From an uncultured Chloroflexia bacterium (GTDB taxonomy: Bacteria > Chloroflexota > Limnocylindria > Limnocylindrales > CSP1-4), in contig CAWHXD010000008.1 of NCBI GenBank assembly GCA_963833225.1, positions 96,001 through 160,000 on the forward strand: a stretch of 64,000 nt of DNA. Direction: 5' to 3'. Both the position numbers and the translations under genes were made by a program. Within the stretch, counting starts at the first letter, position 1, and every line of letters starts with the position of its first letter. Shown here piece by piece: positions 1 to 64,000 of the stretch. The notes under the pieces were generated by a model that saw only the letters and a program-made list of their open reading frames with translations, made no database searches and had not been told where the DNA came from.

Positions 1-3000
1 TAGCTCGTCGAGCCGTTGCCCAGCTCGCCGTACACGTTGTCTCCCCAGCAGGTCACGCTGGTGTCGGCCAGGATCGCGCAGGCATGTGATGCGCCCACCT
101 GGACGTCCACCGCCGAGTCGATGCCCGGGACCATGATCGGAATCGCGCTGGCTGGGCCAGGGGCGCCCAGGGTGCCGCGGGGATTGAACCCCCAGCACCA
201 CACGGTGCCGTCCGCGCGCACGACGCACGCCGACGCGCCGTTCGACGCGAGGGCCACGGCGTCGTCGATCCCGATCACAGCGACAGGGACCGGAGAGCCG
301 GTGCGGACCGTGCCATCGCCGAGCTGGCCCGCCCAACCCGGTCCCCAGCAGCGGACCCTTCCGTCCGGGACGAGCGCACATGCCCCATGCTCGGCAGGGA
401 TGGCTCCGGTCTGCAGGCCTGCCGGCGCCACCGGTGATAGCGTCCGTGCCGTGGATGACCCCAGCATCCCGGACTCCCCGTCGCCCCAGCAGCGCAGGCC
501 ATCGGCCACCAGCGCGCAGGTGTTCTGACCGCCCGCGTCGACGGCAATGGCCCCATCCACCGGGGGCGTGACCGGGGCCGCCGGCGACACTGTCGTGCTG
601 TCACCAAGCTGGCCCACGGAATTGTCGCCCCAGCAGCGGATGGTCGCGTCCACAAGGCGGGCACAGCCGTGGGCGGTGGCGAGCGTGACGGCGACGGCAT
701 CATCAAGCCCGGCAACCAGGACCGGTGTGGGGCTGTCGGTCATCGTGCCGTCGCCCAGCCTGCCACCGGTGTTCTCGCCCCAGCAGCGCACCGTGCCGTC
801 AGCCAGCACGGCGCAGGTGGCCGTCCCGTCCGCCGCGATGGCCACCGCGTCCGCGATCCCGGCAACGGTCACGAGCGTTGCCGAATCGTCGGTGCTGCCA
901 TCGCCGAGCTGACCCTTCCAGTTGGCGCCCCAGCACCGCACGGTCCCGTCCTCGATCAGGGCGCAGGCGTGCCAGCTCCCCGAGGCGATCGCGGTGACGT
1001 CGGCCAGTCCCGCCACCGGTGTCGCAGGCCCGGCAGGCCCGCCCATCAGGCTTCCCCAGCAGGTGACGGTCCCGTCGTCAGCCAGCGCACAGGAGTGACC
1101 CGCGCCGGAGGACACCGCGACGGCGTCGACCACGCCCGGGACCGGCTGCGGCGCGTTCCAGGCGAATGCCTCGGAGCGGGGCGCCTGTCCCTTGTCGTTC
1201 GCGCCCCAGCACCACGCCGTGCCGTCGGCAAGCGCTGCGCACCCGTGGGTCAGACCCACCGCCACGTCGACAGCTGGGGCACCCATCTCCCCGACCGATC
1301 CAGGGGAGTCTGTCGCGCTCGTGCCGTGGAAGCCCAACATCTGGTCAGCCGTGGTGCCCCAGCACTCGACCACCCCGTCAGCCGCGATGGCACAGACGTT
1401 CGAAGCCCCCACGGAGACGTCGACCGGAAGCACGTCGTCGGGTGTGAACGCCGGTCCAACCATCACCTGTCCCACCGCCACCAGGCTGTCGGTCGCGGTA
1501 TCGCGGATGGTCACGGTCTGCTCCCCTGCAGTATGCAGCGTGACCGGGAACCGCCACGTCCCGGCGTCGTCCTCGGTCAGCTCGTGGTCAGAGGGCAGCT
1601 CGGCGTCAGGGTCTGAGCTCATGACGTGCAGCGTCCCGCGGTACTGCGGCGCGAGGGCACCGTGGGCATCGAGGGCCTCGACGGTCACCGTGCCCGGCGT
1701 CCCGGTTCGCTCAAGCGCGGCGAACCCACCGGCGAAGAGTTGGACGACCGGCTCCGGATCGGTCGATGGCGTTCCCTGCACCAGGATCGGCGCCTCCGCA
1801 GGGAGGATCCACGGCTCGACACCCGAGTAGTCCGCGCGCAGCAGGTGCAGCCCGGGCAGGTTCATCCGTTGCAGGCTCACGGACAGCTGGCGGCCCCCTC
1901 CAGTCTGCGCCTCACCGAGGACGGTGCCAGTGGTTTCGTCGGTGATCGTCAGCGTGCCGCCCGGGGGGAAGGCGAAGCCCGTCGTGTTGACGATGGCGAA
2001 GACGTCGAGCACGCCCGGGGGCTGGTTGAAGCTCGGGTACACCGTCCAGTAGATCGAGGAGGTCGCGTACGAGACCTGCGTGATGACGTTGGACGCCGAC
2101 GGCGCGTAGCCTTCCGTGCCGAGGTACTCGGCGGCCACGGTGAACTCGCCCGCGCGGTTGGTCTCGTACGTCGTGGATCCGGGGAAAGGAACGGGTGGCC
2201 CGATGGGAGACGGGGCCGGCGCTCTTCCGTTGATCAGCCAACGGACGTCGACCCTGCCCGGTGGCTCAGGGGTGATGACCGCCGTGAACGTGACGGGGTT
2301 CCCGATGACGGCCGGATTCCGGTCCGTGGCGATGGTGATGGAGGTCGGACGCGTGATTGGCGCGGCGAGCTCCATCGATCGGTACCCTGCCGGTGAGTCG
2401 AGCGGGACGACCAGGCGTGCCGTTCGTTCGACCTGGGGGCCGTCAGTGGGCGCGAACCGCAGGGTCAGGCTGCACGTCGCCCCTGGCGATAGCGCCGCAC
2501 CGGCACAGGCATCACTTAGGATGCTGATCTCCCGGGCGGCATCGCCCTCCACCCGCGTTGCCCCCGGATGCACGACCCCGGGACCCACGCCCGTGACCGT
2601 GACCGAAATCTCAGCTGCCTCGCCGGCGAGCGTGCGCGGGAACGCGGCCTGCCCGGGAGCCGAGGCGAGCGAGGCGACCGGGTAGTCGCTGTGGTACCGC
2701 AGCTGGTACCAGACCGGTGGCTCGACGCCGCACCAGAAGTCGACAGCCAGGCTCGCGAGCGCCTCGCCGTCCCAGGCGATCTCGTGGATCGTGAACCCTC
2801 GCGACGGCGCCTCGCGGCACTCGGAGTCCACGCCCAGGCGGGCCGCGTCCGCGGGGCCAAACTCGTTGCCCACGCCCGTGTAGGTGCCGGCGTGGAGCGC
2901 CTCGCCGGCCGGTGCGATCAGCGTCACCGAGCGGTATCCATCCTGGGTGCTGCCTACGGTGAACCCGACCCAGGCCCCGCCCTCGTTGGGCGCTGATTCG

Positions 3001-3188
3001 AAGGACGGGGCGCTGAAGACGGTCGCCTCCGGCTGCGCGTTGTTCCAGGCGAGGGCCGGGCGCTCGATGGTGAACACGACGTCGGGGGGCTCCGCCGCGT
3101 GCGCGTGGGGCGCGAGCGCCGGTGTCGTCGACGTCGCCGCGCCCAGCACAGCGACCAGCATCGCAGCCAGCCTTCGCGTCGTGCCCAT
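1..3188 (-). CDS. Large secreted RCC1-repeat protein with Ig-like domains (runs off the left edge)
   Basis: Manually translated; absent from the ORF track because no stop is visible in the window. ATG at 3188 after GAGGGGG. Signal-like N-terminus MGTTRRLAAMLVAVLGAA, Ig-like segments, then many RCC1 repeats (HACALIEDGTVRCWGANWKGQLGDG). Confidence 0.88.
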   Translation of the reverse strand, partial: MGTTRRLAAMLVAVLGAATSTTPALAPHAHAAEPPDVVFTIERPALAWNNAQPEATVFSAPSFESAPNEGGAWVGFTVGSTQDGYRSVTLIAPAGEALHAGTYTGVGNEFGPADAARLGVDSECREAPSRGFTIHEIAWDGEALASLAVDFWCGVEPPVWYQLRYHSDYPVASLASAPGQAAFPRTLAGEAAEISVTVTGVGPGVVHPGATRVEGDAAREISILSDACAGAALSPGATCSLTLRFAPTDGPQVERTARLVVPLDSPAGYRSMELAAPITRPTSITIATDRNPAVIGNPVTFTAVITPEPPGRVDVRWLINGRAPAPSPIGPPVPFPGSTTYETNRAGEFTVAAEYLGTEGYAPSASNVITQVSYATSSIYWTVYPSFNQPPGVLDVFAIVNTTGFAFPPGGTLTITDETTGTVLGEAQTGGGRQLSVSLQRMNLPGLHLLRADYSGVEPWILPAEAPILVQGTPSTDPEPVVQLFAGGFAALERTGTPGTVTVEALDAHGALAPQYRGTLHVMSSDPDAELPSDHELTEDDAGTWRFPVTLHTAGEQTVTIRDTATDSLVAVGQVMVGPAFTPDDVLPVDVSVGASNVCAIAADGVVECWGTTADQMLGFHGTSATDSPGSVGEMGAPAVDVAVGLTHGCAALADGTAWCWGANDKGQAPRSEAFAWNAPQPVPGVVDAVAVSSGAGHSCALADDGTVTCWGSLMGGPAGPATPVAGLADVTAIASGSWHACALIEDGTVRCWGANWKGQLGDGSTDDSATLVTVAGIADAVAIAADGTATCAVLADGTVRCWGENTGGRLGDGTMTDSPTPVLVAGLDDAVAVTLATAHGCARLVDATIRCWGDNSVGQLGDSTTVSPAAPVTPPVDGAIAVDAGGQNTCALVADGLRCWGDGESGMLGSSTARTLSPVAPAGLQTGAIPAEHGACALVPDGRVRCWGPGWAGQLGDGTVRTGSPVPVAVIGIDDAVALASNGASACVVRADGTVWCWGFNPRGTLGAPGPASAIPIMVPGIDSAVDVQVGASHACAILADTSVTCWGDNVYGELGNGSTS

Positions 3189-3439
3189 CGCCACGTTTCC
3201 CCCTCAGTTCAAAACGCGGCTGATCCGCGGCAGCGAGCGTTGGCGATCAGCGCCCGGTGTCGCTAGAGCCGAATGGCCCGCGACGCGGCGCCGGCCGGGC
3301 ACCCGTTCGCTCGCAGTGCCCTGGACCTCACCGGGGGTGGTGCTCCCAGGCAACAATTCGTGGATCGCGGCGATGAAACGACGTCCCTCCACGCGCGGCT
3401 CGCGGCCCGGTATCGGGAACGTATGGTATGGTATATGGC

Positions 3440-3661
3440 ATGGAGAAGACCACCGTCTACCTGACCGACGCCCAGAAGCGCGCGCTGGGGACGGCGGCGA
3501 AGGCCTCCGGTCGAAGCGAAGCCGAGCTCATCCGGGAGGGCGTTGAGCTCGTTGCCGCACAGCACCGGGCCGCAGAGCCGGTCCTTCCCCTGTTCGAGAG
3601 CGGCCACCCCGATCTCGCAACGCACGTGGACGACGAGCTCGCGGGCTTTGGTGAGCGGTGA
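3440..3661 (+). CDS. vapB: Ribbon-helix-helix (CopG-like) VapB antitoxin
   Basis: MEKTTVYLTDAQKRAL...GRSEAELIREGV RHH pattern; overlaps the downstream PIN gene (GTGA). Confidence 0.85.
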   Translation: MEKTTVYLTDAQKRALGTAAKASGRSEAELIREGVELVAAQHRAAEPVLPLFESGHPDLATHVDDELAGFGER

Positions 3662-4077
3662 TCATCCTCGACACGAGCGGTTTCCTGGCGGCAATCGACG
3701 GCAGCCAGCGGGCGCATCGCGAGGCGGCCGAGGCTCTGCGGGGGTCCGGCGGCCCGTTCCTCCTCTCCCCGTTCGTCTTGGCGGAGCTGGACTACCTGCT
3801 GTCGGTGCGGGTGTCGGCTTCCGCGGCGGCCGCCCTCCTCGGGCAGGTGGCGGCGGGGGCGTACCGCCTCGAGCCGATGGATGCGGACGACATCGCCCAC
3901 GCGGCCGAGGTCATCGAGCGCTACCGGGATCTGCAGCTCGGGCTGGCCGATGCGTCGCTCGTGGTGCTGGCTGAGCGCTACCAGACATCGGACATCCTGA
4001 CCCTCGACGAGCGCCACTTCCGGGCCGTGGCCGGCCCGCGAGGCCGGCCGTTCCGGATCCTGCCGGCCGACGCCTGA
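3658..4077 (+). CDS. vapC: PIN-domain VapC toxin
   Basis: IILDTS, LAELDYLL, LGLADASL and ILTLDERHF PIN motifs. Confidence 0.92.
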   Translation: MIILDTSGFLAAIDGSQRAHREAAEALRGSGGPFLLSPFVLAELDYLLSVRVSASAAAALLGQVAAGAYRLEPMDADDIAHAAEVIERYRDLQLGLADASLVVLAERYQTSDILTLDERHFRAVAGPRGRPFRILPADA

Positions 4078-4206
4078 GCGTCAGTGCGAGGAACCAGAGA
4101 CCCGTCGGTCACCACCTTCATTCGAAGCATCGCGCCCGGAGGTCGCTGTCAAGTGGGCGGCCGTCGCCCGTGCGGCAGGAGGGGTTGTGGGGATGGCCTC
4201 CATGGT

Positions 4207-4260
4207 CCGGCAATACCTTGACATGTTACCGCCAGCGGTAATACTTGAGGCTATTACCGG
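4207..4260 (+). promoter_or_regulatory. Promoter with palindromic operator upstream of the Fic gene
   Basis: TTGACA at 4218-4223, AT-rich -10-like TAATACT at 4239-4245, inverted repeat TTACCGC-CA-GCGGTAA at 4226-4241. Confidence 0.6.
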
Positions 4261-4262
4261 AG

Positions 4263-5363
4263 ATGCCCATGCGATACCGGTTGCGCGGACGAGCACTCAC
4301 CAAGCCCCTTGCCGACCTCGACCAGCGGCGCTGGCTGTTCGACAACCTGCCGATCGATCCCACCCACGCGGAGTGGATGCGTCGCCGTGCCTGGGTGCGG
4401 ACAATCCACGGCACAGCGCGAATCGAGGGCAACACCGCCAACGACATCGAGGTCGAGGCCCTGCTCGCCGGCGAGGGCTCGACGAAGGTGAGCGAGCGCG
4501 AGGCTCGCGAGATCATCGGCACGCGGGATGCGCTGACGCTCGCAGACGAACTGGCCGCGAGGCGCGTCACTCCGGACGAGGCCGTCATCAGGGAACTGCA
4601 CCGACGGGTGCTCTGGAACCAGAGCCCGCTGCTTACGCCCGGGGAGTATCGCCGCGGCGAGAACCGCGTCGTTGACGCTGCCGGGGGCCCGATCTTCAGT
4701 ACGCCCCCCTCTGGGGACGTCCCCGAACTCATGCGTGGGTTTGCCGCCTGGCTTGCGACCGCGGCGAAGCGTCACACTCCTCCTGTCGTCGCGGGCCTGG
4801 CGCACCTCGAGTTCGTCGCGATCCACCCGTTCAACGACGGCAATGGGCGAACGGCCCGTGCGATCGCCCGCATGATCCTCGTGCGCCACGGGTATGCCCT
4901 CGGCGGGCTCGTCTCGCTCGACGCCCAGCTCGATCTGGACCGATCCGCCTACTTCGCGGCCATCCGCGACGCGGTCGGGCAGGACTACGTGCCGGGGTAT
5001 GACGCCACGCTCTTCGCCCGCTACTTCGTGACGTCGATCACCCGCTCCGCCGATCACGTCCTGGCCAGGCTCCGGGGCCTCGGCGACGTCATGGTCGAGA
5101 TTCGCCGGTCCATTGCCGACGGGTCGCTTCCGCCCGCGATGATCGACGGGCTCGCATACGCGTGGGTCAATCGCCACCTGCGCGCCGGGGACTACATCCG
5201 CCTCACGGGCCGGTCGGCGCAGAACACGACGCGCGACCTCGGGGTCGCGGTGAAGCACGGCTGGCTGCGCGCGACTGGTGAGAAGCGGGGTCGCTACTAC
5301 GTGTTGGGGCCGGCGCTGCTCAAGACGCCTGCGCAGGGCGAGATCGTGTCACCCTCCGCGTAG
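4263..5363 (+). CDS. Fic family protein (class II) with probable C-terminal HTH
   Basis: Canonical HPFNDGNGRTAR motif; N-terminal inhibitory motif TARIEGN; C-terminal wHTH-like segment (TTRDLGVAVKHGWL...GEKRGRYY). Confidence 0.92.
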   Translation: MPMRYRLRGRALTKPLADLDQRRWLFDNLPIDPTHAEWMRRRAWVRTIHGTARIEGNTANDIEVEALLAGEGSTKVSEREAREIIGTRDALTLADELAARRVTPDEAVIRELHRRVLWNQSPLLTPGEYRRGENRVVDAAGGPIFSTPPSGDVPELMRGFAAWLATAAKRHTPPVVAGLAHLEFVAIHPFNDGNGRTARAIARMILVRHGYALGGLVSLDAQLDLDRSAYFAAIRDAVGQDYVPGYDATLFARYFVTSITRSADHVLARLRGLGDVMVEIRRSIADGSLPPAMIDGLAYAWVNRHLRAGDYIRLTGRSAQNTTRDLGVAVKHGWLRATGEKRGRYYVLGPALLKTPAQGEIVSPSA

Positions 5364-5419
5364 ACGGTTGGCCCACAACACCGACCTTCCTTGACGCACA
5401 AGGGCCGTCGCAGGCCCTG

Positions 5420-6663
5420 TCAGCCCCTGATGCCGCGCAGGCGCTTCCGCAGGGTGACCTGCGGCACGGCCGACACGTCGATCCGCTGCGCGTCGAGCAG
5501 GCGCACGAACCGCTGCATCCCACGGGTGAGCGCTTCGGTGAATGCCGTCTCGCTCGCCAGGGCCGGATCCTCGAGCCACAGGCCCGGGATCCGGAGCGTG
5601 CGGGTCGCCCGGTCCAGCTTGGCGTCGAACCGCCCGACCAACCGATCGCCCCACAGGATCGGCAGCACGTAGTAGCCGAATCGGCGCTTCGCGGCTGGCG
5701 TGTAGACCTCCCACGAGTACTCGAACCCGAACAGGGGCTTGGCGCGGCCGCGCGCCGAAACCGGGTCGAGCGGCGACAGGAAGACGGCTTCCTCATCGGT
5801 GGTGCTGTCGATGGGATTCCAGGCACTCGGCACGCGCCCGGACTCCAGCTCGGCGAGGAGCGGGACATCGGACGCGACCGCCAGCTGGGTCGCCCTCCAG
5901 CCCTCGACCTTGACCTCGATCACGGCGTTGGACGCGATCCAGCGCGCCTGCCGGGCCGCCAGCTCGCCCTTGGGCACGTCGCGCCTCAGGAACCAGTTGA
6001 CCCCGGTGAGCCGGGTGAGCCCGCCCGCCGCGACCTCCTTGCGCAGCAGCAGGTCGTCTGCCTCGTCCTCGGGGACTTCGCGCAGCGCCTCCGGTTGGCG
6101 CGACCGCCTCCGTCGCCGCGTACACCCGCTCGAACCGATCGCGCCGGCTCACCATTGCCTCGCCGGTACGCCACAGGTAGTGGAGGGCAAGGGCGCTGTC
6201 CTTGCGGCCCCGGTAGCTGTCGACGCGCGTCCGGTCCCGCATCTCGAAGTCCCGGTTGGACACCTCTCGCCCCGACCGGAGGATGGTGCGCATCTCCTCC
6301 ACGGCGTCCGGGTGCTCGTGCTCGATCCGGGCCATCATTCCCTTCTCCGGCCTCGCGCCGCATCAGCACGCGCCAGAACGGCAGCTCGTCCATCGGCCGG
6401 ACGGCCAGCCAGCCGCCCCACTCGAAGAACCTCCGCTGCTCGTACGTGAGTCGAGCCCAATCGTCGATCGCGTAGTCCACGACACGACTGGCCAGCATGA
6501 GGTCGTGGGCGCGGGCGACGACGACGAGTGGATCGAGCTGGAGGTGCTCCATCGTGCGCATCGCCGTGGCGGCGCCTTCAAGACCCTGCCAGCGGCGCCC
6601 AGGCCACATGCCCTGGCGTCCCATGACGTAGCGGCGCGCGGTGACCGCCGAGATCTCAAGCAT
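5420..6663 (-). pseudogene. YcaQ/AlkZ-family DNA crosslink-repair glycosylase, split by two frameshifts (possibly sequencing indels)
   Basis: LQLDPLVVVARAHDLML, FLSPLDPV and YSWEVYTPAAKRRFGYYVLPILWGDRLVGRFD lie in three frames; shifts near 6345 and 6095. Confidence 0.8.
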
Positions 6664-6788
6664 GTCTCACGGGCCTGACTGTAGCTTGGACTCGGGTCAG
6701 TTCGGATCGCGGAGGCCTTCCGGGCTGCGCCTCCACGGCGCGCTCCAGGGTCGTGCCGAGGGTTCGCCCGATCGCCGACAATGCGACG

Positions 6789-7757
6789 ATGAGGGCCGTC
6801 GTCCAGGACCGATACGGGCCGCCCGAGGTGCTGCGCATCGAGGACGTCGAGCAACCCGTGCCGAAGGATGACGAGGTCCTGGTCCGGGTCCACGCGTCGA
6901 CGGTCAGCCAGACGGACACCCATGGCCGCGGCGCGCATCCCGTCCTGTGGCGCCTCGTCGCGGGGCTCCGTCGGCCCAGGTGGCGGACCCTGGGCGTCGA
7001 GTTTTCCGGCGAGGTCGTGGCGGTCGGTTCGGCCGTCCAACGGTTCCACGTCGGCGACGAGGTCTTCGGGTGTCGCTGGTTCGGTGCGCATGCCGAGTTC
7101 ATCTGCATGCCGGCGACCGGACCGATGGCCCTCAAGCCGACCAACATGAGCTTCGAGGAGGCCGCTGCCATCAACGACGGCGGATCCCAGGCACTCTCGA
7201 CGTTGCGCCGGGCCGATGCCCGCGAAGGGCGGCGGATCCTCATCTTCGGTGCCTCGGGTTCGCTCGGCACGGCGGCGGTGCAGATCGCCAAGCACCTCGG
7301 CGCGCACGTGACGGCCGTCTGCGGCACGGATCACGTGCAGCTCGTGCGGTCACTCGGCGCCGACGTGGTCATCGACTACCGGAACGAGGACTTCACGAAG
7401 AACGGCCAGACCTACGACGCGATCATCGACGCGGTCGGCAAGTACGCCTTCCGATGGGGGCGTCGCTCGCTCCGGCCGGACGGAGTCTACGTCGCAACCG
7501 ACGTGGGGCCGCGCCCCCTGGAGACGCTCTTCCTCGCGGTTGCGACGCGTTGGGTCGGCAGCCGGCGGCTCAAGTTCGCATCCGGACGGCGGAGCCTCGA
7601 GGACGTCCTCCACCTCAAGCAGCTCGTCGAGGCGGGAGCCTACCGGCCGGTCATCGATCGCGTCTATCCGATGGACCAGGTGGCGGACGCCCATCGGTAC
7701 GTCGAGGGGTGGCACAAGGCCGGCAATGTCGTGCTGACGATGGACCGCGGGGCCTGA
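6789..7757 (+). CDS. NAD(P)-dependent MDR-family (quinone-oxidoreductase-like) dehydrogenase
   Basis: MRAVVQDRYGPPEVL, GASGSLGTAAVQIAK, HKAGNVV. Confidence 0.9.
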   Translation: MRAVVQDRYGPPEVLRIEDVEQPVPKDDEVLVRVHASTVSQTDTHGRGAHPVLWRLVAGLRRPRWRTLGVEFSGEVVAVGSAVQRFHVGDEVFGCRWFGAHAEFICMPATGPMALKPTNMSFEEAAAINDGGSQALSTLRRADAREGRRILIFGASGSLGTAAVQIAKHLGAHVTAVCGTDHVQLVRSLGADVVIDYRNEDFTKNGQTYDAIIDAVGKYAFRWGRRSLRPDGVYVATDVGPRPLETLFLAVATRWVGSRRLKFASGRRSLEDVLHLKQLVEAGAYRPVIDRVYPMDQVADAHRYVEGWHKAGNVVLTMDRGA

Positions 7758-7809
7758 TCGCCTATCCGTCTGCTGCGTCGATCCGCTCCCCTCCTCCCCG
7801 TCGTCGGAG

Positions 7810-7845
7810 TTGACACGGCCTACATACAACCGTATGGTTGTACCA
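7810..7845 (+). promoter_or_regulatory. Sigma70-type promoter and ArsR operator; leaderless transcript likely
   Basis: TTGACA (7810-7815), 17 bp, TATGGT (7833-7838). Palindrome TACAACC-GTAT-GGTTGTA at 7825-7842. ATG 7 bp after the -10. Confidence 0.72.
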
Positions 7846-8181
7846 ATGGCCACCACGTTCGACCCCGACCGCGCGTTCGCCGCCCTCTCCGATGCCACCA
7901 GGCGTGACATCGTCCTGCGGGCGCTGAGCGGCTCCGAGGGCGTTGCCGAGCTCGCGGGCCATTACCCCATGAGCTTCGCGGCGGTGCAGAAGCACGTCGC
8001 GATCCTCGAGCGCGCGGGCCTCGTGACCAAGCACCGCCTTGGTCGCCGGATGCTCGTGCAGACCGATATCGAGACGCTGCGCCTGGCGCGTGGCCTGCTC
8101 GACGAGTACGAGGCGCTGTGGCGCGGTCGCATCGACCGGATGACCGACCTCATCGCCGCCAGCAAGGAGACGAGAGGATGA
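7846..8181 (+). CDS. ArsR/SmtB family transcriptional regulator
   Basis: FAALSDATRRDIV, MSFAAVQKHVAILERAGLV. Confidence 0.92.
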   Translation: MATTFDPDRAFAALSDATRRDIVLRALSGSEGVAELAGHYPMSFAAVQKHVAILERAGLVTKHRLGRRMLVQTDIETLRLARGLLDEYEALWRGRIDRMTDLIAASKETRG

Positions 8182-8678
8182 CGGTCACCTCGGTCCGCAA
8201 GGACCCCGACGCCCTGACGATGACCCTCACCGCCGAGTTTGACGCCCCGCCCGAGCGGGTGTGGCAGCTGTGGGCGGACCCGCGACAGCTGGAGCGATGG
8301 TGGGGTCCGCCCACCTGGCCCGCGACGTTCACGCGCCACGCCCTCGCGCCCGGCAGCCGGGTCGAGTACCACATGACGGGACCGACCGGCGACCAGCCCC
8401 ACGGCTACTGGGACGTGCTCGAGGCGGATCCGCCCCGGCGCCTCGTCTTCCGGGATGGGTTTGCCCACGACGATGGCACGCCAGACGACGACTTCCCGCG
8501 CAACGAGGGGCGGGTGACGATCGATCCCATCGGCGCCGGCCGCACCCGGATGTCCATCGAGAGCCGCTTCCCGAGCGTCGAGGCCATGCAGCAGGTCCTG
8601 GCCATGGGCATGGAAGAGGGCCTCACGCTCGCTGTCGGCCAGATCGACGACATCCTCGCGGAAGGCGTCGCGGCATGA
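8178..8678 (+). CDS. SRPBCC/AHSA1 domain protein
   Basis: FDAPPERVWQLWADPRQLERWWGP; coupled to ArsR via ATGA. Confidence 0.9.
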   Translation: MTVTSVRKDPDALTMTLTAEFDAPPERVWQLWADPRQLERWWGPPTWPATFTRHALAPGSRVEYHMTGPTGDQPHGYWDVLEADPPRRLVFRDGFAHDDGTPDDDFPRNEGRVTIDPIGAGRTRMSIESRFPSVEAMQQVLAMGMEEGLTLAVGQIDDILAEGVAA

Positions 8679-9550
8679 CCGCAGCCAGCACGCCGACGAC
8701 GCACACGCTCGCGGTCCCGGGCGCCACGCTCGCCTACGACGTCCGCCCGGGCGACGCGCAGACCCCGACGCTGCTGCTCATCGGCTCGCCGATGGGCGCG
8801 GGCGGGTTTGTGACCCTGGCGAGCCACTTTCCCGATCGAACGGTGGTGACCTACGATCCGCGCGGCGTCGACCGCAGCGCGAAGGACGATCCGGCCAGCC
8901 CGTCCACGCCCGAACAGCACGCGGACGATCTCCACCGGATCATCGACGAGCTCGGCGGTGGGCCGGTCGACCTGTTTGCCAACAGCGGCGGGGCGGTCAA
9001 CGCCCTCGCGCTCGTGGCTGCGCACCCGGAGCAGGTCCGGACGCTGGTCGCCCACGAGCCGCCGCTCGCATCGATCCTGCCCGACCGGGAGGGCGCCCTG
9101 GCTGCCAGTCGGGCCGTCAGCGACGCCTACCAGCAGGGCGGCTTTGGGGCGGGCATGGCTCGCTTCATCGGCGTCGTCAGCCACCAGGGCCCGTTCGACC
9201 CCGCCGAGGCCACCCAGCCGGGCCCGGACCCCGCGATGTTCGGACTGCCAACCGAGGACGATGGCGACCGGACCGACCCGCTGCTGTTCCAGAACCTCGT
9301 CACCTGCACCCACTACGAGCCGGCCTTCGCCGCGCTGCGGGCGGCCTCGACGCGGATCGTGCTGGGCGCGGGGGTCGAGTCCGGGGGCCAGCTGGCGCAT
9401 CGCGGAGCCCGTGCCGCCGCAGAGCAGCTGGGAACCGACCTCGTGATGTTCCCGAGCGACCACGGCGGCTTCCTGGGCGGCGAGTACGGTCAGGCGGGGG
9501 ATCCTGACGCCTTCGCCGCCAGGCTGCGCGAGGTGCTGCATCCCGCCTGA
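8675..9550 (+). CDS. Alpha/beta hydrolase
   Basis: TYDPRG, FANSGGAV nucleophile elbow, LVAHEPP, FPSDHGGF. Confidence 0.88.
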   Translation: MTAASTPTTHTLAVPGATLAYDVRPGDAQTPTLLLIGSPMGAGGFVTLASHFPDRTVVTYDPRGVDRSAKDDPASPSTPEQHADDLHRIIDELGGGPVDLFANSGGAVNALALVAAHPEQVRTLVAHEPPLASILPDREGALAASRAVSDAYQQGGFGAGMARFIGVVSHQGPFDPAEATQPGPDPAMFGLPTEDDGDRTDPLLFQNLVTCTHYEPAFAALRAASTRIVLGAGVESGGQLAHRGARAAAEQLGTDLVMFPSDHGGFLGGEYGQAGDPDAFAARLREVLHPA

Positions 9551-9734
9551 GGGCATCTGCTGCTTGGGTGCCCTGGTGCGGGCTGTCACCGTCATACGGA
9601 CCAGCGTCTGCAGGACCAAAGAGTCCGGCCGGGCCGTTGCGCAAGCCAGTGCCACCCGCCACGCTGGGGGAGTCGAAAGCCGGCCATGCCCGTGACGACC
9701 CAGAGAGCGCGATCCGCGGCACGGTTGTTGAGAG

Positions 9735-10616
9735 GTGACCCCGCTGCGCAAGCCGCTCCGCCGCTACAGTCGAAGCTTGGCGGCCCTTGCCCTTGGACTG
9801 ACGCTTGCGGCCGCGCTGTTCCCGGCGACCGTGGCGGCGGCGTCGCCGTTCAAGCTGGACCTCTACTTCGCGAGCGGGTACGAGCGCCAGGTCGACGGAC
9901 GGGCATGCACCGCGGGCTCGACGGCGATGATGCTCAACATCATCGCCGGGCGAGACCTGAAGCTCGACCAGGTGGCGATCCTTCGCTACGCGCGGGCCCA
10001 CGACGCCCTGAAGAGGTCGCGCGGATCGGATCCGCTCGGCTGGTCCAGGGCCCTGACGTACTTCTCGACAGAGGCTGGTGAGGTTCCGTTCACCTATGGC
10101 TGGGAGACCTACGGCTCCGAGTACCGAGCCCTCAAGCGGGCGGCCAGGCGGATCGCGGTCACTGGCAAGCCGGTCGGGCTGGTTATCTGGTACGGCGGTC
10201 ATGCGGTCGTGATGACCGGGTTCGAGGCCACGTCGGACCCGCGCGATGGCCACTTCAAGCTGACCCACGTCTGGATCAGCGACCCGTACGGGTCCCATCA
10301 CCACCGGTACACCGCCGCCGGGAGCCCGCTCGACCCCTACTACCAGCGGGACGCGACCCGAACCTACAACAGGGCGTGGTACGGCAAGTACGTGATCGTG
10401 GTTCCGCAGAAGGCTGCGCCTCTGCCCACGCCGACTCCGGACCCGAGCCCGACCCCTGTGCCCACGCCGACTTCGGACCCGACCCCGACGCCACCGCCAA
10501 CCCCCACGCCGGCGCCGAGCGCCGAGCCCACGCCCCCGCCAACGGCGGAGCCCAGCCAGACGCCACCGCCGACTCCGGAGCCCAGCCAGAGCCCTGACGT
10601 CAGCCCGGAGGCATAG
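9735..10616 (+). CDS. Secreted peptidase C39-like (papain-fold) protein with Pro/Thr-rich tail
   Basis: Signal peptide; Q..ACTAGSTAMMLN, GGHAVVMTGF and WISDPY give a Cys-His-Asp arrangement; PTPT tail. Confidence 0.65.
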   Translation: MTPLRKPLRRYSRSLAALALGLTLAAALFPATVAAASPFKLDLYFASGYERQVDGRACTAGSTAMMLNIIAGRDLKLDQVAILRYARAHDALKRSRGSDPLGWSRALTYFSTEAGEVPFTYGWETYGSEYRALKRAARRIAVTGKPVGLVIWYGGHAVVMTGFEATSDPRDGHFKLTHVWISDPYGSHHHRYTAAGSPLDPYYQRDATRTYNRAWYGKYVIVVPQKAAPLPTPTPDPSPTPVPTPTSDPTPTPPPTPTPAPSAEPTPPPTAEPSQTPPPTPEPSQSPDVSPEA

Positions 10617-10652
10617 AACCGAAGGTCCCGCCTCGGGCGGCTCGAACGTGCC

Positions 10653-12728
10653 ATGGAACCCCGGACCCCCTCGGGGCAGGCTGTCGGCGATGCGCAGGAA
10701 GGTTGGCCAAGTCCCGTGTCCGGAGCCGGTCCCGTGATGACGACGTGCCCCGTGTGTCGGCTGGTGGTCGCGTTTGACACGCACGGCAACAGCGCGTGCG
10801 GCCACGTCCGGGCGGGCATCGTCCAGCCGCCGCCTGTCCAGCCACCACCCGTCCAGCCACAGCCTGCGCCTCCGCCACTGTCCACGTCCGCTGCCGCGCC
10901 GCTTCCACCGCCGGGCCCACAGGGCGCGCCAGGGTGGGGTTCCCCAGTCCGGCCGGCCCCCCGGTCCGCCGGCGGCATCGGACGCAAGGGCTGGATCGCC
11001 ACGGCGGCGCTCCTGGGCGGACTGCTCCTGGTGCTGGTCCTGGTCGGATCGTCGCTGGAGCCAGACGGAGCCGTGCCTGGCGGCGCGGCCGCCACGACCG
11101 CGCCGGGCTCGACGGCCGTCGGCACCCCACCACCCGCGGCCGATCCCGTCGTCGGCTCGGTCAGCGTGGGCGAGACCGCGTACGTTGGCGGCGAGCGCAG
11201 CGACCCCGGTCAGGACACGACCCTCAGCGCGCCGGCCGACGGTCCAGGGGCAGGGATCCGGATCCACATCCCGGGAGACGCCTATGGCGATCCGGTTGAC
11301 TTCGAGCTGTCGGTCTCGTCGGTCGAGGTTGATGGCTATGCGGGCCTGATCGAGCCCGCGTCGGGCCTCGTCACCATCGAGAACGGTGGGCGGTACGCGG
11401 GCATCCCGATCGCGGTGACGGTCCCAGCGGAGGTGCCCGACGGGTGGTTTGCGATGGGGTTCTACCTCCTGCCCGACGGCTCGCTCGAGCCGATGCCGCT
11501 GGTCGAGGTGAGCCCAACCTCGGTCACCGTCGCGACCCGCCATTTCAGCTCCTTCTTCATCGGGCGGATCCGCGAGATCGAGCTTCCCGAGTCGGTCGGC
11601 ACGGGGTTCCACCCGGGTGTCGATGACTTCCCCACTCCCAACTACGGCAGCGCGCTCGAACCCAACGGCCACTGTGCCGGCCAGTCGCTCGCCGAGATGT
11701 GGTACTTCGCCGAGCAGAAGCCGGACGGCGCGCCCGCCCTCTGGTCCCGCTACGACGGGATCTCGGACGTGCCCACGCCGTCGTTCTGGCGTGACGATCG
11801 GCTGGTCTACCGGCTGGCCTCGTCGGTCCAGCACGACATCGACTGGGACAGCGACGCGGTGACGAGCTACTGGACCCTCATGAAGTCCGACCGCGATGAC
11901 ATCCAGCGCGACGCGTTCCGCTACGCCATGGCGGTCACCGGGATGCCCCAGTTCGTCGGCCTCACCGAGTCCGGTCGTACCGGAGGCCACGCGATCGTCG
12001 CCTACGCCGTGACCCCGCATGGCCTGTGGGTGGCCGATCCGAACTTCCCGGGTGCCCTGCGCGAGATCGAGTGGGATGCGCAGCACAACGAGTTCGTGCC
12101 CTACCTGTCGGGTGCGACCGCGGCGAAGTCCGATCACGCCTACAACCGGCCGGCTTTCTTCGGCAAGACGGCCTTCGTCCCGTGGGAGAAGGTCGGAGAC
12201 CGGTTCGCCGAGGCGAACGTCGGCACCATTGGGAACGGGGCGTATCCCGCCGGGACGCTGCTAATCGGCACCTCCAACGCCAAGGGCAAGACGAAGTGGG
12301 AGGCCTTCACCGATGGCATGACCCTGCCCGGCCAGGAGGTGCTGCTCAAGTACCTGCCCGACGATCCGGCCGACACGATGAACGCCACCCTCTACAACGG
12401 CGAGGGCCGCGTGATCGCCAACATCCGGTCGGGCAAGGCCAGGACCGTCACGCTCGGCTACGGGATCAACGACCTCGGCGTGTTCATCACCGCGGAGGTG
12501 AACGGCAACTTCGAGGCGGTCGACTTCACGTCCCTCACGGTGCGGACGCCGCCGCCCGGGGACCTCCCGGTCGCCACGGACCCGCCGGTCCCGGCCGATC
12601 CGGTCGCGACCGATCCGCCCCAGGCCACGCCGGCACCGCCGTCTGGCGGCTATGACTGCTCCAAGCCGCGGCCCACGGGCATCAAGGGGCTGGACTGGGA
12701 CCTGCACTGCACCGGGATCTCGCCGTGA
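10653..12728 (+). CDS. Membrane-anchored extracellular protein with papain-like Cys-His-Asp motifs
   Basis: Pro-rich N-terminus, one TM helix, then GHCAGQS, GGHAIVAY and WVADPNFP. Confidence 0.65.
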   Translation: MEPRTPSGQAVGDAQEGWPSPVSGAGPVMTTCPVCRLVVAFDTHGNSACGHVRAGIVQPPPVQPPPVQPQPAPPPLSTSAAAPLPPPGPQGAPGWGSPVRPAPRSAGGIGRKGWIATAALLGGLLLVLVLVGSSLEPDGAVPGGAAATTAPGSTAVGTPPPAADPVVGSVSVGETAYVGGERSDPGQDTTLSAPADGPGAGIRIHIPGDAYGDPVDFELSVSSVEVDGYAGLIEPASGLVTIENGGRYAGIPIAVTVPAEVPDGWFAMGFYLLPDGSLEPMPLVEVSPTSVTVATRHFSSFFIGRIREIELPESVGTGFHPGVDDFPTPNYGSALEPNGHCAGQSLAEMWYFAEQKPDGAPALWSRYDGISDVPTPSFWRDDRLVYRLASSVQHDIDWDSDAVTSYWTLMKSDRDDIQRDAFRYAMAVTGMPQFVGLTESGRTGGHAIVAYAVTPHGLWVADPNFPGALREIEWDAQHNEFVPYLSGATAAKSDHAYNRPAFFGKTAFVPWEKVGDRFAEANVGTIGNGAYPAGTLLIGTSNAKGKTKWEAFTDGMTLPGQEVLLKYLPDDPADTMNATLYNGEGRVIANIRSGKARTVTLGYGINDLGVFITAEVNGNFEAVDFTSLTVRTPPPGDLPVATDPPVPADPVATDPPQATPAPPSGGYDCSKPRPTGIKGLDWDLHCTGISP

Positions 12729-12785
12729 GCGGCGTACCTTCGGGGGATTTCGCGTCGGCCGATCGCTCCCGTATCGTCCCGGATC

Positions 12786-13406
12786 ATGACGGCGCCGCTG
12801 AGCCCACTGCACTTCGTGCTCCAGCGCACGCCCGAGGAGATCTTCGAGCCGGACTCCGTGACGGAGGCCCCGCTCGTCCGCTTCGCGGCGTATGCCTCGC
12901 ACCACCGCATCTCCGGCTGGGTACGGCTGCACGCCGACCGGCTGACAGACCTGCTCAACGCCCATGACGGCCTGGTGCTGACCGACGTCGACATCGAGGA
13001 CCTTGACGAGGGGACCCGGCACCGCTCGGATCGGATCCAGGTGGCCACCCGGGAGCTCGTGGCCGTGCATGCCGCGGGGCCGCGCGGCGACGAGGCCCTT
13101 CGCCACCGGACGCGCGCGCATGCGCTGGCGATCCGGACCGGCTCCTACCTCATCGCGGGCCATCTCCACGTTGACCCCGGCGTCGACCCGCTTGAGAGCC
13201 TCCGGCTGCGCCCTGCGATGGTTCCGCTCACGGATGCCTGGCTCGAGTACTGGACGGATGGAGCGGCGCGCCGGCACGGCATCGGGACGATCGTCGTCAA
13301 CCGCGACGCGGCCGACTTCATCGATCTCGTGACCGACGACGACCTGATCGAGGGGCTCCTGCGGCCTGACGCGATGCCGGAGGCGGACACCGTCGCATCG
13401 GCATAG
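12786..13406 (+). CDS. Hypothetical protein with two similar beta-rich halves
   Basis: HRISGWVRL..RLTDLLN..LVLTDV resembles YLIAGHLHV..MVPLTDA; coding-like codon use. Confidence 0.7.
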   Translation: MTAPLSPLHFVLQRTPEEIFEPDSVTEAPLVRFAAYASHHRISGWVRLHADRLTDLLNAHDGLVLTDVDIEDLDEGTRHRSDRIQVATRELVAVHAAGPRGDEALRHRTRAHALAIRTGSYLIAGHLHVDPGVDPLESLRLRPAMVPLTDAWLEYWTDGAARRHGIGTIVVNRDAADFIDLVTDDDLIEGLLRPDAMPEADTVASA

Positions 13407-13474
13407 GGCCGCGTCGTGGGTCGGTCCCTGCGCCCGCCTCGCCGGTCTCGCCGGTCTCGCGCGGCAGGCGGTGG

Positions 13475-15007
13475 TCAGCGGCAGTCCTTGCCGGCCGGGA
13501 GTGGCGCCGCCGGTGGCAGCGGACCGCTGAGGGCACCGCGCACGACCGAGCGGACCCGGGCGATCGCGTCCTTGTCGAGGTGCTCGGGGTAGGCCGGAGG
13601 GACGAACCTGACGGCCAGCACCCGCCGCAGGTTCACGCGTGCCGCCAGGTCAGCCAGCTCGCGGATGTCCCCTCGCCGGATGGTCGTCCACACGTTGTCG
13701 CGCGCGATCTTGAGCAGCCCCGATACCCGCGGCGCGAGCTCGACCGGGTCGACGTTGTGCGCCAGGGCAAGGAGCACATCCTGCTGCCGTCGCATCCGGC
13801 CGTAGTCGGAGTCCTGGTGGCGTGACCGGGCATAGGCGAGGGCCATCCGTCCACTCAGGTGCTGGCACCCGCGCGCGAAATCGACGGTGATCAGGCCGGA
13901 CCCGTCCTCCAGCGGGTACTTGTCGTCGTGCAGCGGCTCGGTGATGTCGATCCACAGGCCGCCCAGCTCGTCGATGAGCTGCACGAAGCCGGCCAGATTG
14001 ACCACGGCCATCCCGTCGAGCGGCACGCCCACGAGCTCCTGGACGGCACCCGCCACGGCCCGGTAGCCCCGGTTCTCGCCGCCGGGGAACTTGTTGGGAT
14101 GGCCCATCGCGTACACGTACAGCGAGTTCAGCAGGTGCGGGTAGCGGCCGTTGGGGAAGGCACCGGCGCTCTCGGGCGCCAGCGGGACGCCAACCAGGTT
14201 TCGGGGGATGCCGAACAGCGCGGCTCGACCGGACTTGGTGTTGACGGACAGCAGGATCATGGTGTCGGTGCGCAGGCTCCAGCGGTCGGGACCGGCGTCG
14301 GCGCCCACGAGCAGCAGGTTGAGCCGTCCATCCCGGGCCCAGGCCGGCCCCGGGTCGGGTGTCGAGGTCGGCGGTGCCGTGTCCGGAGCGGAACCCGACG
14401 CCGTGGGTTCGCTGCCGCCGGTGGTGGCACCGGGTGTCGCGGACGGGCCGACCCCAGGGGATCCACCCGGCGACGGCGAGCCCGGAGCGGGCAACGATGC
14501 CTCCGCATCCGGCTCGGTGGAGGCAACGTCATCAAAGTTCGCGGGTGGGATGACCCCTTCCTCCGGATCGCCCTCGTCACCCGGCAGGAAGATGGCGTCC
14601 AGGGTCATGTTGGCGTCGATGCCCACGGCCTCCACGTAGCCGTGGAGTCCGAGCGTCGCGGCGACGAGCAGGAGCAGGGCACCCTTGGCCACCACCCCGG
14701 GGCCACCGTTCGAGCCCCTGCGGACGCCGAGGCGCCAGGCGTCCACGATCGCCACGACGTGATACGCGGCGAGCACCACGTTGACCACGAGCAGCAGCGT
14801 CAGGATGGACGGGTCGACGAGGAGACCGGCGATGTCCATGCTCGTCGCCCCGACCAGGGCAACCAGCACGACGAGCGCGGTGGCGACGGCGGGTGCGGCC
14901 ATGACCGCGGCACGCCCGACGGACCCGAGCGCCAGCTGCCCGGCCCCGGGCAGCACGAACGAGAGGGCCGCCGCGAGCGTTGGTGAGCGCCGGACAGACA
15001 CGTGCAT
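13475..15007 (-). CDS. LCP (LytR-CpsA-Psr) family cell-envelope transferase
   Basis: LNLLLVGAD, RTDTMILL, GIPRNL, ALAYARSRHQDSDYGRMRRQQ; N-terminal TM helices. Confidence 0.93.
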   Translation of the reverse strand: MHVSVRRSPTLAAALSFVLPGAGQLALGSVGRAAVMAAPAVATALVVLVALVGATSMDIAGLLVDPSILTLLLVVNVVLAAYHVVAIVDAWRLGVRRGSNGGPGVVAKGALLLLVAATLGLHGYVEAVGIDANMTLDAIFLPGDEGDPEEGVIPPANFDDVASTEPDAEASLPAPGSPSPGGSPGVGPSATPGATTGGSEPTASGSAPDTAPPTSTPDPGPAWARDGRLNLLLVGADAGPDRWSLRTDTMILLSVNTKSGRAALFGIPRNLVGVPLAPESAGAFPNGRYPHLLNSLYVYAMGHPNKFPGGENRGYRAVAGAVQELVGVPLDGMAVVNLAGFVQLIDELGGLWIDITEPLHDDKYPLEDGSGLITVDFARGCQHLSGRMALAYARSRHQDSDYGRMRRQQDVLLALAHNVDPVELAPRVSGLLKIARDNVWTTIRRGDIRELADLAARVNLRRVLAVRFVPPAYPEHLDKDAIARVRSVVRGALSGPLPPAAPLPAGKDCR

Positions 15008-15154
15008 ACCCCCGGGGGACGGACCGATGTCAGGACGATGCGCCGCCGGGCATCGGAGCGCATGTGGCGAAGGTCACCTGCTCGTGCGACGACGCGGTGA
15101 GCGATCCGCGCCGGTCCCGGGCCAGGCGGCGGCCGGCGAGGCTGTCGGGGTCGC

Positions 15155-16762
15155 CTACTCCACGATCGAGTCCGTGAACGTGATCGAGCTGCCGAGGAAG
15201 AAGATCCCGGGGTACGTCCAGAACCCGTCTCCAGTGTTGTTGCGGAGGACCGAGCCCACGACCTCGACCGCCCCGGACCGATCGTTGCTGACGAAGAAGA
15301 TGGCGCTGCCGCCCTCGTGGTTCGAGGTGTTGCCCTCGATCCGGGTGCCCTCGACGTGGAGCGTCATCGCGTTGCCGTCGTTGTAGATCGCGCCGCCATT
15401 GCCACCGCCGGGCGTGCCGGGCTTGGCGGGGTTGGCCCCGGTGCCGGTGGCCCGATTGCCGGTGAACAGGCTGTTGAGGATCGTCCACGACACGCCGATC
15501 GACGAGATCCCGCCGCCGTTGGAGCCCTCGTTGCGGCGCGCGCCCGTGCCACCGAACGTGCTGTCGACGACGTACACGGGCAGGCCGTTGAACTGCGAGA
15601 ACACCTGGATGGCGGCACCGCCCACGTCAGGCCCGGTCCCGGCGCACCGGTTGCCGTAGAAGCCGGCATTCACCACCCGGAACCGGCCGCCACGCACGAA
15701 GATCGCTCCCCCGCCGTCCATCGTGTCCTTGCCCCTGGTACGCCCGTCCACGAACGTGATGTTCTGGACGGTCAGCGTGGGGTGGGCCTGGTCCTGGCAG
15801 TGGTCCGTGGTCCACACGAGGTCCGGGTCGCAGGTGTTCATGTACAGGATCCGCCGGGCGTCCTGGCCGTCGAGCGTCACGAGCCCGCCGCCGTCGATCA
15901 CCACGTCGGGGTGGTTGTTGAACACCCGGGCCGTCTCGGCCATCTTGATGGTCACGGGCTCGGGGCCACAGTCGAACGTGATCACGCCGCCTGCGGCCAC
16001 CGCGTTGACCACGGCCTTGGAGGTACAGCTCGCCGGGGTCCCGTTGCCGATCACCCGGTCAGGCGACGACGTGTCCGCCGGCCCGGCGCCGGGCGGGACG
16101 GCTGCCGCCCCGTCGGGGTTGCCGGGGTCCGGCTGCGCGGGCGTGACCCGGGTGACGCCGATCACGCGGGCGAGGAACCCCGCCGTCTCGGCACGCGTGA
16201 TGGCGCGGTCCGGGCAGTACTGGTGGTGTCCGCAGCCGACCGCGAGACCCGCCGTGGCCAGCCGGTTGATCGCCGTCGAGAAGCGCGTCCCCGGGTGGAC
16301 GTCCTTGTACGGCATGGTGCCCGTCGCCGTGAGCGCGAGCGCGCGGCTCAGGAACTGCGCCATGCGGCCGCGCGTGACCCTGGTATCGGGGCAGAAGCGG
16401 TGGGCCTTGCACGGGGTCACGATCCCGGACGTCACCACCTTGTCGACGGCCTTGGCGAGCGCGGACCCGGAGACGTCACGGAACCGGATCCCGCTGGTCG
16501 CGGTGAGATGGAACGTCCGGGCGAGGAGCTTCGCCATCTCGCCGCGGTCGGCCCTGGCGTCGGGGCAGAACCTGCTGTTCCTGGGCGGGTTGCAGGGCTT
16601 CATGATCCCCGCCGCCACGACAGTCTCGATAGCGGCCTCGTACCGCGATCCGTTGTCGTCCACGAACCGACCGGAGCCGGCCGCGGCCGAGGTCGGGAAG
16701 GCCGCCGAGACGGCCAGGACGCCGATGGCCAGGATCAGCCGGAGGCGGCCGCCGATGGACAC
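15155..16762 (-). CDS. Secreted S-layer homology (SLH) protein with C-terminal parallel beta-helix domain
   Basis: Three SLH-like repeats (FCPD..VTRGRMAQFL, ITRAETAGFL); GGAIF/GGAIY beta-helix repeats. Confidence 0.82.
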   Translation of the reverse strand: MSIGGRLRLILAIGVLAVSAAFPTSAAAGSGRFVDDNGSRYEAAIETVVAAGIMKPCNPPRNSRFCPDARADRGEMAKLLARTFHLTATSGIRFRDVSGSALAKAVDKVVTSGIVTPCKAHRFCPDTRVTRGRMAQFLSRALALTATGTMPYKDVHPGTRFSTAINRLATAGLAVGCGHHQYCPDRAITRAETAGFLARVIGVTRVTPAQPDPGNPDGAAAVPPGAGPADTSSPDRVIGNGTPASCTSKAVVNAVAAGGVITFDCGPEPVTIKMAETARVFNNHPDVVIDGGGLVTLDGQDARRILYMNTCDPDLVWTTDHCQDQAHPTLTVQNITFVDGRTRGKDTMDGGGAIFVRGGRFRVVNAGFYGNRCAGTGPDVGGAAIQVFSQFNGLPVYVVDSTFGGTGARRNEGSNGGGISSIGVSWTILNSLFTGNRATGTGANPAKPGTPGGGNGGAIYNDGNAMTLHVEGTRIEGNTSNHEGGSAIFFVSNDRSGAVEVVGSVLRNNTGDGFWTYPGIFFLGSSITFTDSIVE

Positions 16763-16832
16763 AGTGTTGATCTCCCCGGACGGGTGGTCAGAGAGGCGAA
16801 CCTAGCAGGGCTATGGGGGTGCCACAAGCGGC

Positions 16833-18857
16833 CTATCCGTACTGGCCCCGCCTGGCCAGCGACGCCAGCCACTCGTCCCGATCGAGCGGGCTGGGGCCGG
16901 TGCGCCGGCGCGTCGGCGGGTCGTCCCCGCCAACGGGCTGGTAGCCGCCGGGGCGCCACTCCAGGATCCCCTCCCCCATCGACAGGCCGGGGAGCCGGGC
17001 CTGGAGGGTCCGGACGCTCGCGATGGGCATGACGGCGTCGACCCTGGACACGCCGTTCGCCGAGAACTGGCCGCGCACGCGACCATCGAGCCGGCCCAGC
17101 AGTGCCATGACGCCGGGCGTGGTCGACGCTGGCACCTCGAGCGCGAGATCCGCGAGCGGCTCGCACACCCAGGTTCCGGCCCGGTCGAGCGCCGCCAGGA
17201 GCACGAGCTGCGTGAGCCGCCGGTAGTCCGCCGCCGATGTCGCCGGCGAGCAGTACCCGCAGTCGGTCATGGTGACCCGGCAGTCGGTCACCTGCCAGCC
17301 GGCGAGACCCTCCGTCAGCGCCTCGCGGGCGTATGCCTCCATCTGCGTCACGAAGGTGTCGACGGTGTGGAACAGGTAGAGCGGGACCAGCTTCGGCTCC
17401 ACGTCGGCCCGGAACTCGACCCCGGATCCCGGCGGAGCCGGCTCGATCCGGAGCGCCAGCGTGGCCAGGAACGGGTTCGTGCTCAGCGGGGAGCTCCGAC
17501 CGGTGATGTTGGTGTGCGTCCTCGCGCTGATGACCTCCTCGGCCTCGCCGACCCGTGCGGGACGCTCGATGCATACCGTGGTCGTCTGCCGGAAGCTGGT
17601 ACCGATCCCGTACTCGCGCTCCAGCGTGGCCCCGATGACCTCCTTCTGGACCTCGCCGTAGAGCGAGACCGAGATCTCGTGCCGGTGATCATCCTGGCGG
17701 ACATCGATCAGCGGGTCCTGCTCGGCGAGCTGCGCGAGCGCCGCGCGGAGGCTCCCGGACTGCTCGGGCCGGAGCGGATACACGACCGCCTCCAGCGCCG
17801 GCCGCGGGAAGCGCGTGGCAACCGCCTCGCCCGGCGGCGGCTCCCCGATGGCGTCACCGACGCGGACCATCCCGAGACCGCGGACCGCCGCCATCTCCCC
17901 CGCCGTGAGGACGTCGCGACGGGGCGCGCCCGCTGGCGCGAAGACCTTGATCGATGTCGGCTTGGCCTCCTCCCCTCCCCCAACGCGGACGCGCTGACGA
18001 GGACGGAGCGTGCCCGCGAACAGCCGGACGTAGGCAAGGCGCTCGCCCGACACGGTCCGCTCGATCTTGAACACGCGACCCGAGACGGCCGCGTCCGGAT
18101 CGCCGCGGACACCGGAGAGGAGCTCGTCCGCACCCGCGAGCAGCGCGTCGATCCCCACGCCCCTCGCCGCCGAGCCGAAGTACACCGGGTGGACCCAGCC
18201 TCGGCGTGTCTGGGCGGCCACCTCCGCCCGCAGCCGCGACGGAGACAGCCCGGCCTCGTCCTGCACGTACGCTCGCAGGATCGCCTCGTCCCGTTCGGCC
18301 AGGATCTCCGTCAGTCTCGTGCGGTGGCCATCATCGTCCGGCGCGAACGGCACGAACGCGGCGTCCCGGGTGCCGGGCGACTGGACCGTGCCCATCGGCA
18401 CCACGCCCGGCGACAGCCGGCGGGCCATCGACGCCAGCACCCCCTCCGGGTCCGCACCGGCCCGGTCGATCTTGTTGACGAAGATCATGGTCGGGACGTG
18501 GAGGCGATGCAGGGCGCGGAACAGCAGCGGGGTCTGGGGCTGGACGCCCTCGACCGCGGGCACGACCAGGACCGCGCCGTCGAGCACGCTCAGGACACGC
18601 TCGACCTCCGCGATGAAGTCCGGGTGGCCGGGGGTGTCGACGAGGTTGACCGCGAGGTCGCCCACCAGGAACGAGGCGACCGCGGACCGGATGGTGATGC
18701 CGCGTTCGCGCTCGAGATCGAGCGAATCGGTCTGAGTGGTGCCGGCGTCGACGCTGCCGGCGCGATCGATGGCCCCTGCGGTGAACAGGAGCCGCTCGGT
18801 GAGGGTGGTCTTACCGGCGTCGACGTGAGCGAGAATGCCAAGGTTGAGCGTGCGCAT
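16833..18857 (-). CDS. Tetracycline ribosomal protection protein (TetM/OtrA-like translational GTPase)
   Basis: LNLGILAHVDAGKTTLTERLL, ERERGITI, DTPGHPDF, LYGEVQKEVI, and a domain IV loop GYCSPATSAADYRRL. Confidence 0.88.
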   Translation of the reverse strand: MRTLNLGILAHVDAGKTTLTERLLFTAGAIDRAGSVDAGTTQTDSLDLERERGITIRSAVASFLVGDLAVNLVDTPGHPDFIAEVERVLSVLDGAVLVVPAVEGVQPQTPLLFRALHRLHVPTMIFVNKIDRAGADPEGVLASMARRLSPGVVPMGTVQSPGTRDAAFVPFAPDDDGHRTRLTEILAERDEAILRAYVQDEAGLSPSRLRAEVAAQTRRGWVHPVYFGSAARGVGIDALLAGADELLSGVRGDPDAAVSGRVFKIERTVSGERLAYVRLFAGTLRPRQRVRVGGGEEAKPTSIKVFAPAGAPRRDVLTAGEMAAVRGLGMVRVGDAIGEPPPGEAVATRFPRPALEAVVYPLRPEQSGSLRAALAQLAEQDPLIDVRQDDHRHEISVSLYGEVQKEVIGATLEREYGIGTSFRQTTTVCIERPARVGEAEEVISARTHTNITGRSSPLSTNPFLATLALRIEPAPPGSGVEFRADVEPKLVPLYLFHTVDTFVTQMEAYAREALTEGLAGWQVTDCRVTMTDCGYCSPATSAADYRRLTQLVLLAALDRAGTWVCEPLADLALEVPASTTPGVMALLGRLDGRVRGQFSANGVSRVDAVMPIASVRTLQARLPGLSMGEGILEWRPGGYQPVGGDDPPTRRRTGPSPLDRDEWLASLARRGQYG

Positions 18858-18925
18858 GGAGCCTCATGCCTTCCAAGGAGGTGATCACCTTCTGGCTGGA
18901 CACGGGTGCTCCCATCTCGCTCCTT
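18811..18925 (-). promoter_or_regulatory. Putative attenuator leader (34-codon uORF plus anti-SD element) of the RPP gene
   Basis: AAGGAG precedes ATG at 18915; ORF MGAPVSSQKVITSLEGMRLHAHAQPWHSRSRRRR* ends at 18811. The mRNA contains GATCACCTCCTT. Confidence 0.45.
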
Positions 18926-19021
18926 CCTCGCGAAACCGGCGCTGGCTGCGCCAGAACCAGCCTCGCATGCCGCGTCAAGCGAAGCGAGCCCGGAAGCTGG
19001 CGTTACGTCTCTGGCAGGTCG

Positions 19022-19831
19022 TCAGCGGAGGCGGCCACCCGGCCGGAAGCTGCCTCGCAGCCAGCGGATGAAGAACATGGCATGGCGATGGTAGGTGTCG
19101 ACGGTCACCGGCGCCCGACCGGCGGCCTCGATCGTGCGGGCGTACGCCGACGCCTGTCGCACGAGCTCGTCCGCGGTGACCGCGTCCCGCGGGACCGGGC
19201 GTCCTCCGGGGCCGGCGCCGCGCGGTCGGTATTCCCCGGTCCGCCAGTCGAGGAAGCGGCGCGCGTAGTCCCAGTAGCTGTGGATCGCGTTCGGGCGCAT
19301 GCCGGCATCCCGGCAGGCCTGCTCGTAGCGGGCAAGCTCGCGGACGAGCTGGGCGTCGTCCCACGGGCCTCCGTGCGGCGCGTGGGCCGCGCGTTGTTCC
19401 GCCATCCGCCGCCCCTCCACGAACGGGTTCTCGATGCGGACTCCGCCGTACATGGCGCCGTCGGCCAGGTCCTCCGTCAGCAGCCGCGAGCAGCCCGCCG
19501 CCTTCGCCGCCGCGATAATGAGCGCATCCCAGTACGAGACCTGCCACGCGCGAGTGCCCGAGATCGCTGCCGACACGAGCTCTGCGTCGATCGGAACGAC
19601 CGGCAGGTGACGCATTCGCTCGACCATGCTGCCGGCGGCGGCCTCCGTCACCCGTCGCCCGAACTTCTGGGTGACCGTGACGTAGAACTCCCCCAGCACC
19701 TGCGCCGACAGGACGAGAGCGCTCCCGCCCGACGGTTCCAGGACGGCGCGCGCCTGGGCCTGCTTGGCCGGCTCATCCGCATCGACCGCGTACACCCAGA
19801 CGTTGGTGTCAACGAAGGATCGGGCGGTCAT
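19022..19831 (-). CDS. PIN-domain toxin with a C-terminal tandem helical-repeat extension
   Basis: FVDTNVWVYA, QVLGEF, SYWDALII, LLTEDL, IENPF, then about 130 extra aa with two repeats. Confidence 0.85.
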   Translation of the reverse strand: MTARSFVDTNVWVYAVDADEPAKQAQARAVLEPSGGSALVLSAQVLGEFYVTVTQKFGRRVTEAAAGSMVERMRHLPVVPIDAELVSAAISGTRAWQVSYWDALIIAAAKAAGCSRLLTEDLADGAMYGGVRIENPFVEGRRMAEQRAAHAPHGGPWDDAQLVRELARYEQACRDAGMRPNAIHSYWDYARRFLDWRTGEYRPRGAGPGGRPVPRDAVTADELVRQASAYARTIEAAGRAPVTVDTYHRHAMFFIRWLRGSFRPGGRLR

Positions 19832-20054
19832 ACAGCTCGTCCCGCGTCCAGGTGCGCCCCGCTCCCCCACTCCCGGCAGTGGTGGCGTCAGCCAGCTCGA
19901 GGAAGGCCGTGAGCGCCTCCTCGGCCGGGTCCGGTCCGGCATATCGCTCGAGGTACGCGGCGACCAGCGCATTCACCGAGATGCCCTGCTCGAGCGCCCG
20001 ACGACGCGCCCTGCGGATGATGTCGCCCTCGATGGAGATGGTCAGGTTCGCCAT
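19809..20054 (-). CDS. Antitoxin (RHH, DUF6364-like)
   Basis: MANLTISIEGDIIRRAR..GISVNALVAAYL..WTRDELY; overlaps the PIN gene. Confidence 0.85.
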   Translation of the reverse strand: MANLTISIEGDIIRRARRRALEQGISVNALVAAYLERYAGPDPAEEALTAFLELADATTAGSGGAGRTWTRDELYDRPILR

Positions 20055-20061
20055 AATGTCG

Positions 20062-20076
20062 CCAGTGTAGCACTGG
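20062..20076 (-). promoter_or_regulatory. TA operator palindrome overlapping the -10 box
   Basis: CCAGTG-TAG-CACTGG; minus-strand TACACT at 20069-20064 just upstream of the antitoxin ATG. Confidence 0.55.
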
Positions 20077-20112
20077 TCACGCTGCGAACCGGCCCATGCG
20101 ACGATCAGCATC

Positions 20113-20991
20113 GTGCGCCGCCTCCTCGTCGTCGACTTCGCCAACATCGCCCATCGCGCCTACTTCGCCGGGCGTGGACGCCCGGCCTTCGCGCCTGACG
20201 GCCGGCCGGTGTTCCTGGTCAGCACGTTCCTGCGCTTCGTGCTGGCGAGGATCCGCGAGGAACAGGCGACCCACGTTGCGCTCGCGTTCGAGAGCACCAC
20301 GGGGTCGCGGCGCCGCGAGCTCTTTGCGGCCTACAAGCCGCGCAAGGCAGCGGAGCCGGACGACCTCCTCCCGCAGCTGCGCGATGCCAATATCGCCTGC
20401 GGCCGGATGGGCTGGGCGCGCTATCGCGCCGAGGGCTGGGAGGCAGACGACGCGATGGCGGGCATCGCGGACGCGGCGCTGGCCGCAGGGTTCGACGAGG
20501 TCCTGCTCCACACCGGCGACCACGACCTGCTGGGCATGGTCGGCGACCGGGTGGCGGTGCTGATGCCTCGGGCCGGCGGGGGCGTCGACCGCTATGACGC
20601 CAGCGAGGTCGAGCAGCGCAGCCCGTATCGCGTGCCGCCCGCGCTGGTGGCGGACGTGAAGGCGCTCATCGGCGACTCGACCGACGGCTACGGCGGCGTT
20701 CGGGGGATCGGACCGGCGGTCGGGCCGGACCTGGTCCGGCGGTTCGGATCGCTGGCCGCGCTCTACGATCGACTGGACGAGGTCGAGGCCACCGGGGTGC
20801 GCAACCGGCTGCTGGCCGGGCGCGAGGATGCGTTCCGCTGCCTCGATCTTGCCACCCTGCGTCGTGGCGCTCCCCTGTCGCCGGCGTTCGATCCCGGTGC
20901 CGGACGCGTGGGGACGCATGACCCCGCACGGGCTGCCGCCTGGCTGACGTCGATGGGCCTGCCGGAGCTGATCCGCGCCCTGGACCCGTAA
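20113..20991 (+). CDS. Standalone 5'-3' exonuclease / flap endonuclease
   Basis: YKPRK, EADDAM, TGDHDL, ALIGDSTDGYGGVRGIGP (H3TH). Confidence 0.9.
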   Translation: MRRLLVVDFANIAHRAYFAGRGRPAFAPDGRPVFLVSTFLRFVLARIREEQATHVALAFESTTGSRRRELFAAYKPRKAAEPDDLLPQLRDANIACGRMGWARYRAEGWEADDAMAGIADAALAAGFDEVLLHTGDHDLLGMVGDRVAVLMPRAGGGVDRYDASEVEQRSPYRVPPALVADVKALIGDSTDGYGGVRGIGPAVGPDLVRRFGSLAALYDRLDEVEATGVRNRLLAGREDAFRCLDLATLRRGAPLSPAFDPGAGRVGTHDPARAAAWLTSMGLPELIRALDP

Positions 20992-21081
20992 CCCGGGAGC
21001 AGGCCCTGGCCCGGTCGCCGGACCCCATGCCAACCGCATCCGCCATTGACACGGAGACCCGTGAGGCGACAACGTACCCGC

Positions 21082-21477
21082 ATGGCCTTCATCGTTGTCT
21101 CCGACGCCCAGATCACCTGTGCCTTCGGTGCTGCCCCCGGCACGCTCACGGTCCTGCCGACCGGACCCGCGCTGCAGCAGATCGGCGGCAAGAACGTGGC
21201 CACGATCATGGACTTCAAGCCCAACGTGAACATCGCGCCCTTCGGGATGTGCACCACGTTGTCCAACCCGCAGGTGGCCTCCGCGACCTCCGCGGCCCAG
21301 GGCGTCCTCACGCCCCAGCCCTGCATCCCCGTGACCACGTCGCCCTGGAACCCGGGCTCTTCGACCCTGATGCTCGGCGGACAGCCGGTCCTCACGGATC
21401 CGTCGACCTGCATGTGCGCCTGGGGCGGGCAGATCTCGGTGATCAACCCGGGCCAGCAGACCGTCACCACCGGGTAA
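21082..21477 (+). CDS. DUF4280 (PAAR-like) protein
   Basis: AQITCAFG, ATIMDFKPNVNIAPFGMC..NPQVA, PCIPVTTSPW, CMCAWGGQI. Confidence 0.88.
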   Translation: MAFIVVSDAQITCAFGAAPGTLTVLPTGPALQQIGGKNVATIMDFKPNVNIAPFGMCTTLSNPQVASATSAAQGVLTPQPCIPVTTSPWNPGSSTLMLGGQPVLTDPSTCMCAWGGQISVINPGQQTVTTG

Positions 21478-21579
21478 CCGGGTCACGGACCCCCGGGCGG
21501 GCTGACCGGCGGCCGGCCCGCCGTCCCTGTGAGTACAATCCGGCCGACGGCTGACCCGGTCCGCAGGAGTGTTCGCAGC

Positions 21580-22041
21580 GTGAGCGCCCTCCATATCCCC
21601 AAGAACCAGCTGATGCTCATCGCCGGCGTCGTGTGGTGTGCGGCGGGTGCCATGGTCAGCGTGATCGGCCTGCCGCTCGAAGCCGGGCTGGCGCCGGCGC
21701 ACCTGGTCCTGATCCCGCTCAGCGTCGTGATCTTCGTCCTGTTCTACTTCTTCGTCTTCTCGCGGCTGGTCCGCAAGCACACCGACCGGATCCGAGCCCG
21801 GGCGGAGGAGCGGCTCCCCTTCTGGCACTTCTTCAACGCGTCATCGTGGGCGGTGATGGCGGTGATGATGGGCGGCGGGATGGCGCTCCGCCAGTCACAC
21901 GTCATGCCGGACTGGATGATCGCCTTCTTCTACAGCGGCCTGGGCGTGGCACTCTTCCTGTGTGGCGTCCAGTTCCTTGGCGTGTTCGCCCGCAAGGACG
22001 TCCTGGCGGCCAGCCCGGAGCGGGTCCGCTCCGACGCGTAG
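21580..22041 (+). CDS. Four-TM membrane protein of unknown function
   Basis: GTG after AGGAG; hydrophobic helices. Confidence 0.75.
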   Translation: MSALHIPKNQLMLIAGVVWCAAGAMVSVIGLPLEAGLAPAHLVLIPLSVVIFVLFYFFVFSRLVRKHTDRIRARAEERLPFWHFFNASSWAVMAVMMGGGMALRQSHVMPDWMIAFFYSGLGVALFLCGVQFLGVFARKDVLAASPERVRSDA

Positions 22042-22145
22042 CCGGCCGGAAGCGCCGGGCCGGGCCCGCCGACCCCGAAGTACCAGGCCGGCTGACGTCC
22101 GGGTCGGGGACGCGCCCCGTGGACAGCGCGCACCATCCGCGCGTC

Positions 22146-23522
22146 ATGGCCGGCTTGACCAGTGGTCCTCGCGTCGCGGATCCCCGCACCCGGGTCGGTG
22201 CCGCGCTGGCGCTTGCCCTGACCGCGCTGGCGTTGGCCTCTCCATCCGCCTTCGCGGCTGACCCGTCGCCCGAACCCACGCCGCTCGTGTTCCACACGCC
22301 CCAGTACCTGGTCTGGATGGACGGCCACTCGACGTCCGGCGGTCCGGTGGAGGACAACGCGTACTGGCTGTACGTGGCACCGCCGGACGAGAATGGCGAG
22401 TTCCGGGTTCCCGACGGTGGCGGCGGCGTCTTCCATTACCGGGGCCACCTCGTTGGGGGCCCGTTTGCGGGTTCCGAGGATGCCTGCCCCGCCATGCTCG
22501 CCGTGGGCGTTCCCATCCTGCAGGCATGGCTGGTAGCGGCAGGCGAGACCGCGCAGGTGGTCGACTGCGCGGCCCAGGCAGTGACACCGGAGCCGCCAGC
22601 AATGGAGCCTGCCGACGGGGCGCCCGCTGATCCCGAAGCGCTCGGGATCGCCGTGGCCCTGATCGGCCTGCTCCTGGTCGGCGGCGGCGCCGTGCTCGGC
22701 GCCGGAGCGGGCAGTGCAACCCTGCGACCGGAACCCGCCGATGCCCCAGAGCCGGAAATCAGGGAGCCGAGCGAGCCTGAGCGTCCCGCGGACCCGTGCG
22801 CCGCCCAGGCCGAGGTGGTTGGACAGGCCAGCGCGCGCGGGCGCTACCTCAATGACCTGCTGATGGCCTGCCGCCGAAACGAGGCGCTGCTCCAGGAGCA
22901 GATCGACACGATCACGAGCCTCGTCCTGCCGGGCAGCGTGATGCTCGATCTTGGGTTTGTCGCGGGCGGCCTCTCGGGCGGCCTGGGGCTCAGCCTGTTC
23001 GAATCCGCGACCTTCCGCGCCGCCGTAGGCGAAGCGATCGCCAAGGACGTCATCAAGGAGCTCGCCAAGCAGGCGCTGGGCAGCGCGGGCGGCGTCCTGG
23101 AGCCGGGCAAGGTCGGCGCCGAGGGCCTGACGAGCGGGATCAAGCAGACGCTCCTGGAGGGTCTCGAGCGCGCGATCGTCAACCACCGCTTCTTCAATTC
23201 GATCGCCCCGACGGCGCCGACCCGCGTCTTCCGGAACGGCGGCGAGTACGCCTCCTTCGTGCACGAGCTGGAGGGGTATGCGCACGACGTCGCAACGCCC
23301 ATCAAAGACGGTCTCGGAGCGATCATCGACCTCTACAGCGGCGTGACGGGGGCGATCGACCTGTACCAGCGTCTTGACCAGCTGCGCGGGATCCGCGATC
23401 GGATCGCGGACAGGCGGGTGAACCTGGAGCTGGAGTTCGAGGATGCGATCGGCAGCCATCGAGACGCCGCGGAGCGTCTCGCGCACTGCCGTGAGATCAC
23501 CGCCCCGGGACACCGCTGGTGA
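22146..23522 (+). CDS. Signal-peptide, single-TM protein with cytoplasmic coiled-coil region
   Basis: Signal peptide (AALALALTALALASPSAFA), TM (LGIAVALIGLLLVGGGAVLG), helical C-terminus. Confidence 0.65.
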   Translation: MAGLTSGPRVADPRTRVGAALALALTALALASPSAFAADPSPEPTPLVFHTPQYLVWMDGHSTSGGPVEDNAYWLYVAPPDENGEFRVPDGGGGVFHYRGHLVGGPFAGSEDACPAMLAVGVPILQAWLVAAGETAQVVDCAAQAVTPEPPAMEPADGAPADPEALGIAVALIGLLLVGGGAVLGAGAGSATLRPEPADAPEPEIREPSEPERPADPCAAQAEVVGQASARGRYLNDLLMACRRNEALLQEQIDTITSLVLPGSVMLDLGFVAGGLSGGLGLSLFESATFRAAVGEAIAKDVIKELAKQALGSAGGVLEPGKVGAEGLTSGIKQTLLEGLERAIVNHRFFNSIAPTAPTRVFRNGGEYASFVHELEGYAHDVATPIKDGLGAIIDLYSGVTGAIDLYQRLDQLRGIRDRIADRRVNLELEFEDAIGSHRDAAERLAHCREITAPGHRW

Positions 23523-23529
23523 GCGCGAC

Positions 23530-24360
23530 ATGAAGCCCGGGACCAGGCGCCGCGCGTCGCGGGCCTCGATGCTTGCCGGGGCGCTGCTGTTCGTCGTTGG
23601 TGTCGGGATCAGGATGGGCATGGTTCCCGCCGGCGGCGTCGCCGGCCAAGGCCCCAGCGAGGGCCCGAGCGTGGCATCGCCGGAGCCCACTCGCGTGCCG
23701 CCGGCCCCGTCCACCGCCTCCGTTGCGCCATCGGCAGCGGCGGTGCCCGCGCCCACGCTCAAGCCATCGGCCAGCCCGACACCCGCGCCGGTGAGTCCAG
23801 CGCCGACCCCTGAGACCTGGTTCGCGGATGACTTCGACACGGTGGGCGCCTGGCCGGTCGGCAACCTCGACCTGCTCAAGGCCGAGGTGTCGGGCGGGGT
23901 CTACCGCGTCATCGCACAGCCTGTCGACCTCCCCGTCGTGGTGGTCGCCGGTGCCAGCGACGGGTGGCCTGGCGCCGACCTGACCCTCTCCGCGGATGTG
24001 GGCCTCGCTGCTGACGCCGACGCGTCGAGCGCCGTCGGCCTCGTGATCGAGGACGCAGACGGCACGAGGCTGCTCGCGCTGGTCTCGGCCGGTGGACGGG
24101 TCATGTTGGCGCGCGATTCGATGGAGTCGTTCGATGTGGTGGCGTCAGGGTCCATCCCGGCGCCGTCGGGACGCATCCACCTGGGCCTGGAGCTCGCGTC
24201 CGGCCGCGCCACCGTGACGATCGACGGCTCACCGATCGCCGCCGCAACGGCCACCCTCGACCCGGCGTTCGTAGGCCTCGCCTTCTGGGCGTCCGGGACC
24301 CGCACGCGGTTCGAGGTGGACAGCTATGGGGTCTGGTCCTCCCCTCGCGATCCCGCCTGA
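23530..24360 (+). CDS. Secreted or anchored protein with Pro-rich linker and ConA-like beta-sandwich
   Basis: N-terminal TM, PAP linker, WFADDF..W, FEVDSYGVW. Confidence 0.65.
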   Translation: MKPGTRRRASRASMLAGALLFVVGVGIRMGMVPAGGVAGQGPSEGPSVASPEPTRVPPAPSTASVAPSAAAVPAPTLKPSASPTPAPVSPAPTPETWFADDFDTVGAWPVGNLDLLKAEVSGGVYRVIAQPVDLPVVVVAGASDGWPGADLTLSADVGLAADADASSAVGLVIEDADGTRLLALVSAGGRVMLARDSMESFDVVASGSIPAPSGRIHLGLELASGRATVTIDGSPIAAATATLDPAFVGLAFWASGTRTRFEVDSYGVWSSPRDPA

Positions 24361-24452
24361 GTCTGGTCTCGTCGCAACAGGGCCCGGGCAGGCGCCGGGC
24401 ATTCGAGATCGCCGGTCGCGACGGGCGCGGTGATGCTGCGCATACTGTCGAC

Positions 24453-25097
24453 ATGTGGTCGACACCCCTGACGCGCTCCGCGATCTCGTCGATCCGGTGG
24501 CGCTCCGCCCTCGGCGTGGTCGTCCTGCTGGCCGCGTTGGCCGGCTGCGCTGCCGGTGGTTCGGACACGTCCGCGGTCCCATCCACTGCGCCGTTGGCGG
24601 GTGACAACGTGCTCGCCACCCGCCTCGCTGCGATCGATGCCGCTGTCAACGAGTGGCAATCCGCGCCCGACGTCGCGACGGCGCGAACGGCGGCCGAGGA
24701 GGCGCGCAACCTGGTTGTCGGCCCGGCTGGCCCGTTCTACGGCGACGGGGACGGCGACGGCATGATCGAGGGGGTCAGCGCGATCGGCCTGCTGCCTGGG
24801 CTGGGTGGCGAACCGGGGCTCGCCACGCCCGCGGCGGGTGCCTGCGTGGTGCGCGACCTCCTCGGTGGCAGCTGGGCGGACCCTGCGGATCGCTGGGCCA
24901 CCCTTGAGACAGCGATCGACGAGTGGAGCTCCCTGAACAACACCTTCCCGACCCTGCCGAGCCATCCGCAGCGGCTGGTGGGGTGGGCGACGCTTGCCCT
25001 TGCGTCGGCGGACCTTCCGACGGTCCACGAGTACGGAGGGCACGCCCACCTGCACATCGCGGTCTCGATCCAGGCGACGACCGCCTGCACGCCGTAG
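24453..25097 (+). CDS. Putative lipoprotein
   Basis: Lipobox LAGC after a hydrophobic stretch; DGDGDG motif. Confidence 0.7.
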   Translation: MWSTPLTRSAISSIRWRSALGVVVLLAALAGCAAGGSDTSAVPSTAPLAGDNVLATRLAAIDAAVNEWQSAPDVATARTAAEEARNLVVGPAGPFYGDGDGDGMIEGVSAIGLLPGLGGEPGLATPAAGACVVRDLLGGSWADPADRWATLETAIDEWSSLNNTFPTLPSHPQRLVGWATLALASADLPTVHEYGGHAHLHIAVSIQATTACTP

Positions 25098-25246
25098 CCG
25101 CGCGAGCCTGCACGCCCTGCCGGTCTCCGGTCCACCTGTTCCGCGCCGGCGACCGCGCCGCCGATCGACCGTTGTGGACAGCAACGCGCGGGAGGCGCAT
25201 GGTGGTGACCCGTGGCACCGACCCGGCACCCGATGGAGGCACCTGC

Positions 25247-25318
25247 ATGGACAAGAAGGCCAAGACGCCCAAGAAGCCGAAGACGGCGAAGCCCAAGGGG
25301 ACGGCGAAGTCGGCCTAG
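25247..25318 (+). CDS. Lys-rich 23-aa microprotein
   Basis: GGAGG SD 7 nt upstream; MDKKAKTPKKPKTAKPKGTAKSA*; all Lys codons are AAG. Confidence 0.55.
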   Translation: MDKKAKTPKKPKTAKPKGTAKSA

Positions 25319-25653
25319 CTCTCCTGGCTGACTGCTGACCGCCTGCGGCGCGCCCCGGGTGCGGCCGGCGTCTGCGGTTCCGAACCTGCCAGCTACGGTT
25401 CCGTGATCACCAGCCCGCGTTCAGTGGGGGCGGTTCGTGGCGTCCTGATCGCCATCTGCATCAGGATCGGCCCCTCCCTACGGGGCCAAGGACCCGAAAC
25501 CCGGGTTTGAGCGCGCGGTCCCCGTGTGCGCACGGCGGATCTGATCCTGATCGCGTTCAGGTGAGCGACCGGGCTGGCCCCAAGGCGACGAGGGCGACCG
25601 GAGCGAGCACGACGAGGCGCCCGGGCATCGCCACGAGGGCGCCGAGCGGCTCG

Positions 25654-25911
25654 CTAGTAGCGGCGACGGGGGCCCGTCTCCTCCTTGACCTTCGGCTCGC
25701 GGCCGGGCCGCGGCGGCCGAGGCAGCGTGCCGGGCGCCATGTCGGGCGGCTTGGGCAGGGGTCCTCGCGCACGCGCGGCCTCGACCGCACGGGCGAACTC
25801 GGACGCCACCGGCGCCGGGATGCTCGCCTCCCAGGCGCGCTGGACTTCGACCATCCGGACCGACTCGGTGGCGCGCTGCTCGCGCTCGTTTCTTGACCGC
25901 TTCGTCATCAT
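25654..25911 (-). CDS. Small hypothetical protein
   Basis: MMTKRSRNEREQRATE...KEETGPRRRY*; fits the gap between neighbouring genes. Confidence 0.55.
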   Translation of the reverse strand: MMTKRSRNEREQRATESVRMVEVQRAWEASIPAPVASEFARAVEAARARGPLPKPPDMAPGTLPRPPRPGREPKVKEETGPRRRY

Positions 25912-26050
25912 GCCTCGCAATCCGGGGGCCACCATGGCCCCGGGGCGGTCGATCGTACGCCCGTTGAGGCGATGGCGCGAGATTCGCCGGTGCGCCCCAG
26001 TACTGTCCGGTCGCTTGCGCCAAGTGGCGCGCGACGGCACCATTCCGCCC

Positions 26051-26722
26051 ATGGGACACCTGTGGCCGCTGTTCGACCTGCGCCTGCGCACGCCCCGTCT
26101 CGAGCTGCGGCTGCCCACGGACGACGATCTCCTCGCCCTCACCCGGATCGCCAGGAAGGGCGTCCACGACCTGGACCGGTCGCCGTTCATCGTGCCCTGG
26201 GACGAGCTGCCATCACCGGCGTTCGATCGGCAGTTCCTCCTCCATTGGTGGCAGGAGCGGGGCTCGTGGTCCCCGTCGGCATGGAAGCTGGGACTGGCGG
26301 TCATCGCGGACGGAGAGCCGATCGGCATCCAGGACGTGATCGCGGACGACTTCGCGAGGTCCCGGACGGTCCGCACCGGCTCCTGGCTCGGGCTGCCCTT
26401 CCACCGGCGCGGCTACGGGACGGAGATGCGGGCCGCCGTCCTGTGGTTCGCGTTCGAGGAGCTGGGCGCCGCCGTCGCCGAGTCGGGGTACATCGACGGC
26501 AACGGGGCGTCGGCGCGGGTCTCGGAGAAGCTGGGCTACGAGCCCAACGGCACCCGCCTGATGGACGCGCGGCCCGGCCACGAACGACAGGAGCACCTGG
26601 TGCGTGTCACGCCCGCGACATGGAGGCGCGACCTGGTCCCGGTGACGGTCGAGGGCATGGACGGATGCCAGGGGTTGTTCGGTGAGCGTGAGCTGGCTCC
26701 CGACAGCTGGATCACCCTGTGA
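26051..26722 (+). CDS. GNAT (RimJ/RimL-like) acyltransferase
   Basis: WPLFDLRLRTPRLELR, TGSWLG..RRGYGTEMR, NGASARVSEKLGY. Confidence 0.9.
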   Translation: MGHLWPLFDLRLRTPRLELRLPTDDDLLALTRIARKGVHDLDRSPFIVPWDELPSPAFDRQFLLHWWQERGSWSPSAWKLGLAVIADGEPIGIQDVIADDFARSRTVRTGSWLGLPFHRRGYGTEMRAAVLWFAFEELGAAVAESGYIDGNGASARVSEKLGYEPNGTRLMDARPGHERQEHLVRVTPATWRRDLVPVTVEGMDGCQGLFGERELAPDSWITL

Positions 26723-28638
26723 GCCCCGTGACCAGCGAGCCTTCCGGTCCCGATCTGACGCCCGAGGCCGCGCCTGTGCCGGAGGCGCTGATCGAGCCGG
26801 TGGAGCCCGCCGGGCCGGCGACTCCCGAGGCCGAGGCGCGACCCGCCCGGCGGCGACGACGGTGGATCGCCGTTGCGCTGCTGCTGGTGCTGGTGCCGCT
26901 CGTCGCCGTCGGGGCGGTCGCGGGTGGCCTGCTCGCCTGGGATGCCGGGTACGAAGGCCTGGTGCTGCCCGGGGTCCACGTGGGCACCGTCGACCTGTCC
27001 GGGATGGACGGGGCGACGGCAGCGGCGGCCATCGACGCCGGCTACCCGCTTGGCGAGGGACGCATCGTCCTGCGCACGCCCGACGGGGACATCACGATCC
27101 CGTACGCCGACGTGGACCGACGCCCCGACACGGCAGCGCTCGTGGCGGAGGCGATGGCGGCGGGCCGTTCGGGCCAGCTGCTCGAGCGCGCGCGTGCGGA
27201 GATCGACCAGGCGATCAACGGCACCGTCATCGCCCCGCGGGTCCTGTTCGACGAGACCGCCCTCCGGGAGGCCATCGCTGCCAGGCTGGCAACGCTGGAT
27301 CGGCCGCCGGTGGATGCCACGATCACGATGCTTGCCGATGGCCCCGTCACAACCTCGTCGCAGGTGGGCCAGACGGTGATCGCGGAGCCGATCGTGGCCG
27401 CGGCGCTGGAGGCCGTCGCTCCGCTCGACGCTCCCGCCGACACCGTGATCGAGGTGTCACCCATCGCCGTCGCGCCGGCCGTGGACGCCTGGACCGTGGG
27501 TGAGGCCTCGGCTGCCGCCGAGCGGATGATCGGCGACGTGGTGGTCACCTTCCGCGACCAGAAATGGACCATCCGCGCGGCCACGGTCAGAAGCTGGATC
27601 CAATTTGAGGCACCCGGCAATGGGACGGTCTCCCCGGCCGTCGACAGGTCGATGATCGCCGCCGCACTCAAGAAGCCGACCAAGGCGGTGCTCAAGACGC
27701 CGGTGAATGCAGAGTTCCTCAAGGGCCGCGGGGGACGCATCGTGGGTGTGGTGGCCAGCAAGGACGGGCGCGAGCTGGATGCCGCGACGACCGCTGCGAG
27801 GATCGTCGTCGAGCTCGAGGGACGCGCCCTTGGCCCGCATCTCGCGCCGGTGAGCGTGGCCATCACGAAGACGTTCCCCAAGCTCACCACCGAGGAGGCT
27901 CGCAAGACCGCCCCGGTCATGACCCGGCTGGGGACGTGGAAGACGTATTTCCCGATCGGCGATCACAACTACTACGGCGCGAACATCTGGCGGCCGGCCG
28001 AGATCATCGACGGCACGATTCTCGCCCCTGGCGAGACGTTCGACTGGTGGCGGGCGATCTGGCCGGTCACCACCGCGCGCGGCTTTGGGCCGGGCGGCTA
28101 CATCGCCGGCAACCACACCGAACCCACCGGTGCCCTGGGTGGGGGGATGTGCTCAAGCTCCACGACGCTGTTCAATGCCGCGATGCGCGCCGGCCTGAAG
28201 ATGGGCGCCCGCTCAAATCACAAGTACTACATCGGCCGCTACCCGCTCGGGCTCGACGCAACGGTGTCCATCTCGCCGGGCGGTGGCCGCCAGACGATGT
28301 CGTTCACCAATGACACGGCCCACGCCATCCTGATCCGCGGGATCAAGATCCGACACGGCTCGGCGGGCTACGTGCGCTACGAGATCTGGGGCATCCCCGA
28401 CGGACGCACGGTGTCGATCAGCAATCCCGCGGTGACCAACGTGAGCAAGGCAACGACCAACATCGTGTACGTGGACAGCCTGCCCACGGGGGTGCGCGAG
28501 CAGACCGAGTACCCGTCCAACGGGATGAGCGTGTCGGTGACCCGCATCGTCCGCAACGCGAAGGGCAAGATCATCCACCGCGACACGTGGTACTCCCGCT
28601 ACGTGCTGTGGAACGGGCGGATCGAGATCGGCCGCTGA
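26719..28638 (+). CDS. VanW family protein with peptidoglycan-binding domains
   Basis: TM anchor, VLPGVHVG, GGGMCSSSTTLFNA, RSNH, RYPLGLDATV. Confidence 0.9.
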   Translation: MSPVTSEPSGPDLTPEAAPVPEALIEPVEPAGPATPEAEARPARRRRRWIAVALLLVLVPLVAVGAVAGGLLAWDAGYEGLVLPGVHVGTVDLSGMDGATAAAAIDAGYPLGEGRIVLRTPDGDITIPYADVDRRPDTAALVAEAMAAGRSGQLLERARAEIDQAINGTVIAPRVLFDETALREAIAARLATLDRPPVDATITMLADGPVTTSSQVGQTVIAEPIVAAALEAVAPLDAPADTVIEVSPIAVAPAVDAWTVGEASAAAERMIGDVVVTFRDQKWTIRAATVRSWIQFEAPGNGTVSPAVDRSMIAAALKKPTKAVLKTPVNAEFLKGRGGRIVGVVASKDGRELDAATTAARIVVELEGRALGPHLAPVSVAITKTFPKLTTEEARKTAPVMTRLGTWKTYFPIGDHNYYGANIWRPAEIIDGTILAPGETFDWWRAIWPVTTARGFGPGGYIAGNHTEPTGALGGGMCSSSTTLFNAAMRAGLKMGARSNHKYYIGRYPLGLDATVSISPGGGRQTMSFTNDTAHAILIRGIKIRHGSAGYVRYEIWGIPDGRTVSISNPAVTNVSKATTNIVYVDSLPTGVREQTEYPSNGMSVSVTRIVRNAKGKIIHRDTWYSRYVLWNGRIEIGR

Positions 28639-28680
28639 CCGACGCGAGGCACGTGGCAGGTTGCCCCGACTGCCCCGCCC

Positions 28681-29346
28681 TCAGCCGTCGGAATCGAGGT
28701 AGGCGAGCACCGCGAGCACGCGCCGGTGATCGGTCCGCGAGTCCGGCAGGTCCAGCTTGGCGATGATGCTGCTGATGTGCTTCTCGGCCGCGCCCTCGGT
28801 GATCGTCAGCAGCTGCGCGATCCCGGCGTTGGTGCGGCCCTCGGCCATGGCGGCGAGGACCTCCCGCTCGCGTGGCGTCAGCGCACCGAGCCGGTCATCC
28901 TGGCGGCGTCGGACCATCAGCTGGGCGACGACCTCGGGATCCAGGGCGGTCCCACCCGACGCCACCCGGCGCAGCGCGTCGAGGAAGTCCCGGACATCCG
29001 CGACGCGGTCCTTGAGCAGGTAGCCGACACCACCCCCGCGGTCTGCGAGGAGCTCGCTCGCATACTGGCGCTCCACGTACTGGCTGAGGACGAGGATCGG
29101 GGTGCCCGGCACCAGGCGCCGCGCCTCGAGCGCCGCCCGGAGGCCCTCGTCGCGCTGCGTGGGCGGCATCCGGACATCGACCACGGACACGTCCGGCCGG
29201 TGCTCCACCGCGGCCTTCACGAACGAGGGTCCGTCGCCCGCCTTGGCGACGACGGTCGCACCGGACTCCTCGATGAGCCGCGTGAGGCCCTCGCGCAGCA
29301 GCACGGAATCCTCGGCGATGACGACGCGCAGGCCCTGGATCGACAT
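28681..29346 (-). CDS. NarL/LuxR family response regulator
   Basis: IAEDSVLLREG, DVRMPP, LTPREREVL..GRTNAGIA. Confidence 0.95.
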   Translation of the reverse strand: MSIQGLRVVIAEDSVLLREGLTRLIEESGATVVAKAGDGPSFVKAAVEHRPDVSVVDVRMPPTQRDEGLRAALEARRLVPGTPILVLSQYVERQYASELLADRGGGVGYLLKDRVADVRDFLDALRRVASGGTALDPEVVAQLMVRRRQDDRLGALTPREREVLAAMAEGRTNAGIAQLLTITEGAAEKHISSIIAKLDLPDSRTDHRRVLAVLAYLDSDG

Positions 29347-29397
29347 GCGGCGATTCTGCCCCACTCGGGCCGCCTCGGCGAGGCGGTCCCACGCCCG

Positions 29398-29425
29398 ATG
29401 GTGGGGATTCCCCTACCCCCACCAT
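29398..29425. promoter_or_regulatory. Inverted repeat between the divergent regulator and kinase genes
   Basis: ATGGTGGGG-N10-CCCCACCAT. Confidence 0.45.
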
Positions 29426-29578
29426 GCCCGCTGCCCGGCTGGGACCCCGACGCCGGGTGACCTACGGTCTACGCATGACGATCCGCCACGTCCCCAGGGA
29501 CGCCACGGCCATGCGGCTGCCGCAGCCCGACGACGGCGTGCCTCCCCGCCCGCTGCTCGTGGTGATAGGGTCGGCCCG

Positions 29579-30958
29579 ATGACCGCCAGCAGCACCCCCG
29601 CTCCGACGCCCGGGTCGCCCGTCCCTGGATCACCGGCCCCGGCGTCGCCTGCGCGCCGTCGCAACCCGGTCGTCTCGTTCCTGATCTCGCCGGTGGATCC
29701 GGCCACGTGGCGAGCCGTGTTCGCGATCGGCTTCGGGTTCATCGTCTCGATCTTCGCGATCTCGATCGTGTCGGCGCTGTTCTCGATGGGCGGCTCGCTG
29801 CTCCTGTTCCTGGTGGGCTTCGTGTTCGTCGGCCTGGGGATCGAGTCGGCGCGCCTGGTTGCCCGGGTCGAGCGCTGGCGGATGAGCCTGGTGGACGACA
29901 CGAGGCCCCTGATCCCCCACCCCTACAAGTCGGCCGACGTATCGCCCAGCGAGCCCTACGGACCCTGGATCCGCAAGCTCGCCGACGCCGCGTTCCTGGA
30001 CACGAGCCGCTGGCTCGACGTTGCCTACGTGCTGATCTCGTTCCCGCTGGCGATGATCGAGTTCACGGTCGCGGTCCTGCTGTGGATGCTGACGGTCGTC
30101 TTCCTGCTGACCCCGCTCGCGCTGCTCCTGCCGCGCCCGGACTGGATCGTGACCAAATTCGGCAACGGTCCCGTCTCGCCCGAGGGTGTGCTCGCGATCC
30201 TGTTCCTCATCGGGCTGGGCCTGCTCCCGATCGCTGCCTCGACAACCCGGGGCATGGCGATCCTGCACCGGTACGTCGTGGAAGGCCTGCTGTGCATCAG
30301 CCCGGCGCAGGCCCTGCGGCGCGACAACGAGCGGCTCCGTGGCAGCCGTGCCGCGGCCATCGAGCTCGAGGCCAGCGAGCTGCGCCGGATCGAGCGCGAC
30401 CTGCACGACGGCGCCCAGCAGCGCCTGGTCATGCTCGCCATCGACCTCACGCTCGCCGAGGACAAGCTCGACACGGACCCTGCGGCCGCGCGCAACCTGA
30501 TCACGGGTGCCCGGGACCAGGCCCGCCAGGCGCTGGCCGAGCTGCGCGAGGTCGTCCGCGGCTCCGCGCCGGCCATCCTGCTCGACCGCGGGCTCGCCGC
30601 GGCCCTCTCGGCGGTCGCGGGGCGGAGCACGGTTCCCACGTACATCGACAGCGCGATGGCCCCCAATGAGCGACTCCCCCACGGCGTCGAGCGGGCGGCG
30701 TACTACGTCGTCACCGAGGCCCTGACCAACGTCGCCAAGCACGCCGGTGCACGCCGGTGCGACGTCGCCATCCGGCGCTCCCCCGGCTGGCTGCTGGTCG
30801 AGATCCGGGACGATGGCGCCGGCGGCGCCACCCTGCAGTCCGGCGGCGGGCTCGCCGGGCTGCGAGACCGGGTGGAGGCGCTGGACGGGCGGCTGGAGCT
30901 GATCAGCCCGGCCGGGGGACCGACCGTCCTGCGGGTCTGGATGCCCGTCCCGGCCTAG
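29579..30958 (+). CDS. Sensor histidine kinase (HisKA_3)
   Basis: TM sensor region, ERDLHDGAQQRL, EALTNVAKHA, DDGAGGA, GLAGLRDRV. Confidence 0.93.
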   Translation: MTASSTPAPTPGSPVPGSPAPASPARRRNPVVSFLISPVDPATWRAVFAIGFGFIVSIFAISIVSALFSMGGSLLLFLVGFVFVGLGIESARLVARVERWRMSLVDDTRPLIPHPYKSADVSPSEPYGPWIRKLADAAFLDTSRWLDVAYVLISFPLAMIEFTVAVLLWMLTVVFLLTPLALLLPRPDWIVTKFGNGPVSPEGVLAILFLIGLGLLPIAASTTRGMAILHRYVVEGLLCISPAQALRRDNERLRGSRAAAIELEASELRRIERDLHDGAQQRLVMLAIDLTLAEDKLDTDPAAARNLITGARDQARQALAELREVVRGSAPAILLDRGLAAALSAVAGRSTVPTYIDSAMAPNERLPHGVERAAYYVVTEALTNVAKHAGARRCDVAIRRSPGWLLVEIRDDGAGGATLQSGGGLAGLRDRVEALDGRLELISPAGGPTVLRVWMPVPA

Positions 30959-30986
30959 CGGGTCGACGGCCGGCCGCGCCGTCCCG

Positions 30987-31006
30987 TATACTAGAACACC
31001 TGTTCT
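30987..31006 (+). promoter_or_regulatory. -10 box with adjacent LexA (SOS) box
   Basis: TATACT at 30987-30992 immediately followed by AGAAC-ACCT-GTTCT at 30993-31006. Confidence 0.72.
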
Positions 31007-31026
31007 GTTCCCTCGGGAGACCGGCA

Positions 31027-31230
31027 ATGGCGGACTGGCTCGCGGACATCTCGACCGACCCCCGGCGCTTCCCGGTGGTCCATCACCGTCACGCCAACGG
31101 CACGCTCCGCGCGGAGCGGGACCGGACGCCGTCGGTGACCCTCGATCACGCGGGCCGCCGGGTGGAGCGCTGGACGTATGCCTGCGCCTGCGGCGAGCTG
31201 TACCTGTGGGACCGCCAGCCGACCCCATGA
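31027..31230 (+). CDS. Small His/Cys-containing hypothetical protein, probably SOS-induced
   Basis: GGGAG SD; MADWLADIS..HHRH..YACACGELYLW; 67 aa. Confidence 0.65.
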   Translation: MADWLADISTDPRRFPVVHHRHANGTLRAERDRTPSVTLDHAGRRVERWTYACACGELYLWDRQPTP

Positions 31231-31249
31231 GCGCTGGCGCCGCTGCCCA

Positions 31250-32755
31250 TCAGGCGGCCGGTGCCTCGCCTACCGGGCGCGGATCGGCGAGCTGGTGGCC
31301 GAGGCGGGCATCCGGCATCGTCCGCACGGCCACGATCCAGGCGGCGACCGCCGCGGCCGCCATCAGCCAGTAGGTCACGGTGAGGCCGCTCGCGAGGGCC
31401 GCGCGGCCCGCGTCCAGCTCCGCCGAGGACAGGCTGCCGCGCCGGAACGGATCGAGGATGGCCGATGAGGCGGTCCCGACGAACGCGGCCAGGATGCCGC
31501 CCATGAGCCCAACGCCGACGGCACCCCCGATCGTCCGGCTGAACTGCACCAGGCCCGTCGCGACGGCGCGCCGACCCCAGGCGACCGAGCCCTGGATGAT
31601 CACCAACAGTGTGGTCGACGAGAGCCCCATCCCGACGCCGGTGACCGCGCACGCCAGCGCCGCAAACCAGAGCCCGTCGATCCGGTCGAGCTGGGTGACG
31701 AGGAGCGCCCCGATGACGAGCATCGACGTCCCGCCGATCACGAGCGGCCTCGCGCCCACGCGGGCCAGCAGCCGGCCCGCCACGACAGATGCCAGCGGCC
31801 AGCCGATGGACATGGCGGCCACCGCTACGCCGGCCTCGAGCGGGGTGCCCAGGTGGACGCCTTGCACCATCGGCGGCACGAAGGTCGTCACCCCGAACAT
31901 CACGATGCCCGCGAGCGTGCCCACCAGGAGCCCGGCGCGGATCACGGGCGCCTTGAGGAGCTCAAGGTCCACGAGTGGATCCGGCGTCCGGCGAGCGTGA
32001 CGGACGAACCACGCGAGCAGTCCGATGGCCGCCGCCAGCATCGCCCCGACCTGCGGTGACACCCAGCCGAACAGGTCGCCACCCTCCGAGACGGCCACCA
32101 GCAACAGCACGATGCCACCGGTGAGGATGGCGGCGCCCATCCAGTCGATGCGCTGCGGGCGCCGCTCGGCGGTCTCGTGGAGCGCGAACCAGATGATCAG
32201 GCCTGCCAGGATCCCAACCGGCAGGTTGAGCTCGAACACCCACGGCCAGCCGATGGTCGAGGTGATCAGGCCGCCGATCGCCGGTCCGATGATGGCGGAC
32301 ACGCCCCACACGGCCGAGAACCACCCCTGCATCCGGGCGCGGCGTTCCGGCGAGAAGATGTCGCCGGCGATCGTGAACGAGATGGGCTGGACCGCCCCCG
32401 CCCCCAGGCCCTGGAGGGCCCGAAAGGCGATCAGCTGGGGCATGGAGACGGCAAACCCGCACAGCACGGAGCCCACGACGAACAGCGTGAGCCCCGCCAT
32501 GAACACGGGCTTGCGGCCATGGACATCGGCGAGGCGGGCGTAGATCGGGACGGTGGTCGTGGAGGTCAGCAGGTAGATCGAGAACACCCACGCGTACTCG
32601 GACAGGCCACCGAGCTGCCCGATGATGGTGGGCATCGCGGTCCCGACAACCGTCGAGTCCAGCGCCGCCAGCGCGATCGCGGACATGATCCCGACCGTGA
32701 CCAGGCGCTGCTCGCGGGTGAGCGGCGCCAGCGCCGCGGGGGGATGGGGGTTCAC
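31250..32755 (-). CDS. MFS drug:H+ antiporter (DHA2)
   Basis: LAALDSTVVGTAMPTI, LADVHGRK, RALQGLGAG, about 14 TM. Confidence 0.92.
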   Translation of the reverse strand: MNPHPPAALAPLTREQRLVTVGIMSAIALAALDSTVVGTAMPTIIGQLGGLSEYAWVFSIYLLTSTTTVPIYARLADVHGRKPVFMAGLTLFVVGSVLCGFAVSMPQLIAFRALQGLGAGAVQPISFTIAGDIFSPERRARMQGWFSAVWGVSAIIGPAIGGLITSTIGWPWVFELNLPVGILAGLIIWFALHETAERRPQRIDWMGAAILTGGIVLLLVAVSEGGDLFGWVSPQVGAMLAAAIGLLAWFVRHARRTPDPLVDLELLKAPVIRAGLLVGTLAGIVMFGVTTFVPPMVQGVHLGTPLEAGVAVAAMSIGWPLASVVAGRLLARVGARPLVIGGTSMLVIGALLVTQLDRIDGLWFAALACAVTGVGMGLSSTTLLVIIQGSVAWGRRAVATGLVQFSRTIGGAVGVGLMGGILAAFVGTASSAILDPFRRGSLSSAELDAGRAALASGLTVTYWLMAAAAVAAWIVAVRTMPDARLGHQLADPRPVGEAPAA

Positions 32756-32764
32756 CCCGCGAGT

Positions 32765-33430
32765 CTACGGGTGCCGCGGGATGCTCGCGCCCTCAGCCGA
32801 TCGTGGCTCGACAGGGTGTCGCAGCAGGGTCCTGAGCTTCTCCGGAGCCGATCGGCCCGGGATCCCCAGGTAGATCTCGTGGTGGTCGCCGCGGGGCCGC
32901 ATGCCGGCGGCCTCGATCGACGCGTGCAGCAGCTCGATCGTCGGGCGCTCAGCCGCGTATGGCCCCACGTGCAGGACCTGCGCGACCCGGCCCTCGGCCA
33001 GCTCGTCACGGCGCAGGCGATCCGCCACGCTGGGCTCCATCCTCGCCCGCCCGGCCGCCATCGCGGCCTCCAGCTCGGCCTCCGTGGCGGCACGAGGGAG
33101 GACGATCAGGAGCGTCCACCGCCAGCCGGAGCGATCGTGGTCGGCATCAAAGATCCCGTCCAGGTCAGTCGTCCCGTCCGCCGTCCGGTAGAGGCCCTCC
33201 ACGGGCCCGACCTTCTCCTCCACCCCGCGGCGCTTGAGCGCAAACCGCAGCGAGTAGGCCGCCGCGTACAGGCCGGGCACCAGGGGTGCGAACGCATCGG
33301 GGCCAACGGCGCCCTGGCCATCGACCATGACCGCACGCGCCGGCGGCAGGTCAAGCAACCGGATGACACCGGGCTTGCCCGCAAGCTCCGCGGCTCGATC
33401 CCGCGGTACCTCGAAGACGGGCTCCACCAT
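32765..33430 (-). CDS. GyrI-like small-molecule-binding protein
   Basis: PVEGLY, WRWTLLI, LHVGPYAAE, HHEIYL, KLRTLLRHPV. Confidence 0.85.
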   Translation of the reverse strand: MVEPVFEVPRDRAAELAGKPGVIRLLDLPPARAVMVDGQGAVGPDAFAPLVPGLYAAAYSLRFALKRRGVEEKVGPVEGLYRTADGTTDLDGIFDADHDRSGWRWTLLIVLPRAATEAELEAAMAAGRARMEPSVADRLRRDELAEGRVAQVLHVGPYAAERPTIELLHASIEAAGMRPRGDHHEIYLGIPGRSAPEKLRTLLRHPVEPRSAEGASIPRHP

Positions 33431-33480
33431 GGCCCGATGGTGCCGCAGCCGGCCGGCCTCCGACAGGGCCGACTGGAGTG

Positions 33481-33903
33481 TCAGCCTCCGGACGCCTGGG
33501 CCCGCATCGTGGGGCTCTCCTGGACGGACCAGCTGTTGCCGTCCGGGTCGTCGAAGAAGAAGAACGAGTTCCAGTCGTCGCCCTTGCCCTCGGCGAACCC
33601 CGTGCCGTCGTGGTGCTGGATCGCGCTGACGGGGACGCCGGCCGTCGCCAGCCGCTGGCGGGCTGCCTCGATGTCGGCGACGCACAGCTGGAGGCCCTTG
33701 AGCGAGCCCGGCGCCATGGCTGCGAGTCCCGTGCCAATGGTGATCGAGCAGCCGGAGCCCTCCGGCGTCAGCTGGACCACGCGGAAGTGCTCGTTCGGCG
33801 CGTGGTCCACGTCGACGGGAAAGCCGAGCTGGCCGGCGTAGAAGGCCTTGGCCCGGTCGACATCGGACACGGGTACCACCACGACCTCAAGCTTGAACTC
33901 CAT
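33481..33903 (-). CDS. VOC/glyoxalase family protein
   Basis: PVSDVDRAKAFY, QLTPEGSGCSI, FDDPDGNSW. Confidence 0.92.
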   Translation of the reverse strand: MEFKLEVVVVPVSDVDRAKAFYAGQLGFPVDVDHAPNEHFRVVQLTPEGSGCSITIGTGLAAMAPGSLKGLQLCVADIEAARQRLATAGVPVSAIQHHDGTGFAEGKGDDWNSFFFFDDPDGNSWSVQESPTMRAQASGG

Positions 33904-33936
33904 CCGGGTCTCCTCCTGGTGTCGCGATCGAGCGGG

Positions 33937-34431
33937 TCAGGCCTGGGCACGCAGGCGAGCGGCGAGCTCCTCGAGGCGCTGGAAACCCTCCTCCATGCCG
34001 CCGGTCATGCCGCTGGCAAGCATCCCGTCGCGGGCCTCGACGCTCTGGAAGGCTGAGGTCGTGCGGATGAGGGTCCGGGTCCCTCGCTCCACGAGGTCCA
34101 GCGTGTCCAGCGAGACGTGCCCCGGCTCGCCCAGGAACTCGAAGGTCTGGACGAGCCGGTCCGGCGACGGTTCGCCGTGGAAGATGCCTCGGAACACGTA
34201 CTCCGTGCCGTCCGTGTCCACGTGGACATACCGGTAGACGCCGCCGTGGCGGACGTCGTACGCCTCGACCCGCATCCTCAGCCGGCGGGGCCCGAGCCAC
34301 TGCGCGAGCAGTTCCGGCTCGGTGAACGCGCGGTATACGAGGTCCCGCGGGGCATCTACCTCGCGCTCAGTGATGATCAGGGTGCTCGCGGGTTCGGCGG
34401 TGACGTGGATGGCGGGGGTATCGGTGGTCAC
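33937..34431 (-). CDS. SRPBCC/AHSA1 domain protein
   Basis: REVDAPRDLVYRAFTEPELLAQWLGP, GMEEGFQRL. Confidence 0.9.
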   Translation of the reverse strand: MTTDTPAIHVTAEPASTLIITEREVDAPRDLVYRAFTEPELLAQWLGPRRLRMRVEAYDVRHGGVYRYVHVDTDGTEYVFRGIFHGEPSPDRLVQTFEFLGEPGHVSLDTLDLVERGTRTLIRTTSAFQSVEARDGMLASGMTGGMEEGFQRLEELAARLRAQA

Positions 34432-34832
34432 GGGACGCGTCCTTTCTCGCTTTGGTGGCTGGGGTGCTGATGGCGGCCGGGTTGGGACTGCAGGTCGTCG
34501 AGCAGCTCGTCGAGTCGCTCGAAGCTCTCCTCCCAGTACTCGCGATAGCCCACGAGCCAGGCGGCTGCCTCCCGGAGCGGCTCGGCGCGCAGGTGGCTGA
34601 GGCGCGCCGTCCCCCGCCGGGTCCTGATGATGAGCCCGGCATCCTCCAGCACGCGAAGGTGCTTGGAGACGGCCGGCTGCGAGATGGGGAGCGGGGCGCG
34701 CAGCTCCCCGACCGACCGCTCACCGTCGACGAGCCTTGCGAGGATGGCCCGTCGCGTCGGATCTGCCAGGGCGCCGAAGACCGAGCTGAGTGGGTCGGGC
34801 GAGTCCTTGATAACCGTGTGGTTATGGAGCAT
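34428..34832 (-). CDS. ArsR/SmtB family regulator
   Basis: FGALADPTRRAIL, ISQPAVSKHLRVLEDAGL; exact start uncertain. Confidence 0.9.
   Translation of the reverse strand: MLHNHTVIKDSPDPLSSVFGALADPTRRAILARLVDGERSVGELRAPLPISQPAVSKHLRVLEDAGLIIRTRRGTARLSHLRAEPLREAAAWLVGYREYWEESFERLDELLDDLQSQPGRHQHPSHQSEKGRVP
34810..34825. promoter_or_regulatory. ArsR operator palindrome
   Basis: ATAACC-GTGT-GGTTAT, same architecture as the palindrome at 7825-7842. Confidence 0.65.
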
Positions 34833-35124
34833 GACACCAGTGAAGCGCATTGCAGCGGTTGCTGTCAACCCCGCTGACGCCCGTGGCAGTCCGGGACTGC
34901 CAGTCGCAGCAACGGCCGGTTTCGGGTCAATCTGGGGTGCCCCAGTCCCGGGCGAGCGCAACGCACGCCGGAGTTCCCATCCACTCGGGGACCACGGAGC
35001 CCCGAACTGAGGCTGGACCTTGGTGCGCTGGCGACTGCGAGACCCCGGACACGAGCGCTCCCGCGAGTCGCAGCGACCTGGGGCGGCGCGCCGTTCAGCG
35101 CCCGGCTCCGCTCCGGTCCGCGCC

Positions 35125-36363
35125 TCAGGGCAGCGGTTCACCCTTCGCGAACCGGACCATCAGGTCCGTGTAGCCCTCGATGCCGCGCTCGTAGCCGATC
35201 GCCCACCAGCCGGCGCCCGCCAGACCTCGCTCGTTTGCGAGGGCCAGCTTGGATGCCAGGGTCTCGGGCGAGTCCACGTACACGGCCTGCCACGTCCGCG
35301 CGTCCGCCGAGGCGCCGGGTTCGATCGAGGGCGCCCCAACCGATCCGTCGGAGCCCAGCAGGTAGACATCCACCTGCTCGACCTGGTCGTGAAACGGCAC
35401 CGCGCTGGGGTCACTCAACAGGTCCACGTGGCTGCGCGGGAACCAGGCCTCGCCTCGACCCGTGGACGGTGCGCCCACGACCGGTCCCGCGACCGGCCAC
35501 TCGACGCCGTACAGCGGCAGGCCGAGCAGGAGGCGTTCGGGCGGCACGCCGAGCAGCGCGTACATGTCGAGCGAGCTGCGGAGCGAGAGACGCTCCCCGT
35601 CGCTCCGGTCCAGCGGGGACGTCGCCCCCGGTTGCGAGCGACCGGTGCGGTAGTCGTAGCCCATCAGGAAGATGCGGTCCACGCCGGCGGACCCGGCGGC
35701 GGCGGCCATCGCCGCCCCCACGGAGTGCGCGCCCGTCGCAACCGAGACCTGGTCGCCCGGATCGGCGGCCACGACGGCCGCCCGGATGGCCACGAGGAAC
35801 GCCGCGTACGCGGGGAGGAGCGTCGCGTCCAGTGCCTCGATGTCCACGTTGATCCCGTCGAGGCCCAGCTCGCCCACGAGGCCCACCAGTCCCGCGATCA
35901 CGGCCGTCTGCATCTCCGGTCGCCCGAGCAGCTTGCGGTTGCGACTCGCGCCGAAGCTGGTGTACACGAGCTCCACCCGCGTCCCACGATCGTGGGCCTC
36001 GTCGATCAGCCGGCGCCCCACGTCCCCGGTGATCAGGGCATAGCCCTGCTGCCGGGTGTTGAGGGCCCCCTTGCTCGTGTGCGTGACGCTGAACAGCGCG
36101 AGGGTCGTGAGCGGCGTGTGCGACAGGTGGTCGGCGATGGCCTCGTCGTCCATCTCCCAGTACGGGAGGTACCCATAGAGCTCGTGGCCCGGCTTCGGGA
36201 CGACGGCGGGGGGCGGTGCCGTCGCCCCCGGCTCGCGGCTCGGGGCCAGGGAGCCCGACGCGCTTGGCCCCGCGGTCAGGCGCGGGTCGCTTCCACACGC
36301 CATGAGCACGACGGCCAGCAGCAGCGCGGTTGTCCTGGTGAGAACGTGGATCGAGCTTGGCAC
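35125..36363 (-). CDS. GH18 glycoside hydrolase lipoprotein
   Basis: Lipobox LMAC, catalytic DGINVDIE, LMGYDY, LLGLPLYG, GAGWWAIG. Confidence 0.88.
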   Translation of the reverse strand: MPSSIHVLTRTTALLLAVVLMACGSDPRLTAGPSASGSLAPSREPGATAPPPAVVPKPGHELYGYLPYWEMDDEAIADHLSHTPLTTLALFSVTHTSKGALNTRQQGYALITGDVGRRLIDEAHDRGTRVELVYTSFGASRNRKLLGRPEMQTAVIAGLVGLVGELGLDGINVDIEALDATLLPAYAAFLVAIRAAVVAADPGDQVSVATGAHSVGAAMAAAAGSAGVDRIFLMGYDYRTGRSQPGATSPLDRSDGERLSLRSSLDMYALLGVPPERLLLGLPLYGVEWPVAGPVVGAPSTGRGEAWFPRSHVDLLSDPSAVPFHDQVEQVDVYLLGSDGSVGAPSIEPGASADARTWQAVYVDSPETLASKLALANERGLAGAGWWAIGYERGIEGYTDLMVRFAKGEPLP

Positions 36364-36522
36364 GGGCTGAGGGTGCGGCCGCGCCGCCGTCCGGTCAAAT
36401 GGTGGTACGTGCTCGCGACAGCCGCGTGTTCAGAACGCAACCGGAACCTCACCTGGGACCCTTGACGCCGTCAGCCGGGAGATGGACGATCGTTGACGGA
36501 ACGACGCCAGGGGATCGACGCC

Positions 36523-36756
36523 ATGACAGTCCAAGCGGCGAATTCAGGACGTTCCCCGGGGCCGGTGAGCCTCGAGCGACGCGCCATGGCCCTCTGGCCG
36601 CGGCTTGATCGCGCGGCGCTCCGCCGCTGCCACCAGGATCCCGGCAAGATCGCTGCGCTGATCTCGAGGCGGACCTCGCTGTCCCCCGAGACCATCAAGC
36701 AGGTCCTGCTCATGCCGGCGGTCAGCGACGAGGAGGTCTCCACCTGGTTCGGCTGA
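36523..36756 (+). CDS. Small hypothetical protein (possibly CsbD-like fold)
   Basis: ALWPRLDRAAL..KIAALISRRTSLSPETIKQVL. Confidence 0.6.
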   Translation: MTVQAANSGRSPGPVSLERRAMALWPRLDRAALRRCHQDPGKIAALISRRTSLSPETIKQVLLMPAVSDEEVSTWFG

Positions 36757-36770
36757 CCAGCTCACCGGGG

Positions 36771-38498
36771 TCAGCCCGTGCCTGACTCGAACTGGAGACG
36801 GTACAGCCGCGCGTAGAGACCGCCCGCGTCCAGCAGCTCCCCGTGACTTCCCAGCTCCACCAGCCAGCCGTCATCGAGCACCGCGATCCGCGTTGCCGCC
36901 CGGATCGTGGACAGCCGGTGGGCCACGATCACCGTGGTCCGTCCCACCTTGAGCCGGTCGAGGGCCTCCTGGACCAGGCGTTCCGACTCGTTGTCCAGCG
37001 AGCTCGTCGCCTCGTCGAGCAACAGGATGGGTGGGTCCTTGAGGATCGCGCGGGCGATCGCGATCCGCTGGCGCTGCCCGCCGGACAGCCGTGAGCCGCG
37101 ATCGCCGACCGGCGTCGCGTACCCGCCCGGCATCGCCGTGATGAACTCGTGGGCATTGGCGGCGCGAGCGGCCGCCTCGATCTCCGCGTCGCTGGCGTCG
37201 AGCCGCCCGTACCGGATGTTGTCGTGGACGGTTCCCCCGAACAGGACGGCCTCCTGGGGCACGAGGCCGATCTGCGAACGCAGGCTGGCGGCCGTGACCT
37301 CGCGGACATCGGTGCCGTCGACGCGGATCGCGCCCCGCGTCACGTCCCACAGCCGCGGGAGGAGCGACACCAGCGTCGTCTTGCCCGCGCCCGACGGGCC
37401 GACCAGCGCGAGGACCTCGCCGGCCGGGATCTCGAGGCTGACATCGCGGATGACCTCGGTCACGCCGTCGTACGCGAACGACACGTGGTCCAGGCTGACC
37501 GCACCGCGCACGCGGGGCAGCGCGACGGCTCCGGGCGCGTCGCGGATGGTGGGCTCCATGTCCAGGATCTCGAACACGCGCGCCACGGCACCGGTGCCTT
37601 CCCGGAACTGCCCGTACAGGCCCGCGATGCTGGCCAGGCTGCCGCCGATCGCCACGCCGTAGAGCAGGAACCCGGTGAGGGTTCCGATCGAGAGGCTGCC
37701 GTCGATCACGCGGTGCCCCGTGTACCACAGGAGCACGGCGATGGCGCCGAACCCCAGGAAGCCCATCATGGCCCCGAAGCCGGCCCGCCACAGCGCCAGA
37801 CGCGAGCCCTGGGCCACCACGCCGCCGAGGTTCGTCCCATACCGATCGGTCTCGAAGCCCTCACGGACGTAGCTCTTGACCACCCGGATGCCGCCCAGCG
37901 CCTCCTCGGCGGTCACCGTGCTGTGGGCGATCGCGTCCTGGACCTGCGTGGCAACCCGCTGGAGCGGACGGCCGAACACGATCGCCACGACGATCAGCGC
38001 CGGGGCGAGGAGCAGGGCCACCAGCAGCAGCGTGGGGCTGAGGGTGAACAGGATCGCGACCGAGCCCACCAGGCCGATCACCGACGACAGCAGCGAGGTC
38101 GTCGTCTGGGTCAGCATCGTGCGCACGAGGGTCACGTCACTGGACAGGCGTGAGACCAGCTCCCCCACCCGGCTGCGCGCGTGGAAGTCGAGCGACAGCG
38201 TCACCAGCCGCTCGAACAGCTCGCCGCGCAGCTGGGCGACGATCCGCTCCCCCACCACGCCCAGCAGCCAGGTCTGGACAAAGCCGCCCGCCGACTGGGC
38301 CAGGAACAGGACCACGAGCCCGCCGATCAGCCGGTCCAGGCCGGCGCCATCGCCGCCCGCCACGACCTGCGTCACGAGGCCCGCGACGACCAGCGGGACG
38401 AGGAGGCCGAGCCCGGACCCCAGCACCAGGCCCACCAGCGCGACCGAGAACGGGCGAAGGTGCGGCCGCAGGTACCGGAACAGGCGGCGCCAGGGCAC
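36771..38498 (-). CDS. ABC exporter, fused TMD-NBD (MsbA-like)
   Basis: GPSGAGKTT, LSGGQRQR, LLLDEATSSLD, VAHRLST. Confidence 0.93.
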   Translation of the reverse strand: MPWRRLFRYLRPHLRPFSVALVGLVLGSGLGLLVPLVVAGLVTQVVAGGDGAGLDRLIGGLVVLFLAQSAGGFVQTWLLGVVGERIVAQLRGELFERLVTLSLDFHARSRVGELVSRLSSDVTLVRTMLTQTTTSLLSSVIGLVGSVAILFTLSPTLLLVALLLAPALIVVAIVFGRPLQRVATQVQDAIAHSTVTAEEALGGIRVVKSYVREGFETDRYGTNLGGVVAQGSRLALWRAGFGAMMGFLGFGAIAVLLWYTGHRVIDGSLSIGTLTGFLLYGVAIGGSLASIAGLYGQFREGTGAVARVFEILDMEPTIRDAPGAVALPRVRGAVSLDHVSFAYDGVTEVIRDVSLEIPAGEVLALVGPSGAGKTTLVSLLPRLWDVTRGAIRVDGTDVREVTAASLRSQIGLVPQEAVLFGGTVHDNIRYGRLDASDAEIEAAARAANAHEFITAMPGGYATPVGDRGSRLSGGQRQRIAIARAILKDPPILLLDEATSSLDNESERLVQEALDRLKVGRTTVIVAHRLSTIRAATRIAVLDDGWLVELGSHGELLDAGGLYARLYRLQFESGTG

Positions 38499-38612
38499 GC
38501 CGCCGCCTGCCGAGCGCGCGGCGTGCCATCTCGCGCGGCGATGCGCGCGTCGACGCCGGGGGTTCCATGCCGGCGATCATGCCATGGGAGGCCGCGCGGG
38601 CCTCCCAGGCTG

Positions 38613-39545
38613 TCAGCCGCGGACCGAGGCCATGATCGCGGCGGCGCCGGCGTGGTCGGCGAACGAGGCCTGGGTGCCCGGACGCGTGACGCTGTCAGCC
38701 GCGAACGCGCACCCCAGCCGCGCGGCGTCCACCGCGTCCCATCCCTCGGCAAGCCCGACGGCGAAGGCGCCGACGAACGCGTCGCCCGCCCCCGTGGTGT
38801 CCGTCGCCGTGACCGGGCCGGCCGCCACCCGGGTGACGTCGCCCGCCGCGCGGGAGGACCGCGGCACCACGCTCGCCGAGGGTCACGAGGAACGAGACGC
38901 CGAGGCGCCCGGCGAGCGCCGTGATCAGCACGTCCTCCGCGGCCTCATCGCCGTCGAGCGTGCCCCCGCCGATGAGCGCGAACTCGTGCTCGTTGGGCAC
39001 CAGCCAGTCGGTGGCGGCGAGGAGCGCCGGGATCCAGGTCGTCGGCGGGTGCCGGGTTGAGCACGGTGGTGATCCGCCGGGCGCGCGCCGCCGCGAACGC
39101 GGCCGCGGTGACCCCCTGGGGGATCTCGAACTGGCCCACGACCACCGCGGGTGCGAGGGCCTCCACGGCCTCGACCGCGAGCGCCGCCGGAACGTGGCGG
39201 TTCGCGCCGGGGACGATGATGATCCGGTTCATCCCCGCGCCGTCCACCCAGATCGGCGCCACGCCCGATGACCCGGGAACGCGTCGCACGAACGTGGTGT
39301 CCACGCCCTGCTCCGCGAAGTTGGCCAGGGTCTCCGCCCCGTACGAGTCCTCGCCAACGGTGTTGACCATGGACACCCGGGCGCCGAAGCCGCGCGGCCG
39401 CCACGGCCTGGTTGGCGCCCTTGCCGCCAAAGCCCATCCGGAAGTCCGTGCCCACCAGCGTCTCGCCCGCCTCGGGCAGACGGTCCGCGTAGGCGATCAG
39501 GTCGATCATGGTGCTGCCGACGACGAGGATGGACGGATTCGGCAT
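38613..39545 (-). pseudogene. rbsK: Ribokinase split by about three frameshifts (possibly sequencing indels)
   Basis: [41 protein letters not shown] and DTTGAGDAF lie across frames; shifts near 39395, 39020 and 38850. Confidence 0.85.
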
Positions 39546-39701
39546 TGGTTCCCCTGTGTTGCGAAGGGATGGGGTCCGGCCCCAGAATGGTCGCGTGTCG
39601 GACGCTTCGATGCTGGCCGTTCGTGCACGTCGTCTTGATCGCGACGCCGGCCCGCGAGGAGCGTGATCGAGCTGCGGCTCGAGCCCAGGAGCCGAACCAG
39701 C

Positions 39702-40691
39702 ATGAGCCTCATCGAGCGCAGCCCAGCGCTGCAATCCGTCCTGCCCGTCATCGAAGCGTCGCGACACGTCCGCACCCATCCCGAGGAGATCGCTCGGGTG
39801 GCCGCGTGGATGGCCTACGAGGAGTTCTCGCTGCCCGGCGATATGTTCGCGTTCCCGATGGGCGACGATCCCGACCATCTCCTCGACGTGATCATGCTGT
39901 CGTCGACCCTCGACTTCGCGTTCACGGACTTCTCGACGTCGGTCAAGTTCGAGACCAGCTACCGGGGCGCCACCTGGAGCGACTCGGACGCGATGTTCGC
40001 CTGCCTCCACCGGGCCATCGAGGGCGGGATCCCGATGATGTCCGGAGCGTGGCAGGCCAGCTGCACGCGCGCCGATCTCGAGCGGATCTTCGCGGGCAAC
40101 ATCGAGATGCCCATGCTCGACGAGCGGGTGACGATCCTCAACGAGACCGGGGCGATCCTCGTCGACCGGTTCGAGGGTCGCTGGGCGGCATGGGCACGCA
40201 CCTGCGACCGGGCGCTGTACGCCGATGGCAACGGGATGCTCGAGCGCCTGGAGGCGGACTTCCCCCGGTTCCGGGACGTGTCCCGCTACGACGACGCCGA
40301 TGTCCGGATCCTCAAGCTGGCCCAGCTCGCGCTGTGGTCGCTGCACGCGACCTGGTCCACGCACGGCCTCGAGGGCTTCCCCGATCTCGACCGCATGAGC
40401 GCGTTCGCCGACTACATCGTCCCGGTGGGCTTGCGCCTGATGGGGATCACGTCCTACACGCCCGCCCTCGAGACCCGCATCAACCGCGGCGACCTCATCC
40501 CGCGCGACAGCGAGGAGGAGATCGAGATCCGGGCCCACACGCTGTATGCCACCGCGTTGCTGACCGAGGCCTGCAACGCGCTTCGCCCGGCGGACCGGCA
40601 GCTCGTGATCCCCCAGATCGACTACCGCTTCTGGAAGCCGTTCCACACGACCCACTGGCCGCATCACCTGACACGGACGGTCATGTACTAG
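39702..40691 (+). CDS. Queuosine salvage family protein (DUF2419/QNG1-like nucleotide N-glycosylase)
   Basis: [49 protein letters not shown] at the C-terminus. Confidence 0.82.
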
Positions 40692-40693
40692 GC

Positions 40694-42025
40694 ATGGCGG
40701 GTCCCCTGGGTTCGTTCCGGTTCCTGCTGGCACACCCCGGCGGCCTCGCCCAGTCGGTCTTCGGCCTGCTGGGCCGGGCGCCGGGGGCGATGCTGTCCGT
40801 GGGCTTCGTGGCCGCCGCCTCGTCCGCGGGCGGTGATGCCGGCTACGCGCTCGGCGGCCTGGCGGCCGGGAGCTACTCCCTCGCCAGCGCGGTCGCGGGT
40901 CCCACCCTCGGCCGCCTGGCCGACCTGCACGGACAGCGCCGGATCGGGGTGCCGTTCGCGCTGGTCTCCGCGACGGCCGCCCTCGCCGCGGTCGCCTCGC
41001 TGCTGACCCTGGGTGCCTCGTGGCTGCTCGTCCCCCTGGCCGCCCTGGCCGGTGGCTCCCAGCCAAACGTCGGGGCGTTTGCGCGGGTGCGCTGGGCGGC
41101 GCTCCTTCACGATCGAGACCGCGCCACCAGTGCCCAGGCCCTCGAATCGATCATCGACGAGCTCACCTTCCTGATCGGCCCGCCGGTCGTGGCCCTGCTG
41201 GCCGGGGTCTGGTTCGACGGCCTGCCGATCGCCCTGGCGGCCGCGCTGCTGCTGATGGGGATGGGCGGCATCACGTCCAGGCTGGGGTTGCCGGCGCCGG
41301 CGCCGCACCCGGTGGCCTCGGGCACCTCGCGCTGGCGGACGGAGTTCCCCGCCGGGCGCGGCCTGCTCGTCTCGGTGCTCCTGATGGGCGGCGTGCTGGG
41401 AGCCATCCAGGTCCTCCAGCTCGCCTACTGCCGGTTCATCGGCCTCGCGGAAGGCGCCGCGCTCGTGTTCTTCGTCAACTCCGGGCTCTCGCTCGTCGGC
41501 GCGCTGGTGGTCGGGTCCATCGCCTGGCGAACGCCGGGGAGGCGCCGGTTCACGATCGCGCTGGTCGTGTACGCGGTGGCGGTCCTGCCGTCTGCCGTCG
41601 TCACGGGCTACCTCCCGTTCGTGCTGGCCTCGGCGCTTGCCGGCGTCGCGATCGCCCCGACGTTCGTCCAGGTCAACGCCGTGATCGCCGAGGAGACGCC
41701 GGCCCGGGTCCGGACCGCGGCCTTCGCCCTCGTCGCGTCGGCCGCGGGGCTGGGGATCGCGCTGGGCGCGGCGCTGGCCGGCTGGGTCATCAGCCAGGCG
41801 GGTGGCGACCAGGCCCGGCTGATCCTGGTGCCCCTCGCCGCCATGACGGCCGTCGCGGGGATCGTCGCCGACGCGGTGCACCGGACGCACCGGATCGATG
41901 AGCCGCCGACGCCGCTCGAGCCCGAGCTCGAGGCGCCGATGGTGCCCGCCCCCGCTCCCCCGCCGTTCCCGCCGGGCTCGCACGGACGTGACCAGGCGCC
42001 GGGGCCCTCAGGCGATCCGCGTTAG
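40694..42025 (+). CDS. MFS transporter
   Basis: About 12 [26 protein letters not shown]; starts 2 bp after the salvage gene. Confidence 0.88.
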
Positions 42026-43251
42026 GGCGATCTCCAGGCGCTGGTACCCCCGGAACTGGAACATCGGGCTGCGGATCGCCGGCGGCAGGATCACCAGCTC
42101 ATCCTCCGACGAGGCCAGCTCGCGCAGGGTCGTCTCCATCTCCATCCGCGCCAGCGGGGCCCCGATGCAGAAGTGGATCCCGCCGCCGAACGCGAGGTGC
42201 GAGGTGTCCGCCCGCGTGACGTCGAACCGGTCCGGGTCCGGGAAGCGCCTGGGATCCCGGTTCGCGGCGCCCAGCACGAGTGCCAGGCGGGAGCCACGCG
42301 GGAGCGGCACCCCGTCGATCTCGACGCCGTCATCGAGCACCCAGCGCTCGAACCACTGGAGCGGCGGGTCGAAGCGGAGGATCTCCTCGATGGCCGCCCT
42401 GATCTCCACCTCGCCCCGGCGGATTCGCCGCCACTGGTCGGGATGCGCGGCCAGCGCGGCGACGCCGTTGGAGGTCGCGTTGACCGTGGCCTCGTGCCCG
42501 GCCATGAGCAGGACCATCGCGGTTGACACGACCTGGTCGTCGGTGAGCCGCTCCCCATCCACCGTGGCCTCGAGGAGGGCGCTCATCATGTCCTCGGCCG
42601 GGTGCCGCCGACGATGGGCCACGACATCGAGCAGGTATCGCCGGAAGTCGCCGGCCGCCCGGTTGGCGGCCGCCTGCTGCGCTTCCGATGGATGCGGCTC
42701 GTACATGGTGATCGTCGCGTCCGACAGCTCCTTGATGGTCTCCCGATCGTCGGGCGACACCCCGATCAGGTCGCAGATGATCCCCAGCGAGAAGTGCTGG
42801 GCATAGGCACCCACGAGCTCCACCGACCCGGCCTCGCGTGCGGGCGTCAGCAGTGCGTGCGGCCCGGGTAGTCGATGCCGCTGCGCAGGGCCTCCACGGC
42901 GCGCGGCGTGAACGCCTCCAGCACCAGCCGTCGCAGTCGCGTGTGGACCGGCGGCTCGAGGTTGAGCAGCTCCCACCGCTCAAACGCCTGGTAGTCCGTC
43001 CAGCGGGGGTCGCGCCAGGTCGGGATACCCGGTGGCAGGTCCAGCTCCTCGGGCGTGTAGCGGTGCAGGAACGAGGAGCCCAGCCGCTTGTCCCGGAACG
43101 CCGCGTGCACGTCCGCATGGCGGGTGAGGTAGTGGAGATGGTCGCCGGGTTGCGTGAACACCGCCCCCGGTGACTCCCTCGCGATCGCGTACGCGGGATA
43201 CGGGTCCGCGACGAACGCGGGGTCAGCGGGGTCGAGGACGAGGCCGGTCAC
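42008..43251 (-). pseudogene. Cytochrome P450 with one frameshift near 42860 (possibly sequencing indel)
   Basis: DPYPAY, EPPVHTRLR, AGHEAT, EEILRFDPP, heme motif FGGGIHFCIG. Confidence 0.88.
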
Positions 43252-44021
43252 CCGGCGTCACGCTCGATGAGCACCCGCAGCGCCGCGACGGCCGTGTCGA
43301 TCAGTGGATCGAGGGTGAACTGCTCCATCGACGCGGCGACCTCCTCGTCGGACATCGCCGGGTTGCCAACGCAGACCATGAGGCCCCCGGCCCGCACGCG
43401 CAGGACCGACGCCACGATGAAGATCGCCGCAGCTTCCATCTCGGAGCTGATCGCCCCGCCCGCGATGAACGCCTGCCACCGCTCGGCCAGCTCCGCCGCC
43501 ACGGGCATCCGCTCCGGCTCCAGCTCGCCGTAGAACGAGTCCTTTGACTGCGACACGCCTTCGCGCGCGAGCGCCCCCGTGCGGCGGGCGGCCTCGCGGA
43601 GGGCAAGGACGACATCCACGTCCGCGAGGGCGGGAAACGCCAAGGGCAGGTAGTGGGACGACGTGCCCTCGTCCCGGATGGCGGCCGTGACGATCGCCAG
43701 CTCGCCGGTTTGCATCCCGGGCTGCATTCCGCCCGACGTCCCCACCCGGATGAAGGTGTCGGCCCCGCAACGGACGAGCTCCTCGACCGCGATCGCGGCC
43801 GATGGGCAGCCAATCCCCGTGGACGTGACGGACACCGGAACGCCATCGAGCGAACCCGTCCACGTCTCGTACTCGCGGTTCCGCGCCACCAGCCGCGGCT
43901 CGTCGAAGCGGGCGGCGATCCGCTCACAGCGGCCCGGGTCGCCGGGGAGCAGCACATATCGGCCCACGTCGCCCCGGCGGAGCGCGACGTGATGCTGGAC
44001 ATCCTGGTCGAGCGCGCTCAC
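43248..44021 (-). CDS. Uridine-phosphorylase-like nucleoside phosphorylase, paralogue B
   Basis: LLPGDPGR, TGIGCPS, RVGTSG, KDSFYGEL, SEMEAA. Confidence 0.88.
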   Translation of the reverse strand: MSALDQDVQHHVALRRGDVGRYVLLPGDPGRCERIAARFDEPRLVARNREYETWTGSLDGVPVSVTSTGIGCPSAAIAVEELVRCGADTFIRVGTSGGMQPGMQTGELAIVTAAIRDEGTSSHYLPLAFPALADVDVVLALREAARRTGALAREGVSQSKDSFYGELEPERMPVAAELAERWQAFIAGGAISSEMEAAAIFIVASVLRVRAGGLMVCVGNPAMSDEEVAASMEQFTLDPLIDTAVAALRVLIERDAG

Positions 44022-44028
44022 GCCGGGC

Positions 44029-44814
44029 TCACGCCTTGGAGCCCGCCCGGTCAGCCGCGATCAGCCGTCGCAGCCCGGCGATGGCCACGTCGATCACGCG
44101 GTCCACCGAGCCGTTGGCGATGTCCTCCTCGGTTGGCGGGACATGATCAAGGTTCTGGAAGATCAGCATCACCCCGCCGGCCCGGACGCGGAGCGTGGAC
44201 GCGACGATGAACAGGGTTGCGGACTCCATCTCGGAGCAGATCGCCCCGCCGGCCATCCACGCGTCCCAACGGCGGGCCAGCTCCGCGGCGATCGGCATCC
44301 GCTCGGGCTCGTGCTGGCCGTAGAAGGAGTCCTTGGACTGGGCGACACCGAGGTGGAACGGGATCCCCGCATCCCGGGAGCCCTGTCGCAGGGCCACTGT
44401 GACGTCGACGTCGGCAACCGCGGGAAATGCCAGGGGCAGGTAGTGCGACGACGTGCCCTCATCCCGGATCGCGCCGGTGATCACGCCCACGTCCCCCGTC
44501 CGGATGTGGCGCTGCATGGCGCCCGACGTGCCGACCCGGATGAACGTGTCCGCGCCGGCCCCGACGAGCTCCTCCACGGCGATCGCCGTGGACGGGCAGC
44601 CGATGCCGGTCGAGGTGCACGCGACGGGCACGCCGTCGAGCGTCCCGGTCCAGGTCACGTACTCGCGGTTCTGGGCCACGAACGTCGGCGAGTCGAAGCG
44701 CGAGGCGATCTTCTCGACGCGCCCGGGATCCCCGGGCAGCAGGACGTAGCGGCCGACATCGCCGGGCCGGAGCCCGATGTGGTGGAAGTGGCCATCGGGC
44801 TCGGTGACGGGCAT
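44029..44814 (-). CDS. udp: Uridine phosphorylase-like enzyme, paralogue A
   Basis: LLPGDPGRV, STGIGCPS, KDSFYGQH, SEMESA. Confidence 0.88.
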   Translation of the reverse strand: MPVTEPDGHFHHIGLRPGDVGRYVLLPGDPGRVEKIASRFDSPTFVAQNREYVTWTGTLDGVPVACTSTGIGCPSTAIAVEELVGAGADTFIRVGTSGAMQRHIRTGDVGVITGAIRDEGTSSHYLPLAFPAVADVDVTVALRQGSRDAGIPFHLGVAQSKDSFYGQHEPERMPIAAELARRWDAWMAGGAICSEMESATLFIVASTLRVRAGGVMLIFQNLDHVPPTEEDIANGSVDRVIDVAIAGLRRLIAADRAGSKA

Positions 44815-44823
44815 CGGATACCT

Positions 44824-45717
44824 CTAGGAACGGGCGATCGCGACCAGCGCGATGGCGACGACGCCGATGAACATGGTCGCGGCCACGAGGAAGATCGTGA
44901 CCGTCAACCAGACCGGCAGGATGATCACGGGCGTGTTGCCCGCACTCCAGAACAGCAATCCGGCAGCGGTGCCGACGACGCCGACAACGATCCCGGCGAT
45001 GGCCACGACGAAGTCGACCCGCCCGAACGAGATCTGGCGATACGAGGTCTTCTTGCCGGTGGACCCGAACGCCCGGGACTCGAGGCTGATCGCCAGCTGC
45101 TGCACCCGTTCGAAGGCGCCCGCGAACACTGGCACGAATGACGGGATCAGGGATCCGAAGCCGGTGCTCTTCATGCCCCGGGAGCGCTGCGCCGAGAGCA
45201 CCACCTGGACCTCGCGCTGGAGCACGGGGATCAGCTGGAGGGTCATCGCCAGCATGAAGTTGAGGACATACGGCATCCGCAGCCGGGCGAAGGCCGAGAA
45301 CAGGTCTGAGGGGTGCGTGGTCATCAGCACCGCGATCGCCACGATCTCCATGGACAACACCCGCGCGACGAGCGACAGCCCGTGCGAGATTCCCTCCTGG
45401 TAGAGGGTGAACGGGCCGAGCTGGACGGCCGGCGTGCAGTTGTTGGAACAGATCGCCGGGGCGATCGCCTGGATCACCAGCATCGATGCGGTGACCGGCG
45501 CGAACACGAGCAGGACCCGGGCCACGCCCTTGAGAATCCCGGCGCTCGCCGCCATCACGAGGCCGATGATCGCGATCGCGAACAGCGGCCAGGGGTTGTA
45601 GCTGGCGAAGGCGAAGAACATGATCGCGACAAGCCAGGTGAGCTTCGCGATCGGGCTCAGGCGGTGCAGCCACGACGTCCCGCGGACGTGCGTGACCGAC
45701 ATGTTCATCGTTTGCAT
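44824..45717 (-). CDS. ecfT: ECF transporter T component
   Basis: SWLHRLSPIAKL, AQRSRG, LESRAF. Confidence 0.92.
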   Translation of the reverse strand: MQTMNMSVTHVRGTSWLHRLSPIAKLTWLVAIMFFAFASYNPWPLFAIAIIGLVMAASAGILKGVARVLLVFAPVTASMLVIQAIAPAICSNNCTPAVQLGPFTLYQEGISHGLSLVARVLSMEIVAIAVLMTTHPSDLFSAFARLRMPYVLNFMLAMTLQLIPVLQREVQVVLSAQRSRGMKSTGFGSLIPSFVPVFAGAFERVQQLAISLESRAFGSTGKKTSYRQISFGRVDFVVAIAGIVVGVVGTAAGLLFWSAGNTPVIILPVWLTVTIFLVAATMFIGVVAIALVAIARS

Positions 45718-45721
45718 GGCG

Positions 45722-46606
45722 TCATCCCTCCCCGGCCGCTGCGGATGCGCCGCCCCGGAGATCGTTGACCAGCTCCTCCACCGACAGCGCCGCCGGCCGC
45801 CCCGCCCGCGAGGGGATCCGGAGCGAGAGCTGCGTGATCTGGGGAGGGGCCAGGTGGGTCTGGTCCATCATCGCCTTGTCCGCGAACACCTCCCGCGGCG
45901 TTCCATCCGCGATCAGCTTCGCGTTCCACATGACGATCAGCCGCTCCGCGACATCCGCGAGCAGGGGCATGTCATGGGAAACGCACAGGACGGTGTCCCC
46001 GCGCTCGCCGAGGCGGCGGATGAGCTTGTTGATCACGCCCGTGGTCCGGTGATCCTGACCCGTCGTGGGCTCATCAAGGATGAACACCTTGGGTCGCATC
46101 GTGAAGATCGACGCGATGCCCACCAGCTTGCGCAGCGGGAAGCTGATCCGGTACGGGTGGAGCTGGAGGACGTCCTGGAGCTTGAAGAACTCGACGGCCT
46201 CGGTCACCCGCTCGGCGAGCTCCGCCTCGGGCACCCCGAGGTTCCGCGGCCCGAACTTGAGCTCATCCTCGACCGTCGTGGCGAACAGCTGGTGGTTGGG
46301 GTTCTGGAACACGTACCCCACGTGCGCCGCCATCTTCTGGACCGGGTTGTCGGCGGTGTTCATCCCGTTGACCACGATGGTCCCGCTGGAGGGCTTGAGC
46401 AGCCCGTTGAGCAACTTGGTGAGCGTCGTCTTGCCCGAGCCGTTCTGGCCAACGATGCCCACGACCTGCCCGGCAGGCACTGTGAGCGAGACGCCATCCA
46501 GCGCCAGGACCGCGCCGCGGCTGTAGACGTAGCTGACGTTGTCGACCATCACAATCGGCTGGCCGTCGGCGGGCGTGACACCCGGCGCGCCGCCGTTCGC
46601 GGTCAT
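45722..46606 (-). CDS. ecfA2: ECF ATPase A'
   Basis: GQNGSGKTT, VFQNPNHQLF, LDEPTTGQD; degenerate signature ISFPLRK. Confidence 0.9.
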   Translation of the reverse strand: MTANGGAPGVTPADGQPIVMVDNVSYVYSRGAVLALDGVSLTVPAGQVVGIVGQNGSGKTTLTKLLNGLLKPSSGTIVVNGMNTADNPVQKMAAHVGYVFQNPNHQLFATTVEDELKFGPRNLGVPEAELAERVTEAVEFFKLQDVLQLHPYRISFPLRKLVGIASIFTMRPKVFILDEPTTGQDHRTTGVINKLIRRLGERGDTVLCVSHDMPLLADVAERLIVMWNAKLIADGTPREVFADKAMMDQTHLAPPQITQLSLRIPSRAGRPAALSVEELVNDLRGGASAAAGEG

Positions 46607-47451
46607 GCGCGGGCCCCCAGCCACGCGACCGCGGCATCCGTGGTGACGGGGAGGTCCGTCGCCGCTGGGCCCGCCAGGGAGCGAGCCATCTCGGTGACCT
46701 GCGGCACGCGGAGCCCCAGCTCGGTGATCCGCTCGACCTGCGAGAACACCTCGGCCGGCGACCCCTGGAGCGCGATCCTTCCCTCGTCGAGGACGATGAT
46801 CCGGTCCGCGTACTGGGCGAGCACCTCCACCTCGTGCTCCGCCACGATCACGGTCAGACCCTCCTCGCGGTTGAGGCGGCGGGCGATCTCGAAGACCTCC
46901 TCCTTGCCCAGGGGATCGAGATTCGACGTCGGCTCGTCCATGAACAGCACGGTCGGGCGCATGACCAGGGTCGCGGCGATCGCGAGCCGCTGCTGCTGGC
47001 CGCCGGAGAGCCCCATCGGGCTTCGCTCGTCATAGCCGGTCAGGCCCACGAGCTCCAGCGCTGCCGCGATCCGCGGCACCATCTCGGCATAGGGCACGCC
47101 CAGGTTCTCGAGGCCCAGCGCCACCTCTTCGGCGACGGTGATCTGGCTCATCTGGAACTCGGGATTGTCGAACACCATCCCGATGATCCGGCCCATCTCG
47201 CGGACAGGCTCCACCGTCGGATCGTGCTCACCCACCTTCACCGTGCCAGTCTGCTCGCCCATCAGCATGTGCGGGATGATCCCGTTCAGGCACAGGCCAA
47301 GCGTGGTCTTGCCGGCCCCGTTGAGACCGATCAGACCGACATAGTCACCGCGCCGGATGTCCAGGTTGATGTCCGCGAGCGCAGGTCGTGTCCCTTGCGC
47401 GTAGGTGAACCCCAGCTCACGGATGGAGATGAAGGCGCCGTCGTCCGCCAC
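46603..47451 (-). CDS. ecfA1: ECF ATPase A
   Basis: GLNGAGKTT, LSGGQQQR, MDEPTSNLDP. Confidence 0.9.
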   Translation of the reverse strand: MADDGAFISIRELGFTYAQGTRPALADINLDIRRGDYVGLIGLNGAGKTTLGLCLNGIIPHMLMGEQTGTVKVGEHDPTVEPVREMGRIIGMVFDNPEFQMSQITVAEEVALGLENLGVPYAEMVPRIAAALELVGLTGYDERSPMGLSGGQQQRLAIAATLVMRPTVLFMDEPTSNLDPLGKEEVFEIARRLNREEGLTVIVAEHEVEVLAQYADRIIVLDEGRIALQGSPAEVFSQVERITELGLRVPQVTEMARSLAGPAATDLPVTTDAAVAWLGARA

Positions 47452-47542
47452 ATGGTCCTCGTGCTGTCGAGTGGAAACCCCCCGGAAACGATCGCCCCCG
47501 CCGGCCAATGGCGTGGCGGGGGCGAGATGCGAGATGCTGGCG

Positions 47543-47773
47543 TCAGTCCTTGATGACGAAGGACATGATGCCGGCGAGGATGACGAAGACGCCCATCAGC
47601 ACCATCATCCCCGCGAGCGTGGGGGCGGGTCCAAGCTCGCCCTGGGCCGCCGGGAGCGAGTCCACGACGGCGGGGAGGGCGATCAGCATGACGCCGAGGC
47701 CGACGATCCCGGACGCGAGACCCGCTCGCGGACCGACAGTCCGACCTTCGCTCTGGTTCTGGTTCTCGGTCAT
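47543..47773 (-). CDS. Small two-TM membrane protein in the ECF operon
   Basis: Two hydrophobic helices; GAGGAG-like SD upstream. Confidence 0.7.
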   Translation of the reverse strand: MTENQNQSEGRTVGPRAGLASGIVGLGVMLIALPAVVDSLPAAQGELGPAPTLAGMMVLMGVFVILAGIMSFVIKD

Positions 47774-47803
47774 GGTATTTGGTCTCCTCTCGCTCTCGTG
47801 GGC

Positions 47804-48499
47804 TCAGGCCGGCGTCGGAGCGAGGATGAGCATGTAGATCAACATGAGCGCCACGCCGATCACGACCCCGATCACAGCGGTCATCACGCCCCTCATGCCC
47901 GTTTGGGTTGGGAGCTTGATCCCCATGACCAGGTTCGATGGCAGGGCGTTGATGATCGCCAGCGCCACGTAGCCCGCGATGATCTTGTCGGCGAGCGACA
48001 CGATGATGTTGGACGCGAACACCGAGGTGATCAGGTCCTGGCCGGCCTGCGCGAAGGCGGCGGTCAGCGCATCGGACGAGTGGCCGGTGGCCCCGCCGAA
48101 CACGAAGATCACGATCGGGGCGGCGGCTGCGGTCACCGCCAGCGACACGATGATGTTGAGGATGAAGAAGGTGACGTTGTTCCGGCCCATGCCCCACGAG
48201 CGGACACCGTAGCCCCAGACGAGCGCGCCCGCCACGTTGGCCAGCGCGAACGGGATGCCGATGGGGCCGTTGATCAGCGAGCCGCCCACGTTGGTGATGA
48301 CACCGACGAGCGCGCCCCACCATGGGCCGAGCACGATGGCCGCGACGCAGGTCCCGATCATGTCCAGGAAGATCGGGAGCTTGAGCGCGGTGTTGATCGT
48401 CGAGCCGACGATGTTGAGCGCTGCCGCCGCCGGCACGAGCGCGACGACGAGTGTCAGCGGTATGCGGTTTGCTGACCTCGCGACAGATGCCGCTGTCAT
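47804..48499 (-). CDS. ECF transporter substrate-specific S component (resembles the QrtT type)
   Basis: LKLPIFLDMIGTCVAAIVLGPWWGALVG..N, FGGATG, LADK. Confidence 0.85.
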   Translation of the reverse strand: MTAASVARSANRIPLTLVVALVPAAAALNIVGSTINTALKLPIFLDMIGTCVAAIVLGPWWGALVGVITNVGGSLINGPIGIPFALANVAGALVWGYGVRSWGMGRNNVTFFILNIIVSLAVTAAAAPIVIFVFGGATGHSSDALTAAFAQAGQDLITSVFASNIIVSLADKIIAGYVALAIINALPSNLVMGIKLPTQTGMRGVMTAVIGVVIGVALMLIYMLILAPTPA

Positions 48500-48726
48500 G
48501 GTTCCCTCGAACCTCCCTCGTACCCCTGGCCTCCCGTCTCCCTTGGACGGGATGGGCCTCCTCCACGGTGTCTGCCAGGCGCTGCCGCGGGATCTATATC
48601 CCGCCGCTCCTGGCACCGCCGGATGGGCTATCCGGCTCCGGGCCCGGGTGCGACGTCGGTTCTCCCAACGGCAACTCCTGCTTGCCGTGGCGGCAACTCT
48701 AGTCCATCCATGCCACCAGTCGTCAA
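48500..48726 (-). promoter_or_regulatory. Promoter and multi-hairpin 5' leader of the ECF operon
   Basis: Minus-strand TTGACG (48726-48721), 19 bp, TAGAGT (48701-48696); five stem-loops before the ATG. Confidence 0.45.
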
Positions 48727-48814
48727 GCATTTTGCGCACACCCCCTCGGGGTCCGGGTCGGCTGGGGTAGCATCGCGGCCGTCGGCGAGCGAGATCAGGG
48801 GCATCGGAGGGCAT

Positions 48815-49531
48815 ATGGCGGCAGCACGCACCGGAATGGTCCTTGTTCCCGCCGGCCCGTTCCTGATGGGGTCGGACGAATTCGCGAGGGAGGGGCCGCC
48901 GCGTCGCGTCAACGTGCCCGCCTTCTGGATCGACCGGTTCCCGGTGACCAACGATGACTACGTCGCCTTCGTCGCCGCGACTGGCCATCGTCCGCCCGTC
49001 GACTGGGCGGACGGCCGGCCGCGCGAGGGGTTCGGACGCCACCCGGTGATGGTCACCTGGGCCGATGCCGACGCCTACGCGCGTTGGGCCGGCAAGCGGC
49101 TTCCCACCGAAGCGGAGTGGGAGAAGGCGGCCCGCGGCACGGACGGGCGCCGGTACCCGTGGGGTGACACGTGGGATGGCACCCGCGCCCTGACCTGGGA
49201 GACGGTCGCGCCCACCGGCATGCGAACGGAGCCCGTGGATGCCCGCCCGTCCGGGGCCAGCCCGTACGGCGCCGAGCAGATGGTGGGGCTCCTCGAGGAG
49301 TGGTGCGCAGACTGGTACGACGCCTATCCGGGATCGCCATACCGCTCCCTCGGCTACGGGGAGCGGTTCAAGGTCCTTCGGGGTGGGGCCTGGATCTTCA
49401 CGCAGACGCATGCCCGGTGCGCCTATCGCTGCTTCGAGCTGCCCAGTCGCCCGCCCGAGGAGATGGAGGTCCTCGGAGCCCCGACCTTTCGGTGTGTCGT
49501 GGACGTGGATGCCGCGGAGACGCCGGCATGA
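48815..49531 (+). CDS. FGE/SUMF1-fold (FGE-sulfatase domain) protein 1
   Basis: VPAGPFLMGS, HPVMVTWADA..YA.W, RLPTEAEWEKAARG, RGGAW, FRC; no signal peptide. Confidence 0.9.
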   Translation: MAAARTGMVLVPAGPFLMGSDEFAREGPPRRVNVPAFWIDRFPVTNDDYVAFVAATGHRPPVDWADGRPREGFGRHPVMVTWADADAYARWAGKRLPTEAEWEKAARGTDGRRYPWGDTWDGTRALTWETVAPTGMRTEPVDARPSGASPYGAEQMVGLLEEWCADWYDAYPGSPYRSLGYGERFKVLRGGAWIFTQTHARCAYRCFELPSRPPEEMEVLGAPTFRCVVDVDAAETPA

Positions 49532-50220
49532 TCGCATCGACCGATGGCATGGTCCTCGTGCCGGCGGGGCCGTTCCGCATGGGTTCCGACGAGTTCGACC
49601 TCGAGGGCCCCCCTCACACGGTTGACCTGCCGGCGTTCTTGATCGACCGGTACCCGGTCACCTGCGCACAGTACCTGGGCTTCGTCGCCGCCACGGGCCA
49701 CCCGGCCCCGCCGGACTGGCCAAACGGGCGGCCGGTGCCGGGTCGCGAGGACCATCCCGTGGAACGCGTGTCGTGGCACGACGCCGTCGCGTATGCCGCG
49801 TGGGCGGGCAAGCGCCTCCCCACCGAGGCTGAATGGGAGAAAGCGGCCCGTGGCACGGACGGCCGGCGCTTCCCATGGGGCAACACGTTCGCGGAGGATC
49901 ACTGCATCGTGTGGGACCATGCCATGGTCCTCGACGTCACCACCATGCCGGTCACGTCTCACCCGTCGGGTGCCAGCCCATACGGCGTGGAGCAGCTCGC
50001 CGGCAACGTCGAGGAGTGGGTCCAGGACGAGCTGCTCCCCTATCCCGGCTCAACGCATGTGTCCCCGTCCGCGGCAGGTGGCCTGCGGGTCGTCCGCGGC
50101 GGGTCGTGGTTCTACACACAGGAGCACACGCGCTGCGCGTACCGCCGCGGGCTGCTGCCCGACAGCACCGGGTGGACACAAGCGGGCGGCCCGGGGTTCC
50201 GTTGCGCGCTGACCCCCTGA
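49528..50220 (+). CDS. FGE/SUMF1-fold protein 2
   Basis: HPVERVSWHDA, RLPTEAEWEKAARG, AGNVEEW, RGGSW, GFRC; ATGA overlap with protein 1. Confidence 0.9.
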   Translation: MIASTDGMVLVPAGPFRMGSDEFDLEGPPHTVDLPAFLIDRYPVTCAQYLGFVAATGHPAPPDWPNGRPVPGREDHPVERVSWHDAVAYAAWAGKRLPTEAEWEKAARGTDGRRFPWGNTFAEDHCIVWDHAMVLDVTTMPVTSHPSGASPYGVEQLAGNVEEWVQDELLPYPGSTHVSPSAAGGLRVVRGGSWFYTQEHTRCAYRRGLLPDSTGWTQAGGPGFRCALTP

Positions 50221-50242
50221 GCCACGGGCAGTCAGGTACGGA

Positions 50243-50274
50243 GCGACCCCCCGGACCTCGTCGCGGGGGGTCGC
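50243..50274. terminator. Hairpin between convergent genes
   Basis: GCGACCCCCCG / CGGGGGGTCGC 11-bp stem; no U tract. Confidence 0.55.
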
Positions 50275-50296
50275 ATGTGGCAAGCGGCCTGAGCGC

Positions 50297-51508
50297 CTAC
50301 AGCAGGCTGACGAGCCGTGCAATGCGCTGCGCTCGGAAGCGATCGTCATCCGAGTGACGCGACTGAGCCGACACGACGACATTGCCGTGCTGGACGCGTC
50401 CCGCGATCTCGAACACCAGCGCGCCGGCGCTGTCGCTGATGACGATCTGGAACCGATCGGTTGCCCGGGGTGCGTGATGCCGATACGAGTCGCGGCCGTT
50501 ACGCGCCTGGTCCACGGCAGTCGCGGTGAATGTGTAGCCCGTGTGGCCGTTCCACTTGCCGGTGCCGGTCCACGTCGCGGTCGTTCCTGAGATCAGGAAC
50601 GTCGTGACCGAGTGGCTCCGGAACGACGAGCGCCCGGACACGAGCTTCAGCTGACCCTTGGCACCCTCGTGGTTAGCCTTGACCTCGAACTCGAACCGTG
50701 CCGAGCCGGGGTCCCCGATGACGGCTCCGGCACCTGATGCGCGACCCGCCGAGTTGGGGACGGGTGTGGGGACCGGCGACGGGACAGGCGTCGGGACCGG
50801 GGTCGGAACCGGCGTGGCCGTCGGGACAGGCGTCGGGACCGGGGTCGGAACCGGCGTGGCCGTCGGGACAGGCGTCGGGACCGGGGTCGGAACCGGCGTG
50901 GCCGTCGGCACCGGCGTCGGGACAGGGGTCGGGACCGGCGTGGCCGTCGGCACCGGCGTCGGGACAGGCGTCGGGACCGGGGTCGGGACGGGTGTTGGAA
51001 CCGGCGTCGGCACCGGGGTGGGCACCGGCGTGGGAACCGGGGTCGCGGCCGGCGGATCGATCAGCCCGGTGATCCCGGCGGGCACCGGCTGACCCGTCGT
51101 CGGGACCCCGTCGATGTCGTAGATCGTGTTGTTGTTGCCGAGCGTCCAGCCGGGCTGGGCGTTGGCGTTGATCTCGGCGAGATTCGAGAGACCTCCGGGG
51201 TCTCCATCCGAGTTCAGGCCGGCGGCAGCGTTGATGGCCGCGGCATTCGCGCCGCCCGTGCGGATCGCCTGCCCGTACGGGTTCCAGGTATCCGTCCCAC
51301 TCGGTCCATGACAGAGGAGGCAGCCGGCGTTCGTCCGTGACGCGGAGGCCGGGTAGATCCCCGACCAGGTGTTCGCGATCGAGTTGAAGGCAAACACCGT
51401 GGCCGGGATCAGCAGCAAGCCCACGAAGGCCATGATGCCCGCGGATCGTGCCCGTCGCCGGTGGCGCCCTGAACCGTTGCCCTGCGGGGGGCGATGAATG
51501 TCGTGCAT
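50297..51508 (-). CDS. Secreted monoheme cytochrome c-like protein with Pro/Thr stalk and C-terminal beta domain
   Basis: Signal peptide, CLLCH motif, WNPYG, NSDGD..NLAEI, (VPTP)n repeats. Confidence 0.75.
50758..51047. repeat. Coding tandem repeat (Pro/Thr stalk)
   Basis: Three exact 42-bp copies at 50781, 50823 and 50865, plus degenerate 12-bp units. Confidence 0.9.
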
Positions 51509-51866
51509 AGGTCTCCTCACCAGGCCTCGTCGGGCGTTCGTGCCGGTTTGGCTGTCGCCCGCCAGCGGCCGTGTGGTCGTAGGGGTGTGCAGGGAGGCTC
51601 CTGTCTACGCATCGGGGCGACGCACGTCGCAAGGGCGCCTGCTGGTGCGCCGCGCTGCCGCGTCTCGTCCCGGAGTGGCCGACCCAGGCGTGCACACGCT
51701 GAGCGCGAGCTCCGTCGTATCGGGCGGCGGAGCCGATCGTCGGCTCCACTCCTATCGGGGGAGGCGATGGTCGTGGGGTTTCGGTGACCTGGGGGCTGCA
51801 TGCCCTGATCTCAGCGGGCCGGTTGGCACCTTCCGCGCTGCCCCGCCTGCGGCCCAGCGCCGTAGA

Positions 51867-53246
51867 TCAGCCGGGTGGCACGTTCTGGACGTGGCGGAAC
51901 AGGTTGTCCGGGTCGTAACGCCGCTTGATGGCGGCCAGTCGGTCCCACGTCGAGCCCGGGTACGCGTCGCGCACCCGCTCCTGCCCCTCGTCGCCGAGGA
52001 AGTTGACGTAGGCGCCGGGCACGGGATCCAGCCCGAGAGCAACAGCGTCCAGCCACGCTTCCTGGTTCGGCCTGTCCGCGAGGTCGGTGGCGACGGACAG
52101 GATGTAGACCATCAGCCGCCGATCCCGGTGGGCATACGCCGTGGCGTCGACCGCCACCCGCGCCGCGGCACCGCCCAGGGGCCGCAGCTGGAACAGGCGC
52201 ATCGGTGATCCGGGTTCGGCCAGCCGATCAAGCGCACGCAAAGCGATGGCCGGCTCGATGGCGTCGAGGAACCCGGTCCGGCTGAGGAAGATCTGCGGCT
52301 CCCCACGAGGCTCGGGCGGATACAGCTCCGGGTAGCGCATCGGCCGGATCAGGTCAGCGATTGGTTCAGCGACGCCCCGGAGCGGGGCCAGGGCGGCGGC
52401 TGCGGCTGACGCGGCGCCCACGTAGCAGGCCCCGACCATGATCACGATCCGGCCGTGTACGTCGGGCGGCACGAACGGCATCGGCGGGCAGCGCATGACG
52501 TTGATGATCCCCGAGAGCTCGTCCGGCGCCTCGTCCATGACCCCCACGACCGCGGCAACGGTCGCCGGCGTTGCCGGCAGGACCATGAGACCGCCCGTAA
52601 CCTCGTCGACAGCGTGGAGGCGGTACCGGAACCGGGTCGCAACCCCGAAGTTGCCGCCGCCGCCGCGCACTGCCCAGAACAGGTCCGGCTCATGCTCGGC
52701 ATCCACGACGTGGACCGCACCGTCGGCGGTCACCAGCTCGGCGGCGAGCAGGTTGTCGATGGTCAGGCCCTGCTTGCGCACCAGGTACCCGACGCCACCA
52801 CCGAGCGTGATCCCCGCGATCCCCACGGATCCCGTGTCGCCGAACCCTGTGGCCAGCCCGTGCTCGGCGGCAGCCTCCGTATACGCGCGAGCGGTCAGGC
52901 CGGCGCCCGCCCATGCCAGCCGGCCCTCGACGTCGATCTCCAGGCTCGTCAGATCCCGCGTGTCGACGACGATCCCACCCTCGATGACCGAGTGGCCGGC
53001 GCCGCTGTGGCCGCCACCCCGGACCGTGAGCCCGAGGCCCGCTTCGCGGGCCAGGGAGACGACTTCGCGAACGTCATCGGTGCCGGCGACACGGACGATC
53101 ACGGCCGGGCATCGATCGACGCCGCCGAGCATCACGACGCGGGCAGCGTCGTAGCCATCATCGCCCGGAGCGAGGACAGCGCCGGACACGCGCTGCCGAA
53201 GGGCAGCGATGTCGAGCGGGCCGGGATGCGTGGGCGTGGACGCCAT
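51867..53246 (-). CDS. FAD-binding oxidoreductase (BBE/VAO family)
   Basis: RGGGHS, VGIAGITLGGG, LFWAVRGGGGNFG, YVNF, KRRYDPDNLF. Confidence 0.93.
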   Translation of the reverse strand: MASTPTHPGPLDIAALRQRVSGAVLAPGDDGYDAARVVMLGGVDRCPAVIVRVAGTDDVREVVSLAREAGLGLTVRGGGHSGAGHSVIEGGIVVDTRDLTSLEIDVEGRLAWAGAGLTARAYTEAAAEHGLATGFGDTGSVGIAGITLGGGVGYLVRKQGLTIDNLLAAELVTADGAVHVVDAEHEPDLFWAVRGGGGNFGVATRFRYRLHAVDEVTGGLMVLPATPATVAAVVGVMDEAPDELSGIINVMRCPPMPFVPPDVHGRIVIMVGACYVGAASAAAAALAPLRGVAEPIADLIRPMRYPELYPPEPRGEPQIFLSRTGFLDAIEPAIALRALDRLAEPGSPMRLFQLRPLGGAAARVAVDATAYAHRDRRLMVYILSVATDLADRPNQEAWLDAVALGLDPVPGAYVNFLGDEGQERVRDAYPGSTWDRLAAIKRRYDPDNLFRHVQNVPPG

Positions 53247-53376
53247 CGATGCCTCCATCAGGTGGGTGCGCGAGTCCTGCGTGGCCCGATCCTATCGCGG
53301 GCACGTGGAGAACCCTTGCACAGCGCCGTAGGCTGGGCGCCAGCGGAACCGAGTCCCCGACTACCGGAGATCACCC

Positions 53377-54453
53377 ATGACCTCGCGCTGCGTCCTGCTC
53401 CTCGGCACGCCCAAGGGGGCCTTCATCCTCGACGGCGATGCCGGCCGTCGAGACTGGACCCTCCGCGGCCCGGTGTGCGGCGGCTGGCCCGTCCACGACA
53501 TCTCCGTCGACCGGGCGTCAGGCGCGCTGCTCGCCGGTGCCGGCAGCCCGTGGTTCGGCCCGGCCGTCTGGCGCAGCGACGACGTCGGTGAGACGTGGAT
53601 CCACTCGTCGGAGGGACTGACCTACGGCGACGACGGCCCGAAGGTCGCCACGGTCTGGAACGTCACGGCCGGCATCGACGGCTCCATCTACGCGGGCGTC
53701 GAGCCGGCGGGCCTGTTCCGCTCCACCGACGGCGGCGCCACCTGGTCGCACGTCGAGGGCCTCACCAACCACCCCAGCCGCCCCGATTGGGTGCCGGGCG
53801 CGGGAGGCCTGATCCTCCACACCATCGTCCCCCACCCCACCGACCCCGACCGGCTGTGGGTCGGCATCTCCGCGGTCGGCGTGTTCGAGACCCGCGACGG
53901 TGGGGCGACATGGCACACCCGCAACGCGGGCGTCCGGGCCGAGTTCAACCCGGAGAACCGGTTCCCCGAGTTTGGACAGTGCGTCCACAAGCTGGTGATG
54001 GCGAGTGACGGCGAGCGGCTCTACCAGCAGAACCACTGTGGCGTGTACCGCTCGTCCGACGGCGGGGAGCACTGGGAGGAGGTCACCGGCGCGCTGCCCT
54101 CGGACTTCGGCTTCGGCATGACCGCCCATCCACGGGATCCGCTCACGGTCTGGAACATCCCGCTCACGGACCCGACGCAGGGCCGGATGATGCCGGGCGG
54201 GGCGGCGGCCGTATGGCGCACCCAAGACGCCGGCGACACCTGGTCCCGGTCCGGGGAGGGCCTGCCCCAGCAGGATGCCTTCGTCGGCGTCCTCCGCGAG
54301 GCGATGGCGCACGATGGGCTGGACCCCGTGGGCGTCTACTTCGGGACGAGCACGGGCCAGGTCTACGGGTCGGCTGACGAAGGGGTGACCTGGACGATGC
54401 TGGCGGACAACCTGCCCCCGATCTGGTCCGTGGAGGCGCACCTCGTTGGCTGA
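53377..54453 (+). CDS. BNR/Asp-box beta-propeller protein
   Basis: Repeated SxDxGxTW boxes; GQCVHK and QQNHCGVY motifs. Confidence 0.9.
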   Translation: MTSRCVLLLGTPKGAFILDGDAGRRDWTLRGPVCGGWPVHDISVDRASGALLAGAGSPWFGPAVWRSDDVGETWIHSSEGLTYGDDGPKVATVWNVTAGIDGSIYAGVEPAGLFRSTDGGATWSHVEGLTNHPSRPDWVPGAGGLILHTIVPHPTDPDRLWVGISAVGVFETRDGGATWHTRNAGVRAEFNPENRFPEFGQCVHKLVMASDGERLYQQNHCGVYRSSDGGEHWEEVTGALPSDFGFGMTAHPRDPLTVWNIPLTDPTQGRMMPGGAAAVWRTQDAGDTWSRSGEGLPQQDAFVGVLREAMAHDGLDPVGVYFGTSTGQVYGSADEGVTWTMLADNLPPIWSVEAHLVG

Positions 54454-54733
54454 CCCGGGAACACCCGTCCCCTGCGTCGTCCACCTCCCGCGCTCGCTGG
54501 TTGCGCTGTTCCCGGGTGCCGAGCGACAGGTGCTGGCGAGGGGCATGACGGTGCTCGAGGTCGTGCGCGACATCGACCGCCAGGTGCCGGGCATCGCCAA
54601 CCGGATCCTGGACAGCGGGCCGGCGATCCGGACCCACCTCAACGTGTTCGTGGACGGCGAACGGGCGGCGATCGACACCCCGGTCCGGCCGGGTTCGGAG
54701 GTCCATGTCATCCCGGCGGTCTCAGGCGGCTGA
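54446..54733 (+). CDS. MoaD/ThiS-like ubiquitin-fold protein
   Basis: HLNVFVDGE, C-terminal IPAVSGG. Confidence 0.9.
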   Translation: MADPGTPVPCVVHLPRSLVALFPGAERQVLARGMTVLEVVRDIDRQVPGIANRILDSGPAIRTHLNVFVDGERAAIDTPVRPGSEVHVIPAVSGG

Positions 54734-54857
54734 GGCGGCGATGCCAGGTGCACGGGCAGGACCTTCGATGAGCTGGAGCCGGACCATCCAGCGGTGGTCG
54801 AATGGGGGTGGTTCGGTGAGGATGTGGTGGCCGTCACACGACGCACCCTCGAACACC

Positions 54858-57704
54858 GTGGAGCCTGATCTCTTGCGACGCGCGCTCATCGCCTTCCTGT
54901 CCGTCCTGCTCGTGTGGCTCGCGATGCCCGTCGCCCCAGCGCTCGCCGCATCGGACGCGAAGGTCGTGGTCGTGGTCGGCCCCGTCGGCAGCCACACCGC
55001 CCACTACAAGGACGACGCCAACCAGATCGTCGGAGAAGCCCGCCGCTGGACCACCAACGTGGTCAAGGTCTACACGCCGAAGGCGACGTGGGCCAAGGTG
55101 AAGGCAGCCGCGCAGGGGGCGAGCGTCCTCGTCTACCTCGGCCACGGCAACGGATGGCCGAGCATCTACGCCCCGTTCCAGACGTTGACCAAGGACGGCC
55201 TTGGCCTCGATCCGTCGACCGGCGCCGATTCCACCAGGACCGTCTACTACGGCGAGTCGTACATCGCGCGGGACATCCGGCTCGCCCCGAACGCCGTGGT
55301 CCTGCTGTACCACCTGTGCTACGCCTCGGGCAACACGGAGCCCGGCCTCGCGGTCGGCAGCTTCGCCGACTCGCGCGAGCGCGTCGACAACTTTGGGGCC
55401 GGGTTCATCGGTGCCGGGGCCCGGGCGGTCATCGCCGAAGGCCATCCCGCCCATCCGGTCGTCGACGCCATCCACCAGCTGTTCACCACCAACCGCACGC
55501 TGGAGAGCCTGTTCCGGAGCGCCCCCACGGCCCACGGCAACGTCCTTGGTCCCTACCCGTCGGAACGCACGCCCGGGCTGTCATTCCTCCTGGATCCCGA
55601 CACCAGTGCCCCGTCTGGCTTCTACCGGTCCATCATCGGGGATCTCTCGCTCACGGCCAGCCAGGTGGTGTCCCCCGGCCCGAGCCCGACGGATCTCGCA
55701 CCCGCGGACTTCGTCGTGCCGGGCTCGGCCGAGGTGGTCGCGCCGGATGGGGCCGGTCTGTGGGGAAAGGCGGGCAACGCGGCTGACAGCGGATCGACGG
55801 CCCCGGACACCCTTCCGACCGGCACCCGGCTGCGCCTCACGTCCGAGGAGGCCGCGGCCGCCGACGGAACCCGGATCTTCGGGGTCAAGGTGCTAGGCGG
55901 CACCGGGACCGGGTTCGTGCGGTCGTCCGCCCTCGCGCCGCGCGACAGTGCCAGCCCCGAAGCCTGGTCGCTCGACCAGAGCGCGTCCTGGCTGTCGCCC
56001 AACGGCGACGCGACCAGCGACGCCCTCGTCGTCGCCGCCCGCTTCTCCGAGACGGTATCCGCGGTGCTCAAGGTCAGGAATGCCGCCGGCACCACGGTGA
56101 AGACGCTGTCCGCAAGCAACGACATCACCCGGTTCGCGTGGGATCTCCACACCTCCGCGGGCGTCGTGCCGGACGGCGACTACACCTGGAAGCTGCGCGC
56201 GGCCGACGCCTGGGGGAACCCGGCGTTCGCCGCATCCGGTGACTTCACGGTCGACGGCACTGCCCCCGTCACGACGGCGGCGTCCGATGCGACCGCCGGC
56301 AAGGACGGGTGGCTGGTGACCCCGGCCACGGTGGCGCTCTCCGCTCGCGACGCCATGTCGGGGGTCCGGACCATCAGCTGGCGCGTCAATGGCGGCCCGG
56401 TCACGGCGTACTCCAAGCCGGTCGTCGTGAGTGCCAATGGCACCGTCACCTTCAAGTATCGGGCCGTCGACAACGCCGGCATCCGCGAGTCGTGGCGGAA
56501 GCTCACGCTCCGGATCGACACCGTGGCGCCTTCGGTCACGCTGGCCAAGACGGGCGACGCCGGTGACGCGCCCGGTGCCTGGCGGAGCAAGGTCACCATC
56601 ACGCCGGACGTCCACGACGCCTCGTCCGGGGTCGCGACGGTCCGGTTCAGCGTCGACGGCGGCGACACCGGGCCCGTCGGCAGCGATCCCATCGTCGTCC
56701 GCGGCAATGGGTCGCACACCGTCGTGGTGACCGCCACGGACGTGGCCGGCAACCGGACCCGGGTCGTGGACGAGTTCACGATCGATACGGTCGCGCCGCT
56801 CGTGGACCTGCCGGGGACCGGCAACGGGATCCCCACCGTGAGCCCCAACGGTGATGGACGTGGCGACCGGATCTCCCTTCCCTTCTCGCTCTCGGAGCCG
56901 GGGACGGTCAGCGCCTCGATCGCCACCGCCGGCGGGACCGTCGTCCGCACCATCACCCTCCCACCGGGCTCCGGCACCGGTGCCCTGGACTGGGACGGAA
57001 CGCGCACCGCCGGCAAGCCGGTTCCGGATGGCCGCTACACGGTCACGATCACCGCCCGGGACGCCGCCGGCAACACCGGCCCGGCCACCACCACCGAGGT
57101 TGACGTGTTTGCCGCGCTGGCGGCGGTCCGGCGCTCGCCGCGCCTGTTCTTCCCGCAGGACGGGGACCGGCTCGCACGCAAGGTCTCGGCCTCGTGGACG
57201 CTGCTCTCTCCTGCCTCCATCTCGGTCCGGGTCCTTGACGCCGACGGGGCGCTCGTCCGCACCGGCCCCACGGATCGGGCGTTCCCTGCTGGTGCCGCGG
57301 CCTGGGCGTGGAACGGCAAGAACGACGCCGGTGCCGTTGCCGCCCCAGGCCTCTACCGGATCGTCGTGACGGGCGGCAACGGCACGCAGTCCGCGACCCA
57401 GCAGGTGTCCGTCCTGGCGGACGCGTTCAAGCTCAAGAGCTCCGTGACCACCGCCGTGCGCGGGACGCCGCTGGTGCTCACGGCGATCAGCGCTGAGCCG
57501 CTCGCCACCGCCCCTCGTGTGGTCGTGCGCCAGCCAGGCCACGATCCGTGGACCGTGACCATGACCGGGAAATCGGGCTCCACCTGGACCGCCGTGGTGA
57601 AGCCGAAGCGCGGTGGCACCCCCGGCGTGCTGAGGCTGGTGGTCAAGGCCAGGGACACGGGCCACGGCCGCAACGCGAGCACCCTGCGCCTCGTTCTCGA
57701 GTAA
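54858..57704 (+). CDS. Large secreted protein with FlgD-Ig/Ig-like repeats and a putative N-terminal His-Cys catalytic domain
   Basis: Signal peptide; YLGHGNG and LYHLCYASG; SPNGD..WDG..VPDGxY repeats; DTVAP linkers. Start uncertain. Confidence 0.8.
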   Translation: MEPDLLRRALIAFLSVLLVWLAMPVAPALAASDAKVVVVVGPVGSHTAHYKDDANQIVGEARRWTTNVVKVYTPKATWAKVKAAAQGASVLVYLGHGNGWPSIYAPFQTLTKDGLGLDPSTGADSTRTVYYGESYIARDIRLAPNAVVLLYHLCYASGNTEPGLAVGSFADSRERVDNFGAGFIGAGARAVIAEGHPAHPVVDAIHQLFTTNRTLESLFRSAPTAHGNVLGPYPSERTPGLSFLLDPDTSAPSGFYRSIIGDLSLTASQVVSPGPSPTDLAPADFVVPGSAEVVAPDGAGLWGKAGNAADSGSTAPDTLPTGTRLRLTSEEAAAADGTRIFGVKVLGGTGTGFVRSSALAPRDSASPEAWSLDQSASWLSPNGDATSDALVVAARFSETVSAVLKVRNAAGTTVKTLSASNDITRFAWDLHTSAGVVPDGDYTWKLRAADAWGNPAFAASGDFTVDGTAPVTTAASDATAGKDGWLVTPATVALSARDAMSGVRTISWRVNGGPVTAYSKPVVVSANGTVTFKYRAVDNAGIRESWRKLTLRIDTVAPSVTLAKTGDAGDAPGAWRSKVTITPDVHDASSGVATVRFSVDGGDTGPVGSDPIVVRGNGSHTVVVTATDVAGNRTRVVDEFTIDTVAPLVDLPGTGNGIPTVSPNGDGRGDRISLPFSLSEPGTVSASIATAGGTVVRTITLPPGSGTGALDWDGTRTAGKPVPDGRYTVTITARDAAGNTGPATTTEVDVFAALAAVRRSPRLFFPQDGDRLARKVSASWTLLSPASISVRVLDADGALVRTGPTDRAFPAGAAAWAWNGKNDAGAVAAPGLYRIVVTGGNGTQSATQQVSVLADAFKLKSSVTTAVRGTPLVLTAISAEPLATAPRVVVRQPGHDPWTVTMTGKSGSTWTAVVKPKRGGTPGVLRLVVKARDTGHGRNASTLRLVLE

Positions 57705-57762
57705 CCGGAGCGGGCCCTGGAGGGCCCCGACGACCCGTGGATCGCTGGCCCTATGCCGCCGC

Positions 57763-57791
57763 GTGACGGGGCTTGCGCAACGGTCCATAAT
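57763..57791 (+). promoter_or_regulatory. Sigma70-type promoter
   Basis: GTGACG (57763-57768), 17 bp, CATAAT (57786-57791). Confidence 0.6.
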
Positions 57792-57797
57792 CACCTT

Positions 57798-58053
57798 GTC
57801 AAGCTCCTCCCCCCGACGGGGCGTCCCGGAGGTGACCGACGGTGACGATGCGAACGGCCAGGTGGCCAAGCCCGCAACGGCGTTCCGAGATCGGGCGCCG
57901 GCCGACCGCGGGCCTCGACGCATCGTATGGCGCCGGCAATCCGGTGAGCCGTCCCCGGGCGGGCAACCTGTCGAGCGACTCCAGGGCTGGCAGGGATCGG
58001 CGGTCGGGGCGGTAGCCCCCACCGCCCTCCTCGGAGCCGGTGATGCCGGCTCC
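57798..58053 (+). ncRNA. Candidate large structured ncRNA (unidentified family)
   Basis: Nested long-range stems and hairpins downstream of the promoter; final hairpin GGAGCCGG/CCGGCTCC; no credible ORF. Confidence 0.5.
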
Positions 58054-58136
58054 CAACCAAACGAAACGCTGGGCCGTCGTTCAAGGGAACGGCGGCCCTC
58101 GCGATTCCCGGACAGACCGCTAGACTCGGCCCGACC

Positions 58137-58997
58137 ATGACGACTGATCCGCCTGACGAGCCGGGGGTCCGACCTGCGACCCCCGACGAGGCCGCAGATG
58201 TCCGCCGCATGCACGCCGCCAACCGGGCCGCCTGGGACGAGGCGGCAGAGCGCTACGAAGGCTGGTTCGATGAAGCGGTGGCGATCATCCGGTCCGGTGG
58301 CTCCAACCTCCTGGCTGTCGAGCAGGAGCTGATCGGCGACCTGCGGGGCCACTGCCGGCGGGCGATCCACCTCCAGTGTGCCGGCGGGCGTGACACGCTC
58401 TCGCTGTGGAACCTGGGCGCCGCGGAGGTGGTGGGCATCGACTTCAGCCCCCGGATGCTCGAGCTCGCCCGGCGGCTCGGCGCCGCGACGGGGGCCCCCG
58501 CGACGTGGATCGAAGCGGACGTGATCGATGTCCCCCACACGCTCAACGGCACGGCCGACCTGGTGTACACGGGCCGCGGGGCGATCATCTGGCTGGGCGA
58601 CCTCGACGCCTGGGCGGGCGTGCTGATCCGGCTCCTGGCCCCAGGCGGGCGCCTGGTCATCTTCGACGGCCATCCGGCCGAGTGGCTGTTCGACGGCGAT
58701 GGAGAGGGTGGCTGGACGCTCACGGACTACGACTACTTCGGCGGGCCCGAAGCGTCTCGGGGCTGGGCGCCCGAGTACATCGACCGCCTCTCCATCCCGG
58801 ACGACGAGCAGCACTGGAAGTTCGCCCGCGCCTGGACGCTGGGCGAGATCCTGACCGCGCTGCTGCGGGCCGGCTTGCGGCTCGAGCAGGTTGCCGAGCA
58901 CCCCGTGGACTGGTGGGCCGGGCACCGCGACGTGCGGCCCGATGAACGCGGTCGCGTGCCGCTCAGCTTCTCGGTGGTCGCGAGGCGCCCGGGCTGA
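58137..58997 (+). CDS. Class I SAM-dependent methyltransferase
   Basis: HLQCAGGRDTLS, GIDFS, DLVYTGRGAI.W, DGHP. Confidence 0.9.
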   Translation: MTTDPPDEPGVRPATPDEAADVRRMHAANRAAWDEAAERYEGWFDEAVAIIRSGGSNLLAVEQELIGDLRGHCRRAIHLQCAGGRDTLSLWNLGAAEVVGIDFSPRMLELARRLGAATGAPATWIEADVIDVPHTLNGTADLVYTGRGAIIWLGDLDAWAGVLIRLLAPGGRLVIFDGHPAEWLFDGDGEGGWTLTDYDYFGGPEASRGWAPEYIDRLSIPDDEQHWKFARAWTLGEILTALLRAGLRLEQVAEHPVDWWAGHRDVRPDERGRVPLSFSVVARRPG

Positions 58998-59027
58998 CCC
59001 ATCGCGAATGGCCGAACAGGGCGCGGC

Positions 59028-60261
59028 TCAGACCACCGGGATCCGTGCCGCCGGCCGCAGCCGAGCCGGCGCGAGGCTCCAGGCGAACGGGACCATCAAT
59101 GCCGCGATCCCCGCCAGCAGCCACAGGCTCGCCTCGAAGTTGCCGGTCGCATCCCGGACGGCACCCAGCACGAATGGCGCCGCGGACGCGATGAGATAGC
59201 CCACAAGGAGCATCGAGCGTGGCCGCCGCGCCCACCTCGCGCTGGCTGTCGCTGATGTCCACCGGGAGCGTGAGCACCAGGGTGAACGTCATCCCCAGTC
59301 CCAGGCCGATCAGTGCCGCCCAGAGGATCGCCGGCTCCGCCGGGACGGTCACCCCCACCAGACCAAGCGCCCCGATCCCGGCCGATGCCGCGAGCAGCGT
59401 CCGGCGGGATGCCCCACGGGCGGACAGCGCCGGCACGAGGACGATCGCGCCGAGGCTGGCCACGTTCATCAGGGTGAGCAGGCCCGCCGCCGCAGCGGGG
59501 TCCCACCCACGCTCCACGTAGACGTTCGCAATCCAGGCCGTGGTGCCGTAGTACAGCCACGACTGGAGTCCGAACAGGAGGCCGATCGCCCAGGCGACCG
59601 GTCGGCGCCATGGGAGTCGCGGGAGCTCCAGTCGACGGGTCGCTGCTGCCGTGGGGCCTGGATCGGCATCACGACTGGGCGCACCCGGCATCCGGCGAGC
59701 CAGTGAGAGCCAGGCCACGAGCGTCACCGCCGATGCGACGGTGAGCACGATGAGGGCCTCGCGCCAGCCTCCGGTGACGCGCGCGAGCGGCACCACGACG
59801 CCGCTGCCGACGGATGCGCCGATGATCGTCCCGGCGGCGTAGGCAGCCGTGCCCGCCACGATGCGACCCGGGAGCCGCCCTCGAACAAACATCGGCAGGA
59901 TCGGACCCACGGTCCCTGTCCCGACCCCCATCGCGAAGGTCAGGAACAGCAGCGGGACCGCGCCTGGCACCACCGCCCGCAGGAGCGCGAAGAGCAGCAG
60001 CGTCCCCACGCTGAGGGTGATCCCCGCGCGCACACCGAAGAGGTTCGCCAGCGCCGGCCCGATGAACGCGAACACGCCCATGCACAGCACGGGGATCGTC
60101 GTGAGCAGACCGACGAAGGCGTGAGTGGTACCCAGGTCGGCGATGATCCGGTCCGCCAGCGGGCCGATCGCGGAGAGCTGCGGCCGCAGCGCCAGCGCGA
60201 CGAGCAACAGGGCGGCCAGCGACGCGCGCGGCACCAGGGCGGGTCGAGCGGTGGGGTTCAT
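59028..60261 (-). pseudogene. CynX-like MFS transporter with a frameshift near 59215 (possibly sequencing indel)
   Basis: ALRPQLSAIGP, GLLTTIPVLCMG, FGLQSWLYY; the C-terminus GYLIASAAPFVLGAVRDATG is in another frame. Confidence 0.82.
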
Positions 60262-60334
60262 GGGCGCGCCAAGCATGCCAGATGGGCCACCGCCGCCATT
60301 GACGACGCGCACCGGGCGCGGCAGCATGCGGGCC

Positions 60335-60559
60335 ATGGACAGCCACCCGGAACCCGACGATGACGCGCTGCTCGACCCGCGCGAGGCGGCCCGTGCCCGC
60401 CGCCGGGACAGGGACGCGGACGCCCCGCATCGGGATCTGATGCGCCCGGGCATGGGCAAGGTGTTCAAACAGATCACGGACTCGTGGGGCGAGAAGTCCT
60501 CCCCCGATCAGACTCGTGCGCGGCAGGGGGCTGGAAGAGGCTCCGATAGGCGACGCTAG
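60335..60559 (+). CDS. Small hypothetical protein
   Basis: MDSHPEPDDDALLDPREAAR..DLMRPGMGKVFKQITDSWG. Confidence 0.55.
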   Translation: MDSHPEPDDDALLDPREAARARRRDRDADAPHRDLMRPGMGKVFKQITDSWGEKSSPDQTRARQGAGRGSDRRR

Positions 60560-60801
60560 TCCCGTCGTGAGTGCAGACGTCCGTGCGCGGACGCGGGGGC
60601 TCTCAAGCCGAGGTGGTCGATCCCCTCACGCAACGGAACCTGCGCGTGGTGGCCCCTGCCGCGCATCGACTGAGGGGCGTCCCCCGTCCCAGCCCCGCCG
60701 GCCAATTCGACTGGCGCGTGACAAATTCGCGTACACGCGCGAAGATGTCGCGACTGCCGGGGCTGATTCCTGCCGCCGGCCGATTCGCGCATGAGCATCT
60801 G

Positions 60802-62961
60802 ATGACCGATCTGTCCGACTCCGCAGCCGACGGGGCTGCCAACGCCTCCACGTCCGACGGTGAGACGCCCGCCGGCGACCCCGAGCTGGCGGCGCTCGTC
60901 CGGCACGGCGCACCGCCGGGTCACGTCGACGCCTCGCTGGCTGCCCTGGTGAATCCCACCGCGGGCGACTCCACGCCCGAGGCCGGGGAGGATGCCACCG
61001 AGCCCGTGTCCGATGTCACCTTGGCCGCCGCGGAGTCGACCTCGCCCGGTCCCGGCGAGCCGGCCCCCGAGCCCGGCGTCAATTCCGTGCCGGTCCTGCC
61101 CGTCGCGGCCGCCGTCACCGTCGCGGCCGCCGTGACCGACGGCGAGCCCCCGGCACGGCCCCGGCGTCGGCGGTCGCTCGCTCTCCGCTTTGGCATCTCG
61201 TTCGTCCTGGGCGCCATGCTTGCCGTCGGCATCGGCACTGGTGGCCTGTACGCGTGGGGCCGGCAGTACGACGGCCGGGTCCTGCCCGGCGTCCGCGTCG
61301 GCGGCACGGAGCTCGGTGGACTCACCCGCGAGCAGGCGGCGGCGGAAATCGGAAACGCCTATGCGTCGCTCACGAGCGGGCAGATCACGCTCACGGGCCC
61401 GGACGGCCGGACGACGACCATCAGCTACGCGGACATCGGCCGCGGCCCCGACACGTCGGCGCTGCTCGACGCGGCACTCGCGGCAGGGCGCCAAGGTGAG
61501 CCCCTCGCGAACCTCATCGGCGCACCCCAGATCGCGATCCACGGCCTGACCCTCGACACCGCCGTCGCCTATGATCGCGACAAGCTGGCGGCCGCCGTCG
61601 GGACCCTCGCCACGACGATCGACCAGACCCCTGCGGACGCCTCCGTGTCGGCCGACCTGGGCGGGACATTCAGCTTCTCCCCGGCGAAGGACGGTCGCAC
61701 CGTGGACACGGCGGCCCTGCTCACCGCGCTCGACCAGCAGCTCGCGGCGCCCGGCACGCCGGAGTCGATCACGATGGCCGTGCCGGTCGTGTCGTTGGCA
61801 CCCGCCGTCGCCACCGCCACGGCCGAGGCGGCGAAGGCGGCCGCGGATCGAATGGCCGCCGACGTGGTCGTCGCCCGTGGCGAGGACAGTTGGACGATCG
61901 CCGGCGCGAGCCTTGCGCCGCTGATCTCGTTCTCGACCGCTGCCGACGGGAGCATCACCCCGGTCTTTGACGAGTCGGGCCTCGACCCGATCCTCGAGAC
62001 GCTGGCCAAGCAGGTCAACCAGAAGGTGAAGGACGCCGGCCTCAAGCTGGTCAGCGGTCACGTCGTCGCCACCGGCGCCAGCCGCGAGGGGCGCACGCTC
62101 AAGGTTCCCGAGACGAAGGCCGCAATCGTCGGCCAGATCCAGGCCCGCCAGGCCGGCATCACAGCCCAGCCCGTCACGGCGGTCGTCAAGGCCGTCGATC
62201 CCAAGCTGACATCGGCCGACGCCGAGGCCTTCGCCCCCAAGATGAAGGACATCGGCAAGTACAGCGTCTACTACTGGGTCCTCATCAACAACCACTGGGG
62301 CGGCAATATCGAGGCGCCGGCCAAGAAGATCAACGGCACCGTCGTGCCGGCAGGCGCCAAGTTCGATTTCTGGAAGGTCGTCGGCGACCTGCACGATCTG
62401 CCGCGTACGGGCCCGGGCAACGCGATCGAGGACGGGAAGATCACCGTCACCGGCGCGTTCGGTGGCGGTATCTGCACGACGTCCACGACGCTGTTCAACG
62501 CGGCGCTCGATGCCGGCATGGTGCCGCTCGCCCGCCAGAACCACAACGAGTTCATCAACCGGTATCCGCCGGGCCTCGACGCCACCGTGTGGATCGTCGG
62601 CAATACCAAGCAGACCATGAGCTTCAGGAACGACACCAAGTACCCGATCCTGATCACGAGCTACGTCACCAATGCCGGCAGCAAGCGATGGCTCACGTTC
62701 AAGATCTGGAGCGTGCCCAACGGTCGGCAGACCAAGATCACCAACACGGTCATTCGGCCGGGCGAGCGCGCGATCGACACGGTCGTGAAGGATCCGACCA
62801 AACCCGTGGGGTACACGTACCGCAACAACTCCCCGGTGGACGGCGCCAAGGTGTGGGTCACCGTGTCGATCTACGACCACGGCAAGCTCCACTGGACGAA
62901 GCGGTACTACTCGTTCTACCCGGCGGTCGACGGCGTCGTCGTGGTGGGGACCAAGTCCTGA
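60802..62961 (+). CDS. VanW family protein (second paralogue)
   Basis: TM anchor, VLPGVRVG, GGGICTTSTTLFNA, RQNH, RYPPGLDATV. Confidence 0.9.
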   Translation: MTDLSDSAADGAANASTSDGETPAGDPELAALVRHGAPPGHVDASLAALVNPTAGDSTPEAGEDATEPVSDVTLAAAESTSPGPGEPAPEPGVNSVPVLPVAAAVTVAAAVTDGEPPARPRRRRSLALRFGISFVLGAMLAVGIGTGGLYAWGRQYDGRVLPGVRVGGTELGGLTREQAAAEIGNAYASLTSGQITLTGPDGRTTTISYADIGRGPDTSALLDAALAAGRQGEPLANLIGAPQIAIHGLTLDTAVAYDRDKLAAAVGTLATTIDQTPADASVSADLGGTFSFSPAKDGRTVDTAALLTALDQQLAAPGTPESITMAVPVVSLAPAVATATAEAAKAAADRMAADVVVARGEDSWTIAGASLAPLISFSTAADGSITPVFDESGLDPILETLAKQVNQKVKDAGLKLVSGHVVATGASREGRTLKVPETKAAIVGQIQARQAGITAQPVTAVVKAVDPKLTSADAEAFAPKMKDIGKYSVYYWVLINNHWGGNIEAPAKKINGTVVPAGAKFDFWKVVGDLHDLPRTGPGNAIEDGKITVTGAFGGGICTTSTTLFNAALDAGMVPLARQNHNEFINRYPPGLDATVWIVGNTKQTMSFRNDTKYPILITSYVTNAGSKRWLTFKIWSVPNGRQTKITNTVIRPGERAIDTVVKDPTKPVGYTYRNNSPVDGAKVWVTVSIYDHGKLHWTKRYYSFYPAVDGVVVVGTKS

Positions 62962-63145
62962 CGCCGGGCTAGTCTCGCCGTCGCACGACGTTCGTGCGCC
63001 CCCAGCATGGGTCCGAGGCCACGACGGACACGGCCCTCCAGCCGGTGACCTCCCGGTGACCTGATGGAGCGCCCGGCTCCCGATGCATCGCGTCTCTCGG
63101 CGCTTCGCGTCGCGCGGCGGCGCGAGTGGAGCGAGGTCTGCTAGC

Positions 63146-64000
63146 GTGCTTCGCGATGCCCATCCAGGATCCGCCGCCGTCCTACCGCGCGCTGCTCGAG
63201 ATCCCCGCCATGGGCCGGATCCTGCTGGGCATGGCCCTCAGCCGGATCGGCGGCAGCATGCTGGGGGTCGCGATCGTGCTGTTCGCGCTCGAGCGGTTCG
63301 GCTCCCCAACCCTGGCCGGGATCGTGACGTTCACCAGCGTGGCTCCCGGGCTGCTGCTCAGCCCCATCGTGGGGGCGCTGCTCGATCGACACGGCCGCAC
63401 GAGACTGATCATCCTGGACCAGGCCGTCGGCGCGTCGGCGCTGATCCTCGTCGCGGCGCTCACTGTCACGGGCGCGCTCAACCCGCTCCTGCTGGTCCTG
63501 GTCACGACGGTGGCAGGGCTCACGGCGCCGCTCTCCAGCGTCGGGCTGCGGACCCTGTTCCCGATCATCGTGCCCAGGCGGCTGTGGGAGCGGGCGAATG
63601 CCGTCGATTCCAACGGCTACGTCGTCGCCACGCTGATCGGCCCCCCGGCAGCGGGTCTCCTGGTCCAGGTCGCCGGTGGAGCGACGACGCTGCTGGTGAT
63701 CGCCGCGCTGTTCGGGCTGGCGGCGGTGGTGTTCGTCAACGTCCCGGACCCGCAGACGGATCACGTCTCGACCGGACGGCTGGTCCAGGACGCCTGGCTC
63801 GGGCTGGTGTACACGCTCCGCAATCCGACCCTGCGCGCCCTCGGAGCGTCGATCGCGGTCCTCAACCTCGGCTGGGGCATCGTGACGATCGTGCTGCCCG
63901 TCCTGATCCTCCAGCAGTTCAAGCTGGGCGAGGCGGTCGTGGGCGGGGTGTTCGCCGTGTCCGGGCTGGCAGGCGGGATCGGCGCCCTGGCCGCCGGCCG
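63146..64000 (+). CDS. MFS transporter (partial, runs off the right edge)
   Basis: Manually translated: SYRALLEIPAMGRILL, GALLDRHGR, WERANAVDS. Confidence 0.85.
   Translation, partial: MLRDAHPGSAAVLPRAARDPRHGPDPAGHGPQPDRRQHAGGRDRAVRARAVRLPNPGRDRDVHQRGSRAAAQPHRGGAARSTRPHETDHPGPGRRRVGADPRRGAHCHGRAQPAPAGPGHDGGRAHGAALQRRAADPVPDHRAQAAVGAGECRRFQRLRRRHADRPPGSGSPGPGRRWSDDAAGDRRAVRAGGGGVRQRPGPADGSRLDRTAGPGRLARAGVHAPQSDPARPRSVDRGPQPRLGHRDDRAARPDPPAVQAGRGGRGRGVRRVRAGRRDRRPGRRP

Follow-up and report, generated by a model that had tools for sequence, protein, structure and literature searches.

The window analysed here is a stretch of 64,000 nucleotides from an uncultured Chloroflexia bacterium (GenBank assembly GCA_963833225.1, contig CAWHXD010000008.1). 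Between positions 38613 and 50220 it holds every gene that a previous sequence-only reading had named there, in the order and on the strands given: a minus-strand operon (ECF S component, 76-aa membrane protein, ATPases A and A', T component, two PNP_UDP_1 genes and a P450), a DUF2419 and MFS pair that converges on it, a ribokinase gene divergent from DUF2419, and two FGE-sulfatase-fold genes divergent from the ECF S gene. This island is flanked by an ABC exporter, a GH18 and a BBE oxidase. Its features are the following:

38613..39545, minus strand: ribokinase of the PfkB family (RK), in four frame segments with three extra single bases
39702..40691, plus strand: DUF2419/Q_salvage protein (PF10343), a Qng1-like N-glycosidase of a divergent subfamily
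40694..42025, plus strand: MFS transporter (MFS28) paired with DUF2419 (PF07690, 73.3 bits)
42008..43251, minus strand: cytochrome P450, CYP107P2-like (PF00067), frame broken near 42861-42869
43248..44021, minus strand: UP2, NP-I phosphorylase of the "E-type" (KDSFYGEL; PF01048, 130.2 bits)
44029..44814, minus strand: UP1, uridine phosphorylase of the S. pyogenes type (KDSFYGQH; TIGR01718)
44824..45717, minus strand: ECF T component (PF02361 CbiQ, 105.4 bits)
45722..46624, minus strand: ECF ATPase A' (PF00005, 101.9 bits)
46603..47508, minus strand: ECF ATPase A (PF00005, 94.2 bits; the coordinates are ORF limits)
47543..47773, minus strand: small membrane protein of 76 aa between S and A, with a gene-like GC3 pattern
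47804..48499, minus strand: ECF S component of an unnamed family (NF045596 and PF12822, both below cut-off)
48815..49531, plus strand: FGE-sulfatase-fold protein 1 (PF03781, 176.6 bits), signal peptide not evident
49528..50220, plus strand: FGE-sulfatase-fold protein 2, assigned from its translation, its start overlapping the stop of protein 1

Two of these genes are interrupted. In comparison with G013, a genome of the same genus, a frame walk placed extra bases at 38844, 39028 and 39393 in the ribokinase, the frame of which is broken three times, while the P450 frame is broken once, near 42861/42869, by two extra bases. All five are absent from G013, where the orthologs are intact (309 aa for the ribokinase and 413 aa for the P450), and from contigs of runs X1, X2 and X3; contigs of these three runs leave out the ribokinase bases, and a run X1 contig lacks both P450 bases. 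Since relatives are without them, the five single-base insertions are probably assembly or consensus errors, and isolated frame-breaking indels with respect to G013 occur outside the island too. A recent joint decay of the two genes would also fit, the insertions being confined to two of about 13 genes.

G013 was collinear over positions 35125-50211 of the window, with about 85% nucleotide identity, and genomes of 1.0-1.4 Mb from a sister family have the island in rearranged form, P450 included. Six loci of 20 kb were taken from this family (L028 to L033), and four of them encode the same proteins. The set P450, UP2, UP1, RK and DUF2419 occurs in L028, L029 and L031, and L028 and L031 further have ECF S, the small membrane protein, A, A', T and the MFS; L030 and L032 hold DUF2419, RK and UP1, and in L028 a nucleoside hydrolase (PF01156, 248.6 bits) follows RK-UP1. 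Considering its conservation in G013 and its rearranged recurrence in the sister family, the arrangement is not due to chance, and the co-occurrence on which the earlier interpretation depended was seen in G013, in sister-family genomes and in wider loci.

The protein starting at 39702 scored 173.4 bits on the Q_salvage profile PF10343 (cut-off 25), as the sequence-only reading had anticipated, and about 151 bits with the Sphaerobacter thermophilus Qng1 structures 7uk3/7u07. Most of its relatives are 329-337 aa long, and the ATG at 39702 was therefore taken as its start. It keeps D231, K199, Y232, F75, D298, W302 and the C-terminal Tyr. The catalytic HhH Asp231 and Lys199, the ribose-stacking F75 and Y232 and the C-terminal Tyr are invariant in an 18-sequence alignment of its clade, and the residues for 7-deazaguanine recognition (D298, W302 and an aliphatic L at 203) are present. 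Of the 5'-phosphate ligands, R80 is replaced by Lys, K233 by Ile and Q306 by His, the last two invariantly in that alignment. The aromatic pocket that holds the cyclopentenediol in Qng1 (W48, Y93, W94 and W299; PMC9881137) is not kept either, with Y93 changed to Ser, W94 to Asp, Glu or another residue and W299 to Tyr or Phe. The window protein has Y93S, W94D and W299Y, Y93S being invariant across the 18 members, and shows W48 to Asp and H53 to Pro in a region of less certain alignment. Since the pocket for the 7-substituent differs and Y93S is invariant, the substrate might be other than queuosine.

On these grounds the island could serve another riboside or modified nucleoside, for example breakdown products of methylated or otherwise alkylated tRNA or rRNA or a non-Q 7-deazaguanine nucleoside, with DUF2419 as glycosidase and the P450 as oxidative dealkylase. 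We consider this unlikely. The pocket is systematically different from and more polar than that of StQng1, one phosphate ligand is lost in all 18 aligned members, and 2999 proteins at E<=1e-10 make the clade a large one, but the deazaguanine-recognising and catalytic residues are kept, the need for queuine described below is clear, and the island holds no other known source enzyme. Moreover, no result points to a dealkylation product or substrate. The MFS gene starts 2 nt past the DUF2419 stop; its homologs were found only in the 8 Limnocylindria-type loci among the 80 examined. In other phyla an MFS comes after the phosphorylases, with no detectable similarity to this one. The DUF2419 and MFS pair fits queuine salvage.

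The sequence-only reading had seen no tgt; the gene is indeed absent from the window, whose start it precedes by 33.4 kb on the same contig. Its motif in the host genome (G000) reads GGLAGD, and GG[LS][AS]G is the mark of queuine-inserting TGTs (PMC11570991). Searches of this genome, which is 86% complete, found no queA, queC, queH or QPTR; among 41 relatives, tgt was found in 40 and queA in none. The combination of a tgt with a queuine-type GGLAG motif and no queA, queC, queH or QPTR found supports a dependence of the organism on queuine salvage, as judged from its genes, and the check for que genes proposed earlier is in keeping with it.

The two phosphorylases were compared with 3qpb, the Streptococcus pyogenes uridine phosphorylase, in which Lys162, Gln168 and His169 are the base-binding residues. 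UP1 scored 296.9 bits on TIGR01718, above the cut-off of 280.3, and 266.8 bits with 3qpb, the three residues being aligned identically; by score and residues it is thus of the uridine phosphorylase type. UP2 is not: it scored 272 bits on the same profile, below cut-off, and in the alignment with its best solved relative, again 3qpb (258.9 bits), Gln168 is replaced by Glu and His169 by Leu. The Gln168 to Glu column is the sole one that separates the two paralog types, and the 96 UP-family ORFs include 57 with GQH and 32 with GE[VILT], mostly as adjacent pairs.

With regard to the importer, the S component scored 114.1 bits on NF045596 ("CD3073 family"; cut-off 180) and 23.7 bits on PF12822 (cut-off 30.7, against 30.9 for the L101 homolog), and no QueT match (PF06177) was found by profile score. 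Because it stays below the cut-offs of all named S families, the QrtT-type label holds for the generic ECF S fold and no further. Its nearest Atlas clusters are annotated "ECF transporter S component" and share no Pfam family. The best NCBIfam matches of A and A' were TIGR04520 ECF_ATPase_1 (255.3 bits) and TIGR04521 ECF_ATPase_2 (237.5 bits), both below cut-off; homologs of A align from about residue 15-27, and its true start may lie further inside the ORF. S, T and two ATPase genes stand in one operon, as in dedicated (group I) ECF systems. The 76-aa protein matched DUF5518 weakly (21 bits, below 27) and has similarly placed homologs in sister-family loci and in 24 of 80 loci, each of these 24 falling within L034-L077. 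No preQ1 or other riboswitch was found at the island, nor was a shared operator tying its units together. To our knowledge, the ECF transporters characterised so far carry micronutrients and not bulk nucleosides.

We confirmed 200 relatives of the S component in genome contigs and compared the neighbourhoods of the best 80. T adjoins the S homolog in 78 of them, its presence serving as the measure of shared order; 58 have one or more UP-like genes and 52 two or more, 36 have an RK-like gene and 23 a nucleoside hydrolase. The 22 loci without a UP-like gene, many of them ECF-P450-RK or ECF-RK and a few cut contigs, mean that phosphorolysis is not obligatory. Around the wider core we found a GntR/UTRA regulator, a second MFS, IU_nuc_hydro, an aldehyde dehydrogenase, a SorC-type regulator and deoC (TIGR00126, 164.8 bits against a cut-off of 117.3). 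The ECF-phosphorylase core spans Chloroflexota, Actinomycetota and Proteobacteria, where genes for nucleoside hydrolase, ribokinase and deoC lie next to it, and the ECF-UP-UP module is present in two (G041 and G042) of the five genomes tested in which tgt was not found. Since it recurs in three phyla in nucleoside-catabolic settings, including two genomes without a tgt found, the core does not look queuosine-specific, contrary to what had been proposed for the importer and the phosphorylases.

These data bear directly on the possibility of a dedicated queuosine pathway, in which the ECF system would import queuosine or a similar nucleoside, DUF2419 and/or the E-type phosphorylase would free the base, the ribokinase would recycle the ribose, and the P450 and FGE-fold proteins would remodel the base oxidatively. 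In its favour, DUF2419 and the S gene are divergent neighbours in the streamlined genomes of L028 and L031, queuine salvage is a necessity for the lineage, scarce micronutrients are the typical cargo of ECF systems, even a genome of 1.2 Mb retains the P450, and the UP2 Glu could pair with a (deaza)guanine at its N1-H/2-NH2 edge. Nevertheless, we regard such a pathway as improbable: the module stands in ordinary nucleoside and deoxyribose catabolic contexts and occurs in G041 and G042, DUF2419 is found in only 7 of the best 80 S-homolog loci, the S gene in 7 of 16 sister-family genomes as against DUF2419 in all 16, UP1 has uridine-type residues, no riboswitch was found at the island, and the S component scores too low for the QrtT/QueT families. 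By genome, too, DUF2419 and the S gene are uncorrelated (DUF2419 in 12 of 24 S-positive and 10 of 17 S-negative genomes). These differing phyletic patterns, and a paralogous DUF2419 that sits in another context in the same genome, would be expected if a nucleoside operon and a queuine-salvage pair were merely juxtaposed and functionally unlinked. This we hold to be quite improbable, since DUF2419 lies within 10 kb of the S gene in 9 of the 12 relatives that hold both (in one it does not, and in two the genes are split over short contigs), and across two families the two genes remain neighbours in several different arrangements.

The ribokinase ortholog of G013 scored 286.2 bits on TIGR02152 (cut-off 299.65); ribokinases make up its best solved relatives (189.9 bits) and 12 of the 12 listed at E<=1e-30. 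A hydrolase with a divergently transcribed ribokinase agrees with the earlier suggestion that the base is freed and the ribose recycled. The 3' ORF of the P450 (PF00067, 96.4 bits) contains the FGGGIHFCIG heme loop, and its best solved relative is 8yhn (326.1 bits, the next one 218.7). This is CYP107P2 of Streptomyces avermitilis, an orphan P450 that binds monoterpenes in vitro, and its relative CYP107P3 O-dealkylates 7-ethoxycoumarin (PMC11214959), which would suit a dealkylase acting on alkylated nucleosides. So would a URO-D/MtaA-like methyltransferase-family gene that accompanies the module in Anaerolineae loci where Limnocylindria have the P450, but this association holds in 16 of 71 loci, mainly on the opposite strand. 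FGE-fold protein 1 has ToxD (7spq, 93.9 bits) and FGEs (about 91 bits) as equally distant best solved relatives; protein 2, its paralog, matched the EgtB C-terminal domain with 120.9 bits, far below the cut-off of 360. An FGE-like gene adjoins the ECF S gene in 17 of the 80 loci. The P450 and FGE-fold genes are best read as conserved lineage-specific additions, and no result supports the modification of the base that had been assigned to them. As an alternative, it had been suggested that a nucleoside analogue is produced or exported. The P450, the FGE-fold proteins and the MFS, which is of a kind that often serves efflux and weakly matches drug-efflux MFS families, could be taken that way, but we found no biosynthetic genes in its support: scaffold-building enzymes are absent from the island and its ABC exporter, GH18 and BBE oxidase flanks, all enzymes are of degradative or salvage type, ECF systems are importers, and the island is kept in 1.0-1.4 Mb genomes. 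We give this suggestion hardly any credence.

We believe, with somewhat better than even confidence, that the genes form a composite island for nucleoside scavenging that includes queuine salvage; the P450 and RK breaks are most likely consensus errors. The sequence-only reading is therefore partly supported. Most likely, the conserved island scavenges nucleosides, queuosine among them, in Chloroflexota that cannot make queuosine; the best reading is that the core was extended in Limnocylindria-like bacteria by a divergent Qng1 subfamily, a dedicated MFS and a CYP107P2-like P450, and that the importer is of an ECF type not described before. Judged from its neighbourhood, the substrate of the ECF system is most likely nucleosides; the dedicated importer (S, small membrane protein, A, A' and T) would take up ribonucleosides, UP1 would phosphorolyse uridine, as its residues suggest, and UP2, its constant partner, would handle a second base because the base-contacting Gln-His is replaced by Glu-aliphatic. 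The Qng1-like DUF2419, a member of the family by its profile score, would free queuine from imported or recycled queuosine, and may act on the nucleoside and not the 5'-nucleotide because it has lost K233, one of the phosphate ligands. Queuine or queuosine would be moved by the translationally coupled MFS, the ribokinase would convert freed ribose to ribose 5-phosphate, and the tgt with its queuine-type pocket would insert queuine directly into tRNA. As a guess, the P450 and the pair of cytoplasmic FGE-fold proteins may trim alkylated nucleosides or bases by oxidation. Against this composite reading we counted the assignment of a nucleoside to the ECF system from neighbourhood when known ones carry micronutrients, the 22 of 80 S loci without a UP-like gene, the genome-level non-correlation of DUF2419 and S with no riboswitch or shared operator found, and the changes in the cyclopentenediol pocket of DUF2419.

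Classical nucleoside catabolic operons (udp/deoD-deoC, rihA-rbsK) likewise combine uridine phosphorylase, nucleoside hydrolase, ribokinase, deoC and GntR/SorC-type regulators with a nucleoside importer. Their importer, however, is NupC/NupG or a binding-protein ABC system where here it is an ECF system, and the fixed Q-type/E-type pair of phosphorylases is unlike them. The S. pyogenes uridine phosphorylase is the best solved relative of both members of that pair and shares its three base-binding residues with UP1, whereas UP2 differs at 168 and 169. CYP107P2, the closest solved P450 (326 bits; PDB 8yhn, PMC11214959), differs in setting: none of 24 loci of the nearest Actinomycetes homologs (37-47% identity) had island genes within 1.5 kb.

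Qng1 of S. thermophilus and eukaryotes (PMC9881137) shares the Pfam family and the conserved Asp231, Lys199, F75, Y232, D298, W302 and C-terminal Tyr, and its host is likewise tgt-positive without de novo Q genes; here K233 is Ile, Q306 is His and the pocket is altered (Y93S, W94D, W299Y). An ECF/phosphorylase/ribokinase/P450 island around DUF2419 is not described in that paper. Gene-neighbourhood networks have given Qng1-adjacent MFS and ABC transporter candidates (PMC11130926), in a main text with 0 occurrences of phosphorylases and no mention of a P450 or the present S family. Q salvage in C. difficile (ECF-QueT/QrtT, QueK hydrolase and QueL lyase; PMC11570991, PMC11130926) likewise belongs to a Q-salvaging organism and likewise has an ECF importer beside a queuine-freeing glycosidase. 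QueK is an IU-nucleoside hydrolase, whereas the glycosidase here is of the HhH type, and, unlike QueT/QrtT, the S component is below the PF12822 cut-off, with QueT match and preQ1 riboswitch absent. Finally, the present system is without QueL and queA, and queuine must therefore be inserted directly.

Gene calls made by third-position G+C content (the window has 71% G+C) and then checked against Pfam and NCBIfam bore out the gene set that a previous sequence-only reading had placed at 38613-50220, and these limits are reasonable. The main genes of this island are as follows:

38613-39545, minus strand: ribokinase, read in four frame segments
39702-40691, plus strand: DUF2419 (Q_salvage) protein, PF10343 at 173.4 bits against a cut-off of 25
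40694-42025, plus strand: MFS transporter, starting 2 nt past the DUF2419 stop
42008-43251, minus strand: P450, read in two frame segments, the last gene of the operon S, small protein (a 76-aa membrane protein), A, A', T, two phosphorylases and P450
47804-48499, minus strand: ECF S component, heading that operon, which converges on DUF2419 plus MFS
48815-50220, divergent from S: two overlapping FGE-sulfatase-fold genes

The island is flanked by genes for an ABC exporter, a GH18 protein and a BBE-type oxidase. A 407-aa ORF at 50297-51520 (minus strand) carries a long Pro-Thr/Val repeat and, on the N-terminal side, a CLLCH (CxxCH-like) motif, and has no Pfam match; approximately 50212-51864 of the window is missing from the otherwise collinear same-genus genome G013.

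G013 is collinear with the window over 35125-50211 at about 85% identity, and its orthologs of the ribokinase (309 aa) and the P450 (413 aa) are intact. Relative to it, the window carries one additional base at each of five positions (38844, 39028, 39393, 42861 and 42869), and beyond these five no frame-breaking difference was present inside the island genes. Contigs from three independent sequencing runs (X1, X2 and X3, 90-99% alike) lacked one base at 38837, 39025, 39391, 42860 and 42869 and had no other indel over 38600-43300; none of the five sites was seen in a further run, X6, with few bins covered. Isolated frame-breaking indels with respect to G013 also occurred outside the island (e.g. 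at 8377, 9103, 18709, 25988, 54830 and 58709), and two other genes, a nucleoside hydrolase in the window's own genome (G000:C8:780655-781550, on the same contig) and the tgt of a relative (G017:C7:54737-55772), were each split over two overlapping frames, which points to frame errors as a frequent feature of these assemblies. Since G013 and the three runs lack the extra bases, and since indels occur elsewhere and the nucleoside hydrolase gene is likewise split, we consider that the five bases are probably consensus errors. Recent decay of exactly the ribokinase and P450 genes would be in keeping with the lack of further breaks within the island, and is less favoured in view of the same contigs and indels. 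No confident gene call was obtained at 7809-9538, where many single-base indels with respect to G013 (8377, 8450, 8598, 9103, 9196, 9406) were found; gene decay or poor polishing may account for this.

We scanned species-representative genomes with an alignment of the S component, confirmed 200 relatives and kept the best 80 loci, which comprised MAGs of Limnocylindria-like bacteria, Anaerolineae and Thermomicrobiales, together with Actinomycetota (Microbacteriaceae included) and Proteobacteria (Rhizobiaceae included). By tblastn with the island proteins (at least half of the query covered; phosphorylase-like genes counted at 50% identity or more), T was present in 78 of these 80 best loci, at least one phosphorylase-like gene in 58 and at least two in 52, a ribokinase-like gene in 36 and a nucleoside hydrolase in 23; an FGE-like gene (17/80), the P450 (15/80), the window-type MFS (8/80) and DUF2419 (7/80) were less frequent. 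Of the 22 loci with no phosphorylase-like gene, many came from Limnocylindria-like MAGs and had an operon of the ECF-P450-ribokinase or ECF-ribokinase type; a few were cut contigs. De novo clustering of 1207 ORFs called around the S loci disclosed further conserved neighbours, namely a GntR/UTRA regulator, a second MFS unrelated to that of the window, IU_nuc_hydro, a genuine deoC (164.8 against 117.3), an aldehyde dehydrogenase and a SorC-type regulator. Such neighbours are usual companions of nucleoside and deoxyribose catabolism. Among five module-carrying genomes searched for TGT, the enzyme was present in three and none was found in two Actinomycetota (G041 and G042); since the module exists in these two, the ECF-phosphorylase core cannot be a queuosine device in general.

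Two other arrangements were observed around these loci. In locus L037, a single 621-aa ORF (7025-8890, plus strand) with a PfkB kinase domain and a PNP_UDP_1 domain lies just upstream of ECF S, with another, distant PNP_UDP_1 gene after it. This ORF is possibly a genuine fusion, or else the ORF caller ran two genes together. In Anaerolineae, one or two URO-D/MtaA-CmuA-like methyltransferase-family genes adjoin the operon of ECF, two phosphorylases and MFS (e.g. L052, 16567-18911), with similar positions in L058, L067, L074, L081 and L096; such genes were found in 16 of the 71 loci with a called S gene.

The closest solved relative of both PNP_UDP_1 phosphorylases of the island was the uridine phosphorylase of Streptococcus pyogenes (3qpb; 266.8 bits for UP1 and 258.9 for UP2). 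UP1 scored above the TIGR01718 cut-off (296.9 against 280.3) and keeps Lys162, Gln168 and His169, which we take to be the uracil ligands of the 3qpb enzyme, whereas UP2 scored just under it (272 against 280.3), with Glu-Leu in place of Gln-His. The same two types recurred across the 80 loci, in which 96 ORFs of the family comprised 57 with a GQH motif (Q-type, as in UP1), 32 with GE followed by V, I, L or T (E-type, as in UP2), four with GQ followed by M or V and three with no motif; in most loci the Q-type gene was directly followed by the E-type gene. Across 95 aligned sequences, only the Gln/Glu column separated the types, and on the basis of this replacement the E-type phosphorylase is predicted to handle a second base, other than uracil. 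If true, this would add a new specificity to the NP-I family. We do not propose a single ancient duplication with a monophyletic E-type, as a FastTree of 95 sequences placed the E-type ones in four pure clades of 18, 12, 2 and 1 leaves.

The sequence-only reading had mentioned QrtT-type S components. By score, the S component of the island reached no named family: it had 23.7 against a cut-off of 30.7 for PF12822 and no QueT match; it was likewise below the cut-off of the "CD3073 family" (NF045596, 114.1 against 180), and its protein atlas matches were only unnamed "ECF transporter S component" clusters. As to regulation, none of the Rfam families attained its gathering score at any of seven loci, and window positions 34000-54000 yielded only three sub-threshold, chance-like matches. 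A shared operator of the two divergent promoter regions was discarded, only one 9-mer being common to both. Between ECF S and the first FGE-fold gene, a palindrome at 48587-48604 (GCGGGAT CTAT ATCCCGC, with 7-nt arms and a 4-nt centre) may be an operator, and two Chloroflexota loci (L034, 607-1722; L038, 7503-8762) have a gene for a LacI-family regulator immediately before DUF2419, in the same orientation. We also considered a link to NAD or pyridine riboside, as nadE-like genes are found upstream of S in some loci; these correspond to CN_hydrolase plus NAD_synthase beside an RsmI-like methylase, and are read as housekeeping synteny.

The earlier statement that tgt is not visible stands for the window and not for the genome, where the gene sits at G000:C8:61518-62564, between ruvB and recA and 33.4 kb before the window start. 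None of queA, queC, queH and QPTR/YhhQ was found in this genome (3.89 Mb, 86% complete). When 40 relatives were included (24 congeneric genomes and 16 from a sister family, the latter 1.0-1.4 Mb in size), tgt was found in 40 of 41 genomes and queA in none. The TGT of G000 has the motif GGLAGD, as against GGLAVGE in E. coli-type enzymes, and GG[LS][AS]G is, according to PMC11570991, the mark of TGTs that insert queuine directly. The lineage is queuosine-auxotrophic and needs queuine. Queuine salvage is poorly mapped beyond host-associated bacteria, and in the present case an entire order of free-living Chloroflexota seems to have tgt only, with a large, residue-divergent Qng1 subfamily in use.

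The 39702 protein, as anticipated, passed the Q_salvage model. In comparison with Sphaerobacter thermophilus Qng1 (7uk3/7u07, about 151 bits), it keeps its catalytic residues (Asp231, Lys199) and deazaguanine ligands (D298, W302), along with F75, Y232 and the C-terminal Tyr, and it is changed in the cyclopentenediol pocket (Y93S, W94D, W299Y) and in the phosphate ligands (K233I, Q306H). A search retrieved 2999 proteins at E<=1e-10, the best 120 being 58-89% identical. Since 16 database relatives and a paralog in the same genome (G000:C8:542291-543334) display the same pattern, with S, I and H invariant, the protein belongs to a large subfamily of Qng1 in which the substrate pocket differs. The paralog is 59% identical to the window protein and is followed after 17 nt by a 140-aa gene of the Nucleoside 2-deoxyribosyltransferase family (PF05014, 93.9 bits); the two (G000:C8:542291-543773; locus L026, 10291-11773) may form a further glycosidase pair with nucleosides or nucleotides as substrates.

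With the lysine clamp lost, the DUF2419 protein may act on the nucleoside, the hydrolysis of which would yield free ribose and so give a role to the divergent ribokinase. The latter looks genuine by its matches: the G013 ortholog is a near-equivalog (TIGR02152, 286.2 against 299.65), and all 12 solved relatives among the matches listed at E<=1e-30 are ribokinases. For this reason we dropped the idea that this PfkB gene is the missing queuosine kinase, an enzyme still called unidentified in PMC9881137 and PMC12207525, and for which a literature search under that name found nothing; the gene also accompanies the ECF module without DUF2419 and occurs beside nucleoside hydrolases.

That the island genes belong together, as first proposed, is supported by their co-occurrence in relatives, collinear in G013 and rearranged in others. 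In six 20-kb loci fetched around DUF2419 genes (L028-L032 from the sister family, L033 from the same genus), L028 and L031 displayed P450, UP2, T, A', A, small protein and S and, divergently, DUF2419, MFS and then UP1 and ribokinase, with a nucleoside hydrolase (PF01156, 248.6 bits) after ribokinase-UP1 in L028. L029 carried ribokinase-UP1, DUF2419 and UP2-P450; L030 and L032, DUF2419, ribokinase and UP1; and L033, DUF2419 alone. Across the 41 genomes, DUF2419 was present in 22 (5/24 of the genus relatives, 16/16 of the sister family) and the S gene in 24 (16/24 and 7/16, respectively). Twelve genomes had both, at 10 kb or less in nine, 357 kb apart in one (G024) and on different short contigs in two. 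DUF2419 and S are therefore uncorrelated genome by genome and physically linked where both exist.

The closest solved P450 was CYP107P2 of Streptomyces avermitilis (8yhn, 326.1 bits; next, 218.7), the role of which is described as poorly understood in PMC11214959. In Limnocylindria-type loci, the P450 gene always directly follows T or UP2. Homologs (E<=1e-60) were found in 56 of 151 Actinomycetes genomes, G068 counted in; among 24 of the 25 loci returned (L135 was left out), none carried a ribokinase, phosphorylase, ECF S or T, nucleoside hydrolase or DUF2419 gene within about 1.5 kb, and L123 showed a weak ABC-ATPase match (34% identity). The P450-island association is therefore specific to the Limnocylindria-type lineage, and it is unusual for a genome of 1.2 Mb to keep a P450 within a salvage island. 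The FGE-fold proteins, with no evident signal peptide, were equally distant from ToxD, FGEs and EgtB C-terminal domains; in Anaerolineae the FGE-like gene immediately precedes S in the same orientation. We regard the P450 and FGE-fold genes as conserved passengers.

Taken together, the island most likely scavenges nucleosides via an undescribed ECF importer and a fixed phosphorylase pair and, in this queuosine-auxotrophic lineage, it also carries a putative queuine-releasing enzyme, its own MFS and a ribokinase. The modified-nucleoside pathway of the sequence-only reading is partly supported: the putative queuine-releasing enzyme is retained, and a queuosine-specific ECF-phosphorylase core is not. 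A broader scheme, which we hold to be improbable, would be an aerobic recycling of hypermodified tRNA nucleosides in Limnocylindria-type bacteria: the ECF importer with the new S would take up queuosine and others as micronutrients, the phosphate-clamp-less Qng1 would hydrolyse the nucleoside to queuine and ribose, bypassing queuosine kinase, the ribokinase would capture the ribose, and the E-type phosphorylase and the CYP107P-like P450 would form a branch, e.g. by oxidative dealkylation, for those bases or nucleosides which lie out of reach of ordinary salvage enzymes. For environmental bacteria, the island offers testable candidates for the missing transporters of queuosine/queuine, as well as for a phosphorylase of new specificity. 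If nucleosides are indeed imported, its ECF importer, found in three phyla, would take this transporter type beyond vitamins and metals.

In the literature covered, nothing relevant was found on CD3073, on queuosine in combination with a nucleoside phosphorylase and ECF, or on ECF transporters and S-components in combination with uridine or nucleoside phosphorylases, nor did we find a description of an ECF importer with a fixed Q-type/E-type pair; the supplementary tables of PMC11130926 and PMC9881137 may list this neighbourhood or these residue variants. The main text of PMC11130926 makes no mention of phosphorylases. We see the island as a variant on salvage systems already described, and not as a pathway of a wholly new kind.
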